Positions 1 through 50,839 of a stretch of 50,839 bases of DNA are shown one piece after another. The notes beneath the pieces were generated by a model that saw only the letters and a program-made list of their open reading frames with translations, was not told the DNA's origin and ran no database searches. Positions within the stretch are counted from its first letter, which is position 1, and every line of letters begins with the position of its first letter. Location: IMG/VR virus record IMGVR_UViG_3300044796_000596; one strand, written 5' to 3'. The stretch comes from an uncultured virus (IMG/VR IMGVR_UViG_3300044796_000596) (taxonomy: Duplodnaviria; Heunggongvirae; Uroviricota; Caudoviricetes). A program made the position numbers and the translations under genes.

Positions 1-7
1 TCTGATC

Positions 8-460
8 ATGGGCATGTACGACAGCGTGTTCTTCCGCGGCGCGGCCGCCGAGATGGTGAAGTGCGCCGCGGGGCACCCGCAGACGGGCGAGTTCCAGACG
101 AAGGACCTCGAGTGCACCTGCGCGATCTACTACGTGCACGCGACGGACGGCGGGCAAGGGCTCGTGCTCTTCGAGGGCACGGCCCAGACGACGGAGTCGT
201 TCGTCGACAAGTACGCGAGGCTTCAGGAGACCGTCCGTTCGACGTACGCGCCTCGTCTCGTCAACGCGAGCGTCGAGGTCTACACCTCGTGCGAGACATG
301 CGACCCCGTGGTCTTCGAGCGCGAGGCGGCGCACTGGGGTGGCCGCGTGGTCCGCGCGCGGGTCCAGAAGAACGGCATCGTGACGGTGCTCCCGGACGAC
401 GACCGCGTCGCGAAGCGTCACCTCGAGGTCGCGCGCAAGGCGCCTCGCTCGCCTCGCTAG
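8..460 (+). CDS. Hypothetical phage-type protein with Cys motifs
   Basis: ATG start. The MGMYD...C..GH...FQTKDLEC pattern resembles small phage hypothetical proteins (recollection). Second CxxC (CETC). Confidence 0.6.
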   Translation: MGMYDSVFFRGAAAEMVKCAAGHPQTGEFQTKDLECTCAIYYVHATDGGQGLVLFEGTAQTTESFVDKYARLQETVRSTYAPRLVNASVEVYTSCETCDPVVFEREAAHWGGRVVRARVQKNGIVTVLPDDDRVAKRHLEVARKAPRSPR

Positions 461-948
461 TCCCCGCGCACGAACCCTGGGATCTCCCGGACGCTCACGC
501 TCGACGTGATCGAGACGCGGGCGCCATCCCTGCGCCAGCGGAACACGAAGGGGTTTCCGCGCAGCACCACGACGGCGGCCTTCGCCTGCTCGACGGTGGG
601 GTAGTTCGTGATGCAGTCGTAGCGCAGCACATCGGTCGGGGGCGATGACCCGCCGAAATCCACGTCCGCTCTCGAGCGGGCGACGGGGATCGCCCTCCCG
701 TTCGCGCCGAGGCGCCGGAGCTCGAAGCCCCCGACGTAGTCGATCGCGTCCGAGACGCCCGTGCGCGCGCCGGTGTCGAGCGCGATCGTCGACCGGAACG
801 TGATCGTGGTCCCAGCGCGCTTTACGCCGCGGATCTCGGGACGCGTTCGGAGATTGTGTTCGGTCTCCGCGGCCGCGAGGAGGCGTTCCGAGGCGTCCCC
901 AGGCATGGCGGCGGGCGTGAACCGGATCCTGTATTTCTGGCTCGGCAT
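457..948 (-). CDS. Hypothetical protein, probably leaderless
   Basis: 163-aa ORF of normal composition. TAGGAT lies 6 nt upstream of the ATG on the minus strand. Confidence 0.6.
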   Translation of the reverse strand: MPSQKYRIRFTPAAMPGDASERLLAAAETEHNLRTRPEIRGVKRAGTTITFRSTIALDTGARTGVSDAIDYVGGFELRRLGANGRAIPVARSRADVDFGGSSPPTDVLRYDCITNYPTVEQAKAAVVVLRGNPFVFRWRRDGARVSITSSVSVREIPGFVRGD

Positions 949-1037
949 CCCGAGATCCTACAGGATTCCCGGGATCCTTGAGTCGTGTTTCGAGCCGCGA
1001 CCTACCGGATCGCTCCGGGTCGGTGTACGATCCCGGC

Positions 1038-1724
1038 GTGGCCGCACCGAACGTCCAGATCCTCCCCGTCCCCGATGTTGGCGTTGGCGCCGGACCATGG
1101 GCTTCGGGATGGATCCCGGCGACGGTGGCGAGCGTGGGCCGGCTGGGGCTCGCGGTCGCGACGAACCAGGCCGATCTCATCATCCTGCTCGGGAGCGCGA
1201 TCGGGACCGAGCCGATCGACGTCACGAACCCGCTCGAAATCCAGAACCAGCTCGGGACGTTCTACGGCGGCGCGGGCAGCCAAAACGCCGACGTCCAGAA
1301 CATCTCGGGGTGCGCCTACTACGCGTTCGTGCGGTTCGCGCCGCCCCAAGGCACGCAGGACCCGCAGGCCATTCCGCCGACCGTCGGCGCGACCTTCGAG
1401 ATCACGGAAGCCGGCGGTGGCGGTGGATCCGGTACGGATTGGAACGTCCGCGAGGTCACGGCGGGCACGTACACGGCGGTGGACGGAGACTTTTTCGTCT
1501 GCGACACGTCGGCCGGTAACGTCATCATCACGGGGCCCTCCACGAAGGGCGCGTCGTGGGGCGCGTCGAAGGTCAGCGCTCCCGACGTGAACGAGGTCGT
1601 GCTCTCGGTGGCGCTCGGGAACATCAACGGGCTCCCGGAGCAGACGATCGGCCTGCAGTGGGCGAGCTACACGATGCTCGGGTACGGCACCGGCGCGATC
1701 ATCAGCGACGAGAGCAGCCCTTGA
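1038..1724 (+). CDS. Putative structural protein; N-terminal domain paralogous to 3651-4019, plus a C-terminal beta-rich domain
   Basis: Shares TNQAD...LLGSA.GT.PI...QNQLGTFYGGAGSQ..DVQNI..CA.YAF.R with 3651-4019. Start placed at GTG 1038 from alignment to the paralog and TACGAT 6 nt upstream. Confidence 0.7.
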   Translation: MAAPNVQILPVPDVGVGAGPWASGWIPATVASVGRLGLAVATNQADLIILLGSAIGTEPIDVTNPLEIQNQLGTFYGGAGSQNADVQNISGCAYYAFVRFAPPQGTQDPQAIPPTVGATFEITEAGGGGGSGTDWNVREVTAGTYTAVDGDFFVCDTSAGNVIITGPSTKGASWGASKVSAPDVNEVVLSVALGNINGLPEQTIGLQWASYTMLGYGTGAIISDESSP

Positions 1725-1748
1725 GCAGCCCTTGAGCAGCCCTTGAGC
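1712..1748. repeat. 11-bp tandem repeat GAGCAGCCCTT x3 overlapping a stop codon
   Basis: Directly visible. Confidence 0.9.
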
Positions 1749-1790
1749 GTCCGCTCCACACCGGAGAACGGAGAACCGGAGACTCGATCG

Positions 1791-3248
1791 ATGATTAAGC
1801 CTGCCCCGTCCACGTCTCGCGTTCCTCGCGTCCACTATTCGATCCTTGCCGCGCTCCTCCTGCTCGTGCAGGTGGTCGTCTACGGGTTCGCCTGCCGGCC
1901 CGGGACACCCGACACGGCGGGTGGCCTTGACGCGGGCGGGGTCGAAGCGAGCACGTCGAGCGAAGCGAGCGCGTCGAACACGGCGAGCACGTCGTCGCCT
2001 CCGATGCAGCCGAGGATCTCGTCGCCCTCGGGCGCGCTCGCGGTCGGGAACACGGCCGTCAACGGGACCATCGGCGGGCTCTCGGCCGCTGCGAGCGTCG
2101 ACAACTGGACGAATTTCGTGCTGACGCAGTCCTCGTTTGGCGACGGCGGGTACATCCAGGCCACGCTCCCGGCGCCGACCAGTCCGTACGCGGGGCGCAT
2201 GGCGTTTGTGTCCCTCGCGACGGCGAGCACGCAAGCGATCGAGATGTACGGGGCCGTCCTCGACCCAGGGAACGCACTCCTGTTCCAGTGGGATGGCGTG
2301 GAGTGGACCTCCGGCCCGCAAGGACCGCAAGGACCGCAAGGACCGCAAGGCGACGCTGGAGCGACGGGTCCGGCGGGACTGCAGGGCGACGCGGGCTTCA
2401 GCGCCTTCACGACGACCACGGCGACCTTCACGCAGCCGGCAGTGCTCTCGAACGTCACCGTCAGCGTCATGGACACCGCGGCGTTCGCCGCGAACGAGAT
2501 CCTCTACGTCGCGGGCGGCGGCTACTACGACGTCAACGCGATCGGCAGCGGGACGCTTACCCTCACGAACCTCGGCTACTCAGGGAACGCCAGCCCGACC
2601 TCGACGGTCACATCCCCCGCGCTCGTCACGCCGGGAGGGCTCCAGGGTCCACAAGGAGCCACGCCCGATGCTGGTAGCGGAGGGTCGACGCTGCCTGTGC
2701 TCGATGTCCCTCGCATGGCCGTGCGGTTGAATATCGGGGGTCGTGTTTCCTCCGGCTGCCCCGCGTCGTCGGGGTCACTGTACCAGTACAGCGCCGTACT
2801 TTCGTTCAATCGAATTGCGGCGGCGTGGCTCAACAACACGAGCTTCGCCGAGAATATCATCCTCAGCGTGTGGGATGACGCGTTCCCGTCCAACCCTGCA
2901 CTTCAGAGCGTGACGGTCAGCGTCCCTTCGAGCGGGGTTGGTCAGTTGGTTGTCGGCACCATCCCAACGATCACAACCACAGTCGGTCAGCGCCTCTACT
3001 GGACAGCCTACGATAACTCAAACGCGATCTGCTACGACATCTCCGCAGCGGGCCAAGTGATTTCCGGTGCGGCTCTCTCGAACCGCAACGGCTACAGTTG
3101 GACGGTTACCAATCTCGCAACCGCGAATGGCGAGTTTCTGTTTGCAGGGAACTACTACGGTCCGCAAAACTCGAACCACTTCCCTAACTCCACGCCCGAC
3201 CCGAGCAATATGTGGCCGGTGCGCGGCGTGCAAGTTGGCGAGCCGTAA
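1791..3248 (+). CDS. Membrane-anchored collagen-repeat fibre/spike-like protein
   Basis: N-terminal hydrophobic segment (ILAALLLLVQVVVYGFAC), GPQGPQGPQGPQGD collagen triplets, and Thr/Ser/Gly beta-rich domains. The distal domain is visibly lower in GC. Confidence 0.7.
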   Translation: MIKPAPSTSRVPRVHYSILAALLLLVQVVVYGFACRPGTPDTAGGLDAGGVEASTSSEASASNTASTSSPPMQPRISSPSGALAVGNTAVNGTIGGLSAAASVDNWTNFVLTQSSFGDGGYIQATLPAPTSPYAGRMAFVSLATASTQAIEMYGAVLDPGNALLFQWDGVEWTSGPQGPQGPQGPQGDAGATGPAGLQGDAGFSAFTTTTATFTQPAVLSNVTVSVMDTAAFAANEILYVAGGGYYDVNAIGSGTLTLTNLGYSGNASPTSTVTSPALVTPGGLQGPQGATPDAGSGGSTLPVLDVPRMAVRLNIGGRVSSGCPASSGSLYQYSAVLSFNRIAAAWLNNTSFAENIILSVWDDAFPSNPALQSVTVSVPSSGVGQLVVGTIPTITTTVGQRLYWTAYDNSNAICYDISAAGQVISGAALSNRNGYSWTVTNLATANGEFLFAGNYYGPQNSNHFPNSTPDPSNMWPVRGVQVGEP

Positions 3249-3280
3249 AGCCGTGCCTGCCGTGCCTGGCGCCCTGGCGC

Positions 3281-3652
3281 CTAGCGAGGATCGCGGGGCG
3301 GAGGCAGCTCGGCGAGCTTTGCCGGCCTTGCGGTGCGTCCGAGCATCGCGTCGATCTTGTTGACGAGGACCTCGCCAAGACGTTCAAAGAACGGGCTCGC
3401 GCGCTTCGCGGTCTGCTCTGCGTCGCGGAGGGCGCGCTCGTGCTCCTCTCGCAGGCGGGCCCGCGTGGGGGTGTCGCCACCAGGGCGTGCAGGTCGGCGA
3501 GCACCACGGCGAGCACCACGGCGAGCACCACGGCGAGCACCACGGCGAGCACCACGGCGAGCACCTCGGCGAGCACCACGGCGAGCACCACGGCGAGCAC
3601 CTCGGCGAGCACCTCGGCGAGCACCACGCGCTTGTGGTACGATTCCCCCCAT
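3281..3652 (-). CDS. Possible small protein with GARR repeats
   Basis: The C-terminal half (EEHERALRDAEQ...LGEVLVNKIDAMLGR) looks protein-like. The ATG overlaps the divergent ATG at 3651, so the start is doubtful. Confidence 0.25.
   Translation of the reverse strand: MGGIVPQARGARRGARRGARRGARRGARRGARRGARRGARRGARRGARRGARRPARPGGDTPTRARLREEHERALRDAEQTAKRASPFFERLGEVLVNKIDAMLGRTARPAKLAELPPPRDPR
3495..3628. repeat. 12-bp VNTR CGGCGAGCACCA/CGGCGAGCACCT, ~11 units
   Basis: Contiguous units with no spacers. Confidence 0.9.
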
Positions 3653-4019
3653 GCCGATCTTGCCGCAGATCCTGATCGTGCCGGACGTCGCCGGGCCCCC
3701 CGCGCCGTACTACCCGTCGCTGACGTGGACCGCCGCCACGCTGAGCAAACTCACGCGGCTCGGGTTTGGCGTCAACACGAACCAGGCGGACATCGCCGTG
3801 CTGCTCGGGAGCGCGACGGGGACCGATCCGATCACGCCCGACAACCAGAACCAGCTCGGGACGTTCTACGGCGGCGCGGGCAGCCAGACCCCCGACGTCC
3901 AGAACATCAGGGCGTGCGCCTTCTACGCGTTCATCCGCTACCCGCCCCCCGCGGGCACGCAGGATCCGCCGGCCATCCTGCCGACCGTGAGCGCCCCCTT
4001 CGAGATGCAGGGGACCTGA
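3651..4019 (+). CDS. Short paralog of 1038-1724 (shared domain only)
   Basis: Near-identical motif blocks with 1038-1724. TACGAT lies 7 nt upstream of the ATG. Confidence 0.75.
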   Translation: MPILPQILIVPDVAGPPAPYYPSLTWTAATLSKLTRLGFGVNTNQADIAVLLGSATGTDPITPDNQNQLGTFYGGAGSQTPDVQNIRACAFYAFIRYPPPAGTQDPPAILPTVSAPFEMQGT

Positions 4020-4037
4020 CTCGAGCGGGCAAAGGCC

Positions 4038-4346
4038 ATGTCCACGGATCTCCTCCCCACGAAGACCGAGCTGCTCGACATCCTCGGGACGACGAGCATC
4101 GCGCTGGACTTCCTTGTGCCGCAGACGAAGTTCGACACGGAGCAGTGGTGGCTCTCGCCGCTCCTCGTCATGGCGTTCGGCTGGTCGCTCTGGAGACGGA
4201 AGAGCTTCTGGGGCCCGGTCGTGGTGGCCTTCGGCGTGTTCATGTTCTGGAATGGCTACACCGAGTGGAAGAAGCGCCAGGAGGTCACAAGGTCGCTCGC
4301 TGCGCGGATGGACGCGGGCGACGCGTGGGTGCTCCCGCCGCCGTAG
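4038..4346 (+). CDS. Small two-TM membrane protein
   Basis: Two hydrophobic Trp-rich helices (WWLSPLLVMAFGWSLW; FWGPVVVAFGVFMFW), similar to the WWLKPLLVLAVGWWAW segment of 21474-21980. Confidence 0.75.
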   Translation: MSTDLLPTKTELLDILGTTSIALDFLVPQTKFDTEQWWLSPLLVMAFGWSLWRRKSFWGPVVVAFGVFMFWNGYTEWKKRQEVTRSLAARMDAGDAWVLPPP

Positions 4347-4461
4347 AGGAATCGCAGAGGAATCGCAGAGGAATCTCTGAATCTATGGGGTGGGGATCGC
4401 TTCACGCCCCGCGGCCGGCTTGTCCCGACCCTCGACATCCGATCGTCCGATCCTCCGAGCG

Positions 4462-6357
4462 CTACCGCTTCAGCGACCTTCGGATCGGTTCCGCGTCGGC
4501 GACGGGCGTGGTGGTTCCGCGCACCGCGTGCTCTTTGCTGCACGCGTACCACTTGTAGTGGGTCTTCTCGTTCTCGGCGACGTAGAGCGCGGGACGACCG
4601 CAGAAGGGACCGTCCTCGCCGCCGTCGCAGAGCGGCATCCGCTCCCCCTTCATGACCGCCTCGACCTCGTCAAGCCAGTCCTGGATGTACTCGGCGGGGC
4701 AGCCGAGAAAATTGAGACGAGCTCGGTACGCCGCCCGTTGCGACGACCTCCAGCGCGCCGCGCGCGCGCAGAATTCGTCGCTGAAGTCTGGCTCGGGCGT
4801 CGTCGGCGTGAACTCCCCAAGGCTCGCGATTGGCGCGTGCGTGGGCACGACGACGCGAGGCGCCTCGGGCGCGGGAGCGGGAGCGGGCTGCGCGGCAGGA
4901 GGCGCGGAAGCCTCAGGAGGAGGCGCGGCGGGGGCTGCCACGGGCGTAGCGCGCGCAGCGGTCACGGGCGCCCGTGCGGGTGCGGGGGCAGGCGCCGCTG
5001 CCGGCGTCGGTGCTTCAGGCGCTGCCGTGTGCGGGATGCGCAGCTTGCCGGGACGCTTTTTCTCCTCTGGATGCCGCGCTTGCCATGCTTCGCAGGGGGG
5101 CCACCGGCACTTCGTGTAGCGCACGAAATACTCGCCTTCGTCGCTGCGTTCGGCGAAGACGGTCGCGTCGTTTCCGCGCTCGATGTCGCCGGAGCCCGCG
5201 GACTCACCCTCCTTGTTCGTGCCGTTGATCACGATCTTGAGCCAGGCCGGGTGCCGGCGCAGGCGCGTCATGATCTCCATCTGCTTCGTGTAGGACTTTG
5301 GACCCCATCGCTCAAGGCTGTCGATCACGATGATGCGCGCCGTGAGCGGGACCCGCGCGATCGCGCGATCGAAGGTCCACGGGTCCTCGATGGACGGGGG
5401 GAGGAGCTTCACGCGATCCTCGAAGAGGTCCATATCGACGCCGGCGGTCTCGAAGACGGTGCGCACGAGCGCGGTGTCGCCCTGGTCGCTGTCGAGCCAG
5501 TAGATCCGGCAGTCGCGCTGTCGCTCGCCACGATGTCGTCGGGGACTCGACCAGTGGATCGACGCTCCCATGGCAAGGTTCGCGGAGCTCGTGCTCTTGC
5601 CGTGCCCGGCGGGGCCTAGCACGAGCAGCAGCGCGTTGCGCTTGATGCCGCCGAGCAGCTCGTTGATGTGCGCACCGAGGAAGTCGTCGCGGATCGACGT
5701 CGCGGCCTGCGCGCCGCTCATGAATCCGTCTGCGTCCGTCTCGATCACGGCATCGAGAGGCATCTGTTGGTACGCGCCGCTCGGACGCACCGCCGGTGCC
5801 GGGGCTGGTGCCGCGGGGTACTCCCTGTGCTCCTCGTCGTCCTCCTCGCGCACCGTGACGGACGCCTGCCCCGGGAGCGTTGTGGCACCCGGCGCGGTGC
5901 CCACCTGCGCGGCGCTCCCTTGCGCGGCGCTCCCTCGCGCGGCGCTCATTTGCGCGGCGCCTACCTGCGTCGTGACGGTCGTGACGGGCGGCGGCGGGGG
6001 CGTAGCGTTCGCGTTCGCGTTCGCGTTCGCGTTCGCGTTCGCGTTCGCGTTCGCGTTGGGTGGGGGAGTCGCAGAAGCCGTTCCGGGGGGGTGCCTTGGA
6101 TCGGGACCCTGGCCGCGCGGGCGGTCACGTCGTGCGTCACGTTCGGCCCGCTGCGCGCGCGCAACACGTTCGGCACGCTCCGCGCGCACAGCCGCATCGG
6201 CAGCCGCTTCGATCTCGCGCCGCGTGAGCGGTCGCGCGATCCAGTTGTCCTCGCCATTACACGGGCAGAACCCACCGTACGCCGGATCTTCGTCCACCTC
6301 GCAGATGGCACAGCGGCGCTTGGTCGGAGGCTTGATCGGAACCGAGAGCGCGCTCAC
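4462..6357 (-). CDS. RadA/Sms-like RecA-fold ATPase with Zn-finger-like ends and low-complexity linkers
   Basis: Walker A GPAGHGKST and Walker B IIVIDS. NGTNKEGESAGSGDIE resembles RadA GHVTKEGxIAGP. N-terminal CxxC...CPC...W. No Lon-like domain seen. Confidence 0.7.
   Translation of the reverse strand: MSALSVPIKPPTKRRCAICEVDEDPAYGGFCPCNGEDNWIARPLTRREIEAAADAAVRAERAERVARAQRAERDARRDRPRGQGPDPRHPPGTASATPPPNANANANANANANANANATPPPPPVTTVTTQVGAAQMSAARGSAAQGSAAQVGTAPGATTLPGQASVTVREEDDEEHREYPAAPAPAPAVRPSGAYQQMPLDAVIETDADGFMSGAQAATSIRDDFLGAHINELLGGIKRNALLLVLGPAGHGKSTSSANLAMGASIHWSSPRRHRGERQRDCRIYWLDSDQGDTALVRTVFETAGVDMDLFEDRVKLLPPSIEDPWTFDRAIARVPLTARIIVIDSLERWGPKSYTKQMEIMTRLRRHPAWLKIVINGTNKEGESAGSGDIERGNDATVFAERSDEGEYFVRYTKCRWPPCEAWQARHPEEKKRPGKLRIPHTAAPEAPTPAAAPAPAPARAPVTAARATPVAAPAAPPPEASAPPAAQPAPAPAPEAPRVVVPTHAPIASLGEFTPTTPEPDFSDEFCARAARWRSSQRAAYRARLNFLGCPAEYIQDWLDEVEAVMKGERMPLCDGGEDGPFCGRPALYVAENEKTHYKWYACSKEHAVRGTTTPVADAEPIRRSLKR
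6005..6057. repeat. Hexamer microsatellite (GCGTTC)n encoding a poly-NA linker
   Basis: Directly visible inside the ATPase gene. Confidence 0.9.
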
Positions 6358-6638
6358 GCCGACGATTTCGCTCCGGAGGGCCCCGCGGATCCCGATGGAT
6401 CGTCGGCTGCGCTCGCGGCCACCACGGAGATTCCTCCGGAGATTCCCCCGGAGATTCCCGGCGTTTGTCCGGAAGGATCACTTGGGTCATGCTCAAACCC
6501 GAGGGCCCTCATCGCGCGCTGGATCTTGATTCCGGTCATCCCGCGGAGCGTATCCTTGTCGAGATATTTCCAGACGGACCGCGGGTCGACGCCCGCCGTC
6601 GCGGCCACCAGGAAGACTTCTTGTCGCTTCAGTCGCAT
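6354..6638 (-). CDS. Small LacI-like HTH DNA-binding protein
   Basis: VAATAGVDPRSVWKYL...KIQRAMRALGF matches the LacI-type HTH pattern. Its stop overlaps the ATPase GTG start. Confidence 0.65.
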   Translation of the reverse strand: MRLKRQEVFLVAATAGVDPRSVWKYLDKDTLRGMTGIKIQRAMRALGFEHDPSDPSGQTPGISGGISGGISVVAASAADDPSGSAGPSGAKSSA

Positions 6639-6668
6639 CGTGGCCTCGCCCAGCTCCTCGGAAATGTA

Positions 6669-6723
6669 TACACCATGCGCTCCTGATGCGTACACCATGC
6701 GCGCATCATGCACTCCTGGTGCG
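6669..6723. promoter_or_regulatory. Candidate operator array in the divergent intergenic region
   Basis: TACACCATGCGC occurs at 6669 and 6691. CATGCG-like hexamers at 6674, 6685, 6696, 6707 and 6718 (11-bp period). Palindrome ATGCGCGCAT at 6697-6706. Confidence 0.5.
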
Positions 6724-6787
6724 CTCATCTCAAGCATGGGCCGTGCCGCACCTTGATCCACAGGTCCGAGCAGTAGACCATTGGAGC

Positions 6788-9700
6788 ATGGCGAAGATCC
6801 AAAATCCGGCACTGCTCCTCGATGAGCAGCCCCTTGCCGGACTCGCAGGCGACACGGCCGCACCGGCGGCGCAGGCACGCGGAGCACACGGATCCGGCGG
6901 TGTACCGCCCGAGAACGCGCCGCTCGGTCTTGGCGCGTCCGGCGCGGTCGGCGCGACCGGAGTCGGAGCGTCCGGTGCGTCCGGAGCGTCCGGAGCGGGG
7001 GCGCGCGCTGCGCCGATCGGGATCGGAAATGCCTCGTCGCGTCCGGAGAAGCCCGCGGATCCCGGGACCGCTCGAGGGAATGGCAAGAGTGGCGCGAGGT
7101 CGCCGACGCCGGGAGGATCGCCGCCGCGAACGTACGCCGCGCAGGAGCCCCGCTCGCCCGCACCGGGCGTCCCCGTGGGCGTCCGGCCCGCGAGCGCCGC
7201 CGTCGCCGCCCTCGTGCACGGCGTGACGGATCACATGTCGCGGGAGGGCGAGGACGGTCGCCTTCGCGACACGTGGCGCGGGGATCCGCATCGCTACGCC
7301 GGCGACATGATGCTGCACGCGCACGACCGCGCGCGCTACGAGAAGCTCAAGGAGCGCAACATGCTCCCGAGCCAGCGCTGGGGAATGCTCCAGGAGCGCG
7401 GCCAGCTCGAGGAGCGCCTCCGTGGGATCCACGAGCGCGACGGCGATCGGTTGATGGATCGCCACTGGCGCCGTCCGCTCGGCGAGCGCGTCGTGCTCGG
7501 ACTTGGCGCGGTCACGGACCACGAGCAGGAGATCGAGCGTGCGATGGACGGGATCCGGCACCGGCCGTGGTACCCCGCGCGCACCGGCTTCCGGCAGCTC
7601 GTCGCGGGGATGCGCGCGCCCCAGATCGCCCGCGTCGCGAGCGCCTTCCGCGAGGGTCCGGAGCACGCGGTCGACGTGTACCGGAGCGTGTGGGCCGAGC
7701 GCCAAGGAGAGCGGCGCGCCGCGCGTCGCGGCTGGTTCGGACAGCTCCAGCGCGCGTGGTCCACGCAGTCGCCGGAGATCCTCGTCGTCTTCGAGCGCCT
7801 CACGCGTGGCTGGTCGCCGACGCAGCGAGACATGCTCCGCCGCGCGTTCCAGGAGAACGCCAGGACCGCCGAGGTGTACGCCGAGATCGAGGCCGAGAAC
7901 GAGGGCGCGCAGGCCGCCGCCGCGCAGGCCGCGTCCGCGCGGTACGTGACCGAATGGGACACCCTCCGCGAGCCGAGCTACCAGACGCCCCTCCAGGAGC
8001 CGGGCGTGCTCCCGACCGCGCCAGGCGCAGGCGTCTCCCCCGCGGCATCCGCGGCGTCCAACGCGCCGCCGTGGGAAGAGCTCGACATGGGCCCCCTGAA
8101 CCTCGGGGCTCCAGAGGATCAGCGGTCGAGTGACGAGGACGACGAGCACTCGGACGAGGACGCCGACGCGGGCGACGCCGCGCCCGACGCGCAAGCGACG
8201 CAAGCGACAGCGACGCAAGCGCAAGCGACGCAAGCGACGCTCAACGGCAAGCCGATCAACGGCAAGTCGATCAACGGCAAGTCGATCAACGGCAAGTCGA
8301 TCGGTCTCCCCCCGCCCCCGATGGGGCTCCCGCCCGTGAACGCGGCGACCGCGCCTTCGAACGCGGCGCCCGCGCCTTCGAGCGCGGCGCCCGTCGCGGT
8401 GCCCGCGTCGAACGCGCCCCTCGGCCTCGGCGCGAAGGCACCCGTCCAGGCGTCCGTCAAGGCGTCCGTCCAGGCGCCCGTCACGCCCGCGAAGCCCGCG
8501 GCGAAGCTGCCTTCGGCCGTGCCCGCTCCCGCGGTCGCTCCCGGCCCCGTGCCGGCCAAGGTCTTCGCGGGGCCGCCCAAGCCCGGCGTGAAGGTCGCCG
8601 GCGACGGTCACCCGCACTTCGACGGCCTCAGCCGAGGTCTCGGCAAGGATCGCTTCCGCGCGCTCGGCGAGCGCTGGGGCCAGCGGCCTTGGGAGCTCTA
8701 CCGGGATCTGATGAAGTCGTCCCTCGACGAAGTCCAGAGCGATCGCGAGGGTGAGTTCATCTCGATCGCGCGCGGCATCGGATGCGATCCGATGGGCGCG
8801 TGCGTCGTCGACGGCAACGTCTGCGACATGTTCAACGCGCTCCTCGTCGACTACACGCCGGAGCAGCGGTACCGCGTCTGCGCGGCGCTCTCGAACGGCA
8901 CCGAGGCGCCGCTCGCGGTCTTCCGTGCCTGCGAGGCCGAGAACGCGAACGAGCACATGCAGTGGTCCGAGCCTGCGTTCCAGGCGTACGAGGGCGAGCG
9001 TGGGCGCGTCGGGGGCATGAACCCGGTGCACTTCTGGCGCGCGGCCCACGCCATCCGGCCGAGCGACGACACGAACGAGTTCAGCGATCTCGGTCAGACC
9101 CTTCACGCCATCGCAGGCGGAGGCCCTGGACCGAGCGCGCCGCCGCCGGCCGCGCCGCCGGCCGCGCCGTACGTCGGCCAGGCGCTCCAGCATCTGCGCG
9201 GGGCGCAAGAGCCGCAGGGTCCGCAGCATGGTCCGCAGCAGGGTCCGCAAGGCCCGCAGCAAGGCCCGGAGGCGGATGCGGAGGCGGCGGCTCCTCGGTC
9301 GGCGGCTCCGCCCGCGGATCCGATTGCGCAGGTCGCGCAGGCGGCGATGGGCACCCTGAAGTGGGCCACGCCGTGGGACGTGGCCTACAACAAGGACGCC
9401 CTCGCGGTGCTCCAGAATCTGCGGCAGGTGATCGCTCCTTGGGGGGCGTACGTGGCGCCTGACTTCGCCGCTCGACTCGTCGGTGGTCTCGCGTCGTTCG
9501 GTCTCGCCGACCTCGCGCGCCGGGCGCCGCAGGATCTCCTGAAGCTTCTCCTCCGCGACCCTCCCAGTGCCGACATGAATCCGGAGCTTGCGTGGCCCGC
9601 GCTCACGACGGGTCAGGGGTTCTCGGGCGCCGCAGAGAAGACGCTCTCGGACGCGATCCAGAGCGCGCCGCCCGGCACGGCGGCGCCGATCCTCGCGCTC

Positions 9701-12700
9701 TACCGCGGGTTGCTCAAGAACGCGGGGGATCTCCAGCGTTCGGACCGCTCGGCGACGTTCGCGCAGGTCCTGAACGCTGCGCGCACGGCGTACAAGACGA
9801 ACAATTTCGATCCGACGCAGATCGTCGCGAACCCGTTCGTGCTCTTCTCGGAGGGCATGGGGCCTCACTGGCTCCCCGTGCTCGACGCGATGAAGACGGG
9901 CGGTGACGCGCTCGCCGTCTTCAAGGCGCACGACAAGAAGGCAGGTGCCGAGCGCCAGGATCTCGCGGTGACGCGCATGGGTCAGCTTCTTCAAGGGCGC
10001 GGCCTCAACGCGGCTCCCGCACCTTCGCTCGCGCCTTCGCCCGCGCCCGCACCGGCTCCGAGCCCTGGCGTGACGCCGAAGACTGCGACGACGTACGTTG
10101 TGGTCGCTGGCGACAGCATGTCGAGGATCGCGCAGAAGTTCGGCGGGCTCAAGGGCCGGTCGATGGGCACGGCGCTCGCCGACCTCAAGGCCGCGAACCC
10201 GAACGCGCCGATCGATCGGCGCGACACGATCCCCGGACCCGTCGTGGTCGAGGGTGGGAAGGAGACGTCGACGCCGGTGGCCAACCCCAACGTGGGGCTC
10301 TTGATGCTCAACGCTGGCGATCGGATCAACCTCCCGCTGTCGTGGAGCGCGGATCCTGGAGTTCCTGGAGCGTCGGACGAGGAGGCCGGTGGGCCGGGGG
10401 ATCGCGGCCGCTGGCGCGCGATCCTCGTCGACACGCATCTCTTCCCGAGTCCCGAGACGGGGTTCGCTCCCCTCGGTCGCCTGACGGCCGGCAACGTCGT
10501 GCGCGTCCTCGAGTCGACCGAGATGCCGAGCCTTGGCGGCGGCCTTCGCCGCTGGTGCAAGGTCCACCTCCCGGCGACGGCCGTCTCGGGCGCCATGACG
10601 GGCTGGGTCTGGAGCGACGTGCTCTCCACGAACGGCGTCAGCAGCGAGGCGGGGGAAGCGGGGGACATCTTCGGTGACCTGATCGGCATGGCCGGCGGCC
10701 TGCTCGGCAACGGCAGCATCCAGGGAATCGTCCGGTCGGCCGTGCAGAATCCTGCCGTCGTCCGGTCGGTGCTCGATGCGGTGGCGTCGGATCCGCAGAC
10801 CGTGCGGGCGATCGTCGGAGCAGCGGCAGAGGACCCGAGGGCCGTGCAGACGATCGTTCGGGTGGCTGCGCAGAACCAGAACGCGGTCGACGCCGTGGTC
10901 TCGGATCCGGAGACCGTGAAGGCGATCGTCCACGCGGCGGCGCACAACCCGAAGGCCATCCGTGCGGTCCTTCACGCGGCGGTGCAGGACCCGAGCGCCA
11001 TCCAGGCGATCGTCCAGGCGACGAGCTCGGACCCGGGGATGGTGAGGGATCTCCTTCGAGCTGCGGTGCAGAACCCGAACGCCATCCAGGCGGTCGTGAA
11101 TGCGGCGATCTCCAACCCGGAGATCGTGAAGGCGCTGATCGGCGCGGCGATGAAGAACCCGGCGCTCGTGCAGGCGGTCATGCAGAGCGCGGGCTCCGTG
11201 GTCGCAGCGCTTCTCGGGCAGTCCAGGCCGGGCGGCCCCGACACGGGCTTCGCGGGCAACAAGGTGGACAACCGCGCGCCGCTCGGGCTCCGTCTCGACG
11301 CGGGCTTCGCGGGCAGCGTGGATTCGGGAGAGCTCCCCGGCGACAAGGCGGCGCAGCGGCGTCAGCTCGATCAGGTGCTGAACGCAGCCATCGCGATCGC
11401 GCAGGCGAAGGATCCGGAGACGTCGTTCCTGAACCCGCAGGTGATCGCGGCGCGCAAGGCGCTCGAAGCCTTCGATCGCCAGAACCCCGATACGGGCTTC
11501 GCGCCCGCGGGCGAGAGCGGCGATGCGATCGCGACCACGATGGACGTGCGTCCGGAGCCGATGTTCCACCTGAGCTTTCCGCCGATGACGCTGCAGGCGC
11601 TCGCGCAGATGGTGAAGATCGTCCCCTCGCTCCGTGGGGATCCCGAGGGCATCGTCGCGGAGATGGCGGGCCTCCGCGGCCAGGCGTCCGACGTCGAGGG
11701 TGTGGACGCCACGACGGGCGAGTACGTCTGCGAGCCGGGCGAGACCTTCGAGGACATCGCCGAGAAGCTCGTTGGCGATCGGAAGCGCGCTCGGGAACTC
11801 CGCGCCGCGAACCCGAAGCACGACCCGGCGAACGCGCGCCTGCGCCTGCCGCCGACGTGGTTCCAGTTCGTGCACTACGCGGCCCCCGCTGCGCTGGCGG
11901 CTCCCGAGAAGGTGGAAGAGGTCGAGGTCGATTCCGGCAGGTCGGACCCGGGCATGTACGACTCGCTTCCCCGCGACCTGGATCAACGCCGCGCCTTCCT
12001 CTGGGGCTACGGGCGCGACGTGCTTCCGATGAGCCAGCCGGTCGACTGGAACGGCGACCGTCCCCTCGTGGACGCGGGCGATGCTGCCGTGAAAAAATGC
12101 GGCGACATCCACATCACGGTCAAGGATTCCAGGGGCAATCCGGTGCAAGGCGCGTTTGCGTTCGCCGCCGCGCTCTACAATCCGGACGTTCCTGTCGCCA
12201 TGTTCAAGAAGGATCGCACTCTTGGCCAGACCAACGCCAAGGGCGAGATGATCCTGACGGTGACCGAACCCGACGTTCGCGTCGTCGTGTATAAGCAAGG
12301 GTTTCGGCCCGACTGGACTGACCTCACGGGTCCCACGGCCGTGGCTCTCGTCCGCGGTTTCGAGTTCCCCCTCCCCGTTACGTTGCTCGAGGAGCGCCAG
12401 GTGGACGCGGGCGATGCTGCCGTGGAAAAAGGCGGCGACATCCACATCACGGTCAAGGATTCCAGGGGCAATCCGGTGCAAGGCGCGTTTGCGTTCGCCG
12501 CCTCGCTCGACAAGCCGGACGCTCCTGTCGCCACGTTCAAGAAGGATTACACTCTTGGCCAGACCAACGCCAAGGGCGAGATGATCCTGACGGTGACCGA
12601 ACCCAACGTTCGCGTCGTCGTGTATAAGCAAGGGTTTCAGCCCGACAGGACTGACTTCACGGGTCCCACGGCCGTGAATCTCGCTCGCGGTTTCGAGTTC

Positions 12701-15700
12701 CCCCTCCCCGTTACGTTGCTCGAGGAGCGCCAGGTGGGCGCACGCGACCCCGCGGAGGGGCCTCCGGACGAGTCCGGGGACACGGGCGGCTTCGGCGACG
12801 TGCTCGCGGCGATCTTCACGGGCGGCCTCTCGACGATCCCGAAGATCGCCAGGATGGCCGCTCCGCAGCAGGCCCTCGAGTGGCGCCAGAACTACGGCGA
12901 GCGGTTCTGGATGCACCCCGAGTGGCGGAACCGCTGGCGCGGCCGCTACGGCGCAGAGTTCTCCAGGCACCCCGAGGTGCGGCGTCACTGGTTCGACGCG
13001 CGTGGCGTGGACGCTGGCGAGCCCGGTGCAGCGGGCATGGGCGCGGACACGAGCGGATTCGGCGACGTGCTCGCGGCGATCTTCACGGGCGGGCTCTCGA
13101 CGATCCCGGCCATCGCGCGCGCGGCGGCACCGCAGCAGGCGCTGGAGTGGCGTCACCGCTACGGCAACGACTTCTGGCATCACCCGGAGTGGCGCCAAAA
13201 CTGGCGCGCCCGCTACAACGGCCAGGACTTCTGGCACCACCCCGAGTGGCGCCGGTTCGATCGCGGCCGCATGGGCGGCGGCCGACGCTTCGAGGCTCGA
13301 CGCTTCGAGGCTCGCGGCGTCGACGCCGGGGGTCCGTCCGGGCTCAACCCGCAGACCGGCGCCGTGCTCAAGGCGCTCCGCGACGGCGCGCGCCTCGAGA
13401 TCCGCGGCGGCGCGAATGGCGGCGATGCGGCGCACGCGGTCGTCACGCACGGTCGGCGCACGTGGACCGTGCGGCCGGACGGCTCGGGCCGGATGGACCG
13501 GGACGGCCAGGTGAACGCCGAGTTCGCGCGCGGGACCTTCCGTCACGATCTCATCTCCGCGCAGGACACGGGCGGCGGCGAGAGCTTCTCGATTCTCGTC
13601 ACGGATTCGAACGGCACGCCCATCCCGGGCGCGCGCGTCGTGATGCAGAAGCAGGGCAGCGATCCCACGCCCCTCGGCCACGTCACGGGCGGCGACGGCC
13701 GGATGAGCCTCAGCGGGTTCGGGACGGGGGAATTCCTGGTCAACGTCTTCGCTCCTGGGTTCGCGGCGCCTCGTCAGGTGATCGTCGTCCGCGCGGACGA
13801 TCCGTCGCCGCGCACGGTCGTGATCACCATGCAACCGAGCATGCAACCGAGCACCACGGACGCAGGCGAGGCGGGCTACGGCGGCATCGGGGGTGGCGGG
13901 ACCACGGTCACGTTCCCCGTGCGAACGCGGCGCTTCTTGGGCTACGGCGCGCCGTGGGGCCATGAGGGCCTCCGGGGTCGCGCGGGTCGTCTCGCGCACC
14001 GCGGTCACGGCGGCCACGATGGCCTCGTGGGTCGCGAGCACCACTGGGGTCGTCGGCACTTCGGCGCCGAGGACACGGGCAGCGCTGGAAGCGCTGGAAG
14101 TGCTGGAAGCCGCGACACGGGGGCCCCCGAGGCGCTCGCGAAGGAGGTGCTCGTCCTCCTGGATTTCTACGGCTTCCCGACCGTCAAGGCGTACCAGGTC
14201 AAGCTCAACGAGCTCGCCAAGCAAGCCGGACGGGCTCCGGTCGTGCCGGAGGATGGCACGCTCGACGATGCCACGATGATGGCGATCTGGCAGAGCCTCA
14301 AGGGCGCAGCGGCAAAGCCGGATGTCGATCCGAAGGTGCTCGACATGATGGGTCGCGTCGAGGCGCTCGGGCGCGAGGTGGAGCTTCTCCAGGCTCACGA
14401 CCCGGGTGCCGAGGCGCGTGCCGAGGCGGGCGCGCGCGACGTGCTGAAGCAGCTCGGCTTCCCCAGCGTGCTGGACTTCCAGGTCAAGATCAACGAGGGC
14501 GCCAAGCAGGCCGGGAAGCCTCCCGTGCTGGTCGAGAACGACAAGCTCGACGATGCGACGTGCGAGCTGATCTGGACGCACATCAAGACGGCCGCCGCAG
14601 GGGCCAACGTCGATCCGAAGGAGCTTGAACTCATGGATCGACTCGAGGCGGTCGTGCGCGGGATGGCGGCGAGCCAGCGTCCGAACGCGGACGCCGGTGC
14701 TCCGCATGGCGCGGGCGGCGGCGGTCGTCCAGGTGGCGGTCGCCCTGCAGGCGGCGGCGGTCGTTCAGGCGGCGGTCGCGGCTTCGTCGGGATGCACGGC
14801 TCGGGTCGTGACTGGGACCGCTGGCGCACGCCGGGCGGATGGGTCGCGTACGGCGACCTCGGCTTCGACGGCTGGGCTCCGGACGACGTGGACTTCGACG
14901 ATGGCGACACGGGCTTCGCCGATGCGGGCTTCGTCGATGCGGGCTTCGTGGGCGGGCGCGGCGCAGTCGGCGGCGAGCGCGGCCTCACGGGCGTTCGGGC
15001 GGCCATGCAGCCGGCACTCGCTCTCGGTCGTGCCGGTCGCGCCATCGAACGCGGCCGCGACGAACGCGGTCTTGCCGAGCGTGGTCTTGCCGAGCGTGGC
15101 CTTCCCGATCACCTCCGCCCGTTCGGACAAGATCCGTTCGGTCGGCGCGAGGAAATCGGTCGCGAGCGCGGCGAGCGCTTCGGCGAGCGCTTCGGCGGCG
15201 GCGAGCGGTTCGGTCGCGAGCGGTTCGGTCGCGAGCGGTTCGGTGCGCCGATCGGGCGCGAGCCGCTCTTCCGCGGTCCGGCGGTGGGTCGCGGTCGCGG
15301 TCGTCGTACGGGCACGCTGAACACCAACTCGGCGATCTTCCCGCTCGACCCGAACGTTGCCGCGCCGGGCGCCGGTGGCAACCAGGAGCAGAACACGCTC
15401 CAGATGGGCGCGACGGTCGAGATCCTCCGCGGCCCTGTCCGTGGCCCGGATGGACACCGCTGGGTCGAGGTGCGCGTCATCAACGGCGGCACCGTGGGAT
15501 CGGGCATGGGCGTCGCGAACGCCATCCTGGGTGGCACCGCGCCCGCAGCCGGCCTCACGGGCTGGATGTGGCAGGACTACATCAACGTGCGCGGCGGCGA
15601 GGCCGGCGAGGCCGGCGACGTGGACGCGGGCGCCATGCGCGGCGGGCGCGGCGGACGCGGCGGCCGCAGCGGCGGGCGCGACGGGCGCAGCGACGGGCGC

Positions 15701-18700
15701 AGCGACGGGCGCGACGGGCGCGACGAGCGCGACGAACCCCAAGGTGATCCCGGCGACGGTGAGGGCGGGCGCGAGCGTGGCTCGGGCTGGCACCGTCCGG
15801 AGCACGGTGGGCACGGCGAAGCGTGGAGGCACCACGGGCGTCGTGACGACCGCTGGCGTGGTCGCGAGGGCGGGCATGGCCCGGGCGCGCTCCTGCAGGC
15901 ATCGCACGTCCACGACCGTCCGAACGAGGACACGGCTTCGCTCGGCGTGCTGCCGGCACAGACGCGCGTCCGGATCGTCGAGAAGGGAGACGGCTGGGCC
16001 CACGTGATGCCGACGGGCGGCGGCCCTGCGGGCTGGGTCCCGATGCGGAAGCTCGCCGAGGGCCTGGACGGCGTGGACACGCTGTGCGCGTTCGGGAGGA
16101 GCACGCGCGCGGCGCTCGATTGCCTGTCGGCCAACCCCGACGATCGCGCGGCGTGCGAGTGCGCGCTCCTCGAGCTTTGCAGGAATCCTTGGGTCCTCCG
16201 CCGCCTGCTCGACGGCGAAACGATCCGCGGGATCACGATCGACGATCTGCGCAACGCGGCCGACGTGGCCAGCGACGACGACAGCGACGACGACGACGAC
16301 AGCGACGACGACACGGATGCGGGCGCCGCCAAGAAGGGCAGCAAGAAGAAGTCGAAGAAGAGCAAGAAGCACGGCAAGGGCAAGAAGCACGGCAAGGGCA
16401 AGAAGAGCCAAGGCCAAGGCCAGGGCGGCGGCGGCGGCGGCGGCGGCGGCGACGATGGCGGCGGCGGCGGCGGCGGCGGAGACATCTCGAGCAGCACGAC
16501 GATCAACGAGGCCAACGAGGACGACGAGGACGACGACGCGGACACGACCACCGTGACGAAGACCACGAAGAAGAAGGGCGGCGACACGGGCGACGTGGGC
16601 GACGTGGGCGACGTGGGCGACGTGGGCAAGAACCGCACGTACACCGCGGGCGGCGGCGAGTCGGGGATCGACCTCGCGAAGCGCTTTGGCGCGATCCGGC
16701 GGGCACGCTGGGCGGGCGAGCTGCGTGACGCGAACCCGAAGAAGAAGAACCTCGCGGTCTTCATGACCAACGAGAAGATCAACATCCCCGACGAGTGGCG
16801 TGGGACCGACGCGGGCGCTCCGAAGGATCCGAAGGACGCTTCGAAGGACGACCCGTACGCGGACATCCCGACCCTCCCCGCGGTCTCGCGTGCGAAGGCG
16901 AATCGCCCGTTCGTGCAGCACGCGCGCGCGCTCGATCCTCTGCGTATTCAGGGGGCCGACTCGACGCTCGGCGGCGGCGCGCCGTTCGATCCGGAGGACA
17001 TCATCGCGGCGCCCGCGCCGGACGAGAGCCTCTGGTCGCGCTTCAAGCGTGCGGTCGGGGTCGACTCGGGCGCGCCGCAGCGCACCTACGTGGCTTCCTC
17101 CGGCGACACGCCGATCCTGATCGCGACGAAGTACGACGCGACCGCGCGACCGCGCTGGCAGGCCGAGCTCGCTCAGGCGAACCCGACCCTGGCGTGGACG
17201 CACTTCTACGGCTCCGAGGTCGTCAACATCCCGGCCGAGTGGGCGCAGCCTTGGTGGAAGGACACGATGGGCGTGGGCGGCGGGGGCGACGCGGCGTTGC
17301 CCCCCTTCGTGTACGCGGGAGCGGCGGCCGCAACCGCGTTGGTCCTCTCCCAGATGAAGCGCGCTTGGGACGTCAACGCGTCCTTCGACAAGACGAAGGC
17401 AGACGCAGCCGTCGCGCAGATGGCCAAGTTCTGGGGCAGGCTCGAAAGAAAGATGGGTGAAGAACCGGGTCTCGCGCGCGCGCTCGCGCCGCAGCACGAT
17501 GCGTGGATCGTTTTCTCGCAAAAGTGGGCCGATGGCCTTATCACCGTTCCCGGCGCCGGTGCATGGGCACTCCAGGCGCTCAACGCAGCCCTGGTTGACC
17601 TGCAGATCGCTCTCGCGAATGCGGGGTACGACGACCACGTTGGTGAGTTCAACGCCTTCAAGCAGGCGGGTAGCGACGACACGGGCTTCGCTGGCGACGA
17701 CACGGGCGCGCCGACGCGCCGGTACTACGTGCTCACGGCGGCGGACATCGCCGATCCGGCGGGTGCGGCGGCGCGCGCGGGCGTGAGCCCGATCCTGGGT
17801 GCCATCGACATGCAGGCCGTGAATCCCGGCATGTCGCCCGCGACGGCGCAGCCCGGGACCAAGATCAACATCCCGGACTCGTGGCCGGATCGACCCGAGT
17901 ACAAGCTCTGGCCGACCGACACGGGGTCGACGCCCGAGGCGCCGAAGGAGAGTAAGAAGGAGAAGCCGGCTCCGGCTCCCGCGCTCAACAACAGCGACAA
18001 GCCCTTCGCGAAGCCTGCTCCCCCGGGGTCGGCGGAGTTCAAGCTCCGTGGCAAATTCGACGCGAAGCCCGATCCGAAGGCTTCGACGCCCGCACCCGGC
18101 CAGGCGCCGGCGAGCGATGATCTCCTCGGCGCCCGCAAGGCGCCGAAGGCGGGTGCCGCTCCTTCGACGCCTGCGGCTCCGGCTGCGGACGAGAAGCCCA
18201 AGTCGGGCGCAGCGGGCGCAGCAGCGGGCGGAGCGTCCGCAGCGGCGGGCGCGACGAAGCGCGGGGGCGGCGCCACGCCCTCTCCGATCCCGGGTGGCGA
18301 GGGCGCGCGCCGTCAGGACATCACGAAGAAGACCTACGTGATCAAGGACGGCGACTCCCCGTCGCGCATCGCGCAGCGCGCGGGCGTCTCCATGACGACC
18401 TACTGGAAGGAACTCCGCGAGGCGAACCCGCACAAGACCCCCGCAAGCGGCGGTGGCTTCGAGAGCTTCCACGTCGGCGAGCGCATCAACATCCCGGACG
18501 CGTGGGCTCCGAGCCCCATGTTCGTGAGCCGACCGATCGTGCCGCCCTCCGCGATCCCGACTCCGGAGCTTCGCTTCCCCGCGCCGCCCGCGCCGCCTGC
18601 CGCTCTGCGGACGTACGTCCTCACGGCGGCCGATCTTCTGGATCCGATGGCCGCCGCACGCCGCTTCGGTCTCGATCCGATGGATCTCAGCCTGCAGCAG

Positions 18701-19576
18701 GCGCTTCTGGCTGCGAATCCGGGGCGCTCTCCCATGAGCCTCCGCGCGGGGGACGTCATCAACATTCCCGCGAGCTGGCCGCGCCACGCGAGCTTCCGCG
18801 AGCGACCGGGCGAGCGACCGGGCGAGCGACCGAGCGAGCGACCGAGCGAGCGCGAGCGCGCACGGGATCTTCCTGTCGTGCAGGTGGATCGCCCGCAGCG
18901 TGGCCCGATGGTCTCCGTCTCGGGGACGATCGATCCGGGCTCGGTCAAGCGCGTCCAGATGGACCTCGCCGTCTGGGGGCGTACGAACCCGGGCGCGATT
19001 CGGCCGCGGAACTACGGCACGCAGTCCCCGACGTCGCCCGATCTCACGGGCGCCATGAACCCCCAGACGCAGGAGGCGCTGGTGTCCTTCGGCCGCTGGC
19101 TGAACGCTTCGGCCTTCGGCAGCAAGCTCCGGGCGCAGGGCATCCCGAAGGTCCGTCCGGACGGCCTCATCGATCCGCTGCTCGTCAACCTGCTCGATTT
19201 CTACGCGCAGGCCCTGCTCAACACGCGTCGCGCGCCGACCGATGCCGACATCACGGCGTGGGTGCAGACGCAGCCTCCCGCGCGGCGCCAGCGCCGTCCG
19301 TTCGACGAGGCGCCTCACGACAGCCTCCCGCCGCACCGGCCGGGTCATGGTCGGTCCGAGCGGTCCGAGCGGCTCCCGCAGGATCAGGATCAGGATCAGA
19401 CCTCGCCGAGAGGGGACTTCCCCGACATGCGTCGCCCGCCCCCGAAGGCCCCCACGACGCCGACGCCCCCGGCTCCGCCTCCGAAGGACCCGCCCGCGCC
19501 CGAAGAGAAGAAGGACGACTCTTCGATCCCGCTCCTCGTCACCGGCCTCGCCTTGGCCGTCGGGATGTTCATGTGA
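6788..19576 (+). CDS. Giant (~4262 aa) modular cell-envelope-binding protein / putative polyprotein
   Basis: 7 LysM-like modules (Y....GD...ANP...INIP..W) at ~10087, 11719, 16634, 17080, 17717, 18329, 18608. 3 SH3b-like modules at ~10430, 15310, 15900. 3 carboxypeptidase-regulatory-like sandwiches (V.DS.G.P..GA). PG-binding-like modules at ~14130-14670 and 18940-19200. C-terminal hydrophobic anchor; no signal peptide seen. Confidence 0.85.
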   Translation: MAKIQNPALLLDEQPLAGLAGDTAAPAAQARGAHGSGGVPPENAPLGLGASGAVGATGVGASGASGASGAGARAAPIGIGNASSRPEKPADPGTARGNGKSGARSPTPGGSPPRTYAAQEPRSPAPGVPVGVRPASAAVAALVHGVTDHMSREGEDGRLRDTWRGDPHRYAGDMMLHAHDRARYEKLKERNMLPSQRWGMLQERGQLEERLRGIHERDGDRLMDRHWRRPLGERVVLGLGAVTDHEQEIERAMDGIRHRPWYPARTGFRQLVAGMRAPQIARVASAFREGPEHAVDVYRSVWAERQGERRAARRGWFGQLQRAWSTQSPEILVVFERLTRGWSPTQRDMLRRAFQENARTAEVYAEIEAENEGAQAAAAQAASARYVTEWDTLREPSYQTPLQEPGVLPTAPGAGVSPAASAASNAPPWEELDMGPLNLGAPEDQRSSDEDDEHSDEDADAGDAAPDAQATQATATQAQATQATLNGKPINGKSINGKSINGKSIGLPPPPMGLPPVNAATAPSNAAPAPSSAAPVAVPASNAPLGLGAKAPVQASVKASVQAPVTPAKPAAKLPSAVPAPAVAPGPVPAKVFAGPPKPGVKVAGDGHPHFDGLSRGLGKDRFRALGERWGQRPWELYRDLMKSSLDEVQSDREGEFISIARGIGCDPMGACVVDGNVCDMFNALLVDYTPEQRYRVCAALSNGTEAPLAVFRACEAENANEHMQWSEPAFQAYEGERGRVGGMNPVHFWRAAHAIRPSDDTNEFSDLGQTLHAIAGGGPGPSAPPPAAPPAAPYVGQALQHLRGAQEPQGPQHGPQQGPQGPQQGPEADAEAAAPRSAAPPADPIAQVAQAAMGTLKWATPWDVAYNKDALAVLQNLRQVIAPWGAYVAPDFAARLVGGLASFGLADLARRAPQDLLKLLLRDPPSADMNPELAWPALTTGQGFSGAAEKTLSDAIQSAPPGTAAPILALYRGLLKNAGDLQRSDRSATFAQVLNAARTAYKTNNFDPTQIVANPFVLFSEGMGPHWLPVLDAMKTGGDALAVFKAHDKKAGAERQDLAVTRMGQLLQGRGLNAAPAPSLAPSPAPAPAPSPGVTPKTATTYVVVAGDSMSRIAQKFGGLKGRSMGTALADLKAANPNAPIDRRDTIPGPVVVEGGKETSTPVANPNVGLLMLNAGDRINLPLSWSADPGVPGASDEEAGGPGDRGRWRAILVDTHLFPSPETGFAPLGRLTAGNVVRVLESTEMPSLGGGLRRWCKVHLPATAVSGAMTGWVWSDVLSTNGVSSEAGEAGDIFGDLIGMAGGLLGNGSIQGIVRSAVQNPAVVRSVLDAVASDPQTVRAIVGAAAEDPRAVQTIVRVAAQNQNAVDAVVSDPETVKAIVHAAAHNPKAIRAVLHAAVQDPSAIQAIVQATSSDPGMVRDLLRAAVQNPNAIQAVVNAAISNPEIVKALIGAAMKNPALVQAVMQSAGSVVAALLGQSRPGGPDTGFAGNKVDNRAPLGLRLDAGFAGSVDSGELPGDKAAQRRQLDQVLNAAIAIAQAKDPETSFLNPQVIAARKALEAFDRQNPDTGFAPAGESGDAIATTMDVRPEPMFHLSFPPMTLQALAQMVKIVPSLRGDPEGIVAEMAGLRGQASDVEGVDATTGEYVCEPGETFEDIAEKLVGDRKRARELRAANPKHDPANARLRLPPTWFQFVHYAAPAALAAPEKVEEVEVDSGRSDPGMYDSLPRDLDQRRAFLWGYGRDVLPMSQPVDWNGDRPLVDAGDAAVKKCGDIHITVKDSRGNPVQGAFAFAAALYNPDVPVAMFKKDRTLGQTNAKGEMILTVTEPDVRVVVYKQGFRPDWTDLTGPTAVALVRGFEFPLPVTLLEERQVDAGDAAVEKGGDIHITVKDSRGNPVQGAFAFAASLDKPDAPVATFKKDYTLGQTNAKGEMILTVTEPNVRVVVYKQGFQPDRTDFTGPTAVNLARGFEFPLPVTLLEERQVGARDPAEGPPDESGDTGGFGDVLAAIFTGGLSTIPKIARMAAPQQALEWRQNYGERFWMHPEWRNRWRGRYGAEFSRHPEVRRHWFDARGVDAGEPGAAGMGADTSGFGDVLAAIFTGGLSTIPAIARAAAPQQALEWRHRYGNDFWHHPEWRQNWRARYNGQDFWHHPEWRRFDRGRMGGGRRFEARRFEARGVDAGGPSGLNPQTGAVLKALRDGARLEIRGGANGGDAAHAVVTHGRRTWTVRPDGSGRMDRDGQVNAEFARGTFRHDLISAQDTGGGESFSILVTDSNGTPIPGARVVMQKQGSDPTPLGHVTGGDGRMSLSGFGTGEFLVNVFAPGFAAPRQVIVVRADDPSPRTVVITMQPSMQPSTTDAGEAGYGGIGGGGTTVTFPVRTRRFLGYGAPWGHEGLRGRAGRLAHRGHGGHDGLVGREHHWGRRHFGAEDTGSAGSAGSAGSRDTGAPEALAKEVLVLLDFYGFPTVKAYQVKLNELAKQAGRAPVVPEDGTLDDATMMAIWQSLKGAAAKPDVDPKVLDMMGRVEALGREVELLQAHDPGAEARAEAGARDVLKQLGFPSVLDFQVKINEGAKQAGKPPVLVENDKLDDATCELIWTHIKTAAAGANVDPKELELMDRLEAVVRGMAASQRPNADAGAPHGAGGGGRPGGGRPAGGGGRSGGGRGFVGMHGSGRDWDRWRTPGGWVAYGDLGFDGWAPDDVDFDDGDTGFADAGFVDAGFVGGRGAVGGERGLTGVRAAMQPALALGRAGRAIERGRDERGLAERGLAERGLPDHLRPFGQDPFGRREEIGRERGERFGERFGGGERFGRERFGRERFGAPIGREPLFRGPAVGRGRGRRTGTLNTNSAIFPLDPNVAAPGAGGNQEQNTLQMGATVEILRGPVRGPDGHRWVEVRVINGGTVGSGMGVANAILGGTAPAAGLTGWMWQDYINVRGGEAGEAGDVDAGAMRGGRGGRGGRSGGRDGRSDGRSDGRDGRDERDEPQGDPGDGEGGRERGSGWHRPEHGGHGEAWRHHGRRDDRWRGREGGHGPGALLQASHVHDRPNEDTASLGVLPAQTRVRIVEKGDGWAHVMPTGGGPAGWVPMRKLAEGLDGVDTLCAFGRSTRAALDCLSANPDDRAACECALLELCRNPWVLRRLLDGETIRGITIDDLRNAADVASDDDSDDDDDSDDDTDAGAAKKGSKKKSKKSKKHGKGKKHGKGKKSQGQGQGGGGGGGGGDDGGGGGGGGDISSSTTINEANEDDEDDDADTTTVTKTTKKKGGDTGDVGDVGDVGDVGKNRTYTAGGGESGIDLAKRFGAIRRARWAGELRDANPKKKNLAVFMTNEKINIPDEWRGTDAGAPKDPKDASKDDPYADIPTLPAVSRAKANRPFVQHARALDPLRIQGADSTLGGGAPFDPEDIIAAPAPDESLWSRFKRAVGVDSGAPQRTYVASSGDTPILIATKYDATARPRWQAELAQANPTLAWTHFYGSEVVNIPAEWAQPWWKDTMGVGGGGDAALPPFVYAGAAAATALVLSQMKRAWDVNASFDKTKADAAVAQMAKFWGRLERKMGEEPGLARALAPQHDAWIVFSQKWADGLITVPGAGAWALQALNAALVDLQIALANAGYDDHVGEFNAFKQAGSDDTGFAGDDTGAPTRRYYVLTAADIADPAGAAARAGVSPILGAIDMQAVNPGMSPATAQPGTKINIPDSWPDRPEYKLWPTDTGSTPEAPKESKKEKPAPAPALNNSDKPFAKPAPPGSAEFKLRGKFDAKPDPKASTPAPGQAPASDDLLGARKAPKAGAAPSTPAAPAADEKPKSGAAGAAAGGASAAAGATKRGGGATPSPIPGGEGARRQDITKKTYVIKDGDSPSRIAQRAGVSMTTYWKELREANPHKTPASGGGFESFHVGERINIPDAWAPSPMFVSRPIVPPSAIPTPELRFPAPPAPPAALRTYVLTAADLLDPMAAARRFGLDPMDLSLQQALLAANPGRSPMSLRAGDVINIPASWPRHASFRERPGERPGERPSERPSERERARDLPVVQVDRPQRGPMVSVSGTIDPGSVKRVQMDLAVWGRTNPGAIRPRNYGTQSPTSPDLTGAMNPQTQEALVSFGRWLNASAFGSKLRAQGIPKVRPDGLIDPLLVNLLDFYAQALLNTRRAPTDADITAWVQTQPPARRQRRPFDEAPHDSLPPHRPGHGRSERSERLPQDQDQDQTSPRGDFPDMRRPPPKAPTTPTPPAPPPKDPPAPEEKKDDSSIPLLVTGLALAVGMFM
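12068..12733 (+). repeat. 333-bp tandem duplication of a beta-sandwich module
   Basis: Copies 12068-12400 and 12401-12733 are near-identical and each begins VDAGDAA. Confidence 0.9.
12778..13330 (+). repeat. Duplicated module DT(G/S)GFGDVLAAIFTGGLSTIP...HPEWR
   Basis: Two diverged copies, starting at ~12778 and ~13046. Confidence 0.85.
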
Positions 19577-21108
19577 GCACCCTCGACAACACCGTGCGCC
19601 CCTTTGCGGGCGACGCAGGTGCGGGCGCGCCCGGCGCCGTCGCCGACGCCGATGACATCTTGGGCGCCCGCAAGGCGTCGAAGGGCAAGGCGTCTCCCGG
19701 CCCCGCTCCTGCGCCCGCTCCACCCGCCCGCAGCGAGGTCGATGACGTCTTGGGTGCCCGCAAGGCGTCGAAGGGCAAGGCGTCTCCCGGCCCCGCTCCT
19801 CCACGCGCATCCGCGCCTGCACCCGCGCCTGCACCCAACGGCGGTGGCGGCGCTGGGGCCGCTCGTGCGGGCGCGCTCGGGGGAATCGGCAATGTCATCG
19901 CGCGCCTGAACCCCTTCGCGTCGAACGCGGAGCAGGAGCAGAAGGTCCGTGATCTCGCGGCTGGCTGGGCCGAGCTTGAGGCGCGCATGCGCGCGACTCC
20001 TGTCCTCGCACGCGACCTCAGGCTGCAGCACGACGCCTGGGTCGGTTTCTATGCAAGGTGGCAGGCGGGCGACAAGAACGAGGCGGCGATCAACGTCTGC
20101 GTCAACGAGCTCACCTCGGCGCGCGCCATCGCTCTCAAGATCAACTGGCAGGACGTCCCGAACAAGCTGCCGCCGGTCGAGGACTCGGCGGCGCGCCGCG
20201 CGGCCGAGTGGGTGAACCAGCACGCGCCGACCCTTCGCGGGGTCATGGATCTTCTCGATCAGAACGCCGTCTTCCGGAGCAAGGCCAAGTGGCTCTTCTC
20301 GGATCCGAACCCGGAGCAGGCGGCGCGGCTCGCGATCGATCCCGCATGGCCGACCGATCCGGACGAGCGAATGCGCGCGCTGCGTACGCTGAACGCTCAA
20401 ATCTTGTGGACGGCGGACGCGCTCCGCAAGGACGGGCTCAGTCGTCTCAAGGACGCGCAAGGGACGGTCGTCCTCGGCAGCGACCCGAGGCCCGTGTACC
20501 CCACCCCAGCGCACAACTTTGCAGCGGCGACGTTGGCGCGGACGCCGATGGTCTTCCTGCCGCCAGGCGAGTACGTCGCCGGAACTGTCGTGACGAACGG
20601 CGGGTCGCCCTTGCTGAAGGTGCCATCGTCGCCGACGACCCCCCTCGGAGGTGACACGGGCTCCCCCATCCTCATCGCCGTCGCCGTCGTCCTCTGTTTC
20701 GCGATGTGTGCCACAGCGGTCACCTGCGTCATCGAGCTCCGTGCGAACGTCATCGACCGGCAGCTCGCGCGCGGCTCCGACACGGCGCGCCTCATGGAAC
20801 TCACGAAGGCCGGCGTTGCCCTCATCGGGGATCACGCGCGGCGCGAGCAGGAGGCCCAGCACACGATCCCGTTCACGGATCAGGAGATCCAGTTCCTGAA
20901 ATCGATCGAGGAGTGCCAGAATCTCATCTGCGCCAAGACCGAGCAGCCGCTGCCCGTGCCGTTCACGAACGCGCTCACGAGCGTTTCGGCGGGCTTCGGT
21001 AAGGCGGTCGAGCACACCGGCGCTGCCGCCGAAAAGCTCGCCGAGGCCCTCCCCTTCGTCGCCGTCGCGGCCGTCGTGGTCGGTGGCGTGATGCTGATGA
21101 AGCACTGA
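19573..21108 (+). CDS. Membrane protein with two hydrophobic segments, sharing a domain with the giant protein
   Basis: GTG start overlaps the giant ORF stop. WAELEARM...QHDAWVGFYARWQAG matches WGRLERKM...QHDAWIVFSQKWADG in the giant protein. DD.LGARKA motif is also shared. Internal and C-terminal TM segments. Confidence 0.75.
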   Translation: MSTLDNTVRPFAGDAGAGAPGAVADADDILGARKASKGKASPGPAPAPAPPARSEVDDVLGARKASKGKASPGPAPPRASAPAPAPAPNGGGGAGAARAGALGGIGNVIARLNPFASNAEQEQKVRDLAAGWAELEARMRATPVLARDLRLQHDAWVGFYARWQAGDKNEAAINVCVNELTSARAIALKINWQDVPNKLPPVEDSAARRAAEWVNQHAPTLRGVMDLLDQNAVFRSKAKWLFSDPNPEQAARLAIDPAWPTDPDERMRALRTLNAQILWTADALRKDGLSRLKDAQGTVVLGSDPRPVYPTPAHNFAAATLARTPMVFLPPGEYVAGTVVTNGGSPLLKVPSSPTTPLGGDTGSPILIAVAVVLCFAMCATAVTCVIELRANVIDRQLARGSDTARLMELTKAGVALIGDHARREQEAQHTIPFTDQEIQFLKSIEECQNLICAKTEQPLPVPFTNALTSVSAGFGKAVEHTGAAAEKLAEALPFVAVAAVVVGGVMLMKH

Positions 21109-21141
21109 GGTCGAGAGGTCGAGAGGTCGAGAGGTCGAGAG
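21106..21141. repeat. 8-bp tandem repeat GAGGTCGA x4 at a stop codon
   Basis: Directly visible. Confidence 0.85.
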
Positions 21142-21473
21142 CTCGCCGAAGGGTTGAGCCACGTCCGCGGTCCTCCGGACGATCTCCTGAGATCCATCCG
21201 ATCTACTTCCGAGATCCTTCCGAGATCCATCGCCGCCGCGGGACAAGCCGAGCCGCCGGAAGGTGAGGCGATCCCCATCCCTCCACCTCCTGCGCCTTCT
21301 GATTCTGATCCTGAGGATCGTGAGGATCCTGGGCTCTAAGCGATTTTGGACGGGCTCCCGATCAATTCGACCCCCCGACCCCGAGATTTTTATTTACCTA
21401 CGCCGGGGTGGCGGGGAAGAAACCAATAGACGTGAGCCGGCCCATGGCTGGCGACCAAAATGAGGAGACGATC

Positions 21474-21980
21474 ATGGCCGAAGGCAGCGTGACGATGGGC
21501 GTGGGGCACTACCAGTCGGTGATGCGGAAGCTGAAGGAGGCGGGCGCCGAGGTCAAGGGGTACGGCGGCGCGCTCCTGGCGAAGCGCAGCACGCAGGCGC
21601 TGATGACGGTCGGCGGCGCCGCGATCGGCTGGTACATCCTCTCCAACAAGAGCTGGTCCGACAAGATCGGCGTCTTCAAGGCCCATTGGTGGCTCAAGCC
21701 GCTCCTGGTCCTCGCGGTCGGCTGGTGGGCCTGGCGCAAGGAGAAGGTCTACGCCGGCCTCATCCTCGCCATCGGCGCGGCCCTGTTCGCGCAGGCGTGG
21801 CGTACGGAGTCGAACATCACGGCGAAGCCGCCGATCGAGTCCGGCGACGTGGCCTGGGACGCGGACGCGGGCCAGTGGGTCAAGACCGGCACGGGCGGCG
21901 AGGTCCTCATGCCCGCCGGCGGCACGGACGAGAGTTCCGTGTTCGCGCGGAGCGTGTTCGAGAAGGCGCGCGCGGCCTGA
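21474..21980 (+). CDS. Multi-TM membrane protein
   Basis: GAGGAG RBS and three hydrophobic segments; lies immediately upstream of the candidate capsid gene. Confidence 0.8.
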   Translation: MAEGSVTMGVGHYQSVMRKLKEAGAEVKGYGGALLAKRSTQALMTVGGAAIGWYILSNKSWSDKIGVFKAHWWLKPLLVLAVGWWAWRKEKVYAGLILAIGAALFAQAWRTESNITAKPPIESGDVAWDADAGQWVKTGTGGEVLMPAGGTDESSVFARSVFEKARAA

Positions 21981-22099
21981 TAGCCGCTCGGTCGCGCGAC
22001 CGCGAACGCAGGCGCTGGTGCCGAGGTTCGCCGGACGGATCTTCCTGAGCAATCAGAGGATCCGGCGCAGGCAAAGACGACGACGACGGAGGCGATAGA

Positions 22100-23395
22100 A
22101 TGGACACGATGAGCACCGGAGCGGCCATGGACCTGCTCCGCAAGATGAACGACCAGGTGGACAACGACAGCGGCGACGCTGGCGCGCCCGAGAACGACGG
22201 CTACAAGGGCACGAGCCCCCGCGTGGCGCTCGCCGAGGCCGAGCTCGAGAGCGGGCTCGTGCAGCTCGCGCAGGCGGTCGGCGGCTTCGATCGCCTCACC
22301 GTCGGGGACCTCAAGGGCCTGATGGGCCACATGTACAAGCGCGGCCACGGCGTCGGCCACAAGCGCGGCTTCCAGCGCGCCGAGCGGATGAAGAGCACCC
22401 GGTACGGCCGCAGCCGCCGGATGGACGAGTTCCGCGAGGACATCATCGATCGGTACATCGACATCCACGGCGGCAACATCATCCAGGGGGACGGCTACTA
22501 CTTCGGGACGATCGAGGCCCAGTTCGGTGTCGAGGGCACGGGCGCTTCGGCCGAGTGCACCGCGTACATCCTCCCCGCGAACCCGCAGCAGCCGGTCATC
22601 GACAAGTGCTTCGACTACGGCATCGGGGACGTGAGCACCACCTGGCTCGGCAACCCCTCCAACGTCACCGGCACCACGACGAACAACGGCTGGGCGCCGC
22701 AGCCGCACACCCTGACCGCGGCCGACACGAACCTCCAGAACCCCGGCCAGAACCTGTACGCGGACGAGGTCTTCATCATCGAGGGCATCAGCGCTCGAGT
22801 TCGCGGCGCCGCCGTCCAGTACCCCATCGCTGGCGGGGTGGGCACGTACCTGAGCGCTGGCCCCCAGGCGCTCAACGCGCTCGCCGGCTACAACATGGTC
22901 ATGGACGAGAACGGGGCCGTGATCCCCGTCGAGCTCTGGAACGGCCTGACCGACTACTACCGCCTCGCGCACGCGCTCGCGGAGAACAGCTCGCTCCACT
23001 TCACGTGGCGCGACCTCGCGCTCGGCGGTACGCAGAACACGAGCGACGTCCTCGTCGACTCGTTCCTGCACGTGCCGGGCAGCTACGAGATGAGCGTCAA
23101 GCGCACCTCGGGCGGCAACAACGAGTGCCTCGACCTGCCCCAGGGCTACATCTGGTGCCTCGACAAGCAGTTCCAGGCGTCGCGCGACGAGGGTGGCAAC
23201 GGCCTCTTCGACTGCGAGCTGCACCTGGACGCGCCCGTGGCCGTGCCCTTCGCGCCGCTCGCGTCGGTCTACGGCTCGGTCGCCGCGGCTGCGCCGGCGG
23301 TCATCGCGCTCTACTGGGAGGTCCGCCTCATCGGGACGAGCCTCACGCCCGGGAAGCGCTCGCGCCGTCAGTCCGAGACGCGCCGCCGCATGTGA
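22100..23395 (+). CDS. Candidate major capsid-like protein 1 (putative jelly-roll)
   Basis: GGAGG RBS, strongly biased codons, beta-strand-rich sequence, DTNLQNPG...FIIEGI motif, terminal LYWEVRLIG strand and Arg-rich tail. The CDS is solid; the capsid call is inference. Confidence 0.5.
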   Translation: MDTMSTGAAMDLLRKMNDQVDNDSGDAGAPENDGYKGTSPRVALAEAELESGLVQLAQAVGGFDRLTVGDLKGLMGHMYKRGHGVGHKRGFQRAERMKSTRYGRSRRMDEFREDIIDRYIDIHGGNIIQGDGYYFGTIEAQFGVEGTGASAECTAYILPANPQQPVIDKCFDYGIGDVSTTWLGNPSNVTGTTTNNGWAPQPHTLTAADTNLQNPGQNLYADEVFIIEGISARVRGAAVQYPIAGGVGTYLSAGPQALNALAGYNMVMDENGAVIPVELWNGLTDYYRLAHALAENSSLHFTWRDLALGGTQNTSDVLVDSFLHVPGSYEMSVKRTSGGNNECLDLPQGYIWCLDKQFQASRDEGGNGLFDCELHLDAPVAVPFAPLASVYGSVAAAAPAVIALYWEVRLIGTSLTPGKRSRRQSETRRRM

Positions 23396-23421
23396 TCCTG
23401 ACGATCGACATCTGACCGCCT

Positions 23422-23442
23422 CGGGCCGCATCAGGCGGCCCG
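23422..23442 (+). terminator. GC-rich hairpin after candidate capsid gene 1
   Basis: CGGGCCGC-ATCAG-GCGGCCCG, with no U-tract. Confidence 0.3.
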
Positions 23443-23547
23443 GCGGGCAGGGTCGATCACGGTCCTGATCGGGTCCACGTTCTCGCCTTCGCGCCTCGAG
23501 CGCGCAGGCGCGATGTGGGCCCGGTTCGATCTGAGGAGACGCAGGCG

Positions 23548-24156
23548 ATGCCGAGCAGCTACTCCAATCCCGTCTTTCCGCCGCCGAGCCCAGGCGTGCA
23601 GACGGCGATCCTGCGTACGCAGACCCACCACTCCCCCACCAACAACAACCTTCGCGTCTATGCGCTCGGCCTCGCGTCGCTCCGGCATGTCCGGATCGCG
23701 ATGGCCGCCTCGCAGATGACCAACCTGGAGCCGGCGCCGCAGTGGTGGGTTGTCAACGCCTACTGCGCGCTCAAGTTCCCGCAGCGCGACCTCAGTCCGA
23801 TCGGGAGCGGAGCGAACGAGCTCGCGCTCTCTCCAAGCGTCGTGACCATCCCGTCCCTCGGCGCGCGGACGATGGCGATCCTCGATCTCTACCTCCCGCG
23901 GTATCCCGAGGTGCTCTTCGTCAACCTCTACTTCTCGACGTACCTCGACGGCCCGACCGCCCAGACGTACGTGATGGGCTATCCGGACGGCGCCCCGCAT
24001 TCCTACGACGGCATGTTCCTCACGCCGAGCGGACCGGGAGTCTTCCTCCGGCGCGATGAAGGTGGCGCGCATGACGGCCCGTTCGAGAGCGCGAGGAAAA
24101 GACCGCTCGCGGACCTTCGCGCGGACGGTTGCGACGCTCCTCGCAGGCGCGGCTGA
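23548..24156 (+). CDS. Hypothetical beta-rich protein (possible minor structural)
   Basis: GAGGAG RBS; co-oriented in the operon. Confidence 0.65.
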   Translation: MPSSYSNPVFPPPSPGVQTAILRTQTHHSPTNNNLRVYALGLASLRHVRIAMAASQMTNLEPAPQWWVVNAYCALKFPQRDLSPIGSGANELALSPSVVTIPSLGARTMAILDLYLPRYPEVLFVNLYFSTYLDGPTAQTYVMGYPDGAPHSYDGMFLTPSGPGVFLRRDEGGAHDGPFESARKRPLADLRADGCDAPRRRG

Positions 24157-24171
24157 GCGAGGCCATGATCC

Positions 24172-27100
24172 ATGGCCATCCTCGATTACAAAACGAGGCC
24201 GGACGATGTTGGCGTGTCGCCGTCGGGCTGGGCCAAGGTCGGCGACTCCTGGCAGACGGTCGAGCCGCTCCGCGACAAGCGCACGGGCCTCTACGCGAGG
24301 ACGAGCTACGGCGGTGGTAAGCTTGCGCTCGGCCGCCTCGGTCTCCGGATGCCCACCGCCGCCGAGGTCGATGCGCGCCTCGTCGCGACGCGTGCCCAAC
24401 GCGGTCTCATCCTCCCCGTCCTGAGTCTCCCCGACGTCCCGATCCAGACGGCCAACGGCGTCTTCCGGAGCAGCTACGCGGACCCAGCGGCCTATAAGGC
24501 TGCGGTCCAGGGTCTGCTCAACAGGTTCATGCAGACGCCCGAGTGGGCGCAGTACCACGACGATCTCGTTCAGAGCGAGCTTGAGCGTCTCCGGTGGGAC
24601 GGCCGCGCGCTCCTCTCGAACCTCGGCAAGATGTGGATCGCGGGGGCCAGCGAGGGCCGCGCGCTCCTCAAGGGCTGGTGGGACGGCTCGAGTTGGATCC
24701 AGACGGGGACGGCAGCGTACGGGCGCGAGAAGCACAACGCCGACCACCACGACTACGGAACCCTGCTTTACGGCGTGAGCGACACGGACCCGAGCCTCCG
24801 GAGCGAGGACACGGGTGACACGGGTGACACGGGCGACACGGGCGACACGGGCGACGCGGGCGAGACCGGCGCCGCCGATGCGTCGTACGTCACCTCGCCC
24901 GCCAACGTCGTGCTGCCGGTCTCGCCGACCTTGGGGTGGACGAAGGTCGGCAATGCCTGGCAGACCAACGAGCCCCTTCGCGACAAGCACACGGGGCTCT
25001 ACGCTCGCCCCACGTACGCCGGAGCGCGCCAAGCTCTTGCGCGGCTCGGCCTTCGGATGCCGACCCGCGCGGAGGTCGAGGCCCGTCTCAATGCGACAAG
25101 GCCGAGCGGTGGCGTGATCCTGCCCGTCATCGCGTTGCCCGACGCTCAGATCCTGAGCGAGCTCGCCGCGCAGGGCATCGTGCGGTCGGCCTATCCCCCG
25201 GGGCCTGTCGGCGACGACGCGTTCAACCGCGCCTCGCGCCGTGACATGGGAGGGCTGCGCTGGGCCCGTTACTTCGACAGCCTGACGAAAGAAGCGCTCG
25301 ATCGCGCGCGCTGGAACGGCCAGTCGCTCACCTCGAACCTCGGCAAGCTGTGGATTCAGCCGGGGCTTGGCGACCCGCCGATCGGCGATCACGACCCGGT
25401 GACGGGCGTGGCGGGAGGCCGGGCGCGCCTCATGGGCTGGTGGACGGGCAAGAAGTGGACGCAGCAGGGCTACGGCACATCGAGGGACGTCCTCGACGTG
25501 AGAACGGGCCAGCCTGCGGTTGACGCCAACCACGACGAGAACCACCACGACTACGGCACGTTGCTCTACGCCGTGAGCGACACGGATCCGAGGCTCCGGA
25601 GCGACGCGACCGACGCGACCGGCGCAGGCGAAGCAGGGATGATCGGTGCGCTCGGCCCGATCCTCACCGCGCTGCACGGCCTCAAATTCGCGGGGCTGGC
25701 CGATCGTGTGGCGGCGCCAGCGAACGCACAGCGTGTCGGCGTCCGCGTTGGCGCGGACACGGGTGACGACGTGCTTGGCTCGCCTGGCCCGGTGCTCCTC
25801 GTCGGCGACTCGCTCGCGCAGGGCCTCACGCGGCCGCTCGCGGCGCTCGCCAAGAACGCCGGCGTCACGTTCAAGGGCGATGGGGTCCAGAGCTCCACGA
25901 TGCGCCAGTGGCTCGCCGGCACGGGCGGCGTGGACGCAGGCGGTGTGGACGCTGGTGGATCTCAGGGCGAAGAGATGCCGGACCCGGCCCCGGCGCTTCT
26001 CCAGCTTCGGAGGGAGCTCGACAACGGGTGGCCGAGGCGCTCGAGGATCAAGGACGGATTCCTGTCGACCCAGGCTCATCGCGCGATGAGCCCGAACAGC
26101 GGGCACGACGTGGGCAACGCGCTCGACATCACGGCAGACGGCGTGAGCGGCCCGAACCTGCACCAGCTCGCCGAGGCCCTGCTCCGCGATCCGAGGACGC
26201 ACTACGTGATCTGGCGCGGCCGGATCGCCAACATGCTGCCGAGCTCGACCTCGAGCTGGACCGTGGGGGAATGGCGGCCCTACTCGGGCCCGAGCGTCCA
26301 CAACGATCACCTGCATCTCTCGATCGTGCCCGAGACGCGGAACGACACGCGACCCTGGAGCCTCGTCGGGGTGGACATCACGTCGCAGCCGCGCTCAGGT
26401 CTCTTGGGCCTTTCGGAGGCCGGTGCGCCGGCGGGCAAGGCGGGTGCCCCGCTCCGCTCGAAGCTCGTCGCGGACCTCGCGAGCGCGCATCCAGCCATCA
26501 CGCTCGTGTCGCTCGGTACGAACGACATGCGCACGCAGGATCCGGCCGCCGAGGGCCGCCGCGTGGCCGACCTCATCGCGTTCCTGAAACGCAACGACGC
26601 CGGGACCGTCGCGTGGATCGCGCCGCCCACGATGCCCTTCGACAACGCGCAGACGGAAGCTTTTCGAAAGGCTCTCCAGGAGGCGTGTGAGCAGGCCGAC
26701 GTGAAGGTCTTCCCGTCGCAGGCGTACTCGTTCGAGCGCGCGAAGGACAAGATCCACTTCACCGAGAAGGGCTACCGGGACTGGGCCTCCGCGATCGCTG
26801 CCTGGCTCGGCTTCCAGGTGCAGCAGGCCCCCGAGGTGCCCTCGCCCGCGCCTTCCGGGCCCGCGCGGACGGCCTCGGACGCCGCCTACAAGCCCGCCAA
26901 GAACATCACCGCGCCGATGTTCGCGTGGATCAACCAGATCCTGCACGACGCGTCGAACTACCCGCTCGACACCAAGGCCGACAAGGTCTTCGGCACGCGG
27001 GTCATGCAGGCCCGCATCGACACGCATCCCGCCGACAAGAACATCCCGAGGCCGCACCGCGGCGTCGATCTATGGGAGGCCCCTGCGGGAAGCGCTCCTG

Positions 27101-28467
27101 CGGGAAGCGCCCCTGCGGGAAGCGCTCCTGCGGGGAGCGCTCCTGCGGGAAGCGCTTCTGCGGGGAGCGCTCCGCCGTCGCCTTCCCCGTCGCCCTCGAA
27201 TTCCGCCGACGCGCCGTCGCTCGTGGCGCTCAAGAAGCAACTCGACGCGATGTACCCGAAGCGCGATCGGCGCTACGACGGGATCCAGGCGAGCGCCGCG
27301 CACCGCGCCAAGAACCCGAACAGCGATCACGACCTCGGCAACGCGCTCGACGTCACGACGGACAAGAAGAACGGCCCGAACCTCGACGTGCTCGCCGAGG
27401 CGCTCCTCCGTGATCCGCGCACTCGGTACGTGATCTGGCGCGGCCGGATCGCGAACACGCAGACCGGACAGGGCTGGACCCCAGGCGCGTGGCGACCGTA
27501 CACGCGCTCTGTCGGCGACGAGGACCCGCACGAGAGCCACCTGCACCTTTCGCTTGTCGCCGACCAGCGCGACGACGCGAGCTCGTGGAACCTCTCGTCG
27601 ATGCGCCCTGGGCGCTGGGAGCTCGCGCCCTTCGCGTCGCAGGCGCCCGACCCCAACGACCTCGGTCCGAGCGTCTACGTGCAGCCCTACCAGGCCATGA
27701 AGGACAAGAAGCCGGTCGGGTCGCCCGTCCCGATCGGTCCGATGCCCATGCCGCTCGAGGTCTACCTCGCGCACGTCGTGACCGCCGAGCTCGGCGGCGC
27801 CGGCAAGGATCCGGAGGCGGCGCGCGCGCAGGCGGTCGCGGCCCGCACGTTCATCCGGTTCATGATGAGCGCGACGCCGAGCCTTGGGACGAAGGCGAAC
27901 CCGATCAAGAACAGCGAGCACTTCCAGGTCGCCGCGCCGACGGCGAAGGATTGGGCCGTGCAGGCTCTCGCCGACACGCGCGGCGTCATCATGCTCTGGA
28001 ACGGCAAGCCCATCGTCGCGAACTACGTCTCGGGCGCGCACTGGCTCCCGGATCCGGATGTGCGGAGCGGCGCGGGCGGCAAGGAGGACGATCCGACGCA
28101 TCCGATGGAGCCGTTCGTCACGTACAACGAGGGGCTCTCGGGCGCGGCCGTGCATCCGACGAAGCTCGCCGGCAAGATCCCTGCGAACCGCGGCGCGATG
28201 AGCCAGAACGGCGCCATCGCGCTCGCGCGCTTGGGCGTGCCGTGGTTCGCGATCCTCAAGTTCTTCTACGGCGCGGACATCCAGTTCACGCCGGGCCCGA
28301 AGCCGATCGAGACCCCGGACGTCCCGCAGGACGATGATCTTTCGCGCGCGCGACAAGAATCCGACTCGAAGGACTCGAAGGACTCGAAGGACTCGAAGGA
28401 CTCCGGATTCGGCTTTGCTGCGATCGCTGCCGCTGCGGCCGTCGCGGTCGGATTCCTCAGTAGCTGA
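24172..28467 (+). CDS. Multi-domain cell-wall hydrolase: 2 uncharacterised repeats, split SGNH, 2 M15-like peptidases, SpoIID/LytB, C-terminal TM
   Basis: SGNH blocks LLVGDS / SLGTND / DKIHF. M15-like S.H..GNALD and H..HLHLS occur twice. SpoIID-like LEVYLAHVVTAE...AQAVAART...SQNGA...ILKFFY. Duplicated GK.W...GWW...HHDYGTLLY domain. Hydrophobic C-terminus. Confidence 0.85.
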   Translation: MAILDYKTRPDDVGVSPSGWAKVGDSWQTVEPLRDKRTGLYARTSYGGGKLALGRLGLRMPTAAEVDARLVATRAQRGLILPVLSLPDVPIQTANGVFRSSYADPAAYKAAVQGLLNRFMQTPEWAQYHDDLVQSELERLRWDGRALLSNLGKMWIAGASEGRALLKGWWDGSSWIQTGTAAYGREKHNADHHDYGTLLYGVSDTDPSLRSEDTGDTGDTGDTGDTGDAGETGAADASYVTSPANVVLPVSPTLGWTKVGNAWQTNEPLRDKHTGLYARPTYAGARQALARLGLRMPTRAEVEARLNATRPSGGVILPVIALPDAQILSELAAQGIVRSAYPPGPVGDDAFNRASRRDMGGLRWARYFDSLTKEALDRARWNGQSLTSNLGKLWIQPGLGDPPIGDHDPVTGVAGGRARLMGWWTGKKWTQQGYGTSRDVLDVRTGQPAVDANHDENHHDYGTLLYAVSDTDPRLRSDATDATGAGEAGMIGALGPILTALHGLKFAGLADRVAAPANAQRVGVRVGADTGDDVLGSPGPVLLVGDSLAQGLTRPLAALAKNAGVTFKGDGVQSSTMRQWLAGTGGVDAGGVDAGGSQGEEMPDPAPALLQLRRELDNGWPRRSRIKDGFLSTQAHRAMSPNSGHDVGNALDITADGVSGPNLHQLAEALLRDPRTHYVIWRGRIANMLPSSTSSWTVGEWRPYSGPSVHNDHLHLSIVPETRNDTRPWSLVGVDITSQPRSGLLGLSEAGAPAGKAGAPLRSKLVADLASAHPAITLVSLGTNDMRTQDPAAEGRRVADLIAFLKRNDAGTVAWIAPPTMPFDNAQTEAFRKALQEACEQADVKVFPSQAYSFERAKDKIHFTEKGYRDWASAIAAWLGFQVQQAPEVPSPAPSGPARTASDAAYKPAKNITAPMFAWINQILHDASNYPLDTKADKVFGTRVMQARIDTHPADKNIPRPHRGVDLWEAPAGSAPAGSAPAGSAPAGSAPAGSASAGSAPPSPSPSPSNSADAPSLVALKKQLDAMYPKRDRRYDGIQASAAHRAKNPNSDHDLGNALDVTTDKKNGPNLDVLAEALLRDPRTRYVIWRGRIANTQTGQGWTPGAWRPYTRSVGDEDPHESHLHLSLVADQRDDASSWNLSSMRPGRWELAPFASQAPDPNDLGPSVYVQPYQAMKDKKPVGSPVPIGPMPMPLEVYLAHVVTAELGGAGKDPEAARAQAVAARTFIRFMMSATPSLGTKANPIKNSEHFQVAAPTAKDWAVQALADTRGVIMLWNGKPIVANYVSGAHWLPDPDVRSGAGGKEDDPTHPMEPFVTYNEGLSGAAVHPTKLAGKIPANRGAMSQNGAIALARLGVPWFAILKFFYGADIQFTPGPKPIETPDVPQDDDLSRARQESDSKDSKDSKDSKDSGFGFAAIAAAAAVAVGFLSS

Positions 28468-28523
28468 ATCCGTAGCTGAGTCGCTGAATCCGTAGCTGAA
28501 TCCGAAAGGCACCTAGGCACACC

Positions 28524-29477
28524 ATGAGTCTCCCGAAGCCCCCGGCCGTTCTGATCAACTTCTTCGGCGGATACCCGACGACGCTCTACAAGTACCTCAC
28601 GCAGCTCGTCCTCGCGATCAGCGGGCTGCTCGGTCTCCCGATCCCGACGTTGATCTACGGCCCTGGCACGGACCGCGCAGTCGTCGTGCCGCACCTGGGG
28701 ACGATGACCCTCACGGAAGACGTCTACGCGACGACGTTCGTGAACAACGGCACGGTGGTCATGCAGAACTACCGGATCTTTGCGACGGAATCCTTCACGA
28801 ACAGCTCCACCGGCCTCATCGTGGCCGATGGCCCTGCGGGTCAGGACGCGATCGGCGGCGGCGCAGGCGGCGTTGCCACGTCTCCTGGAAGCCTGAAGGG
28901 CGGCGGGAGCGGCGGCAGCACCGGGTCAGGCCCCGATGCGGACGGGAGCCCCGGAAACCCTGGCGGCGACGGCACGTACTTCTCCTACACGCAGCCCGGT
29001 GGCCACGGCGGTAACTCCGATGGCGGCGCGGGCGGCGCGGGCGGCGCGGGCGGGGCGTCGGGTGCGATCCCGAATCGTGGCGCGACGCTGATCGACCTCG
29101 TGGACACGTTGAACCAACCCGCCGCGTTCTTCACCCCGGGTCCGGTCCTCTCGGGCATGGGCGGCGGCGGGGGTGCGTCGGACGGCGCAAGCAACAGCGG
29201 CGGAGGCGGCGGCGCGGGCGGGGGCGAGGTCCAGATTTGGTCGCCCGCCATCGTCAACAACGGCGTGATCTCGGCCCAAGGCGGCAAGGGCGGCAACGCT
29301 GACGCTCCGGGCGGCAACAGCGGTGGCGGCGGCGGTGGCTCGGGCGGCACCGTCCGACTGCTCGCGGCGAGCGTCACGGGCACCGGCACCATCAACGTCA
29401 ACGGCGGTGCGGGCGGCACCGCCCTCGGGACGGGCGTGGCCGGCGTGGCCGGCGGGCTCGGGTTCGTCGCCACCTGA
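28524..29477 (+). CDS. Gly-rich spike/fibre-like protein (shared-anchor family, member 1)
   Basis: N-terminal LINFFGGYPTTLYKYL anchor motif; GGGGGAGG Gly-rich domain. Confidence 0.75.
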   Translation: MSLPKPPAVLINFFGGYPTTLYKYLTQLVLAISGLLGLPIPTLIYGPGTDRAVVVPHLGTMTLTEDVYATTFVNNGTVVMQNYRIFATESFTNSSTGLIVADGPAGQDAIGGGAGGVATSPGSLKGGGSGGSTGSGPDADGSPGNPGGDGTYFSYTQPGGHGGNSDGGAGGAGGAGGASGAIPNRGATLIDLVDTLNQPAAFFTPGPVLSGMGGGGGASDGASNSGGGGGAGGGEVQIWSPAIVNNGVISAQGGKGGNADAPGGNSGGGGGGSGGTVRLLAASVTGTGTINVNGGAGGTALGTGVAGVAGGLGFVAT

Positions 29478-29518
29478 AACGTAATTCTGACGAGTCATTC
29501 TGACGAAAGGAGGATGCG

Positions 29519-30025
29519 ATGTCTTTCCCGATCGTTCCCGTGCAGATCAAGAACTTCACCGGGGGCTGGTTCCAGCAGCTCTACAACTACCTCGTGAGCC
29601 TCCGCGCCGCGCTCGTCGCGTCGTCCATCACCCGCGCGCAGTGGGGCGTCGGCGCGACGCTTACGACTCTCGGCGGGAGTTGGCTGCCGCGATGGATCGA
29701 CCCGCTCGTGGCGACGGCCGGCGGATCGCCGCCGACCAACACGCCTCTCGAGGCAGTCGCAGGCGAACTCACCACGATCACCTATTCGTACGTGGGTGCA
29801 GTCGCGAACGGCAGCACGCCCAAGGTCGCGTTTTCGATCTTCGTGAACGGCAGCAATGCCGGCGCGACGGGCCTTCTGCCGACGAACGTCGCGACACCGA
29901 CGACGGGGAGCGTCACCTTCCCCGCGTACGCCTTCCCGGCGGGCGCGCAGATCGAATGCGTGGCCGACATTTCGGCCGGATTGACCACGGCGCTCACCGA
30001 CGTTCTCGTCAGCGCGGGCGGCTGA
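29519..30025 (+). CDS. Putative spike/adhesin (anchor family, member 2)
   Basis: AGGAGG RBS; QIKNFTGGWFQQLYNYLVSL; beta-rich C-terminal domain. Confidence 0.75.
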   Translation: MSFPIVPVQIKNFTGGWFQQLYNYLVSLRAALVASSITRAQWGVGATLTTLGGSWLPRWIDPLVATAGGSPPTNTPLEAVAGELTTITYSYVGAVANGSTPKVAFSIFVNGSNAGATGLLPTNVATPTTGSVTFPAYAFPAGAQIECVADISAGLTTALTDVLVSAGG

Positions 30026-30119
30026 GCGCCGGGCGTCGGGACAAGCAGAGCCCGCTCGACGTCAGGCGATCCCCACCCCCTCCCACTCTCCATCCTGATC
30101 AAGAATCCAAGGTCCAACG

Positions 30120-30791
30120 ATGTCCATCCTGAAAGTCCCCTCGCAGCTCCAGAACTTCACGGCGGGCTATTTCAAGCAGCTCTACAACTTCCTGGTCGCG
30201 CTGGTCGCGTCCATGTCGGCCCCCTTCGCGACCTCGATTCTAACCACGAACGCCACCCCTTTGGCGCTCGCGACGGTGCCGATCCCTGCCGGGTCGACCG
30301 TGTTGTTCGAGGGGACGATGATGGCCGTGCTCGGCCCGGGACAGGTCAACGGCAACCTGGCCCCGTCGTTCTGGGCCTTCACGGCGGGCGTCTATCGCAT
30401 CGGCGCAGGGGCCGTCGTGGTGAGCGATCCGACCTTCGGGAACGGGAACCACAACGTACCCTTCTGCAACGGCGGCGAGCCGGCCGGCTCGTTCGGGTTC
30501 GGGCTCTCGGGGGACAACCTGGTGCTGACCGCATCGGGGTTCGTCGTCACCGAGGCGTGGACGAGCGGCCACACCTACACGGCAGGCGACGGCGCGGCGA
30601 CAGCCGGACAATTCGTGACCGCGAACGGCAACGTCTACGTCTGCACGACGGGTGGCACCGCGAGCGGCGTCGCTCCTGCGGGCACCGGCACCGGCCTCGG
30701 CACCGGAGCGTTCTTCGCCTTCGTCTGCGCTGGGTCGACGGTTCCGGTGATGTGGACGGTCAACGGCACGGTGATGACGTCGGCGACGTGA
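30120..30791 (+). CDS. Putative spike/adhesin (anchor family, member 3)
   Basis: QLQNFTAGYFKQLYNFLVAL; AWTSGHTYTAG...NGNVYVC resembles a CBM5/12-like motif. Confidence 0.75.
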   Translation: MSILKVPSQLQNFTAGYFKQLYNFLVALVASMSAPFATSILTTNATPLALATVPIPAGSTVLFEGTMMAVLGPGQVNGNLAPSFWAFTAGVYRIGAGAVVVSDPTFGNGNHNVPFCNGGEPAGSFGFGLSGDNLVLTASGFVVTEAWTSGHTYTAGDGAATAGQFVTANGNVYVCTTGGTASGVAPAGTGTGLGTGAFFAFVCAGSTVPVMWTVNGTVMTSAT

Positions 30792-30816
30792 GCGTCGAGC
30801 GTCGGCGAGCGGCCGA

Positions 30817-31233
30817 TCACTTGAGCACCCGCACGAGATCGAAATCCAGAACGCTCTGGATGGCCACGTAATCCTCGTCGGCGGTGAACACGGTGGCGCC
30901 GAGCGAGCGTGCCGTGAGCGCGATCAACACGTCGTTGACCAGCGACGCGCGGCGAATTTCGCGGCCCGCTTCTTTGAGCCGTTGAAGCGTCCGCCCCGCA
31001 CGATCGAACACGTCGGCCGGAGGCGCGACAAAGCGTCCGCCGCCGTACGCTCGCGCGAGTTGGTCGACCGCGCGGCGTGCCGGCAACATCGTCGCCCCCG
31101 TCCGCAGCTCCATCAGGACGACGGCGCTCAGGTATCGGACGAAGCCTCGACCCAGGAGCAGATCCTCGTGGAGCCCATGGTTGAACCAGTCGATGTAGAG
31201 GTTGGTGTCGAAGACCGCCTTGCGCGGGGTCAC
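30817..31233 (-). CDS. vapC: PIN-domain toxin (VapC family)
   Basis: VFDTN, VLMEL, NDVLIALTA and TADEDY PIN motifs; GTG start overlaps the antitoxin stop. Confidence 0.9.
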   Translation of the reverse strand: MTPRKAVFDTNLYIDWFNHGLHEDLLLGRGFVRYLSAVVLMELRTGATMLPARRAVDQLARAYGGGRFVAPPADVFDRAGRTLQRLKEAGREIRRASLVNDVLIALTARSLGATVFTADEDYVAIQSVLDFDLVRVLK

Positions 31234-31415
31234 CGGAACACGTCCTCGAACCCGCCGACCCCCTTGAGCTTGCGATGCACGCGGAGAATGGGGGCCTCTG
31301 CGATCACCAGATCGAGCGCCTGGGTGACGGTCTCCTGCTCCGTCTTGACGCCGAGGATCTTGCGGGCACGGTCGATCTTGGACTGGTCCAGAACGAGGTG
31401 TTTGTGGCGGTCCAT
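31230..31415 (-). CDS. vapB: VapB-type antitoxin
   Basis: 61 aa, LD...IDRARKILG.KT..ETV..AL pattern, coupled upstream of the PIN toxin. Confidence 0.8.
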   Translation of the reverse strand: MDRHKHLVLDQSKIDRARKILGVKTEQETVTQALDLVIAEAPILRVHRKLKGVGGFEDVFR

Positions 31416-31491
31416 GTTCACAGAGTAGCACGCCATGAACATACCGGCAAGCCAGACGTCGATCGGTCGGGGCCCCATCGACGTCAGGCGA

Positions 31492-32289
31492 TCACATGCA
31501 ACCCGCGTCCGTACAGGCCCCTGAGCAGCAGAACACCTCGACGTAGGTCGTGCCCGACCCGCCGTTGGTGCCGCAGAAGTTCCCCCCTGGAGTAGAGCTC
31601 CAGAACTGGCCGGGTGGCGGCGCTACGTTCTGGACGCTCGTCGCGCAATAGTCCGCCTTCGCGGCGCAATAGCCGGACTCCTGAAAAAACGTGTAGGTCA
31701 CCGGAGCCGTCGCCCCCGCCAGGCAGCTCCCCGCGCCGTCGCAGTGGTCCCCCGTCGTGCAGGGATCCCCCGTCGTGCAGGGCGTCGTGCTCGACGCAGG
31801 GGTGAGAACGCAGCACCCGGCGTCGCAGGTCGCCACGAGGCACGGATCGGACGACGGGGTGCACGCGCTCGCCGTCGTGCATGTCGTGGTCGTGCAGACG
31901 GCGCCGGACGACGACGACGACGACGAGGACGACGACGTGCTGGACGTGCTCGACGAGGTGCTCGTGCTCGTGCTCGTGGACGTGCTGGACGTGCTGGACG
32001 TGCTGGAGGTCGAGGTGCTCGTGCTGGACGAGCCGCCCTCGCCACTCGACGAGGAGGAAGACGCGCTCGAAGACGCGCTAGAAGACGCGCTCGAAGACGA
32101 ACTGTGCCCCGAGCTGCTCGCGGTCGAGCTACTCGCGCCGGAGCTGCTCGCACTCGAAGACGACGAGCTGCTCGTCACGTCCTCCGGGACCAGCTTGTAG
32201 TCCGGCACCGTCACCGTGCAGGCCACGAGCGCCAGCGCCGCAACGAAGGCGCCCCACCCCACGAAACCGCCGCCATTTCCCTTTAGCAT
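31492..32289 (-). CDS. Cys-rich lipoprotein with poly-Ser linker (myxobacterial type)
   Basis: Signal peptide with LVAC lipobox, long Ser/Thr linker, and C.TGDPCTTGD.C Cys repeats. Confidence 0.75.
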   Translation of the reverse strand: MLKGNGGGFVGWGAFVAALALVACTVTVPDYKLVPEDVTSSSSSSSASSSGASSSTASSSGHSSSSSASSSASSSASSSSSSGEGGSSSTSTSTSSTSSTSSTSTSTSTSTSSSTSSTSSSSSSSSSSGAVCTTTTCTTASACTPSSDPCLVATCDAGCCVLTPASSTTPCTTGDPCTTGDHCDGAGSCLAGATAPVTYTFFQESGYCAAKADYCATSVQNVAPPPGQFWSSTPGGNFCGTNGGSGTTYVEVFCCSGACTDAGCM

Positions 32290-32568
32290 CGCTGATCCCC
32301 TTCCCCCGCCGTGCCCGCGACTCAGAGCGCACCCGACCCCCGGGTCGTACTCCCCTCGCCGCAACGGTGCAACGCTCGGCGCCGTAGGTCGCATTCCCCG
32401 GGGGGTCCAAGAAAAGCAACCAACGCGAAATACAGGCTTATTCTGCGTACCTGGAGGCTATCTGGAGGCCATCCGCCACCGCGACGGGGCGTTGGAATCG
32501 TGCTCGCAGCCTCTCGCGGACTCGCCGCCAGGACCCGCACGTCGCCACGCGCCGTCGCGCGCCCTCGG

Positions 32569-32913
32569 TCACGCCCACGCCGCCGGGACTGACCTCCCGA
32601 ACGCTCTCAGGATGCGCGCCGCCGCCCTTCGGCTCCACCGGCGGTGCCCGCCCGGCGTCGCCTGGTCGACGTCGAGGAGGGCCGCGTCGCGCTCGGCCTC
32701 GCGCTCGTCGAGGTCGGTGCCCCTTCGCTCGTCGGCTCGCCGGTACGCCTTGCTCAACGTCGCCGATGCGATCTTGAGGATCCTGGCGAGTTCGCGCGTG
32801 TCCACAGCGTTCGCAACGTCCGGAGAATCACGGGAATTGTCCTGAGAAACGTGGCTGTGCTCGCGCTCGCGACCTCGGTTGTGCTCACCCGTCTGCTCCT
32901 CCTGACCGACCAT
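32569..32913 (-). CDS. BldC/excisionase-like (MerR-type) HTH protein
   Basis: TRELARILKI...TL helix-turn-helix and TPGGHRRW wing (BldC has TLGGHRRY); TAGGAT 6 nt upstream of the ATG. Confidence 0.6.
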   Translation of the reverse strand: MVGQEEQTGEHNRGREREHSHVSQDNSRDSPDVANAVDTRELARILKIASATLSKAYRRADERRGTDLDEREAERDAALLDVDQATPGGHRRWSRRAAARILRAFGRSVPAAWA

Positions 32914-32940
32914 GAAAAGATCCTACCGCAAGCAGGCCCC

Positions 32941-33068
32941 TAATCGCAACGATCGGAACGATCAGAACGAGTCGTGACGACGTGCATCCGGACGATGGTG
33001 CAAGGCGTTCGATCGAGATTTTTTCGGATACGATCAAGATCGGATCGAGGCACGGTCGATCGATCGGC
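32941..33068. promoter_or_regulatory. Divergent intergenic control region with short direct repeats
   Basis: AACGATCGG-AACGATCAG-AACGAGTCG (9-bp period) from 32948, plus dense GATC sites. Confidence 0.4.
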
Positions 33069-33101
33069 GCCTGAAACCACCACCTCAAGGAGTTCAACGC
33101 C

Positions 33102-33560
33102 ATGTCTCTCCCGCTGCCGAAGACCCAACTGAAGAACTGGTACGCCGCCTGGCCGGGCGACCTCTGGACCTACCTCGTGAGCCTCGTTGCGGCGATCACC
33201 GCGACCGTCGTGCCGACGCCCCTCGTCCTCCCGATCGTGACGCCCGCGAGCAACGCGCTGCCCACGCGACCCGCGGGCGTGCCTGGCCCGGCGGACTTCC
33301 TCGCCGAGCCGAGTGGCAACCTCACCGGCGCCACCACCTACACCCTTCAGGTTGGTGGCGCCTACAAGCCCGGCGACATCGTGAAGCTGATGTTCACCGC
33401 TGCGCAGCTCGCGACGCACAACGTCATCGTGATCGACGGTGGCGCGGGCGCGCCGACGATCGGGACGATCCTGGGTTCGGCGGCGAGCTTTGGCTATCTC
33501 GTGGCTCAGCTCAACGCGGCCGGCACGCACTGGGTCGCGGTCGGTGGCGGCACGCTCTGA
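33102..33560 (+). CDS. Putative spike/adhesin (anchor family, member 4)
   Basis: AAGGAG RBS; QLKNWYAAWPGDLWTYLVSL. Confidence 0.75.
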   Translation: MSLPLPKTQLKNWYAAWPGDLWTYLVSLVAAITATVVPTPLVLPIVTPASNALPTRPAGVPGPADFLAEPSGNLTGATTYTLQVGGAYKPGDIVKLMFTAAQLATHNVIVIDGGAGAPTIGTILGSAASFGYLVAQLNAAGTHWVAVGGGTL

Positions 33561-33581
33561 TCGGTCTGAGCGGACGCTCTG

Positions 33582-33941
33582 GTGAACGTCTACGCGCGGA
33601 CGTCGGTCACGCGCGAGCTCATCGAGACCGACGATGGCGTCAAGCGCCTCGCGGTGCTCGAAGGCAGGCCCGTCCGACGCACTTCGGCCGGGCCTTGGAC
33701 GTTCCTCGGGCCCGCGGCCGACTTCCCGAGCGCCACGGCGCTGGTGAAGATCAAGACCGCGGAGAACACGCGAGCCGCGGTCACGTACCCCTTGGTGCGT
33801 GACCGCGCCTACGAGGAGACGACGTCGTCCGTCTTCCTCGTCAGCGCGCCGCGCCGCTCGGGTCTCCACGCGGGTCTCCAGTGGTACGCGTACACGGGAC
33901 GCGGACCCCGAAGCGGATGGGCGGAGGTCGATCTCGTGTGA
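33582..33941 (+). CDS. Hypothetical protein
   Basis: GTG start; fills the operon gap. Confidence 0.6.
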   Translation: MNVYARTSVTRELIETDDGVKRLAVLEGRPVRRTSAGPWTFLGPAADFPSATALVKIKTAENTRAAVTYPLVRDRAYEETTSSVFLVSAPRRSGLHAGLQWYAYTGRGPRSGWAEVDLV

Positions 33942-33959
33942 GGTCGTGAGAGGTTCATC

Positions 33960-35018
33960 ATGGACAGCGTCCTCGAAAAGCTCGACGAGAACGACGGCGC
34001 GACCTGGGGTCGCAATCGGCGGATGCAGGAATTCCGCCTCGACGTCATCGACCAGTACAAGCACATCCACGGAGGGGACATCGTCCAGGGGATCGGCACC
34101 TACTGGGGCACCGTCGAGGTCCAGTGGCTGGCGGAGCCGTTCTCGGCGACGACGCCGGCGCACCTCGGCGCGGGAGCGCCCATCGTGGGCTTCGGCAACG
34201 CGAACTTTGCGGTGAACGTCGTCCCGGGCAGCCCCATCATCGACACGGCCTTCAGCCTCGCCATCGGCGACGTCTCGCCGACGTGGTTCGGAACGCCGCC
34301 CGGCGGGATCGGGCCGACGGGGGCGCCGCACCTCATGAACCCGTCCGACACGAACCTCCAGAACCCGGGGATGAACACCTACGCGGACGAGGTCTTCATC
34401 ATCGAGGCGATCGGCGCGCGGGTGCGAGGCATGCGCGTCGGGTACTCGGCGGCCGCCATCGAGACGATGAAACCGCTGCCCGCGGGCAACACGCTCTCGA
34501 TGCTCCAGGGCAACCAGATGGTCCGGGACCAGTACGGTCTCGTGATCCCCGCGGAGCTTTTCAACCAGTACGACGACACCTTCCGGCTCGCAAAGACGCT
34601 GGAGGAGATCGCGACCCTGCACTTCAAGTGGACGGACGCCGAGCTCGGAGGCTCCACGAACACCGTCGACGTGATGATCGACTCCTTCCTGAACATCACG
34701 AAGGAAGCGAAGGGAATGAAGCGCACGTCGGGCGGCAACCAGAGCGTTCTGGACCTCCCGAACGGCTACATTTGGTGCCTCGACAAGATGTGGCAGGCGA
34801 ACGAGGCCGAGGGCGGCAACGGGATCTTCGACGTGGAGCTTCACCTCGACGAGTCCGTCTCGTACCCCTTCCAGCCGACCTTCGTGTTTGGCTCCCCCGG
34901 CCCCGTCGCTCCCGCAGGAATCGCGCTTTACTGGGAGATTCGTCTCTACGGGACGAGCCTCGTACCGAGCAAGGCCACGCGTGAGCGCAGGCCGCAATCC
35001 GCACGAAGGGGACGGTGA
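33960..35018 (+). CDS. Candidate major capsid-like protein 2, paralog of 22100-23395
   Basis: Collinear blocks shared with 22100-23395: IHGG.I.QG, DTNLQNPG.N.YADEVFIIE, KRTSGGN, LDLP.GYIWCLDK, ALYWE.RL.GTSL. Arg-rich tail. Confidence 0.5.
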   Translation: MDSVLEKLDENDGATWGRNRRMQEFRLDVIDQYKHIHGGDIVQGIGTYWGTVEVQWLAEPFSATTPAHLGAGAPIVGFGNANFAVNVVPGSPIIDTAFSLAIGDVSPTWFGTPPGGIGPTGAPHLMNPSDTNLQNPGMNTYADEVFIIEAIGARVRGMRVGYSAAAIETMKPLPAGNTLSMLQGNQMVRDQYGLVIPAELFNQYDDTFRLAKTLEEIATLHFKWTDAELGGSTNTVDVMIDSFLNITKEAKGMKRTSGGNQSVLDLPNGYIWCLDKMWQANEAEGGNGIFDVELHLDESVSYPFQPTFVFGSPGPVAPAGIALYWEIRLYGTSLVPSKATRERRPQSARRGR

Positions 35019-35024
35019 TCCGCG

Positions 35025-35723
35025 ATGCCCACGATCATTCTTCCGGTTCCGAACGCGCCGGGCCCGGGTGCTTGGGTCGACTGCTCCGGGCTCGGGCAGT
35101 TCCCGGAGGTGCAGCTCGACGCGGCCGCGGTCGCTGCCGACGAGGTGAACCTCGAGACGGCCGCCATGAGCACGGCGGTGCTCGGCAAGCTTCTCAAGTC
35201 GGTCGTGGGCGGGAGCGTCTCCGCGACCCTGCTCCAGCAGAACGGGCGAGACTGGCAGAGCACGCCGATCGCATGGGGCCGTGCGGTCCGCGTCGGCGGC
35301 CCCACGCCGGGCCTCAACCTGAACCTCGCCGCCTCGAACCTCGCGAACCCCGGCCCGGCCGGTCCGCCTGGCTTCCCCGTGCAGGGCACGATGGCGCTCG
35401 TCCTGGGAACTCCAGGCGCGTTCCTTCAGCCTGGGTCCCGCGGGATCACTTCGGTGACCACGGCCACCGTGAACGGCTTCAAGCAGGTGATCGTGACGTT
35501 CTCCGCGCCGTTCGCGACCGCGAACTATTCGGTGGTCGGCAACTGGTGGAACAGCGCGGCGCCGCCATGTCCGTTGCAACCCATCGCGTGGAATGACCCT
35601 GCGAACCCTGGCAACGACGGCAGGACGACGACCACGGTCACCTTCGAGTTGGTCAACTTCGTCGGCGGCTCCATTTCGCCGGACGGTAGCTTCGGCGGCG
35701 GCATCACGATCGCCTGCGGCTGA
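35025..35723 (+). CDS. Hypothetical beta-rich structural protein
   Basis: Co-oriented; C-terminal VTFSAPFATANYSVV resembles fibre-associated beta domains. Confidence 0.65.
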   Translation: MPTIILPVPNAPGPGAWVDCSGLGQFPEVQLDAAAVAADEVNLETAAMSTAVLGKLLKSVVGGSVSATLLQQNGRDWQSTPIAWGRAVRVGGPTPGLNLNLAASNLANPGPAGPPGFPVQGTMALVLGTPGAFLQPGSRGITSVTTATVNGFKQVIVTFSAPFATANYSVVGNWWNSAAPPCPLQPIAWNDPANPGNDGRTTTTVTFELVNFVGGSISPDGSFGGGITIACG

Positions 35724-35738
35724 GCGTGAGCGAGCGCC

Positions 35739-36230
35739 ATGCACACCTCGCCTGGCTATCGCATCGCGCTCGATCATCTTTCGATCGACTGTAACCGGGT
35801 CGCGCCGCACCTCTATCAGGGCAGCGCGCCGCCGCAGGGTCACGCGCTCGCGCGGGCGGGCTTCGACGTCGTGGTGTTCTGCGCGCGCGCGCTCATCCCT
35901 TCGCAGCCCCCGTCCGACTACCCCGGCGTCGAGGCCCTCTACTGCCCGCTCACGGACGTGGGCACGAGAATGGCGCAGGGGGACCCGGATCGGGATTGGG
36001 CCCGCGCGGTCGCGATGGCGTGGGATCTCGCGTCGCGGATCCTCCGTGGCGAGCGGATCCTGGTCACGTGCCACGAGGGCTGGAATCGATCGGGCCTCGT
36101 CTGCGCGTTGATCCTTCACTTCCTGACGGGCGAGTCGGGCCTCGTCTGCGCGAAGCACGTGCACCTCGCGCGCCCTTGGGCTCTCGGTCAACCCGTGTTC
36201 GTGAACGCGCTTTGCGCGCTGGGGGCGTGA
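35739..36230 (+). CDS. Dual-specificity protein phosphatase
   Basis: LYQGSAP, PLTD acid loop, and active-site CX5R (ILVTCHEGWNRSG). Confidence 0.9.
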   Translation: MHTSPGYRIALDHLSIDCNRVAPHLYQGSAPPQGHALARAGFDVVVFCARALIPSQPPSDYPGVEALYCPLTDVGTRMAQGDPDRDWARAVAMAWDLASRILRGERILVTCHEGWNRSGLVCALILHFLTGESGLVCAKHVHLARPWALGQPVFVNALCALGA

Positions 36231-36235
36231 CGGCA

Positions 36236-36637
36236 ATGGGTCTTTGGAAGGACTTCCTCCACGCGACCGGGATCGAAACGAAGCCTGCGAGAAGGCAGTC
36301 GAAGCCGTCGGGCTTGTCTGCGGCCGTGCGGGAGCGCGAGGAGCGTGACGGCGTTCCGACCGCGCGCAGGGTACCGCGGGAGGAGGACGAGCTCGACGCC
36401 ATCACGGAGCAGATCCGTTTGCCGACACCCAGCCGCCCGTACTACCAGCGGCGTCCGGCCCACTACCAAGGCGAACGCTGGCCCGAGGAGCCCGGCAGAA
36501 GCGCCGACGAGGTACCCGATGAGTGCCACCACTGCAAGAAGCCGATCGCCGGCCAGCCGGTGAGCTTCCACTCGCCGGGCAAGACCTCCACGCACTTCCA
36601 TCCCCACCACGCGAAATACGCGAAGCACGAAGCCTGA
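36236..36637 (+). CDS. Zn-finger/His-tagged protein 1
   Basis: Ends CHHCKKPIAGQPVSFHSPGKTSTHFHPHHAKYAKHEA. Confidence 0.75.
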   Translation: MGLWKDFLHATGIETKPARRQSKPSGLSAAVREREERDGVPTARRVPREEDELDAITEQIRLPTPSRPYYQRRPAHYQGERWPEEPGRSADEVPDECHHCKKPIAGQPVSFHSPGKTSTHFHPHHAKYAKHEA

Positions 36638-36670
36638 CGAAGCCCGAACGGAGCCTGCAAGGAGCCTGCG

Positions 36671-37003
36671 ATGCGCACCGAAGCCAACGACCAGTTGCTT
36701 TACAGCGAGGCGAATCTCTCCCAAGAAGAGGTCGCGGATCTCTCCCCCCGCGCGTACGACGCCATCGTCGCCGATCTCAAGCGCGTGACCGCCCGCCAGG
36801 TCGCAGAGGGAAAGCTCGCAGCGCCGGGCACGCCTTGCCACCACTGCGGAAAGCCGATCCGCGGCGATGCTGTGAGCTTCCACGGGGAGAACCAGCCCCC
36901 GCAGCACTACCACGAGCATCACGCGCAGCACCACAAGCACCACAAGACGACCGCGATATTCAGCAACCGCTCGATCTTCCACAACCGATGGCGCGGGGAG
37001 TGA
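36671..37003 (+). CDS. Tagged protein 2
   Basis: CHHCGKPIRG...HYHEHHAQHH. Confidence 0.75.
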   Translation: MRTEANDQLLYSEANLSQEEVADLSPRAYDAIVADLKRVTARQVAEGKLAAPGTPCHHCGKPIRGDAVSFHGENQPPQHYHEHHAQHHKHHKTTAIFSNRSIFHNRWRGE

Positions 37004-37010
37004 TCGTCAC

Positions 37011-37232
37011 GTGACCACCCCCGACTCCACCCCGAAGCCTGTGCGAGCGCGAGCGTGCGTTCACTGCGGGCTCTCGGACGACCTCCCGTGCCGCGACTTC
37101 CCCCACAGCCCGCGGGCTCACGTGTGGGCACCCGCCGGCGATCGAAACGGCGATCGAAACCTTGCCCGCGAACTCCAGACGTCGAGCCCCCGGCTTCACG
37201 ACCCACAAGAAGCCCTCCGGAGGCTCGGGTGA
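37011..37232 (+). CDS. Small Cys/His protein
   Basis: GTG start; CVHC...C...H...H. Confidence 0.4.
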   Translation: MTTPDSTPKPVRARACVHCGLSDDLPCRDFPHSPRAHVWAPAGDRNGDRNLARELQTSSPRLHDPQEALRRLG

Positions 37233-37330
37233 GCACGACGAAGACGACCCGCAAGATCGAGGCGCTCCACCACGCCCACCACGCGCACCACGCGCACCAC
37301 GCGCACCACGCGAAGCACCACAAGGCGTAG
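37229..37330 (+). CDS. Mini-ORF with only the His tail (HHA repeats)
   Basis: GTG overlaps the previous stop; ends HHAKHHKA. Confidence 0.45.
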   Translation: MSTTKTTRKIEALHHAHHAHHAHHAHHAKHHKA

Positions 37331-37339
37331 GATCGAGCG

Positions 37340-37822
37340 ATGCCGACCGAGAGCCTCCTCGACGACCCGCGCTACCAGGAGCGCCGTCGCCTCGACCGCC
37401 GTCGATCCTCGACGACGGTGCTCGAGGAGCCGAAGCTCTTCCCGCGGGTCTTCCCCGAGCTTGACCAGGCCGATCATGCGCGCCTCGCGGCCCTCTACGC
37501 CGCGCAGGCGACGGTGCTGGACAGCATGGCGCGCGAGGCCGCCGCCGCTGCGAAGGACGTCTACGGCGCGGGCACGTGGCCGGCGCGCGTGCGCCAACAG
37601 ATCGGCCAGATGGACGCCGGCAAGGACGAGCTTCTCCGCGCCGCGCGCGCGCACGAGGCCGCCGCGGGGAAGGTCGACAAGGGCCACCCGAAGCACGCGA
37701 CGCCTGGAACGCCATGCCACCACTGCAAGGAGCCCATCACCGGCCAGGCGGTGAGCTTCCACGCGGACGGAAAGACCTCGAAGCACTACCACGCGCACCA
37801 CGCGAAGCACCACGGAGCCTGA
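37340..37822 (+). CDS. Tagged protein 3
   Basis: Ends CHHCKEPITG...KHYHAHHAKHHGA. Confidence 0.75.
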   Translation: MPTESLLDDPRYQERRRLDRRRSSTTVLEEPKLFPRVFPELDQADHARLAALYAAQATVLDSMAREAAAAAKDVYGAGTWPARVRQQIGQMDAGKDELLRAARAHEAAAGKVDKGHPKHATPGTPCHHCKEPITGQAVSFHADGKTSKHYHAHHAKHHGA

Positions 37823-37829
37823 ACCCATC

Positions 37830-38171
37830 ATGACCAGCGACGCAGAGAAGATCGCTAAGCGCATCGTCGACGACCGCCTGGCGTTCACGGACGGGCGCAT
37901 GTCCCTCAAAGCGCAGGACGATCGGTGGATGGCCGACTACATGGCCGCGCTGCGCCTCGACATCTGGTCGGACGTCGAGCGGATCCTGCGTGAAATGTAC
38001 GGCGCCGATCGGTACGGCCACGTCCCCGGGAGCCGCCCGAAGCACGCGCCGCCTGGAACGCCGTGCCACCACTGCAAGGAGCCCATCGCCGGCCAGCCCA
38101 TCTCGTTCCACGCGGACGGAAAGGCATCGAAGCACTACCACGCGCACCACGCGAAGCACCACGGAGCCTGA
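37830..38171 (+). CDS. Tagged protein 4
   Basis: Ends CHHCKEPIAG...KHYHAHHAKHHGA. Confidence 0.75.
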   Translation: MTSDAEKIAKRIVDDRLAFTDGRMSLKAQDDRWMADYMAALRLDIWSDVERILREMYGADRYGHVPGSRPKHAPPGTPCHHCKEPIAGQPISFHADGKASKHYHAHHAKHHGA

Positions 38172-38173
38172 TC

Positions 38174-39451
38174 ATGGCCGCGAAAAAGACCGCGAGAAAG
38201 AGCACGAGCAGCAAGGGCTTCCACGCCTTCGAGGCCGCTTGGAAGCGCGTCGGCCTCCCCGGCCGTCCCGTGCCGAAGGGCAAGCACGCGGCCGTCACGG
38301 CGTGGGGCTGGCACCTCGTGTATGACCCGATGAGAGCCATGCGCGTGCTCCGTCGCTTCCCGACGGTGAAGCGCGCGAGCGCCAAGGCCCAAGAGAGGAT
38401 CGCCGAGACGCTCGGGGCCGAGCAGGTGGTCGTCGAGGCGCATGAGGTCGGGACAAGGGGAGCCGCGAGGACGTCAAGCGATCCCCCTTCCCATCGTTCC
38501 GCCCGCTACATCACGGACGAGGAGCCGACGCCGTTCACGATGGCGGAGTTCCTCGACGCGAACAAGGGGGAGGGCGCACTCGATCCCGCGGACCTCGCCG
38601 CGATCCGCGCGCTCAAGCCAGGGCAGAGCGTGACGCTCAACTTCGGCGCCGGCGGGCGCTCGACGATCACGAGGGTGAAGCCTCAAGGAGGGCACGCCGA
38701 CCTCGCCCGCTACCAGGTGCTCGTCGCGAAGCCCGGCAAGCTCACGCCCGCCGAGAAGCGGACGCTCGCCCGCCTCGCGCCGAGGTTCAAGGGCCTTGAG
38801 CGGACGGATCGGCCGAAGGTCCACCTCGGCCACAACCTCGCGATCCTCACGAACGAAGAGCTCCTCCAGAAGCTCCAGAAGGAAGCCCGGAAGATCGACG
38901 AGACGACCGGCAAGGAGCGCCGTCGACACCAAAGCCACAGACTCGCCCTACGGCGCGAGATCGCCAGGCGCCCGGGGGGTCCACCCGCGCCCCAGCGCAT
39001 CGAGGAAAAGGGCGCGCGTGACAAGCGTCTCGCGGCCGAGATGGCGCAGCGCTTTCCGACGCACGGCGCGTGGTCGTTCGATTACATGTACCCTGGGCTC
39101 TTCACGTACACCCGCGACAACGCGACGCTCTTCTTCACGCCCGACTACGACGACGACGGCAAGCTCTCGTTGCAGGTGGCGGACGACGAAGGCGCCAGCA
39201 TCGAGGCGTGGGAGCTTCCGGGCTGGCCGACCGAGGCCGAGGAGACCTACCCGGTGCCGCTCACGGCCGACTACATGCACAGCTTCGCGGTCCGGTGCAT
39301 GGACCTGATCGACGCGGCGAAGCCCGGCAAGCCCGGCACGACGTGCCACCACTGCAAGAAGCCCATCGCGGGCATTCCGGTCACGCATCACTCGCCGGGC
39401 AAGCCCTCGAAGCACTACCACCCGGCGCACGCCCACCACCACAAGGCGTGA
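38174..39451 (+). CDS. Tagged protein 5 (mosaic, MAAKKT N-terminus)
   Basis: Ends CHHCKKPIAG...KHYHPAHAHHHKA. Confidence 0.75.
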   Translation: MAAKKTARKSTSSKGFHAFEAAWKRVGLPGRPVPKGKHAAVTAWGWHLVYDPMRAMRVLRRFPTVKRASAKAQERIAETLGAEQVVVEAHEVGTRGAARTSSDPPSHRSARYITDEEPTPFTMAEFLDANKGEGALDPADLAAIRALKPGQSVTLNFGAGGRSTITRVKPQGGHADLARYQVLVAKPGKLTPAEKRTLARLAPRFKGLERTDRPKVHLGHNLAILTNEELLQKLQKEARKIDETTGKERRRHQSHRLALRREIARRPGGPPAPQRIEEKGARDKRLAAEMAQRFPTHGAWSFDYMYPGLFTYTRDNATLFFTPDYDDDGKLSLQVADDEGASIEAWELPGWPTEAEETYPVPLTADYMHSFAVRCMDLIDAAKPGKPGTTCHHCKKPIAGIPVTHHSPGKPSKHYHPAHAHHHKA

Positions 39452-39462
39452 GGAGCACGACC

Positions 39463-40533
39463 ATGGCCGCGAAGAAGACGAAGACGCAGAGGGCGAGGCT
39501 GCAACGTCCCTCCCCCACCGCTCACGCGGGAGACCATCCGGGCGAAACCAAGAGGGGGCACGACGGGAAGCGCTGGCGCTCCGAGCCGGACAAGAACGGC
39601 GTCTTCCACTGGAAGCGGGTGGTAAGGACGTCGAGCACGGCTCTGCTGGACAAGCCTGTGTCGCCCGATCCAGGTGTGATGCGAGCGCGTCTTCGTCAGG
39701 CCGGCATCGTCGATACGGAGCGGTACCTACGCTTCGAGACCAGACCGCAGATCGTCAACGGCAAGTGGCAGACGCGCACGACGCTGGTTGGCCTCATGCA
39801 TGTCGATGAGCTGCGAAACGCAGTCCTTCCGGCGAAGCGCAAGGCCGCAGTCGGCCACCCGAAGCCCGGCAAGCCCGGCGTCCACAAGTGCGCCCACTGC
39901 AAGAAGCTCATCACCGGGCACCCCGTCTCTCATCACTCGGAGGGGAAGCCGAGCAAGCACTACCATCCGCATCACGCCAAGCACCACAAGGCGGGCGGCG
40001 AAAGCCACGAGGATCTCCTCCGGCTCGTCCGGAATCTCGCCACCGAGGCCGGGCGAGGTTGGAGCGACGCCGAGATTCCCGAGGATGAGGCAGACTACAT
40101 GACCCGCAGCGCGCGCGAGCACGCTCTCGACGGAGTCCGGAGTGCTGGGGAGCGCCTGTGGGGCCGGGCGATCGAGGCGATCGGGACGCGTGACTACCCG
40201 ACCGCGCGCGCCATTTTGCATGACATGCGTGTGGTCGAGCCGAACTGGTGGCTCCCGAAGGACGCGAAGGGAAAGGCCGAGAAGGCGTTCCAGGCCGTCC
40301 TTCAGTTCGAGAAGGACCACGGGATCTACGTCGAAGGATCGGGAGAAGAGGCTCGAACCAGGCTCGTGCGCGGCGGCCAGCAGTGGATGCCCTCCCCGAA
40401 CGACTTCGAGCGCCGGACGGGTCACGAGGACGAGGAGTACGGGGAAGAGAGCGACGAGCACGACAAGGAAGCGCGTGGCTACGGCCCGATGGCGGGGCGT
40501 GGCGAGTTCGAGCGCGACGAGGACGAGGGATGA
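39463..40533 (+). CDS. Tagged protein 6 (RPSP...GHDG...NG..HW motif, internal tag, C-terminal helical domain)
   Basis: GAGGAG RBS; internal CAHCKKLITG...KHYHPHHAKHH. Confidence 0.8.
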   Translation: MAAKKTKTQRARLQRPSPTAHAGDHPGETKRGHDGKRWRSEPDKNGVFHWKRVVRTSSTALLDKPVSPDPGVMRARLRQAGIVDTERYLRFETRPQIVNGKWQTRTTLVGLMHVDELRNAVLPAKRKAAVGHPKPGKPGVHKCAHCKKLITGHPVSHHSEGKPSKHYHPHHAKHHKAGGESHEDLLRLVRNLATEAGRGWSDAEIPEDEADYMTRSAREHALDGVRSAGERLWGRAIEAIGTRDYPTARAILHDMRVVEPNWWLPKDAKGKAEKAFQAVLQFEKDHGIYVEGSGEEARTRLVRGGQQWMPSPNDFERRTGHEDEEYGEESDEHDKEARGYGPMAGRGEFERDEDEG

Positions 40534-40625
40534 CGAAGACGAAGACCCAGATGGCGAGGCTCCAGCGTCCCTCGAAGCACTACCACCCGGCGCACGCCCA
40601 CCACCACGACGCCCACAAGGCGTGA
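40530..40625 (+). CDS. Mini-ORF joining the basic leader directly to the His tail (deletion derivative)
   Basis: MTKTKTQMARLQRPSKHYHPAHAHHHDAHKA; ATGA overlap. Confidence 0.45.
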   Translation: MTKTKTQMARLQRPSKHYHPAHAHHHDAHKA

Positions 40626-40636
40626 GGAGCACGATC

Positions 40637-41206
40637 ATGGCCGCGAAGAAGACGAAGAAGACGACGCAGACGAAGACGCAAAGGGCGAGGGTGCAGCGCC
40701 CCTCCCCGACCGCGCACGCCGCCGATCACAAGGGCGAGGTCAAGCGCGGCCACGACGGGAAGCGCTGGCGCTCGGAGCCAGACACGAACGGCGTCTACCA
40801 CTGGAAGCACGTGAACGCGCGCGCCGAGCTCGTGAGCGCGCGGGATGCCCACCGCAAGGCATCCGGGAAGCGCCCGCTGGCCCCGAACTCATTCCAGCCG
40901 ATTTGGGCCAACAAGGCACTGAGTGTGGGATCCCTCCAGGGCAACCTCCGTGTCATGACACGCGGGGAGAGGCAGGCCGAGGCTGCGGGCGACAGCAAGG
41001 CCGCGAACGAGTATCGCCAGAATGCGAGCACCATTCGCGCCGCGCTTGCGGCAAAAAGGGGTCGCGCGGCGGGCGAACCCGGCACGACGTGCCACCACTG
41101 CAAGAAGTCCATCGCGGGCATCCCGGTCTCGCATCACTCGCCGGGCAAGCCCTCGAAGCACTACCACCCGGCGCACGCCCACCACCACGACGCCCACGAG
41201 GCGTGA
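40637..41206 (+). CDS. Tagged protein 7 (RPSP motif)
   Basis: GAGGAG RBS; C-terminal tag. Confidence 0.8.
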   Translation: MAAKKTKKTTQTKTQRARVQRPSPTAHAADHKGEVKRGHDGKRWRSEPDTNGVYHWKHVNARAELVSARDAHRKASGKRPLAPNSFQPIWANKALSVGSLQGNLRVMTRGERQAEAAGDSKAANEYRQNASTIRAALAAKRGRAAGEPGTTCHHCKKSIAGIPVSHHSPGKPSKHYHPAHAHHHDAHEA

Positions 41207-41217
41207 GGAGCACGATC

Positions 41218-42333
41218 ATGGCCGCGAAGAAGACGCAGACGCAGACGCAGACGCAGAGGGCGAGGGACGCCGAGCGCCGAACGACGGCAGCTCGTCGTGA
41301 GCTCCGCACCGATCCGACTCTGATCTCCTACCAGGAGAAGGCCGAGAAAAAGGGCGGACGCGTCGTCGTCAATCTCTTCAGGATGGCGTACGAGGGGCAG
41401 CGTGATCGTGGCTGGAAGCCGCAGAAAGCCTTCGAGAACGCAGTCGCCTCGCTGATCGGGAGCGTGGAGCCAGATCGCCTCCCGCGCTGGGAGTTCGTCG
41501 GAGGCCCGGAGGCCGGCCAATCCGCGAAGAAGCCCGCCAAGAAGACGAATGCGCGGAAGGTGAGGCTCCAGCGCCCCTCCCCGACCGCACACGCCGCCGA
41601 TCACAAGGGCGAGGTCAAGCGCGGCCACGACGGCAAGCGCTGGCGCTCGGAGCCAGACACGAACGGCGTCTACCACTGGAAGCACGTGAAGCGCGCGGCG
41701 ACGAAGAAGCGCGCGGCGACGAAGAAGCCCGCGGCGACGAAGCCCGCGACGACGAAGAAGCCCGCGGCGACGAAGCCCGCGAAGCGCAAGGTGAAGCCCG
41801 GCAAGCGCAAGGCGGCTGCGAAGACGAAGACGAAGACGAAGGGCGCTCTCTCGAGCGGCATGCGCGCGCTCGTTCATGCGCACGCTGGCATGCATCCCGG
41901 GTCCGAGGTCCCCATCAAGGTTGTCAACGGGGACGTCGCTCCCTACTACTGGACCTCGCTGGCGGGGCCCGGCCAGCATGAGCAAAAGGCCGTGATCGTC
42001 GGGCGCGCGTGGCTCTCGGCCGCGAAGCCTGGCAATGAGACGCTGGGCGTGCTGTCCCCTCGGATCAAGCGCTGGAAGGCGTGGGCGGCGGGGATGAAGA
42101 AGCGAGCCACGAAGGCTGGCAAGTCGCTGGCGGCTGCGGATCTGACCTACGAGGCGTGGCAGGTCTGGAACGCCGAAGAGAGTGAGCGCAGGAGCGGTCG
42201 CGCGGCGGGCGAACCCGGCACGACGTGCCACCACTGCAAGAAGCCCATCACCGGGCATCCGGTCTCGCATCACTCGCCGGGCAAGCCCTCGAAGCACTAC
42301 CACCCGGCGCACGCCCACCACCACGAGGCGTGA
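41218..42333 (+). CDS. Tagged protein 8 (RPSP motif, AATKK histone-H1-like repeats)
   Basis: GAGGAG RBS; C-terminal tag. Confidence 0.8.
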   Translation: MAAKKTQTQTQTQRARDAERRTTAARRELRTDPTLISYQEKAEKKGGRVVVNLFRMAYEGQRDRGWKPQKAFENAVASLIGSVEPDRLPRWEFVGGPEAGQSAKKPAKKTNARKVRLQRPSPTAHAADHKGEVKRGHDGKRWRSEPDTNGVYHWKHVKRAATKKRAATKKPAATKPATTKKPAATKPAKRKVKPGKRKAAAKTKTKTKGALSSGMRALVHAHAGMHPGSEVPIKVVNGDVAPYYWTSLAGPGQHEQKAVIVGRAWLSAAKPGNETLGVLSPRIKRWKAWAAGMKKRATKAGKSLAAADLTYEAWQVWNAEESERRSGRAAGEPGTTCHHCKKPITGHPVSHHSPGKPSKHYHPAHAHHHEA

Positions 42334-42585
42334 GGATGAGTTTCCTCGAATCTCAAGCGGAGCGGGCGAGACCCCGCGCTCGCGGAGCGAAAGACCTCGG
42401 CGACCGCTTCATCGCCGAGATGCGCCGCACCGTACGCGCCGCGATCCTCGACAATGCCGAGCCCCAGGCGGACGGCAGCGTTCGTATCGAGTGGCGCGGC
42501 AGTGACCGTCAGCCGCGCAACAGCGCCAACGTCGCCTTCCTTCGCCAGGTACCGTTCAGCGCGGAGTACGGCCAAAGTTACGTTG
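42225..42585 (+). repeat. 361-bp direct repeat, copy 1 (copy 2 at 43193-43553)
   Basis: Identical by eye; starts at the tag's CHHC codons and runs into the next gene. Confidence 0.9.
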
Positions 42586-42605
42586 GGAGAAAGAAAAGAC
42601 GATGA
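42336..42605 (+). CDS. Hypothetical protein identical to the N-terminus of 43304-44212
   Basis: Lies within the 361-bp repeat. Confidence 0.6.
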   Translation: MSFLESQAERARPRARGAKDLGDRFIAEMRRTVRAAILDNAEPQADGSVRIEWRGSDRQPRNSANVAFLRQVPFSAEYGQSYVGRKKRR

Positions 42606-42802
42606 ACGCCTCCAACGCCTCCAACCTGCTGAACTTCCTGGCCTGCCTGACCATCATCGCGACGGCCGTCCCCTCCGCCGCTGGCGAGCCCGCCTCGGCC
42701 GAGGACATCGCCGACGCTCACGACATGGCGGCGTTCTGGTGGAGCGGCAGCGTGGGCAGCCAGACCCACCTGCCCGACGGCCGCTCGCTCACCCACCTCT
42801 GA
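42602..42802 (+). CDS. Small hypothetical protein
   Basis: ATGA overlap; followed by a GC hairpin at ~42811-42838. Confidence 0.55.
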   Translation: MNASNASNLLNFLACLTIIATAVPSAAGEPASAEDIADAHDMAAFWWSGSVGSQTHLPDGRSLTHL

Positions 42803-42872
42803 CCCGCGGTCGGGCGCCTCTCTCCGGGAGGGGCGCCCCGCCGTGCGCCAGAGCACGAGAAGCGAGACCACC

Positions 42873-43301
42873 ATGAGCAAGATCAAGATCCTTCTGTCCG
42901 CCGCGAACATGGGCCCGAACGCCACGGAGGCCGATTTCGACGCGTGGGCGTCCTACGTCGCCGCGAACATCGACGAGGCGCTGAGCATCGACGCCGACGT
43001 GGATCAGGCCGGGTTCACCGGGCGCACGTCGATCTCCGACGACGAGGTGAGCGGGGCGACCGAGGAGCAGGAGGAGGCCATCGACCGCTGGCTCGGGAAC
43101 GAGGGTTGGGATGCGTGGTGCTCCTCGGTCGCCCCCCGCGTCCGCGGCACGGCTCGCATCGACCTCGCCGCCGGCAAGCCGCAGAACCCGCTGTGCCACC
43201 ACTGCAAGAAGCCCATCACCGGGCATCCGGTCTCGCATCACTCGCCGGGCAAGCCCTCGAAGCACTACCACCCGGCGCACGCCCACCACCACGAGGCGTG
43301 A
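42873..43301 (+). CDS. Tagged protein 9 (acidic N-domain)
   Basis: C-terminal tag. Confidence 0.75.
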   Translation: MSKIKILLSAANMGPNATEADFDAWASYVAANIDEALSIDADVDQAGFTGRTSISDDEVSGATEEQEEAIDRWLGNEGWDAWCSSVAPRVRGTARIDLAAGKPQNPLCHHCKKPITGHPVSHHSPGKPSKHYHPAHAHHHEA

Positions 43302-43553
43302 GGATGAGTTTCCTCGAATCTCAAGCGGAGCGGGCGAGACCCCGCGCTCGCGGAGCGAAAGACCTCGGCGACCGCTTCATCGCCGAGATGCGCCGCACCG
43401 TACGCGCCGCGATCCTCGACAATGCCGAGCCCCAGGCGGACGGCAGCGTTCGTATCGAGTGGCGCGGCAGTGACCGTCAGCCGCGCAACAGCGCCAACGT
43501 CGCCTTCCTTCGCCAGGTACCGTTCAGCGCGGAGTACGGCCAAAGTTACGTTG
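43193..43553 (+). repeat. 361-bp direct repeat, copy 2
   Basis: Matches 42225-42585. Confidence 0.9.
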
Positions 43554-44212
43554 CCCGCACGCGCCCGAACTTCCAACACGGTAGCGAAGTCGCCCGCTTC
43601 GTCGTGCGGGCTCCGCGCGTCCGCGGCACGGCTCGCATCGACCTCGCCGCCGGCAAGCCGCAGAACCCGCTGTGCCACCACTGCAAGAAGCCCATCACCG
43701 GGCATCCGGTGAGCTTTCAGACGGAGGGTGTCCCCTCGGCGCACTACCACAAGCAGCACGCGAAGCACCATCACTCGAAGAAGCCGATCGACAACCGCGC
43801 GCTCGTGGAGACGGTGGAGGACCTCAGCAAGAAGGCGAAGTGGAGCTGGTCCGACGTCGAGATCCCCTACCACCAGCGCGTGGAGATGAGCAGGGGGGCC
43901 AGAGATCGGGCCGTCCAAGCGGCGGGGCGCACGGCAGAGCGGCTATGGGACCAGGCCATCGAGTTCGTCAAGGCTGGCGACTACGCGGCGGCTCGCGCCA
44001 TTCTCCATGACCTCAGCGTCATCGAGGACAACTGGGATCTGGATGACCGCGCGAAGGGGAAGGCATGGGACGCGTTCAACACGGTCCTGCGGTTCGAGAA
44101 GGCCCACGGCCTCACAGCCTCGGGCGAGGAGGCTCGCGCCCGTCTCCTGCGCGCAGGCCAGGCGTGGATGCCTTCCCCCCACGACTTCGAGTCGTCCGCG
44201 GACGAGGAGTAG
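43304..44212 (+). CDS. Tagged protein 10 (internal tag; C-terminal domain paralogous to that of 39463-40533)
   Basis: WSD.EIP...ERLW..AIE...ARAILHD...WMPSP.DFE shared with 39463-40533. Confidence 0.8.
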   Translation: MSFLESQAERARPRARGAKDLGDRFIAEMRRTVRAAILDNAEPQADGSVRIEWRGSDRQPRNSANVAFLRQVPFSAEYGQSYVARTRPNFQHGSEVARFVVRAPRVRGTARIDLAAGKPQNPLCHHCKKPITGHPVSFQTEGVPSAHYHKQHAKHHHSKKPIDNRALVETVEDLSKKAKWSWSDVEIPYHQRVEMSRGARDRAVQAAGRTAERLWDQAIEFVKAGDYAAARAILHDLSVIEDNWDLDDRAKGKAWDAFNTVLRFEKAHGLTASGEEARARLLRAGQAWMPSPHDFESSADEE

Positions 44213-44222
44213 AGGAGGAACC

Positions 44223-45230
44223 ATGACGACCCTCGCCCAAATGAAGCGCAACGCCGCGAAGACGTGGTACGTCATCGCGAGCGAGGACGACGTCGAACGT
44301 CTCGCGCCGTTCACCGCCGCGGGCGAGGGGCACGAGGTCCGCTTCGTCAGTGCCCTCGGCGCAGTCATCTGCGAGAACTGCGGCTCCGAACTCGACACGG
44401 GTCGAAAGAACGGCGAGGACGATCGAGAGCTCGCCGCGCGCCTGGGGACGAAGCGCCCGACGCTGGTCGAGCACGGCGGCGTCTTCGTGAAATGCGTCTC
44501 GTGCGGCCGCGAGTACGACGTCACCGAGGACGGACCGATCACGGACCAGGATCTCAGCGAGCTCGGGACGAGGGGCTTGCTGCCGAAGAAACTCCAGGCG
44601 GAGTGGACGAGCGCCGTCGAGCGCAGGAAGAAGACCATGAAGGCGAAGCCGAAGAAGACCACGCGCACCGCGGCGCAGATCGCGGCCTCGCTCACGGGCA
44701 ACGCGCAGGCGCTCAAGGAAGGCCACCTCTCCCTCGAGCAGATGCGCGATCTCGCCGCCGCCGACTGGGCGGCCGCCGATCGCTCCGAGCGTCTGAACGC
44801 CGAGGTCCACCGGATCCTCCGCGAGGACTACCACGCGAACGCCATGGGTGAGCCGCTCGCGCCCGCGGGCTCCCTCGAGCACGCCGCGCTCCACGCGACG
44901 GGCGCCGGCGCCGCGACGATCAAGGGCCGCGACGGTAAGACCTACCCCGCCGTGATCCGCATCGAGCCCTACGCCGGCATGTGGCGCGTGCAGGGCCACC
45001 CGGAACTCCCGACGTTCTCGTTCAGGGACGGCCCCGAGGCGTGGGCCTCCTACTGGGCGCCTGGCGCGGAGGTCGTGTTCGTGGAGCGCGAGAACGCGCA
45101 GGCGGCGGCGAGGGCGCCCGAGTGCGAGCACTGCGCGCTGCCGATCAAGGGCGAACCCGTGACCTTCCGCTCCGAGGGCAAGACGCCGGTTCACTACCAT
45201 CCGCACCACGCGCACCACCATCGCGTCTGA
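44223..45230 (+). CDS. Tagged protein 11 (Zn-ribbon CENC/CVSC, mosaic)
   Basis: GAGGAGG RBS; ends CEHCALPIKG...HYHPHHAHHHRV. Confidence 0.75.
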   Translation: MTTLAQMKRNAAKTWYVIASEDDVERLAPFTAAGEGHEVRFVSALGAVICENCGSELDTGRKNGEDDRELAARLGTKRPTLVEHGGVFVKCVSCGREYDVTEDGPITDQDLSELGTRGLLPKKLQAEWTSAVERRKKTMKAKPKKTTRTAAQIAASLTGNAQALKEGHLSLEQMRDLAAADWAAADRSERLNAEVHRILREDYHANAMGEPLAPAGSLEHAALHATGAGAATIKGRDGKTYPAVIRIEPYAGMWRVQGHPELPTFSFRDGPEAWASYWAPGAEVVFVERENAQAAARAPECEHCALPIKGEPVTFRSEGKTPVHYHPHHAHHHRV

Positions 45231-45399
45231 TCGCTCCAGACGATCCAGACGATCCTTGGGATCGTTCTACGGACGTTCTACGGACGTTTCAGCGCGTTCT
45301 ATGGATGCGAGCCGTGCGACCGGCGCGACGAGACGCGCGACGATTTCTCACTTCTATGTAAAATCATGTAGGATCTCGGGACAGATTCAGAAACGCGTC

Positions 45400-45954
45400 A
45401 TGTCGAAGTGGAGCCGAGCCTACAAGAACCGCCTTTCCGATCAGGCGTTTCTCTACATCGAACCGGGCGGCCGCAAGGACGCGACGGGTCGCACGGTGCC
45501 GCGTAGCCTCCGCCATCTGCCCGTCTACGACCTCCAGGGCCGGCTCTCCGCGAGCCACCTCCGCAGCGTGCTCGGGAGCTACGGACAGCGCGCCGAGATC
45601 CCCGCGCGCGCCAAGGCCGAGGCGAGGGGCATCGCGCGCGAGCTGCTCGCTGGCATCGCTGGCATCGCCGGCATCGCCGGCATCGCCGGCGCTCGCCGCT
45701 CGGGACGCGGATCGGGACAAGGCTCGCCTCGGCGACGTCAAGCGATCCCCACCCCCGCCGCTCGCGTGATCTCGATCACGCGGATCCCGAAGATCACGCC
45801 CGGCGCGCACGTCTGCCACCACTGCAAGCGGGCGATCAAGGGCCACCCGATCACGTTCTCGGGCGAGGAGCACGCGCCCCGGCACTACCATCCGGCGCAC
45901 GCGAAGCATCACGTAGCGCCGCTCTCCGTGCGCCCTCGCCGTATGGCCGCCTGA
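45400..45954 (+). CDS. Tagged protein 12 with a phage head-associated-type N-domain
   Basis: WS.AY.N.L.D.AFLYIEPGG.KD..G.T.PRSLRH.P motif, recalled from phage head-morphogenesis proteins; near-terminal tag. Confidence 0.7.
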   Translation: MSKWSRAYKNRLSDQAFLYIEPGGRKDATGRTVPRSLRHLPVYDLQGRLSASHLRSVLGSYGQRAEIPARAKAEARGIARELLAGIAGIAGIAGIAGARRSGRGSGQGSPRRRQAIPTPAARVISITRIPKITPGAHVCHHCKRAIKGHPITFSGEEHAPRHYHPAHAKHHVAPLSVRPRRMAA

Positions 45955-45968
45955 GAGGAGGAGGACCG

Positions 45969-46586
45969 ATGCCCCGAACGAAGATCAAGACGCGCTGGTG
46001 GGTCGGCAGGACCTCGGCCAAGCACCACGTGGCGTTCGCTCTCGGCGAGGCGCCCTCGAGCGCGACCCACAAGGGTCGGTACACGCACTCGTGGGGCCCG
46101 TTTCACACGAAGGGCGGCGCGGAGGAGTGGGCGCGCGTCGCGAACGAGAGCGGCGAGGTGCTCACGATCACCGAGGCCGAGCGACGCGCCAAGCTCCCGA
46201 AGGGCAAGGGCAACCCCAAGGCGCTCAAGGGCGAGATCACGACGATCTGGATCGTGGACGAGCCGAGCTCCGAAGCCTTGCTTCGCGACATCGTGTCGGA
46301 GGTCCCGCTCGCGAAGCTCGACCTCCAGATCCTCGGCGCCCCCACCTGGTGGAACAGCGGCAAGCTCCGGTTCTACCTCGACAAGGCGAGCGCCATGAAG
46401 GACGCGAAGGCGCGCCTCGCGAGGGTCCAGAGGGTCCAGAAGGGCCAGGGGAACATCCCCGCGGGTGCCCCGACGTGCGCGCACTGCGAGGAGCCGATCC
46501 ACAACCAGCGCCCCGTCACCTTCCGGGTAGAGGGCGGCACCGAGCGGCACTACCACCCGGCCCACGCGAAGCACCACAAGGGCTGA
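45969..46586 (+). CDS. Tagged protein 13
   Basis: GGAGGAGG RBS; ends CAHCEEPI...HYHPAHAKHHKG. Confidence 0.8.
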   Translation: MPRTKIKTRWWVGRTSAKHHVAFALGEAPSSATHKGRYTHSWGPFHTKGGAEEWARVANESGEVLTITEAERRAKLPKGKGNPKALKGEITTIWIVDEPSSEALLRDIVSEVPLAKLDLQILGAPTWWNSGKLRFYLDKASAMKDAKARLARVQRVQKGQGNIPAGAPTCAHCEEPIHNQRPVTFRVEGGTERHYHPAHAKHHKG

Positions 46587-46690
46587 CCCAGGGCTGACGA
46601 CAAGAACCACTGCAAATGCACAAGGGCGAAGTGCCCACCAACACGCCAGCCGAGGCGATCAACGTCATCGGCGGAGAGAGAGAACGACCG

Positions 46691-47524
46691 ATGGCTGCCA
46701 AGAAGACCGCGAAGAAGACGACCAAGAAGTCCGCCAAGAAGAAGCCCCGCTCGGCGGCTCAGAAGGCGTGGGCGAAGAAGCTCGGCCAGATGAGCAAGGC
46801 GCGCGCCGGCAAGAAGAAGCCCGCGAAGAAGCGCGCAGCGGCGAAGAAGCATGCAGCGGCGAAGAAGCCCGCGAAGCGCTCGGCGGCTCAGAAGGCGTGG
46901 GCGACGAAGCTCGGCGAGATGAGCAAGGCGCGCGCGGGCAAGACCGCGAAGCACACGCCGAAGCACACGGCGAAGAAGACGCCGAAGCACACGGCGAAGA
47001 AGACGGCGCGGAAGGCCGCGAAGAAGACGGCCGCGAAGCACACGCCGGAGAAGACGGCTGCCGCCAAGCGCTACGTCGTGATGGCCGAGGCACACTTCAA
47101 GAAGCTCGAGAAGTCGAGCGGCCTGAAGGTGTACATCGCCGCGCGCCAAATCGTGGATGGCCAAGCACAGGTGACGGTGAGCGAGGCCGACTACGAGCGC
47201 ATGGCACGCAAGCCGGCGAAGCCGGCGAAGGCTGCGAAGAAGACGGCGAAGAAGACGGCGAAGACGGCGAAGAAGCCGGCGAAGAAGGCCACGAAGGCGA
47301 AGGCGACCTCAGGTCTCCGCTTCGGGGACACGCACAGCTCGCATCACCCGGGCGCGCTGCCCTTCGGGCACTCGCACAAGGACCACCACCGCGCGGGCAA
47401 GCCGGGGGACACCTGCCACCACTGCAAGCAGACGATCAAGGGCGTCCCCGTGAGCCATCACGACAAGGGCAAGCCCTCGAAGCACTACCACACGCACCAC
47501 GCCAAGCACCACGAGGCGGCGTAG
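46691..47524 (+). CDS. Tagged protein 14: histone H1-like Lys/Ala-rich DNA-binding protein
   Basis: AKKTAKK repeats, RSAAQKAWA.KLG.MSKARAGK twice, C-terminal tag. Confidence 0.8.
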   Translation: MAAKKTAKKTTKKSAKKKPRSAAQKAWAKKLGQMSKARAGKKKPAKKRAAAKKHAAAKKPAKRSAAQKAWATKLGEMSKARAGKTAKHTPKHTAKKTPKHTAKKTARKAAKKTAAKHTPEKTAAAKRYVVMAEAHFKKLEKSSGLKVYIAARQIVDGQAQVTVSEADYERMARKPAKPAKAAKKTAKKTAKTAKKPAKKATKAKATSGLRFGDTHSSHHPGALPFGHSHKDHHRAGKPGDTCHHCKQTIKGVPVSHHDKGKPSKHYHTHHAKHHEAA

Positions 47525-47638
47525 CTCCCGATCGGATCAAGGGACCGCGTCGAGGCTCGGAACAGGCCGAGCCTCGACGACGGCACGCAGCCCCTCGACG
47601 ACGGCCGGGACAAGCCGACATCCCCGCCGCCCCGTTTG

Positions 47639-48019
47639 CTAGAGCAACGCCGCCAGCCACGCGACGAGGTCGTCGGTGCGCTCTCCTGCCTCTGCGCGCT
47701 TCTGGAGCGTCAACATCGCGTCCTGCACGGTCGCGTTGGAAATGGCTGTCTTACCGCCGTTCGAGAGCAGAAAAGCGAGCATCGCGGCCCCGCCCGTGCG
47801 CTTGTTCCCGTCCATGAACACGTGCCCCTGCACGATGTAGACGGCGTAGGCCGCCGCGAGTTCCTTGAGCGTCTCGTAGTAGGAGTTCTTGACGGCCTGC
47901 ACGGCGGCCTCCGTGCCTTGGTCGTCGGCGCCGCGGTGCCCACCGCCCTCCTCACCGCCCCATCGCTGGAGCAGATCGTCGTGCATGCGCAGCACTTGCG
48001 CGGCGGACAGGTACATCAT
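47639..48019 (-). CDS. doc: Fic/Doc family toxin
   Basis: HVFMDGNKRTG Fic motif; 126 aa. Confidence 0.9.
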   Translation of the reverse strand: MMYLSAAQVLRMHDDLLQRWGGEEGGGHRGADDQGTEAAVQAVKNSYYETLKELAAAYAVYIVQGHVFMDGNKRTGGAAMLAFLLSNGGKTAISNATVQDAMLTLQKRAEAGERTDDLVAWLAALL

Positions 48020-48264
48020 CGCTCGCGGTCGTGCTTCGCGAGCCCCTCGAACGCAGGCCCGTACCGGCGCAGCACCGTCGCGAGCGCGCGGTTGAACGTG
48101 GCATCGGGGATGGTGTCGTCCGTAGGCTCCACGACCATCTGCCGACCGACGAGCGAGAGACGCACGTCGCTGCCCGCCGTGACGCCCATCGCTTCCGCCA
48201 GGTCCCTCGGGATGAGAATGCCCAGGCTCCCGCCGACCTTCACCACGCTTCGGTTGAGGTTCAT
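48016..48264 (-). CDS. AbrB/MazE-type antitoxin
   Basis: KVGGSLGILIPRDL motif; ATGA coupling to the toxin. Confidence 0.9.
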   Translation of the reverse strand: MNLNRSVVKVGGSLGILIPRDLAEAMGVTAGSDVRLSLVGRQMVVEPTDDTIPDATFNRALATVLRRYGPAFEGLAKHDRER

Positions 48265-48270
48265 GCGGGA

Positions 48271-48298
48271 GTTATACGTGCGTAAAGCTGCATGTCAA
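48271..48298 (-). promoter_or_regulatory. Sigma70-type promoter of the AbrB-Doc operon (leaderless)
   Basis: TTGACA (48298-48293), 16-nt spacer, TATAAC (48276-48271), 6 nt before the ATG. Confidence 0.6.
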
Positions 48299-48339
48299 GC
48301 GGTCGGGCGAGCGCCGTCGCGTTCGCTTCTGTGGCGCCT

Positions 48340-48525
48340 CGTCCTCGGTGGACGTTACGCGGTCCGTTACGCGTTTGACCCACACGTCTTCGATCTCGAT
48401 GGCAACCGTTCGCCGGTTCGAGGCGATTGCCGCGACTGCCGTGGCGCCAGAACCTGCGAAGCAATCCAGCACAATGTCGCCAGGGTAGGTCGACGCCTCG
48501 ATCGCGTGGCGAAGCAACCCGCGTT
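48340..48525 (-). pseudogene. C-terminal fragment of an N6/N4 DNA methyltransferase
   Basis: IEASTYPGDIVLDCFAGSGATAVAA...AIEI SAM-binding motif; no DPPY-containing N-terminal part. Confidence 0.7.
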
Positions 48526-48594
48526 GCTCGCGCCGGTCTTTTGCGCCTCGCGGAGTCCCAACATCAACAGCCAGGTTGAAAGACCAGCCCCAGC

Positions 48595-48895
48595 CCGCGT
48601 CGCCGCCGTCAACAGACGCCGGGCAGCAGGGCGACTCCTCGCAGTTGAAGGCAAGCGGCGCCGCTACCGCTACCCCGCGTGGCAGGTAGTGGAAGGCGTC
48701 CCGCTCGCGGGGCTGGAAGAGATCCTGGGGATCCTCACCGAGCGCCCGCACGCGCCCATCACGAAAATCTCCTTCTTTTTGTCGGGGAACGTGCGCCTCG
48801 GCGGAGAGCGGCCGCTCGATCGGCTGCGGCGTGGTGGCGAGATGGAGTCGGTGCGCAGAGCAGCGCGTTTGCTCGGCGAACAGGGCGGGGCGTGA
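48595..48895 (+). pseudogene. Fragment of an Xre/MbcA/ParS-like antitoxin-type protein
   Basis: YRYPAWQ...LGGERPLDRLRRG pattern; no clear start; no RES toxin follows. Confidence 0.45.
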
Positions 48896-48900
48896 AGACG

Positions 48901-49068
48901 ATGGACGAGGAGCGATCCATGATGAACCTGTTCCACGAGATGTTCCGGGGCTTCGGTGGGCTCAGCCTCGTGAGCCTCGGCGCCATTGCGCTCGGCGAGC
49001 TGATGCTCCTCGTCGAGACGTCCGTGCGCGACCTCCTGCGCAAGTGCTCCGATCGAGGCGCGCGATGA
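48901..49068 (+). CDS. Small hydrophobic hypothetical protein
   Basis: One TM-like segment. Confidence 0.35.
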   Translation: MDEERSMMNLFHEMFRGFGGLSLVSLGAIALGELMLLVETSVRDLLRKCSDRGAR

Positions 49069-49350
49069 GGTCTGCGTGACGAGGCTCTCGGTTCCTGGCA
49101 GACCCGATTCTCAGGCCGGCCAGGGAGCCGCCGCTACATCACGAGTTCAACAGCCGACGGGGCATCCCCGGTAGAGCAGGAGCCGATGGTTCTCGGGTGG
49201 CGACGCAGCGGGCGGAGCGCTCGCTTGTACGCGGCGCTCGTGGGGGTGTCGGCGGGCTCGCTGTATCGGTGGTCGTCGCTCCTCAGCGCATCGAGCGCGG
49301 AGCGGCCGGGCCTCGTCGAGGTCGTAGCGTCGGAGTCGGACTCGGTGCGG

Positions 49351-50127
49351 CTACGCTGCTTCCGCTGTCCTCTCAGCGGCGTCCACGATCGCCTCGGCCG
49401 TACCTGTTCTCGATCGAGCGACGATCGCGGCTCGTCCGACGAACTCTCGGGCGTTCTTCATGTCGTTCGCAACGTTCGGCCTCGCAACGAAGATCAAAGG
49501 CACGTCGGTGTCGAGCATCCACCCCATCGCTCGCTGCATGGCGCGGTCGTGGGTGTTGTCGTCGAGGAACGCGAGCGCCGCCTGGCGACCCTTTCGCGTC
49601 AGCAGTGCGCGCGCAGTCCAGCCCGTGTACTTCTGACCGCGGATCGCCGCGTACTCCTGCATCTCCCACTCGCGCCGGCCGGCGATCGATCCTACGTCGC
49701 GGACGATGTTGTTCACGTGCTCGGTGTCGGTGTCGCGCTCAGTCAGCCAGAGGCGCCAGCCATCGATCGCGATGGACGCGGCAGCAATGCGTCGTGCCAC
49801 GTCGGGGAAGGCAGACGGCTCCGCGGGACACACGATCGAGCGTGTGTTCTTGTCCCAGGCGACGCCGTAGCTGTGGCAGATGGTTTCGAGCTTGTCTTGA
49901 ACGCTGCGCGTCGGCGTTGTTCCGACGTAGCCCTCGATCCAGAGATCGGACCATGTCTCTCCACCATCGGAGATGTCCAACGTGGTCGTCCCCGTCTCGC
50001 GAACCGTAGCGCCGACCTGGCGGCCGTCCGCGGTGAACACCCCGATGCCAACCGCACCGATCCCGACCTCCACATCGCGTGCGAGGCTTTCCCCCAAGGC
50101 TTGTCGCAGTCGGTCGAGGAGGTTCAT
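49351..50127 (-). CDS. DUF1828-like protein
   Basis: ISDGGET..DL motif; ATGA overlap with the upstream gene. Confidence 0.5.
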   Translation of the reverse strand: MNLLDRLRQALGESLARDVEVGIGAVGIGVFTADGRQVGATVRETGTTTLDISDGGETWSDLWIEGYVGTTPTRSVQDKLETICHSYGVAWDKNTRSIVCPAEPSAFPDVARRIAAASIAIDGWRLWLTERDTDTEHVNNIVRDVGSIAGRREWEMQEYAAIRGQKYTGWTARALLTRKGRQAALAFLDDNTHDRAMQRAMGWMLDTDVPLIFVARPNVANDMKNAREFVGRAAIVARSRTGTAEAIVDAAERTAEAA

Positions 50128-50612
50128 CGCCCGCGCCTTCGCGACAGCAGCGTGCGCTCCTCGGGCGCGAACCGGAGGTGCCAAAACTTACAGACCACAG
50201 CGAGCACCGCTCGGTCGACCTGCGCTTGGTCGCCGGTTCCCACGGCCCGCGCGAGAGAAGGGAGTTCTGCGGTGAACTTGTCCTTCAGCGCGACGAACGG
50301 TGGGTACACGTCCCAGTGGTACCCCGGCGGTATTAGCTTCGACCCGCTGCGGGAGATGTTCCGGTGGTAGTCGAGTCCCATGACCAGTGCGCCGTTCACG
50401 TGGAGCACCGCCCGGAGCATCCCGTCGCGCCGTTCGCGGTACAGCGCGAGCCGCCATCTGTTCTTCCCGAGCTTGTTTCCCCAGCCGCCACGTTCGCTCC
50501 CCTGACTCTGCGATTCGTTGAGCACGGCGCTCGGTGGGGAGCCAACGTGCTTGGGCGTCGCGACCACGGCCCACGCGTCCGCGCCAGTCGGTGGTGCCTT
50601 CCGCTTCCCCAC
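50124..50612 (-). CDS. Hypothetical partner of the DUF1828-like gene
   Basis: Translationally coupled; LDYH.N...HWDVY motif; start uncertain. Confidence 0.5.
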   Translation of the reverse strand: MGKRKAPPTGADAWAVVATPKHVGSPPSAVLNESQSQGSERGGWGNKLGKNRWRLALYRERRDGMLRAVLHVNGALVMGLDYHRNISRSGSKLIPPGYHWDVYPPFVALKDKFTAELPSLARAVGTGDQAQVDRAVLAVVCKFWHLRFAPEERTLLSRRRGR

Positions 50613-50839
50613 GGGGTGAAAGTACGGCCGGCAGCCATGTACGGCCCAATTTGTGCGGAAATCTCGTGCACCGTGGGAGCTTGACAGACTACTGCGACGA
50701 CGTCCAGTGTCGGATCTTGATTTTGGGCGTCGCGCGCGTAGATTGGACGAATGACGTCGGGCGAGCACGCGCGCCTTTTCTATTTCCTGGACGCCCTAGG
50801 CGGCGCGCCTGACCAGTTCTCCGGGCTGCTCCGCATGGA

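Follow-up and report, generated by a model that had tools for sequence, protein, structure and literature searches.

Does the giant reading frame at positions 6788-19576 encode a polyprotein that is cut at a recurrent tripeptide, or does that tripeptide punctuate a protein that works in one piece? The first-pass annotation of the window (the whole stretch of 50,839 nucleotides analysed here) noticed [DE]-[TAS]-G sites throughout the encoded protein, often directly before a new module, and took them for maturation cleavage sites. Judging by the sequences of the protein, its relatives and its neighbours, [DE]-[TA]-G is a real junction motif with a fixed residue order, carried by the linkers of the large proteins of one gene module, and it is slightly more likely to be left uncleaved than to be cut.

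A giant gene in a virus-like module

The locus is one real gene; its giant product, built like beads on a string, belongs to a protein family not described before (Table 1). Translation of 6686-19576 (+) yields 4296 aa without an internal stop; the start at 6788 (Met35) is preferred over 6686 because its 'A.LLD' N-terminus, compared by eye, also begins the relatives, and residue numbers are counted from 6686. GC3 in the giant frame is 0.86 over the whole length, and no other frame agrees with the periodicity of GC at third positions. Six of the family matches are full-length single ORFs of 1798-2130 aa, and further copies of the gene lie in two Polyangiales MAGs. RNA-library contigs match the gene exactly, with DNA carry-over as a possible source.

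The conserved N-terminal third, modelled by AF2 with alignment A3, contains three all-helical domains, the first of which found no match in a fold search. The central array is the part that makes the protein about twice as large as is usual in its family. The modules comprise six LysM or LysM-like copies, three SH3 modules, three Ig-like sandwiches and Gly-rich hydrophobic segments. Over the whole protein, LysM (PF01476) scores 46 bits against a gathering cut-off of 20.9, with two copies found by piecewise Pfam searches (residues 1137 and 3884) and four more by internal similarity; SH3_3 (PF08239) reaches 42.9 bits against 27, in two stretches, and PF13620 46.8 bits against 32.3. The tandem Ig-like units match Big_1 and CarboxypepD_reg weakly. 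Conservation within the family peaks in 'domain B', where identity is 49-56 %. The tandem helical units at 14114-14689, which have no Pfam match, resemble a peptidoglycan-binding domain by eye only, and the C-terminal domain, also by eye, looks like one. The LGLG-like motif said to recur in the N-terminal part was found three times, at residues 80, 271 and 579, and in two of these places it forms part of NAPLGLGA. Over the last 17 residues the mean Kyte-Doolittle hydropathy is 2.02, and a hydrophobic tail is found in all seven relatives that have a C-terminus (1.74-2.61). The N-terminus MAKIQNPALLLDEQ is without a hydrophobic core; with a C-terminal hydrophobic helix and no signal peptide, the giant protein is a predicted tail-anchored protein.

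The gene order giant, p511, p190, capsid-like, p213, murein hydrolase is conserved in four relatives' loci, and the module is part of virus-like elements integrated in Polyangiales (Myxococcota) genomes of soil myxobacteria. In one relative (G001) an FtsK_SpoIIIE protein adjoins the giant gene (E 4.5e-31); in the window, 4462-6357 (-) carries a Walker A motif, with only a weak AAA_25 match (E 0.032) and no relative in the PDB. About 60 % of the window's genes fall in no recognisable family, and the contig to which the window belongs extends to at least 174.8 kb.

The setting of the giant gene is virus-like, with two capsid-like paralogues and three membrane-anchored proteins. The giant protein, the hydrolase and p511 each end in a hydrophobic tail, and a 42-aa block is common to p511 and the giant protein. 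The capsid-like proteins of 22100-23395 and 33960-35018 are 51 % identical, and a 42-kb contig likewise carries both a long and a short form (P0007, P0014). The AF2 model of the capsid-like protein (pLDDT 76.4, pTM 0.76) matches the SPV1 capsid protein in VIA at Z 7.6 (158 aligned residues, rmsd 4.8), which is below the safe level for a fold match, followed by HCIV-1 (5.7), P23-77 VP17 (5.7) and VP16 (5.1), with nucleoplasmin cores also at 5-6. Foldseek found nothing in the PDB at E <= 1e-3; BFVD gave six matches at that threshold, of which the named ones are jelly-roll capsid proteins. The module has the look of a lineage not described before, either of jelly-roll viruses that contain a membrane or of elements derived from viruses, and it has almost no detectable relatives: 26 capsid-like proteins among 5.8 billion, and 17 giant-protein family matches (HMMER) among 1.84 billion representatives. 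A literature search returned no paper describing such jelly-roll elements in Myxococcota, and passages of a 2026 preprint on myxobacterial viruses leave jelly-roll or tailless viruses unmentioned.

Table 1. Features of the giant gene and its module (positions in the window; residues counted from 6686)
Feature	Position	Strand	Basis or remark
Giant gene	6788..19576	+	4262 aa from Met35; first ATG at 6686 gives 4296 aa
All-helical domain 1, conserved (residues 190-445)	7253..8020	+	AF2, pLDDT mostly >90
All-helical domain 2, conserved (634-790), with conserved G-C...C pair	8585..9055	+	AF2, relatives
All-helical domain 3, conserved (909-1100)	9410..9985	+	AF2, relatives
LysM 1	10094..10204	+	Pfam PF01476
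Central module array (1233-3747)	10382..17926	+	Holds 37 of the 38 motif sites
SH3_3 number 1, then EAGEAG	10451..10627	+	Pfam PF08239
Helical ~11-residue repeats, NP..V..V type	10703..11206	+	Internal repeats, sequence
'Domain B' (RP.P.[YF]HL ... LysM-like ... PP.WF..V.Y)	11543..11893	+	tblastn
Two tandem Ig-like sandwich units, each from VDAGDAAV	12068..12754	+	Repeats 83-88 % identical
Two tandem units starting D-T-[GS]-GFGDVLAAIFTGGLSTIP (Gly-rich hydrophobic segment), then Trp/Arg-rich part	12770..13246	+	Repeats 64 % identical
CarboxypepD_reg-like Ig domain, DTG at residue 2294 before it	13595..13822	+	Pfam PF13620
Two tandem helical units starting DTG-APEAL and EAG-ARDVL	14114..14689	+	Repeat 2491-2520 = 2586-2615
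SH3-like module number 2, then EAGEAGDVDAG	15425..15595	+	Similar to tail of SH3 number 1
SH3_3 number 3 (3075-3119)	15908..16042	+	Pfam PF08239, 32.1 bits
LysM 2 (3316-3371) and LysM 3 (3465-3520), motif before each	16631..17245	+	Internal similarity
LysM-like 4, DDTGFAGDDTG before, DTG after	17720..17920	+	Internal repeats
LysM 5 and LysM-like 6, motif before neither	18329..18814	+	Pfam LysM, repeats
Conserved C-terminal domain 'VDPGT ... FQ.W.N ... DG..DP'	18926..19216	+	Present in all relatives
C-terminal hydrophobic anchor SIPLLVTGLALAVGMFM, then stop codon	19523..19576	+	Hydropathy
p511, next module gene	19573..21108	+	Synteny, motif sites, anchor
p190, small conserved membrane protein	21408..21980	+	Synteny
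Long capsid-like protein, predicted jelly roll, ~90-aa N-terminal extension with DSGDAGAP	22100..23395	+	Homology, model
p213, conserved module gene	23515..24156	+	Synteny
1431-aa murein hydrolase: SGNH/GDSL, SpoIID and phrog_32486 modules, C-terminal anchor	24172..28467	+	Domain matches
Short capsid-like paralogue, predicted jelly roll, no N-terminal extension, no motif	33960..35018	+	Homology

Statistics, placement and conservation of the motif

More than 20 sites had been claimed for the giant protein, and we counted 38 of [DE][TAS]G against 14.8 expected from composition, a density of 8.85 per 1000 aa. The sites divide into DTG (11 observed, 1.8 expected), DAG (13, 5.3), EAG (7, 3.6), DSG (3, 1.8), ESG (3, 1.2) and ETG (1, 1.2), and the excess depends on order: the permuted controls GTD, GAD, TDG, ADG, DGT and DGA occur 1, 2, 0, 1, 1 and 1 times. 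When the protein was shuffled in blocks of 10, 20, 40 or 100 residues or as a whole, 1000 times per block size, the means were 12.5-14.8 and the maxima 23-28, and no shuffle reached 38. The sites are encoded by 21 different 9-mers that match gene-wide codon usage, so the signal sits at the protein level and not in a DNA word. The middle residue is A in 20 sites, T in 12, S in six and G in none; the fixed feature is the acid two residues before the glycine. The residue after the glycine varies (D 8, F 8, A 8, E 5, G 4, others), and the context is often V/G-D-[TA]-G with F, A-P, D or G coming next. The reported stutters are real, since the 38 sites group into 28 clusters; they include EAGEAG twice, DDTGFAGDDTG, DTGFADAGFVDAGF and DTGDVGDVGDVGDVG.

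All but one of the sites (37/38) fall within the central array. Residues 1-1232 hold the remaining one and residues 3748-4296 none, both parts having long disordered linkers. That sites precede new modules holds for 24 of the 28 clusters, which lie at a module border as drawn from Pfam envelopes, repeats and sequence, some limits being set by eye; of the others, those at 1257 and 3325 lie inside a domain and those at 494 and 2741 in low-complexity sequence. The contexts quoted earlier (VDSG-APQRTY, DDTG-APTRRYY, DTG-GFGDVL and VDAG-DAAV at both tandem units) were all found. Duplicated units do start at the motif, as the internal repeats 1795-1912/1906-2023 (83-88 % identity) and 2012-2097/2103-2187 (64 %) bear out, and the first SH3 tail with its EAGEAG (1298-1328) matches 2951-2979. 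The motif also stands directly before hydrophobic segments, three times in the giant protein (e.g. DTG-GFGDVLAAIF), twice in the hydrolase and also in p511, a further example being EAG-MIGALGPIL, and acidic D.D.D runs surround many sites (e.g. DFDDGDTG, DDGDADAGW).

Among relatives, the motif follows domain B in 8/10, against a base rate of 0.20, and precedes it in 5/9; these proteins are 30-40 % identical and their linkers are otherwise unalignable. The motif before the last LysM is likewise conserved in position, while none of nine relatives has one within 25 aa upstream of the conserved C-terminal domain. Enrichment is significant in five of nine members of the giant family and absent from four. 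By eye, five of the seven giant homologues having an N-terminus carry the motif within their first ~45 residues.

The spread of the motif to neighbouring proteins, also claimed at the outset, holds throughout. The hydrolase has 14 sites, including five tandem DTG and a DSG-FGFAAIAAAA at its anchor; p511 has two, a DAG at residue 14 and a DTG right before an internal hydrophobic stretch (DTG-SPILIAVAVV); and capsid-like protein 1 bears DSGDAGAP near its N-terminus. In the N-terminal arms of the long capsid-like homologues, which also carry acidic D.D.D runs, the motif occurs in 20 of 22 proteins, with 46 sites against 10.1 expected.

The proposal that density should be weighed against host proteins was followed with two 400-kb samples of Polyangiales genomes carrying related elements. 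They hold 2.1-2.3 sites per 1000 aa, well apart from the 8.85 of the giant protein, with DTG and DAG near expectation (DTG observed/expected 19/15.3 and 16/21.4), and a giant-like density was reached by 2 of 149 sampled proteins of at least 400 aa. Lipoproteins with dense DAG(AP) linkers do occur (L025, 10426-11709 (-); L058, 12902-14107 (+)), their Gly/Ala/Pro-rich tethers reading GGDAG-LLGDAFGSVG and several DAG-AP. The earlier caveat that DAG-rich linkers are common in myxobacterial proteins therefore stands for DAG, in such single lipoproteins, and fails for DTG, which is not enriched.

Linker, cleavage site or docking motif

The reading that we favour, at about even chances, is that [DE]-[TA]-G is a linker idiom in a protein that works uncut. 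It would be an acidic, glycine-hinged stop between folded units, related to the DAG(AP) linkers in lipoprotein tethers of the host lineage and inherited and copied with each module; slippage and the duplication of modules would have multiplied it. The stuttering, and the way in which duplicated modules take the motif along, agree with this, as do the DAG-AP and GGDAG-LLGD strings of the host-lineage tethers, the loose residue after Gly, the restriction of significant enrichment to 5/9 family members, and the failure to find a protease. On the other hand, a hinge leaves several observations unexplained: the order D-[TA]-G, with GAD, ADG, DGA, TDG and GTD at or below expectation; the persistence of the motif at matching linkers of such distant relatives; its presence in nearly all of the long capsid-like N-terminal arms, in an unrelated protein with no upstream module to link; and its scarcity in the long disordered linkers 446-633, 791-908 and 3748-3880. 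DTG, the most enriched form, is moreover not enriched in the Polyangiales samples, and a protease may lie hidden, the window covering only part of its contig.

Under the linker reading, the giant protein would hang from a membrane by its tail, a topology we infer from the terminal hydrophobic anchor and the lack of a signal peptide; the membrane would be the element's internal one, if the particle is PRD1- or sphaerolipovirus-like. From N- to C-terminus the chain has three conserved helical domains, an expandable murein-binding and Ig-like array, a conserved, putative C-terminal binding domain and the anchor. Such a protein would serve as a long multivalent tether from membrane to host murein, acting alongside the equally tail-anchored hydrolase in entry or exit.

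Cleavage, the reading proposed at first, is the less probable of the two. It holds that the sites are cut during maturation: an unrecognised viral or host protease would process three precursors, namely the giant protein, the hydrolase and the long form of the capsid-like protein, and could cut after Gly or, like T4 and phiKZ prohead proteases, after the acid. The premises of the proposal stood up: the motif is non-random, ordered, specific, located at borders and present in three or four of the proteins that one virion-like module encodes, at a density unlike that of the bulk of host-lineage proteins. Its positional conservation on either side of domain B and ahead of the last LysM, the motif-bearing capsid-like arms, the sites in the first ~45 residues of giant homologues, which resemble a leader with its processing site, and the sites abutting hydrophobic segments in giant protein, hydrolase and p511 all argue for it, as do the precedents of adenain, poxvirus I7, ASFV S273R, T4 gp21 and phiKZ gp175. 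Cleavage of the ~1900-aa relatives would give five to eight sensible products, and that of the window's giant protein would also free Gly-rich hydrophobic peptides such as GFGDVLAAIFTGGL, which would begin like viral fusion peptides (G-FGDVLAAIFTGGL).

What did not bear out the proposal is the enzyme. No protease had been visible at first, and the search for a linked one, clan-CE or other, found none by Pfam, PHROGs or NCBIfam among the ~32 window proteins, over ~60 kb around a relative, or among the ~58 proteins encoded at relatives' loci; the AF2 model of the giant protein's conserved N-terminal third showed no protease-like fold in a fold search, and the sole 'IALDTGA' string, in 457-948 (-), falls within a ferredoxin-like model. 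Since these searches returned no protease, cleavage stays a hypothesis; a hidden protease is conceivable, as most of the proteins searched, like so many window genes, belong to no recognisable family and the contig runs on beyond the window. Against cleavage also speak the tandem stutters such as (DTG)5, which are unusual at protease sites, the unconstrained residue after Gly, the 4/9 family members without enrichment, and the same DAG-AP strings in host lipoprotein tethers. Cutting at all sites would reduce the array to lone LysM, SH3 or Ig modules of 50-100 aa that have no partner, which is functionally odd, and only the final 550 aa would stay joined to the anchor.

Slightly less likely than cleavage as such is its fullest version, in which a bacterial virus-like particle with a membrane and a jelly-roll capsid is matured at [DE]-[TA]-G by a protease that has escaped recognition, which trims the N-terminal arm of one of the two capsid proteins and cuts a tail-anchored precursor of ~450 kDa into a conserved helical core, murein-binding pieces and Gly-rich hydrophobic peptides. 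If true, this would be a prokaryotic counterpart of ASFV, poxvirus and adenovirus polyprotein maturation, so that prokaryotic jelly-roll viruses would use a strategy so far characteristic of large eukaryotic viruses. If cleavage is false, DAG/DTG linkers of the myxobacterial type would be no more than a hinge that has been conserved; both outcomes would account for a recurrent string in myxobacterial secreted proteins.

A third reading, which we consider improbable, is that the motif is recognised without being cut, as a short linear motif that caps or flanks membrane-interacting and folded segments, docks a partner in assembly such as the capsid shell, a scaffold or a chaperone, or binds a divalent cation. 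Positional conservation and order would suit it, as would the acidic D.D.D runs at many sites and the sites abutting hydrophobic or transmembrane segments in p511, the hydrolase anchor and the giant protein. It has no known partner, however; at many sites there is just one acid and a beta-rich module (LysM, Ig) comes next, and the classic DxDxDG calcium loop has Asp before Gly, not Thr or Ala. As for an artefact, whether a chance open frame in DNA of 70 % G+C, merged genes or the by-product of a DNA word, spurious long ORFs do arise in high-GC DNA and the opposite strand has ORFs of 2660 and 1689 aa, but the GC periodicity, the Pfam domains, the single-ORF homologues in other genomes, the varied 9-mers at the sites and the exactly matching RNA-library contigs (which may stem from DNA carry-over) make it exceedingly improbable.

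Comparison with known systems

Virion precursors are cut at small-Gly motifs by adenovirus adenain, by poxvirus I7 (AG/X) and by ASFV pS273R, which acts on pp220 and pp62 (GG/X). The present module is like these systems in having a Gly-ended motif at the borders of very large precursors and in the N-terminal part of a capsid protein, in that 20 of the 38 sites are A-G, and in that the element appears to pair a jelly-roll capsid with a membrane. It is unlike them in that no protease, clan-CE or other, was detected, the acid two before Gly is fixed, Thr is common beside Ala in the middle place and sites are stuttered; its host is bacterial, the pieces would be murein-binding modules rather than core shell proteins, and cleavage is putative. 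Many of the proteins inside the head are trimmed by the prohead proteases T4 gp21 (L/I-x-E) and phiKZ gp175 (S/A/G-x-E), which cut after Glu before a small residue. An acid followed by a small residue and many sites per large virion protein are common ground, and the N-terminal leaders removed there may be likened to the motif in N-terminal parts here; T4 and phiKZ, however, are tailed phages of the HK97 fold whose protease gene can be recognised, whereas here none was found and the capsid-like proteins model as jelly rolls.

To our knowledge, no giant murein-binding protein occurs in sphaerolipovirus/SPV1-type families. Like that group, the module has two paralogous capsid-like proteins, whose model matches SPV1, HCIV-1 and P23-77 best (Z 5.1-7.6, below the safe level), several membrane-anchored proteins and, in one relative, an FtsK-type ATPase beside the module. 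It differs in showing no sequence similarity, in its Myxococcota host, in capsid-like genes 10 kb apart and in size, with genomes of 16-31 kb there against an all-'dark' window of 50.8 kb here. Internal-membrane icosahedral viruses with two single-jelly-roll capsid proteins include Sphaerolipoviridae, Simuloviridae, the Thermus phage P23-77 and SPV1 (PMC12643093, PMC12642351).

With multi-LysM/SH3 wall-binders and with PRD1 P7/P15, the module shares LysM and SH3_3 above Pfam cut-offs and a murein hydrolase; the giant protein differs in its 4262 aa, its predicted tail anchor, its three new helical domains and its lack of a catalytic domain. P7 and P15 are virion-associated murein hydrolases of a membrane-containing phage. 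The lipoprotein tethers of myxobacteria, finally, carry the same DAG strings, in a single N-terminal tether there and between many modules in the giant protein.

Abundance and placement of the tripeptide in the giant protein

The tripeptide [DE][TAS]G occurs at 38 sites in the giant protein, against 14.8 expected from composition, with DTG found 11 times (1.8 expected) and DAG 13 times (5.3 expected). When the sequence was shuffled locally in blocks of 10 to 100 residues, which keeps local composition, 38 sites were reached in none of the 1000 trials per block size (means 12.5–14.8, maximum 28), so that the abundance recorded in the first-pass annotation is non-random. The sites form 28 clusters, and the cluster number is still about twice the shuffle mean. 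DTG ranks third among the over-represented tripeptides of the protein, behind GGG and GER, and the permuted forms are rare (GTD 1, GAD 2, TDG 0, ADG 1, DGT 1, DGA 1). The codons at the sites are diverse and match the usage of the gene, and therefore the signal is a protein-level one; an origin in a DNA word (RCCGGY-type palindromes) was ruled out by the 21 different 9-mers, built mostly from ACG, GCG and GGC codons.

The gene itself is real. Its frame is open from 6686 to 19576 over 4296 codons, from which residues are numbered here, and third-position G+C is 0.86 along the full length, as for a real gene, in a window of 68–72 % G+C with likely genes nearly all on the + strand. The start at 6788 (Met35), proposed earlier, is preferred over 6686 because relatives share, by eye, the same short 'A.LLD' N-terminus.

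Residues 1233–3745 contain 37 of the 38 sites. The N-terminal 1232 residues hold one and the last 550 none, and long disordered linkers, judged from AF2 and composition, are present in both motif-poor ends. Placed by Pfam envelopes, internal repeats and sequence, with some module limits a matter of judgement, 24 of the 28 clusters lie at a module border, 2 inside a domain and 2 in low-complexity sequence. Duplicated units had been said to begin at the motif, and internal repeats bear this out, each duplicated unit including it: two Ig-like units, 83–88 % identical, both start VDAGDAAV, two hydrophobic/Trp-rich units begin D-T-[GS]-GFGDVL, and an SH3 tail is duplicated along with EAGEAG. The residue after the motif Gly is loose (D 8, F 8, A 8, E 5, G 4), with A-P following at five sites and F-[AV] at eight, and V and G (9 each) dominate before the acid.

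Elsewhere in the window, D[TA]G (24 copies in the giant) has 10 copies in the 1431-aa hydrolase, 4 in a collagen-like protein, 2 in the neighbouring protein p511 and at most one in any other; compact structural-looking proteins of the window have none. The motif also divides the hydrolase, as claimed: a (DTG)5-DAG-ETG string parts its two N-terminal repeat domains, the motif precedes the SGNH part, and DSG stands immediately before the C-terminal anchor. In p511, DTG immediately precedes an internal hydrophobic stretch. A 42-aa block is common to p511 and giant residues 3576–3617 (45 % identity, E 1.3e-6), and a phrog_32486 module is present twice in the hydrolase.

Features of the window and of related loci in two Polyangiales MAGs (G001, G002)
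Sequence	Position	Strand	Feature
Window	457-948	-	'IALDTGA' string; rejected retropepsin candidate
Window	1743-3248	+	Collagen-like (GPQ/GDAG repeat) protein; phage tail-fibre PHROG matches via collagen stretch only
Window	6788-19576	+	Giant protein, 4262 aa
Window	11543-11893		Domain B of giant, best-conserved family block
Window	13283		15 bases (five codons) missing in RNA library X2 contig, in Trp/Arg-rich repeat unit of giant gene; a frame-keeping strain variant
Window	19573-21108	+	p511
Window	21408-21980	+	p190
Window	22100-23395		Long capsid-like protein
Window	23515-24156	+	p213
Window	24172-28467	+	Hydrolase, 1431 aa
Window	24172-25700	+	Start of hydrolase: two copies of ~210-aa unknown domain, each ending H.DHHDYGTLLY.VSDTDP.LRS; missing from relatives' hydrolases
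Window	28524-29477, 29519-30025, 30120-30791, 33102-33560	+	Common N-terminus MS.P.P.Q.KNF.GG....LY.YL, then divergent; one Gly-rich, one with weak CBM_5_12 match
Window	31697-32200	+	ORF of very odd composition (GC1 0.87, GC2 0.33; D, E, L, V runs)
Window	33960-35018		Short capsid-like protein
Window	35739-36230	+	Small protein, CX5R-type string CHEGWNRSG; weak dual-specificity phosphatase match (PF00782, E 0.0054, below cut-off)
Window	36638-47524	+	Some nine paralogous genes in a row, differing in length; common C-terminal motif, roughly C-H-H-C-K-x-P-I-x-G-x-P-V-S-x-H-x-x-G-K-P-S-K-H-Y-H-x-x-H-A-x-H-H
Window	46616-47524	+	Lys/Ala-rich histone-H1-like protein
L045 (G001)	380-14023	-	Second giant gene, 4547 aa, downstream of hydrolase; N6-methylase/Eco57I and SNF2 helicase domains
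L045 (G001)	14960-16489	-	Protein with HC2 (H1-like) match
L001 (G002)	13137-17939	+	Second giant gene downstream of hydrolase; N6-methylase/Eco57I and SNF2 helicase domains
L058	12902-14107	+	Polyangiales lipoprotein; N-terminal tether largely DAG-AP and GGDAG strings
L025	10426-11709	-	Polyangiales lipoprotein; N-terminal tether largely DAG-AP and GGDAG strings

Conservation in relatives and the host-lineage background

A HMMER search with residues 190–1100 against 1.84 billion representatives returned 17 proteins, the full-length ones of 1798–2130 aa, and G001 carries a 2.4-kaa copy; the giant of the window is thus about twice the family norm, the surplus being its central array. A word-based search for relatives of 2362–7518 aa found none, the shorter relatives having come from HMMER. 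No match was obtained for the giant gene in a phage collection (megablast), for residues 1439–2271 in a scan of viral contigs, for the giant among PDB sequences at E <= 0.1, or for its N-terminal model with Foldseek on the PDB at E <= 1e-3; a wide VIA search with the 911-residue N-terminal model, taken whole with domains not separated, gave an uninformative best Z of 5.4. Family-wide parts are three helical domains (AF2 pLDDT mostly above 90), a Gly-rich amphipathic segment, and LysM modules with a C-terminal domain. Domain B is common to the family at 49–56 % identity, a hydrophobic tail closes all 7 relatives with a C-terminus, and no signal peptide was seen by eye in the giant.

The motif persists unevenly in this family. 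Local shuffling showed significant enrichment in five of nine members (P0001, P0004, P0031, P0034 and P0036; 0–1 of 500 shuffles) and none in P0002, P0035, P0037 and P0038. It lies within 45 residues after domain B in 8 of 10 members (base rate 0.20) and within 25 residues before it in 5 of 9 (base rate 0.12), two more having ETAG or ETSG, with effective numbers slightly lower because P0002 and P0003 are close relatives. No motif lies within 25 residues before the C-terminal domain in any of nine members. By eye, [DE][AT]G stands some 8–12 residues before the last LysM preceding that domain in P0002, P0004, P0031, P0036 and P0038, and is missing there from the giant of the window.

Long capsid-like proteins carry the motif in 20 of 22 N-terminal extensions, with 46 sites against 10.1 expected under local shuffling and neither value reached in 2000 shuffles, although the 22 sequences are related and the counts are non-independent events. 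Reverse-order tripeptides are rare in these extensions (3–7).

The first-pass annotation had also cautioned that DAG-rich linkers are common in myxobacterial proteins. As controls, 400 kb was sampled from each of G001 and G002, with ORFs called by a third-position G+C filter. In these crude gene calls, from MAGs other than the window's own host, the G001 sample (153 proteins, 66,382 aa) has 2.33 sites per 1000 aa (DTG 19 observed/15.3 expected, DAG 56/43.4) and the G002 sample (163 proteins, 77,463 aa) 2.08 (DTG 16/21.4, DAG 53/52.1), against 8.85 in the giant, a density reached by a single protein of at least 400 aa in each sample, out of 67 and 82 respectively. Linker-like segments give DTG 13/10.5 and DAG 35/27.5 in the G001 sample, versus DTG 11/1.7 and DAG 13/5.0 in the giant. 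The sampled background is near expectation, and therefore bulk host-type background does not explain the motif. On the other hand, the caution holds in kind for DAG: both motif-dense host proteins prove to be lipoproteins, with GGDAG-LLGDAFGSVG, GGDAG-APY and several copies of DAG-AP in their tethers.

The element and its capsid-like proteins

The source of the window is a peat metagenome. A pattern scan with both capsid-like paralogues, 51 % identical to each other, located three loci in Polyangiales MAGs, one of them integrated, since it is situated on a 1.78-Mb contig. By tblastn the order giant, p511, p190, long capsid-like protein, p213, hydrolase is conserved, and both MAGs contain several copies. 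The fuller copy is adjoined by an FtsK/SpoIIIE ATPase, a DnaB helicase, an H1-like protein and a 4547-aa methylase/SNF2 protein. A metagenome scan added 11 loci of 1.5–8.1 kb, too short to reveal neighbourhood, and a scan of viral contigs with the long capsid-like protein found no relatives. Contigs from another study's RNA library match exactly and cover the giant gene, p511/p190, the capsid-like gene, p213 and the hydrolase, a hint of expression, with DNA carry-over possible; runs X3 and X4 gave shares of only 0.08 and 0.05, in short pieces with mismatches, and were left out of the evidence.

The capsid-like family has 26 members among 5.8 billion proteins, all unnamed. The best alignments of its AF2 model (pLDDT 76.4, pTM 0.76) are to capsid proteins (SPV1 Z 7.6, HCIV-1 5.7, P23-77 VP17 5.7 and VP16 5.1), although a Z under 8 can stem from a widespread arrangement, and nucleoplasmin cores reach similar values. 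Foldseek against the PDB gave nothing at E <= 1e-3, with capsid proteins topping the list; BFVD gave six matches at or below 1e-3, the named ones being capsid proteins, and an Atlas feature search favoured viral clusters, with a weak indication (0.78) of PRD1 P3. The element is likely virus-like, with a jelly-roll shell. Searching PDB sequences with the putative ATPase of the window gave low-complexity matches only, and with the hydrolase a sole match, SpoIID, at E 0.008.

Several further genes are recorded in the table. The four proteins with the MS.P.P.Q.KNF start look like putative spike or receptor-binding proteins that can be swapped on a shared adaptor. The nine or so paralogues, which match nothing in Pfam, PHROGs or NCBIfam, share a putative metal-binding tail. 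The ORF of odd composition may be either a genuine acidic protein or a shadow cast by an opposite-strand gene.

Junction idiom, cleavage or other recognition

The giant would be tail-anchored, with its bulk facing the cytoplasm or the capsid, and may serve as a multivalent murein tether acting with the equally anchored hydrolase. For the motif, we give about an even chance to an uncut junction idiom of linkers. Counted for it are the stutters, the copying of the motif with modules, the loose residue after Gly and the uneven family enrichment. Host lipoproteins also carry identical strings in their tethers, no protease turned up, and cutting at every site would leave odd products.

Cleavage at these sites, the original proposal, is a weaker candidate. 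The fixed order of the tripeptide, its persistent position in diverged relatives, its presence in the N-terminal arm of an unrelated protein, where there is nothing to link, and its absence from further linkers of the giant all favour recognition, by cleavage or otherwise. Against cleavage, besides those odd products of complete cutting, no protease was found. None had been visible at first reading, and a check for a linked one drew a blank among the approximately 32 window proteins (Pfam at permissive thresholds, PHROGs, NCBIfam) and the approximately 58 proteins of the relatives' loci (Pfam), in a setting where most genes match no family and the contig, at least 174.8 kb long, extends beyond the window. 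A second G001 copy (L012/L013) is truncated after p213 and continues into CheB, serpin and PP2C genes, ordinary bacterial genes, and is therefore uninformative on a protease. The retropepsin candidate was rejected, having no Pfam match and an Atlas model that aligns to ferredoxin-like domains.

Recognition of the motif in a way other than cleavage shares the same favourable points and seems rather improbable. An artefact is very improbable.

Full-text searching and passages of one preprint yielded no description of such an element, which seems to represent a lineage not described before. Modular wall-binding virion proteins are of a known kind, as are linker and processing motifs; new are the giant family with its three helical domains, the tail-anchored format of the giant and the conserved tripeptide at the junctions.

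What the first reader, a model, noticed from the sequence alone, without database searches (positions are those of the whole stretch)
36236..47524. 11-kb array of unrelated proteins sharing a half-LIM-like Zn-finger/poly-His tag: candidate cargo-addressing system
Seen: 14 co-oriented genes carry C-x-H-C-x-x-x-I-x-(G/N)-x(~13)-H-(Y/F)-H-x-x-H-A-x-(H/Y), at or near the C-terminus in 12 and internally in 2. Two mini-ORFs keep only the His tail. The fused parts differ: H1-like basic repeats, acidic domains, a Zn ribbon, a phage-head-type domain. Known: the spacing matches the first knuckle of a LIM domain (CxxCxKPI...GKxWHxxC), with His in place of the last Cys. Inference: the tag is a common docking or packaging signal that loads diverse proteins into the particle or nucleoprotein core encoded upstream. 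I know of no described system like this.
Basis: partly seen in the sequence, partly recalled or inferred. Interest (0 to 1): 0.93.

Follow-up and report, generated by a model that had tools for sequence, protein, structure and literature searches.

The report
Shared zinc-finger module on fourteen neighbouring genes
Fourteen neighbouring genes of a little-known mobile element from a soil myxobacterium each carry the same rare, unnamed zinc-finger-like module fused to otherwise unrelated proteins; it probably ties them all to one common partner, but that partner is not yet known.

Summary
Exactly 14 copies of CxHCxxxI...H(Y/F)HxxHA lie in co-oriented, tightly packed, strongly coding genes at 36.2-47.5 kb, and none lies elsewhere in the six frames. 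The module is a ~35-residue CCHH treble-clef zinc-finger candidate. Across 36 tags, C9 and C12 are invariant and H34 and H37 are replaced only by Cys. The AlphaFold model shows knuckle, hairpin and helix. A profile match ties it to an FCS/TRASH-type finger (96% probability), and its ligand spacing equals that of LIM finger 1. It reaches no Pfam, PHROG, NCBIfam or PADLOC threshold. It is very rare: 38 hits among 1.84 billion representatives, 24 of them outside the window. With tags masked, 10 of 14 partner regions show no mutual similarity, so it is a shuffled mobile domain. It sits in the gene block of a jelly-roll, capsid-like protein of a Polyangiales element, and that link recurs on two other contigs. 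Outside the window the module is N-terminal or internal as often as C-terminal, and three genomes with the capsid-like module lack it. A shared binding module, most likely for nucleic acid, fits best. The packaging-tag reading remains possible but untested.

The parts
36236..36637 (+). tagged gene 1 (133 aa); tag motif 36524-36613, C-terminal
   Evidence: GC3 0.85
36671..37003 (+). tagged gene 2 (110 aa); tag 36836-36925, followed by a 25-residue tail
37229..37330 (+). mini-ORF keeping only an HHA-repeat/KHHKA tail; start codon uncertain (frame open from 37004)
37340..37822 (+). tagged gene 3 (160 aa); tag 37715-37804
37830..38171 (+). tagged gene 4 (113 aa); tag 38064-38153
38174..39451 (+). 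tagged gene 5 (425 aa, net charge +20); tag 39344-39433
39463..40533 (+). tagged gene 6 (356 aa): N-terminal 'module A' (RPSPTAHA..GHDGKRW..NGV.HWK), internal tag 39889-39978, acidic C-terminal domain shared with gene 10
40530..40625 (+). mini-ORF (31 aa): start of module A joined directly to the tag tail; reads as a deletion remnant
40637..41206 (+). tagged gene 7 (189 aa): module A + tag 41090-41179
41218..42333 (+). tagged gene 8 (371 aa, net +49): internal module A, AKKP-type basic repeats, tag 42226-42315
42336..42605 (+). untagged 89-aa truncated duplicate of the N-terminus of gene 10; lies in a 300-nt perfect repeat (42225-42524 = 43193-43492)
42873..43301 (+). tagged gene 9 (142 aa, acidic, net -8); tag 43194-43283
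43304..44212 (+). tagged gene 10 (302 aa); internal tag 43673-43762; C-terminal domain 52% identical to that of gene 6
44223..45230 (+). tagged gene 11 (335 aa); N-terminal CxxC..CxxC with sub-threshold Zn-ribbon hits; tag 45123-45212
45400..45954 (+). tagged gene 12 (184 aa); N-terminal 87 aa homologous to part of a post-portal protein of phage THSA-485A; tag 45814-45903, 16-residue tail
45969..46586 (+). tagged gene 13 (205 aa); tag 46476-46568 (one-residue insertion); best Pfam score of all tags (DUF7576 26.0 bits, cut-off 27)
46691..47524 (+). tagged gene 14 (277 aa from ATG 46691, or 302 aa from 46616; net +65, H1-like KKxA repeats); tag 47414-47503
33960..35018 (+). short jelly-roll, capsid-like protein (352 aa) in the same + strand block, 1.2 kb upstream of the array; 49% identical paralogue of 22100-23395
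35739..36230 (+). gene immediately upstream of the array; carries a CX5R(S) phosphatase-type signature (read by eye; no Pfam support)

Best explanation
The array is an operon-like block of 14 genes, plus three remnants, in a poorly known, possibly virus-like mobile element of a Polyangiales (Myxococcota) bacterium. Each gene has acquired one copy of a rare, unnamed ~35-residue module.

Shown or strongly indicated: the module is an independently folding CCHH treble-clef zinc-finger candidate. It consists of a CxxC knuckle, a beta-hairpin and a short helix supplying H-x2-H, followed by a His-rich tail. It is derived from, or convergent with, FCS/TRASH-type fingers and has the ligand spacing of LIM finger 1. 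It is a mobile domain, not the conserved core of one paralogue family. It spreads by duplication and recombination across a conserved junction made of the tag end, TGA, AGGAG and the ATG of the next gene.

Inferred: because one module is kept on otherwise unrelated proteins that are mostly basic, often repeat-rich or without recognisable domains, and co-expressed, it gives them all the same binding specificity.

My preferred ligand (speculative) is nucleic acid, namely the DNA of the element or of the host. The set would then act as DNA-associated core, nucleoid or takeover proteins, and binding to the element's DNA would also carry them into any particle. A protein hub is the main alternative ligand.
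For: Ligand pattern: in 36 tags (13 window, 23 outside), C9 and C12 are 36/36. H34 is 35 His + 1 Cys and H37 is 35 His + 1 Cys. I16 is 36/36 and Y33 is 35/36.

Fold: the AlphaFold2 model has pLDDT 79.8, with strands 21-23 and 31-33 and a helix at 35-38. The listed Foldseek matches are dominated by zinc fingers and none is significant: PARP-1 fingers, PINCH LIM1, Rlp24/L24e. The VIA-align matches are mostly zinc-binding domains too: C1 domains, PARP-1 fingers, ZZ domains and L24e-type ribosomal proteins, beside the copper chaperone NosL (Z 4.5-3.1).

Homology: hhalign of the tag profile against P0039 gives 96.4% probability, E 1.1e-9, over 28 columns. P0039 scores 23.1 bits for zf-FLZ (cut-off 23.4) and has a sub-threshold TRASH hit.

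Mobile domain: with tags masked, 10 of 14 partner regions have no similarity to one another. Outside the window the tag is N-terminal, internal or C-terminal.

Junction conservation: (D10: 117 nt, 91% identical, spanning tag end to next gene start).

Coding and selection: GC3 is 0.74-1.0. Tag DNA identity is 64-100% with the invariant residues kept. Median dN/dS is 0.51 over 77 pairs.

Basic character: 10 of 14 tagged proteins have pI >= 8.6 and six have net charge >= +13. The tag carries net 0 to +5 and 7-11 His in 34 residues.

Against: No zinc or nucleic-acid binding was measured, and the model coordinates could not be inspected for ligand geometry. All fold matches are weak (Z < 5; Foldseek E > 0.5) because the domain is tiny. 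Related finger classes (LIM, MYM/FCS, ZZ, C1) are often protein- or lipid-binding rather than DNA-binding (recalled). Four tagged proteins are neutral or acidic. The dN/dS of 0.51 is only moderate constraint. The RNA evidence is index-level only and could reflect DNA carry-over. No Pfam or other curated model reaches threshold, so family assignment rests on one hhalign match plus pattern logic.
Confidence: 0.45

Rival explanations
1. The module is an addressing or docking domain that binds a structural protein (the jelly-roll shell protein or a membrane protein) and so loads diverse cargo proteins into a particle made by the upstream genes.
For: The array lies in the same + strand block as the short jelly-roll paralogue 33960-35018. 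L001 has two adjacent tagged genes next to a homologue of window genes 29519/35025. The jelly-roll protein resembles the vertical single-jelly-roll capsid proteins of SPV1, HCIV-1 and P23-77 (Z 7.5-5.5) and has a conserved Arg-rich C-terminal tail. The partner domain of gene 12 is homologous to part of a post-portal protein of a tailed phage.
Against: The module is not terminal in the wider family. It is a folded, metal-binding-type domain, not a short peptide of the kind used by known cargo-loading systems (recalled). Three Polyangiales genomes with the conserved jelly-roll module have no tag (0 of 3; the genomes may be incomplete), nor do loci L002-L007. No relative of the tag or of the jelly-roll protein is in 2.9 million IMG/VR contigs or 50,697 phage records, so the existence of a particle is itself unproven.
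Confidence: 0.18
2. The module is a protein-protein adaptor of LIM or MYM type. It directs a fast-evolving repertoire of accessory effectors (host take-over or anti-defence proteins) to one host hub protein, unrelated to packaging.
For: The array sits at the end of the + strand block, next to a Doc/Fic-antitoxin pair and a methylase fragment, which is an accessory-region position. Turnover is high: outside the window the tag and module A are the only parts shared with window proteins. There are recent duplicates and remnants. The nearest ligand pattern is LIM finger 1.
Against: No partner domain matches any known defence or anti-defence family (PADLOC: 1 spurious 16-bit hit in 16 proteins). 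Most partners are highly basic repeats, which suit nucleic-acid binding better than specific effector activity.
Confidence: 0.17
3. The module is chiefly a metal-handling unit, for buffering, sensing or delivery of Zn, Ni, Cu or Co. This would follow proposals for TRASH/YHS domains and His-rich tails.
For: There are 7-11 His in 34 residues, with H11, H32, H40 and H41 conserved beyond the four core ligands (29, 33, 26 and 24 of 36). There is similarity to FCS/TRASH-type fingers. The copper chaperone NosL is among the fold matches (Z 4.0).
Against: Fourteen copies fused to unrelated, mostly basic proteins in one operon of a mobile element is not the architecture of metal homeostasis. No transporter or metal regulator is nearby. 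The H-to-C swaps occur only at two positions, as expected of a structural site.
Confidence: 0.08
4. The array is one ordinary lineage-specific paralogue family whose conserved C-terminal core merely looks like a tag, as in the zinc-ribbon expansions of very large phages.
For: Tandem, co-oriented, translationally tight arrays of small zinc-binding proteins are known from huge phages (earlier scan notes). A few pairs share short pre-tag stretches.
Against: With the tag masked, 10 of 14 partner regions show no similarity to one another. Partner lengths range from 51 to 386 residues. Two genes carry a further domain after the tag. Outside the window the tag changes position within the protein.
Confidence: 0.07

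Closest known systems
FCS / TRASH-type treble-clef zinc fingers (Pfam zf-FCS PF06467, zf-FLZ PF04570, Arc_trans_TRASH PF08394, DUF7576 PF24461)
   Same: The CxxC knuckle, the conserved 'KKPI-G-P' turn, the hairpin and the spacing to the second ligand pair all match. hhalign gives 96.4% probability over 28 columns to P0039, an FCS/TRASH-like protein. Sub-threshold Pfam hits are DUF7576 at 26.0 bits against a cut-off of 27, and zf-FCS at 14 bits. L24e/Rlp24 are among the fold matches.
   Different: The second ligand pair is H-x2-H instead of C-x3-C (TRASH pattern recalled). A His-rich helix follows. No curated threshold is reached. The family is confined to a handful of environmental contigs. 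It occurs as 14 tandem fusions.
LIM domain, first zinc finger (Pfam PF00412)
   Same: The ligand spacing C-x2-C-x21-H-x2-(H/C) falls in the LIM finger-1 range (recalled), with an aromatic residue before the His. The best PDB sequence matches are LIM proteins PDLIM5 (E 0.17) and PINCH (E 2.3). P0024's tag matches LIM model positions 1-27 (E 0.016). The tag profile picks up a true multi-LIM protein, P0025.
   Different: There is only one finger and no second one. The last ligand is His. All scores are non-significant. hhalign to the multi-LIM protein gives only 14.8%. The context is bacterial or mobile-element.
Lineage-specific tandem expansions of small zinc-ribbon proteins in very large phages (earlier scan notes e1-5388576, e1-5557269, e1-6060514; they cite Iyer et al. 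2021, which I did not read)
   Same: These are tandem, co-oriented, tightly spaced arrays of many small zinc-binding proteins of unknown function in a mobile element, where a shared C-terminal piece was first read as a docking tag.
   Different: In those arrays the whole protein is one family and the 'tag' is part of its fold. Here the partner regions are mutually unrelated and the finger is a separable domain.
Terminal cargo-targeting signals (encapsulin cargo-loading peptides, phage T4 capsid-targeting sequence; recalled, not tested)
   Same: One short shared element sits on diverse proteins encoded beside shell-like genes.
   Different: Those signals are short, unstructured, strictly terminal peptides. 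This is a folded, metal-binding-type domain that can be N-terminal, internal or C-terminal. No HK97-fold or encapsulin shell gene was found in the window.

Membership tests
LIM domain (PF00412) | Two consecutive zinc fingers (eight ligands) in about 55 residues | tested here: not met
   Only one CxxC...HxxH unit per tag; the residues after it are a His-rich tail and the stop codon.
LIM domain (PF00412) | Score at or above Pfam's gathering cut-off (22.9 bits) | tested here: not met
   No LIM hit for any of the 14 window tags at E <= 10. The best hit in the family is P0024 at 15.9 bits.
LIM domain (PF00412) | Finger-1 spacing C-x2-C-x16-23-H-x2-C (recalled) | tested here: inconclusive
   The spacing C-x2-C-x21-H-x2-H fits. 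The last ligand is His in 35 of 36 tags and Cys in 1 of 36.
FCS/TRASH-type zinc finger (zf-FCS, TRASH, DUF7576) | Curated Pfam score cut-off | tested here: not met
   DUF7576 best 26.0 bits against 27. zf-FCS 14.1 and 14.5 bits against 22.4. Six of 14 tags have no hit at all.
FCS/TRASH-type zinc finger (zf-FCS, TRASH, DUF7576) | C-x2-C ... C-x3-C four-cysteine ligand set (recalled) | tested here: not met
   The second pair is H-x2-H. The hhalign alignment to P0039 stops just before it.
FCS/TRASH-type zinc finger (zf-FCS, TRASH, DUF7576) | Profile-level homology of knuckle and hairpin | tested here: met
   hhalign gives probability 96.4%, E 1.1e-9, 28 columns, 54% identity to P0039. P0039 is itself only borderline for zf-FLZ (23.1 against 23.4 bits).
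Treble-clef zinc-finger fold | Zinc knuckle, beta-hairpin, then a helix whose N-terminus gives the last two ligands | tested here: met
   The AlphaFold2 model has pLDDT 79.8, strands 21-23 and 31-33, and a helix at 35-38 covering H37, with H34 just before it. The matches are C1, PARP-1, ZZ and L24e fingers at Z 4.5-3.1. Ligand geometry could not be inspected, and metal binding is not testable with these tools.
Terminal cargo-loading or targeting peptide systems | Signal strictly at one terminus of every cargo | tested here: not met
   Two of 14 window copies are internal. In 24 outside proteins about 6 are N-terminal, about 8 internal and about 10 C-terminal.
Terminal cargo-loading or targeting peptide systems | Direct binding of the signal to the shell protein | not testable with these tools
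   This needs biochemistry or particle proteomics; see Tried and rejected for the one modelling attempt.
Two-capsid-protein, membrane-containing tailless viruses (Sphaerolipoviridae-like; context only) | Two paralogous vertical single-jelly-roll major capsid proteins | tested here: inconclusive
   Two 49%-identical paralogues exist. The model has pLDDT 77.6. The best matches are SPV1 (Z 7.5), HCIV-1 (6.0), and P23-77 VP17 (5.8) and VP16 (5.5). But Z < 8 is middling, and nucleoplasmins score alike.
Two-capsid-protein, membrane-containing tailless viruses (Sphaerolipoviridae-like; context only) | FtsK/HerA-type packaging ATPase next to the capsid genes (recalled) | tested here: inconclusive
   No such Pfam or PHROG hit in the window. 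One P-loop protein (4462-6357, - strand) of unclear type is present. Only 51 kb of a 175-kb contig was seen.
Lineage-specific zinc-ribbon paralogue expansion | Whole proteins are homologous to each other | tested here: not met
   With tags masked, only 4 similarity groups remain among 17 parts; 10 tagged proteins have unique partner regions.

The most novel reading that the evidence does not exclude
The CCHH finger is a modular addressing domain of an undescribed group of jelly-roll-capsid, membrane-containing virus-like elements of Polyangiales myxobacteria. Any protein that acquires it, through the recombination-prone tag-end/RBS/start junction, is carried into the particle's DNA-protein core. 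The array would then be an evolvable cargo repertoire delivered into the next cell.
Probability: 0.15. Interest if true: 0.85.

Novelty: new variant of a known kind. Interest (0 to 1): 0.6.

Why it matters
If the module is what it appears to be, it is an unnamed branch of the treble-clef (FCS/TRASH/LIM-like) zinc fingers in which His replaces the second Cys pair. It has been caught in the act of domain shuffling: fourteen unrelated proteins in one operon carry it, joined by a junction that looks built for cassette exchange. That gives a compact natural system for asking how a small binding domain is spread within a mobile element.

It also gives a defined handle of 35 residues and four candidate ligand residues for finding the common partner. 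If that partner is the element's DNA or shell, it would be a new way of recruiting accessory proteins. The surrounding element, in a phylum with few known viruses, may be worth study in its own right. It has two jelly-roll capsid-like paralogues, giant tail-anchored cell-wall-binding proteins, and several copies per Polyangiales genome. It has no relative in phage or IMG/VR collections.

Tried and rejected
1. Whole-genome context: no genome is held for the window.

2. Tag searches that found nothing:
- IMG/VR (75 pattern matches, 0 confirmed).
- One genome per species (39 pattern matches, 0 confirmed).
- tblastn of tagged proteins against phage records and plasmids.
- JGI metagenomes gave a single locus, L001.

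3. The jelly-roll protein was not found in phage records or IMG/VR.

4. Curated libraries for the tagged proteins:
- Pfam: 1 sub-threshold hit in 15 proteins.
- PHROGs: 0 of 14.
- NCBIfam: 0 of 24 proteins.
- PADLOC: one 16-bit hit in 16 proteins, taken as chance.
- Partner modules alone: nothing except Zn-ribbon-like hits in 44223.

5. ESM Atlas search with gene 6 gave no usable feature hit, and all structural rows had TM < 0.5.

6. Complex prediction of the tag (A2) with the short jelly-roll protein (A4) returned 'no answer' (score 0.00 against a mark of 0.32; the partner's fold was uncertain).

Transcription of the array therefore rests only on the index share of run X2. Run X3's 0.05 share is not used.

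8. The promoter and terminator scan showed no excess over shuffles. There are no Rfam families or tRNAs in the window.

9. A trimmed tag-only alignment including the outside proteins could not be made. Profile work used the full-length alignment A2 instead, which gave a diluted 197-position profile in the PDB sequence search.

10. An assembly artefact as the source of the array is rejected. Tag copies differ at 16-36% of DNA positions. Only the 300-nt perfect repeat could be an assembly effect.

11. Earlier scan notes for this place and sequence: none.

Full report
**1. The observation**

A six-frame scan for C.HC...I..{8,20}H[YF]H..HA gives 14 matches. All are on the + strand, all lie between 36524 and 47503, and there are none elsewhere in the window. 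In 200 mononucleotide shuffles of the window the full motif never appeared.

Gene models were set from in-frame starts and upstream AGGAG-like sites. They give 14 tagged genes, two mini-ORFs that keep only the His tail (37229?-37330 and 40530-40625) and one untagged truncated duplicate (42336-42605). All 17 have GC3 of 0.74-1.0 in the called frame, against about 0.5-0.7 in the other frames. Most neighbours are 2-14 nt apart.

Ten tags end 5-8 residues before the stop. Two have short tails of 16 and 25 residues. Two are internal, with 149 and 184 residues following.

**2. What the tag is**

The 14 copies align with invariant C9, H11, C12, I16, H32, H34, H37 and A38.

An exhaustive profile search of 1.84 billion representative proteins found only 38 hits at E <= 0.001:
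- 9 are the window's own proteins.
- 24 are other members of the family.
- 1 (P0039) is a canonical four-cysteine FCS/TRASH-like protein.
- 4 are multi-stretch matches to other proteins. One of them, P0025, is a true multi-LIM protein.

I built a 36-tag alignment from 13 window tags and 23 outside tags. Left out were the window copy identical to another, P0030 (which has lost its tail), P0040 (same cluster as P0015) and the five non-family hits. In this alignment:
- C9, C12 and I16 are 36/36.
- H34 is 35 His + 1 Cys, and H37 is 35 His + 1 Cys.
- Y33 is 35/36 and H32 is 33/36.
- H11, H40 and H41 are 29, 26 and 24 of 36.

His-to-Cys exchange at exactly two positions is what metal ligands do. The core site is therefore most likely C9, C12, H34 and H37.

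AlphaFold2 on this alignment gives a confident small fold (pLDDT 79.8) with strands 21-23 and 31-33 and a helix at 35-38. This is the knuckle-hairpin-helix order of a treble-clef finger.

The listed fold matches are dominated by zinc fingers but are weak, as expected for 43 residues:
- Foldseek: PARP-1 fingers, PINCH LIM1 and Rlp24/L24e, all with E > 0.5.
- VIA-align: C1 domains (Z 4.5), and NosL and PARP-1 (Z 4.0), down through ZZ domains and L24e-type ribosomal proteins to about Z 3.1.

**3. Family placement**

No curated model reaches threshold. For window tags the best scores are DUF7576 at 26.0 bits (cut-off 27) and zf-FCS at 14 bits (cut-off 22.4). Six of the 14 tags hit nothing.

The PDB sequence search puts LIM proteins first, but without significance (PDLIM5 E 0.17, PINCH E 2.3). 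One outside tag matches LIM model positions 1-27 at E 0.016.

Profile comparison is clearer. The tag profile aligns to the FCS/TRASH-like P0039 with 96.4% probability (E 1.1e-9, 28 columns). The alignment ends just before the second ligand pair. Against the multi-LIM protein the probability is 14.8%.

I therefore read the tag as a derived FCS/TRASH-type finger in which C-x3-C became H-x2-H. That change makes its ligand pattern coincide with LIM finger 1. The LIM and TRASH consensus patterns are from memory.

**4. A shuffled domain, not a paralogue core**

With the tag masked and composition correction on, only four similarities remain among the partner regions:
- 'Module A' is shared by genes 6, 7 and 8.
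- A post-tag domain is shared by genes 6 and 10 (52% identity).
- The duplicate 42336 matches 43304.
- A 17-residue identical pre-tag linker is shared by 42873 and 43304.

The partner regions of ten tagged proteins match nothing else in the array. Partner lengths run from 51 to 386 residues.

Outside the window the tag is N-terminal in about 6 proteins, internal in about 8 and C-terminal in about 10 of 24. The tag and module A are the only parts that outside proteins share with window proteins.

Module A is itself a second rare mobile module. It was found in 8 proteins, with or without a tag.

At DNA level the tag copies are 64-100% identical, with median dN/dS of 0.51 over 77 pairs. The stretch from the tag tail through TGA and AGGAG into the next gene's start is conserved as a unit (117 nt at 91% identity). 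There is also a 300-nt perfect repeat. Mini-ORF 40530-40625 reads as module A's start joined to the tag tail. These features point to duplication and recombination between cassettes as the way the array grew.

**5. Context**

The window is part of a 174,839-bp contig: P0041 is 100% identical to a window protein.

Genes run on the + strand from about 6.7 kb to 47.5 kb, with an interruption at 30.8-33.0 kb. The block contains:
- a 4,296-aa protein with LysM, SH3 and CarboxypepD_reg domains;
- a 1,431-aa protein with GDSL and SpoIID domains;
- a small membrane protein;
- four proteins with one shared N-terminal motif.

The two large proteins both end in a hydrophobic C-terminal anchor.

There are also two 49%-identical paralogues, 22100-23395 and 33960-35018. 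Their model (pLDDT 77.6) is a jelly roll. Its best matches are the capsid proteins of SPV1 (Z 7.5, 157 residues aligned), HCIV-1 (Z 6.0), and P23-77 VP17 (Z 5.8) and VP16 (Z 5.5). Z stays under 8, and nucleoplasmin cores score similarly. Foldseek gave only poor-TM capsid hits.

The family has 26 clusters, all environmental. In named genomes it occurs only in Polyangiales MAGs: two Byssovorax sp. assemblies and one 'delta proteobacterium'. There are 2-3 copies per MAG, always in the order giant protein, 21408-like, jelly roll, 23515-like, 24172-like.

None of this is in IMG/VR or in phage records. I call the element 'possibly virus-like'; a particle is not shown.

**6. Linkage of tag and element**

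Evidence for linkage:
- The array follows the short jelly-roll paralogue in one gene block.
- By matching contig lengths, a 42,009-bp contig holds two tagged proteins and both jelly-roll paralogues, and a 4,409-bp contig holds one of each.
- L001 has two adjacent tagged genes followed by a relative of window genes 29519/35025.
- A 1,593-bp contig holds two tagged proteins.

Evidence against an obligatory link:
- Loci L002-L007 carry no tag.
- Three whole MAGs of 9.4-11.2 Mb give 0 of 3 matches. The tool warns that this shows little in incomplete genomes.

The tag is thus an accessory feature of some members of the element family.

**7. Function**

The shown facts are these. One conserved, probably zinc-binding module sits on unrelated proteins. 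The genes are tightly packed and co-oriented. Ten of 14 proteins have pI >= 8.6, and six have net charge >= +13, including two H1-like repeat proteins at +49 and +65. The module itself is basic and His-rich.

I infer that the module supplies one common binding specificity. My preferred ligand is nucleic acid. This rests on the basic partners and on the nucleic-acid-binding habits of PARP, FCS and L24e fingers (recalled). Binding to the element's DNA would also explain co-packaging without a dedicated shell receptor.

An ordinary-paralogue reading is largely excluded.

One partner domain, the N-terminal 87 residues of gene 12, is 51% identical (E 2e-17) to an internal part of a 661-aa protein encoded directly after the portal gene of a tailed phage. 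This mildly favours a virion-associated role for at least that protein.

A metatranscriptome run holds 0.77 of the sampled words of the array.

**8. Comparison and novelty**

The module is a new, unnamed variant of a known kind of fold. The array resembles the tandem zinc-ribbon expansions noted in huge phages (earlier scan notes). It differs from them in being a true domain-shuffling series.

My literature searches were limited. One listing on TRASH and LIM zinc fingers showed, in the abstract of PMC4047054, that zf-FCS fingers occur in animals, prokaryotes and viruses. One listing on jelly-roll proviruses and Myxococcota showed nothing relevant. I read no paper in full, and these two searches are not enough to claim that the family is absent from print.

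**9. Verdict**

- The zinc-finger reading is well supported by pattern, model and profile evidence, but it is not measured.
- The cargo-addressing function is possible but untested, and the module's variable position weakens it.
- Interest is moderate to high, partly because of the surrounding element.

Noticed in passing
window 22100-23395 and 33960-35018; L002-L007: Two 49%-identical jelly-roll proteins with conserved Arg-rich C-terminal tails. The best structural matches are the capsid proteins of SPV1, HCIV-1 and P23-77 (Z 7.5-5.5). The family (26 clusters) is found only in environmental contigs and Polyangiales MAGs, at 2-3 copies per MAG, in a fixed five-gene order. It is absent from IMG/VR and phage records. 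This may be an undescribed virus-like element of myxobacteria.
   Followed up: partly
window 28524-29477, 29519-30025, 30120-30791, 33102-33560; L001 1060-1509: Five proteins share a ~35-residue N-terminal motif (MS.P..P.Q.KN...G.....LY.YL..LV) followed by unrelated, partly Gly-rich C-terminal parts. This looks like a second 'common anchor, variable head' family, perhaps fibres or spikes.
   Followed up: partly
window 6686-19576 and 24172-28467: A 4,296-aa protein (LysM, SH3_3, CarboxypepD_reg) and a 1,431-aa protein (GDSL lipase, SpoIID, phrog_32486) both end in a hydrophobic C-terminal anchor with nothing after it. Homologues in Polyangiales MAGs end the same way.
   Followed up: partly
window 35739-36230: The gene directly upstream of the array carries a CX5R(S)-type phosphatase signature (..VTCHEGWNRSG..). 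No Pfam, NCBIfam or PADLOC model matched it; the signature was read by eye.
   Followed up: no
window 39463-39642, 40637-40834, 41536-41709; P0013, P0018, P0031, P0067-P0069: 'Module A' (RPSPTAHA..H.GE.K.GHDGKRW.SEPD.NGV.HWK) is a second rare mobile module, found in 8 proteins, with or without the zinc-finger tag. It has no Pfam match. From memory it recalls the basic adaptor domain of chlorella viruses; this was not tested.
   Followed up: partly
window 42225-42524 and 43193-43492: A 300-nt perfect direct repeat covers a tag end, the junction and the start of the next gene. The first copy continues into a truncated, untagged 89-aa ORF. This is either a very recent duplication or an assembly effect.
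   Followed up: partly
window 45400-45660; L008 5001-5255: The N-terminal domain of tagged gene 12 is 51% identical to an internal segment of a 661-aa hypothetical protein encoded right after the portal gene of Thermoanaerobacterium phage THSA-485A. That is a wide taxonomic jump for such a short domain.
   Followed up: partly
window 47639-48264 (-), 48272-48751 (-), 31233-31622 (-): A Doc/Fic toxin with an AbrB/MazE-type antitoxin, and a C-terminal fragment of an N6/N4 DNA methylase, bound the array downstream. A small minus-strand ORF with an antitoxin-like look (read by eye) interrupts the + strand block at 31.2-31.6 kb.
   Followed up: no
window 4462-6357 (-): A 631-aa protein with an N-terminal Cys cluster, Ala/Pro/Asn-rich linkers and a P-loop (GPAGHGKS) RecA/DnaB-like core. 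It is the only ATPase candidate seen in the window, and its type is unresolved.
   Followed up: no
window 19577-21323: About 1.7 kb between the giant gene and the next gene has no ORF with coding-type GC3 on either strand, and no Rfam match.
   Followed up: no
window 37340-47300: One metatranscriptome run (X2, labelled peat metagenome) holds 0.77 of the sampled words of the array, and a DNA run (X1) holds 0.96.
   Followed up: partly
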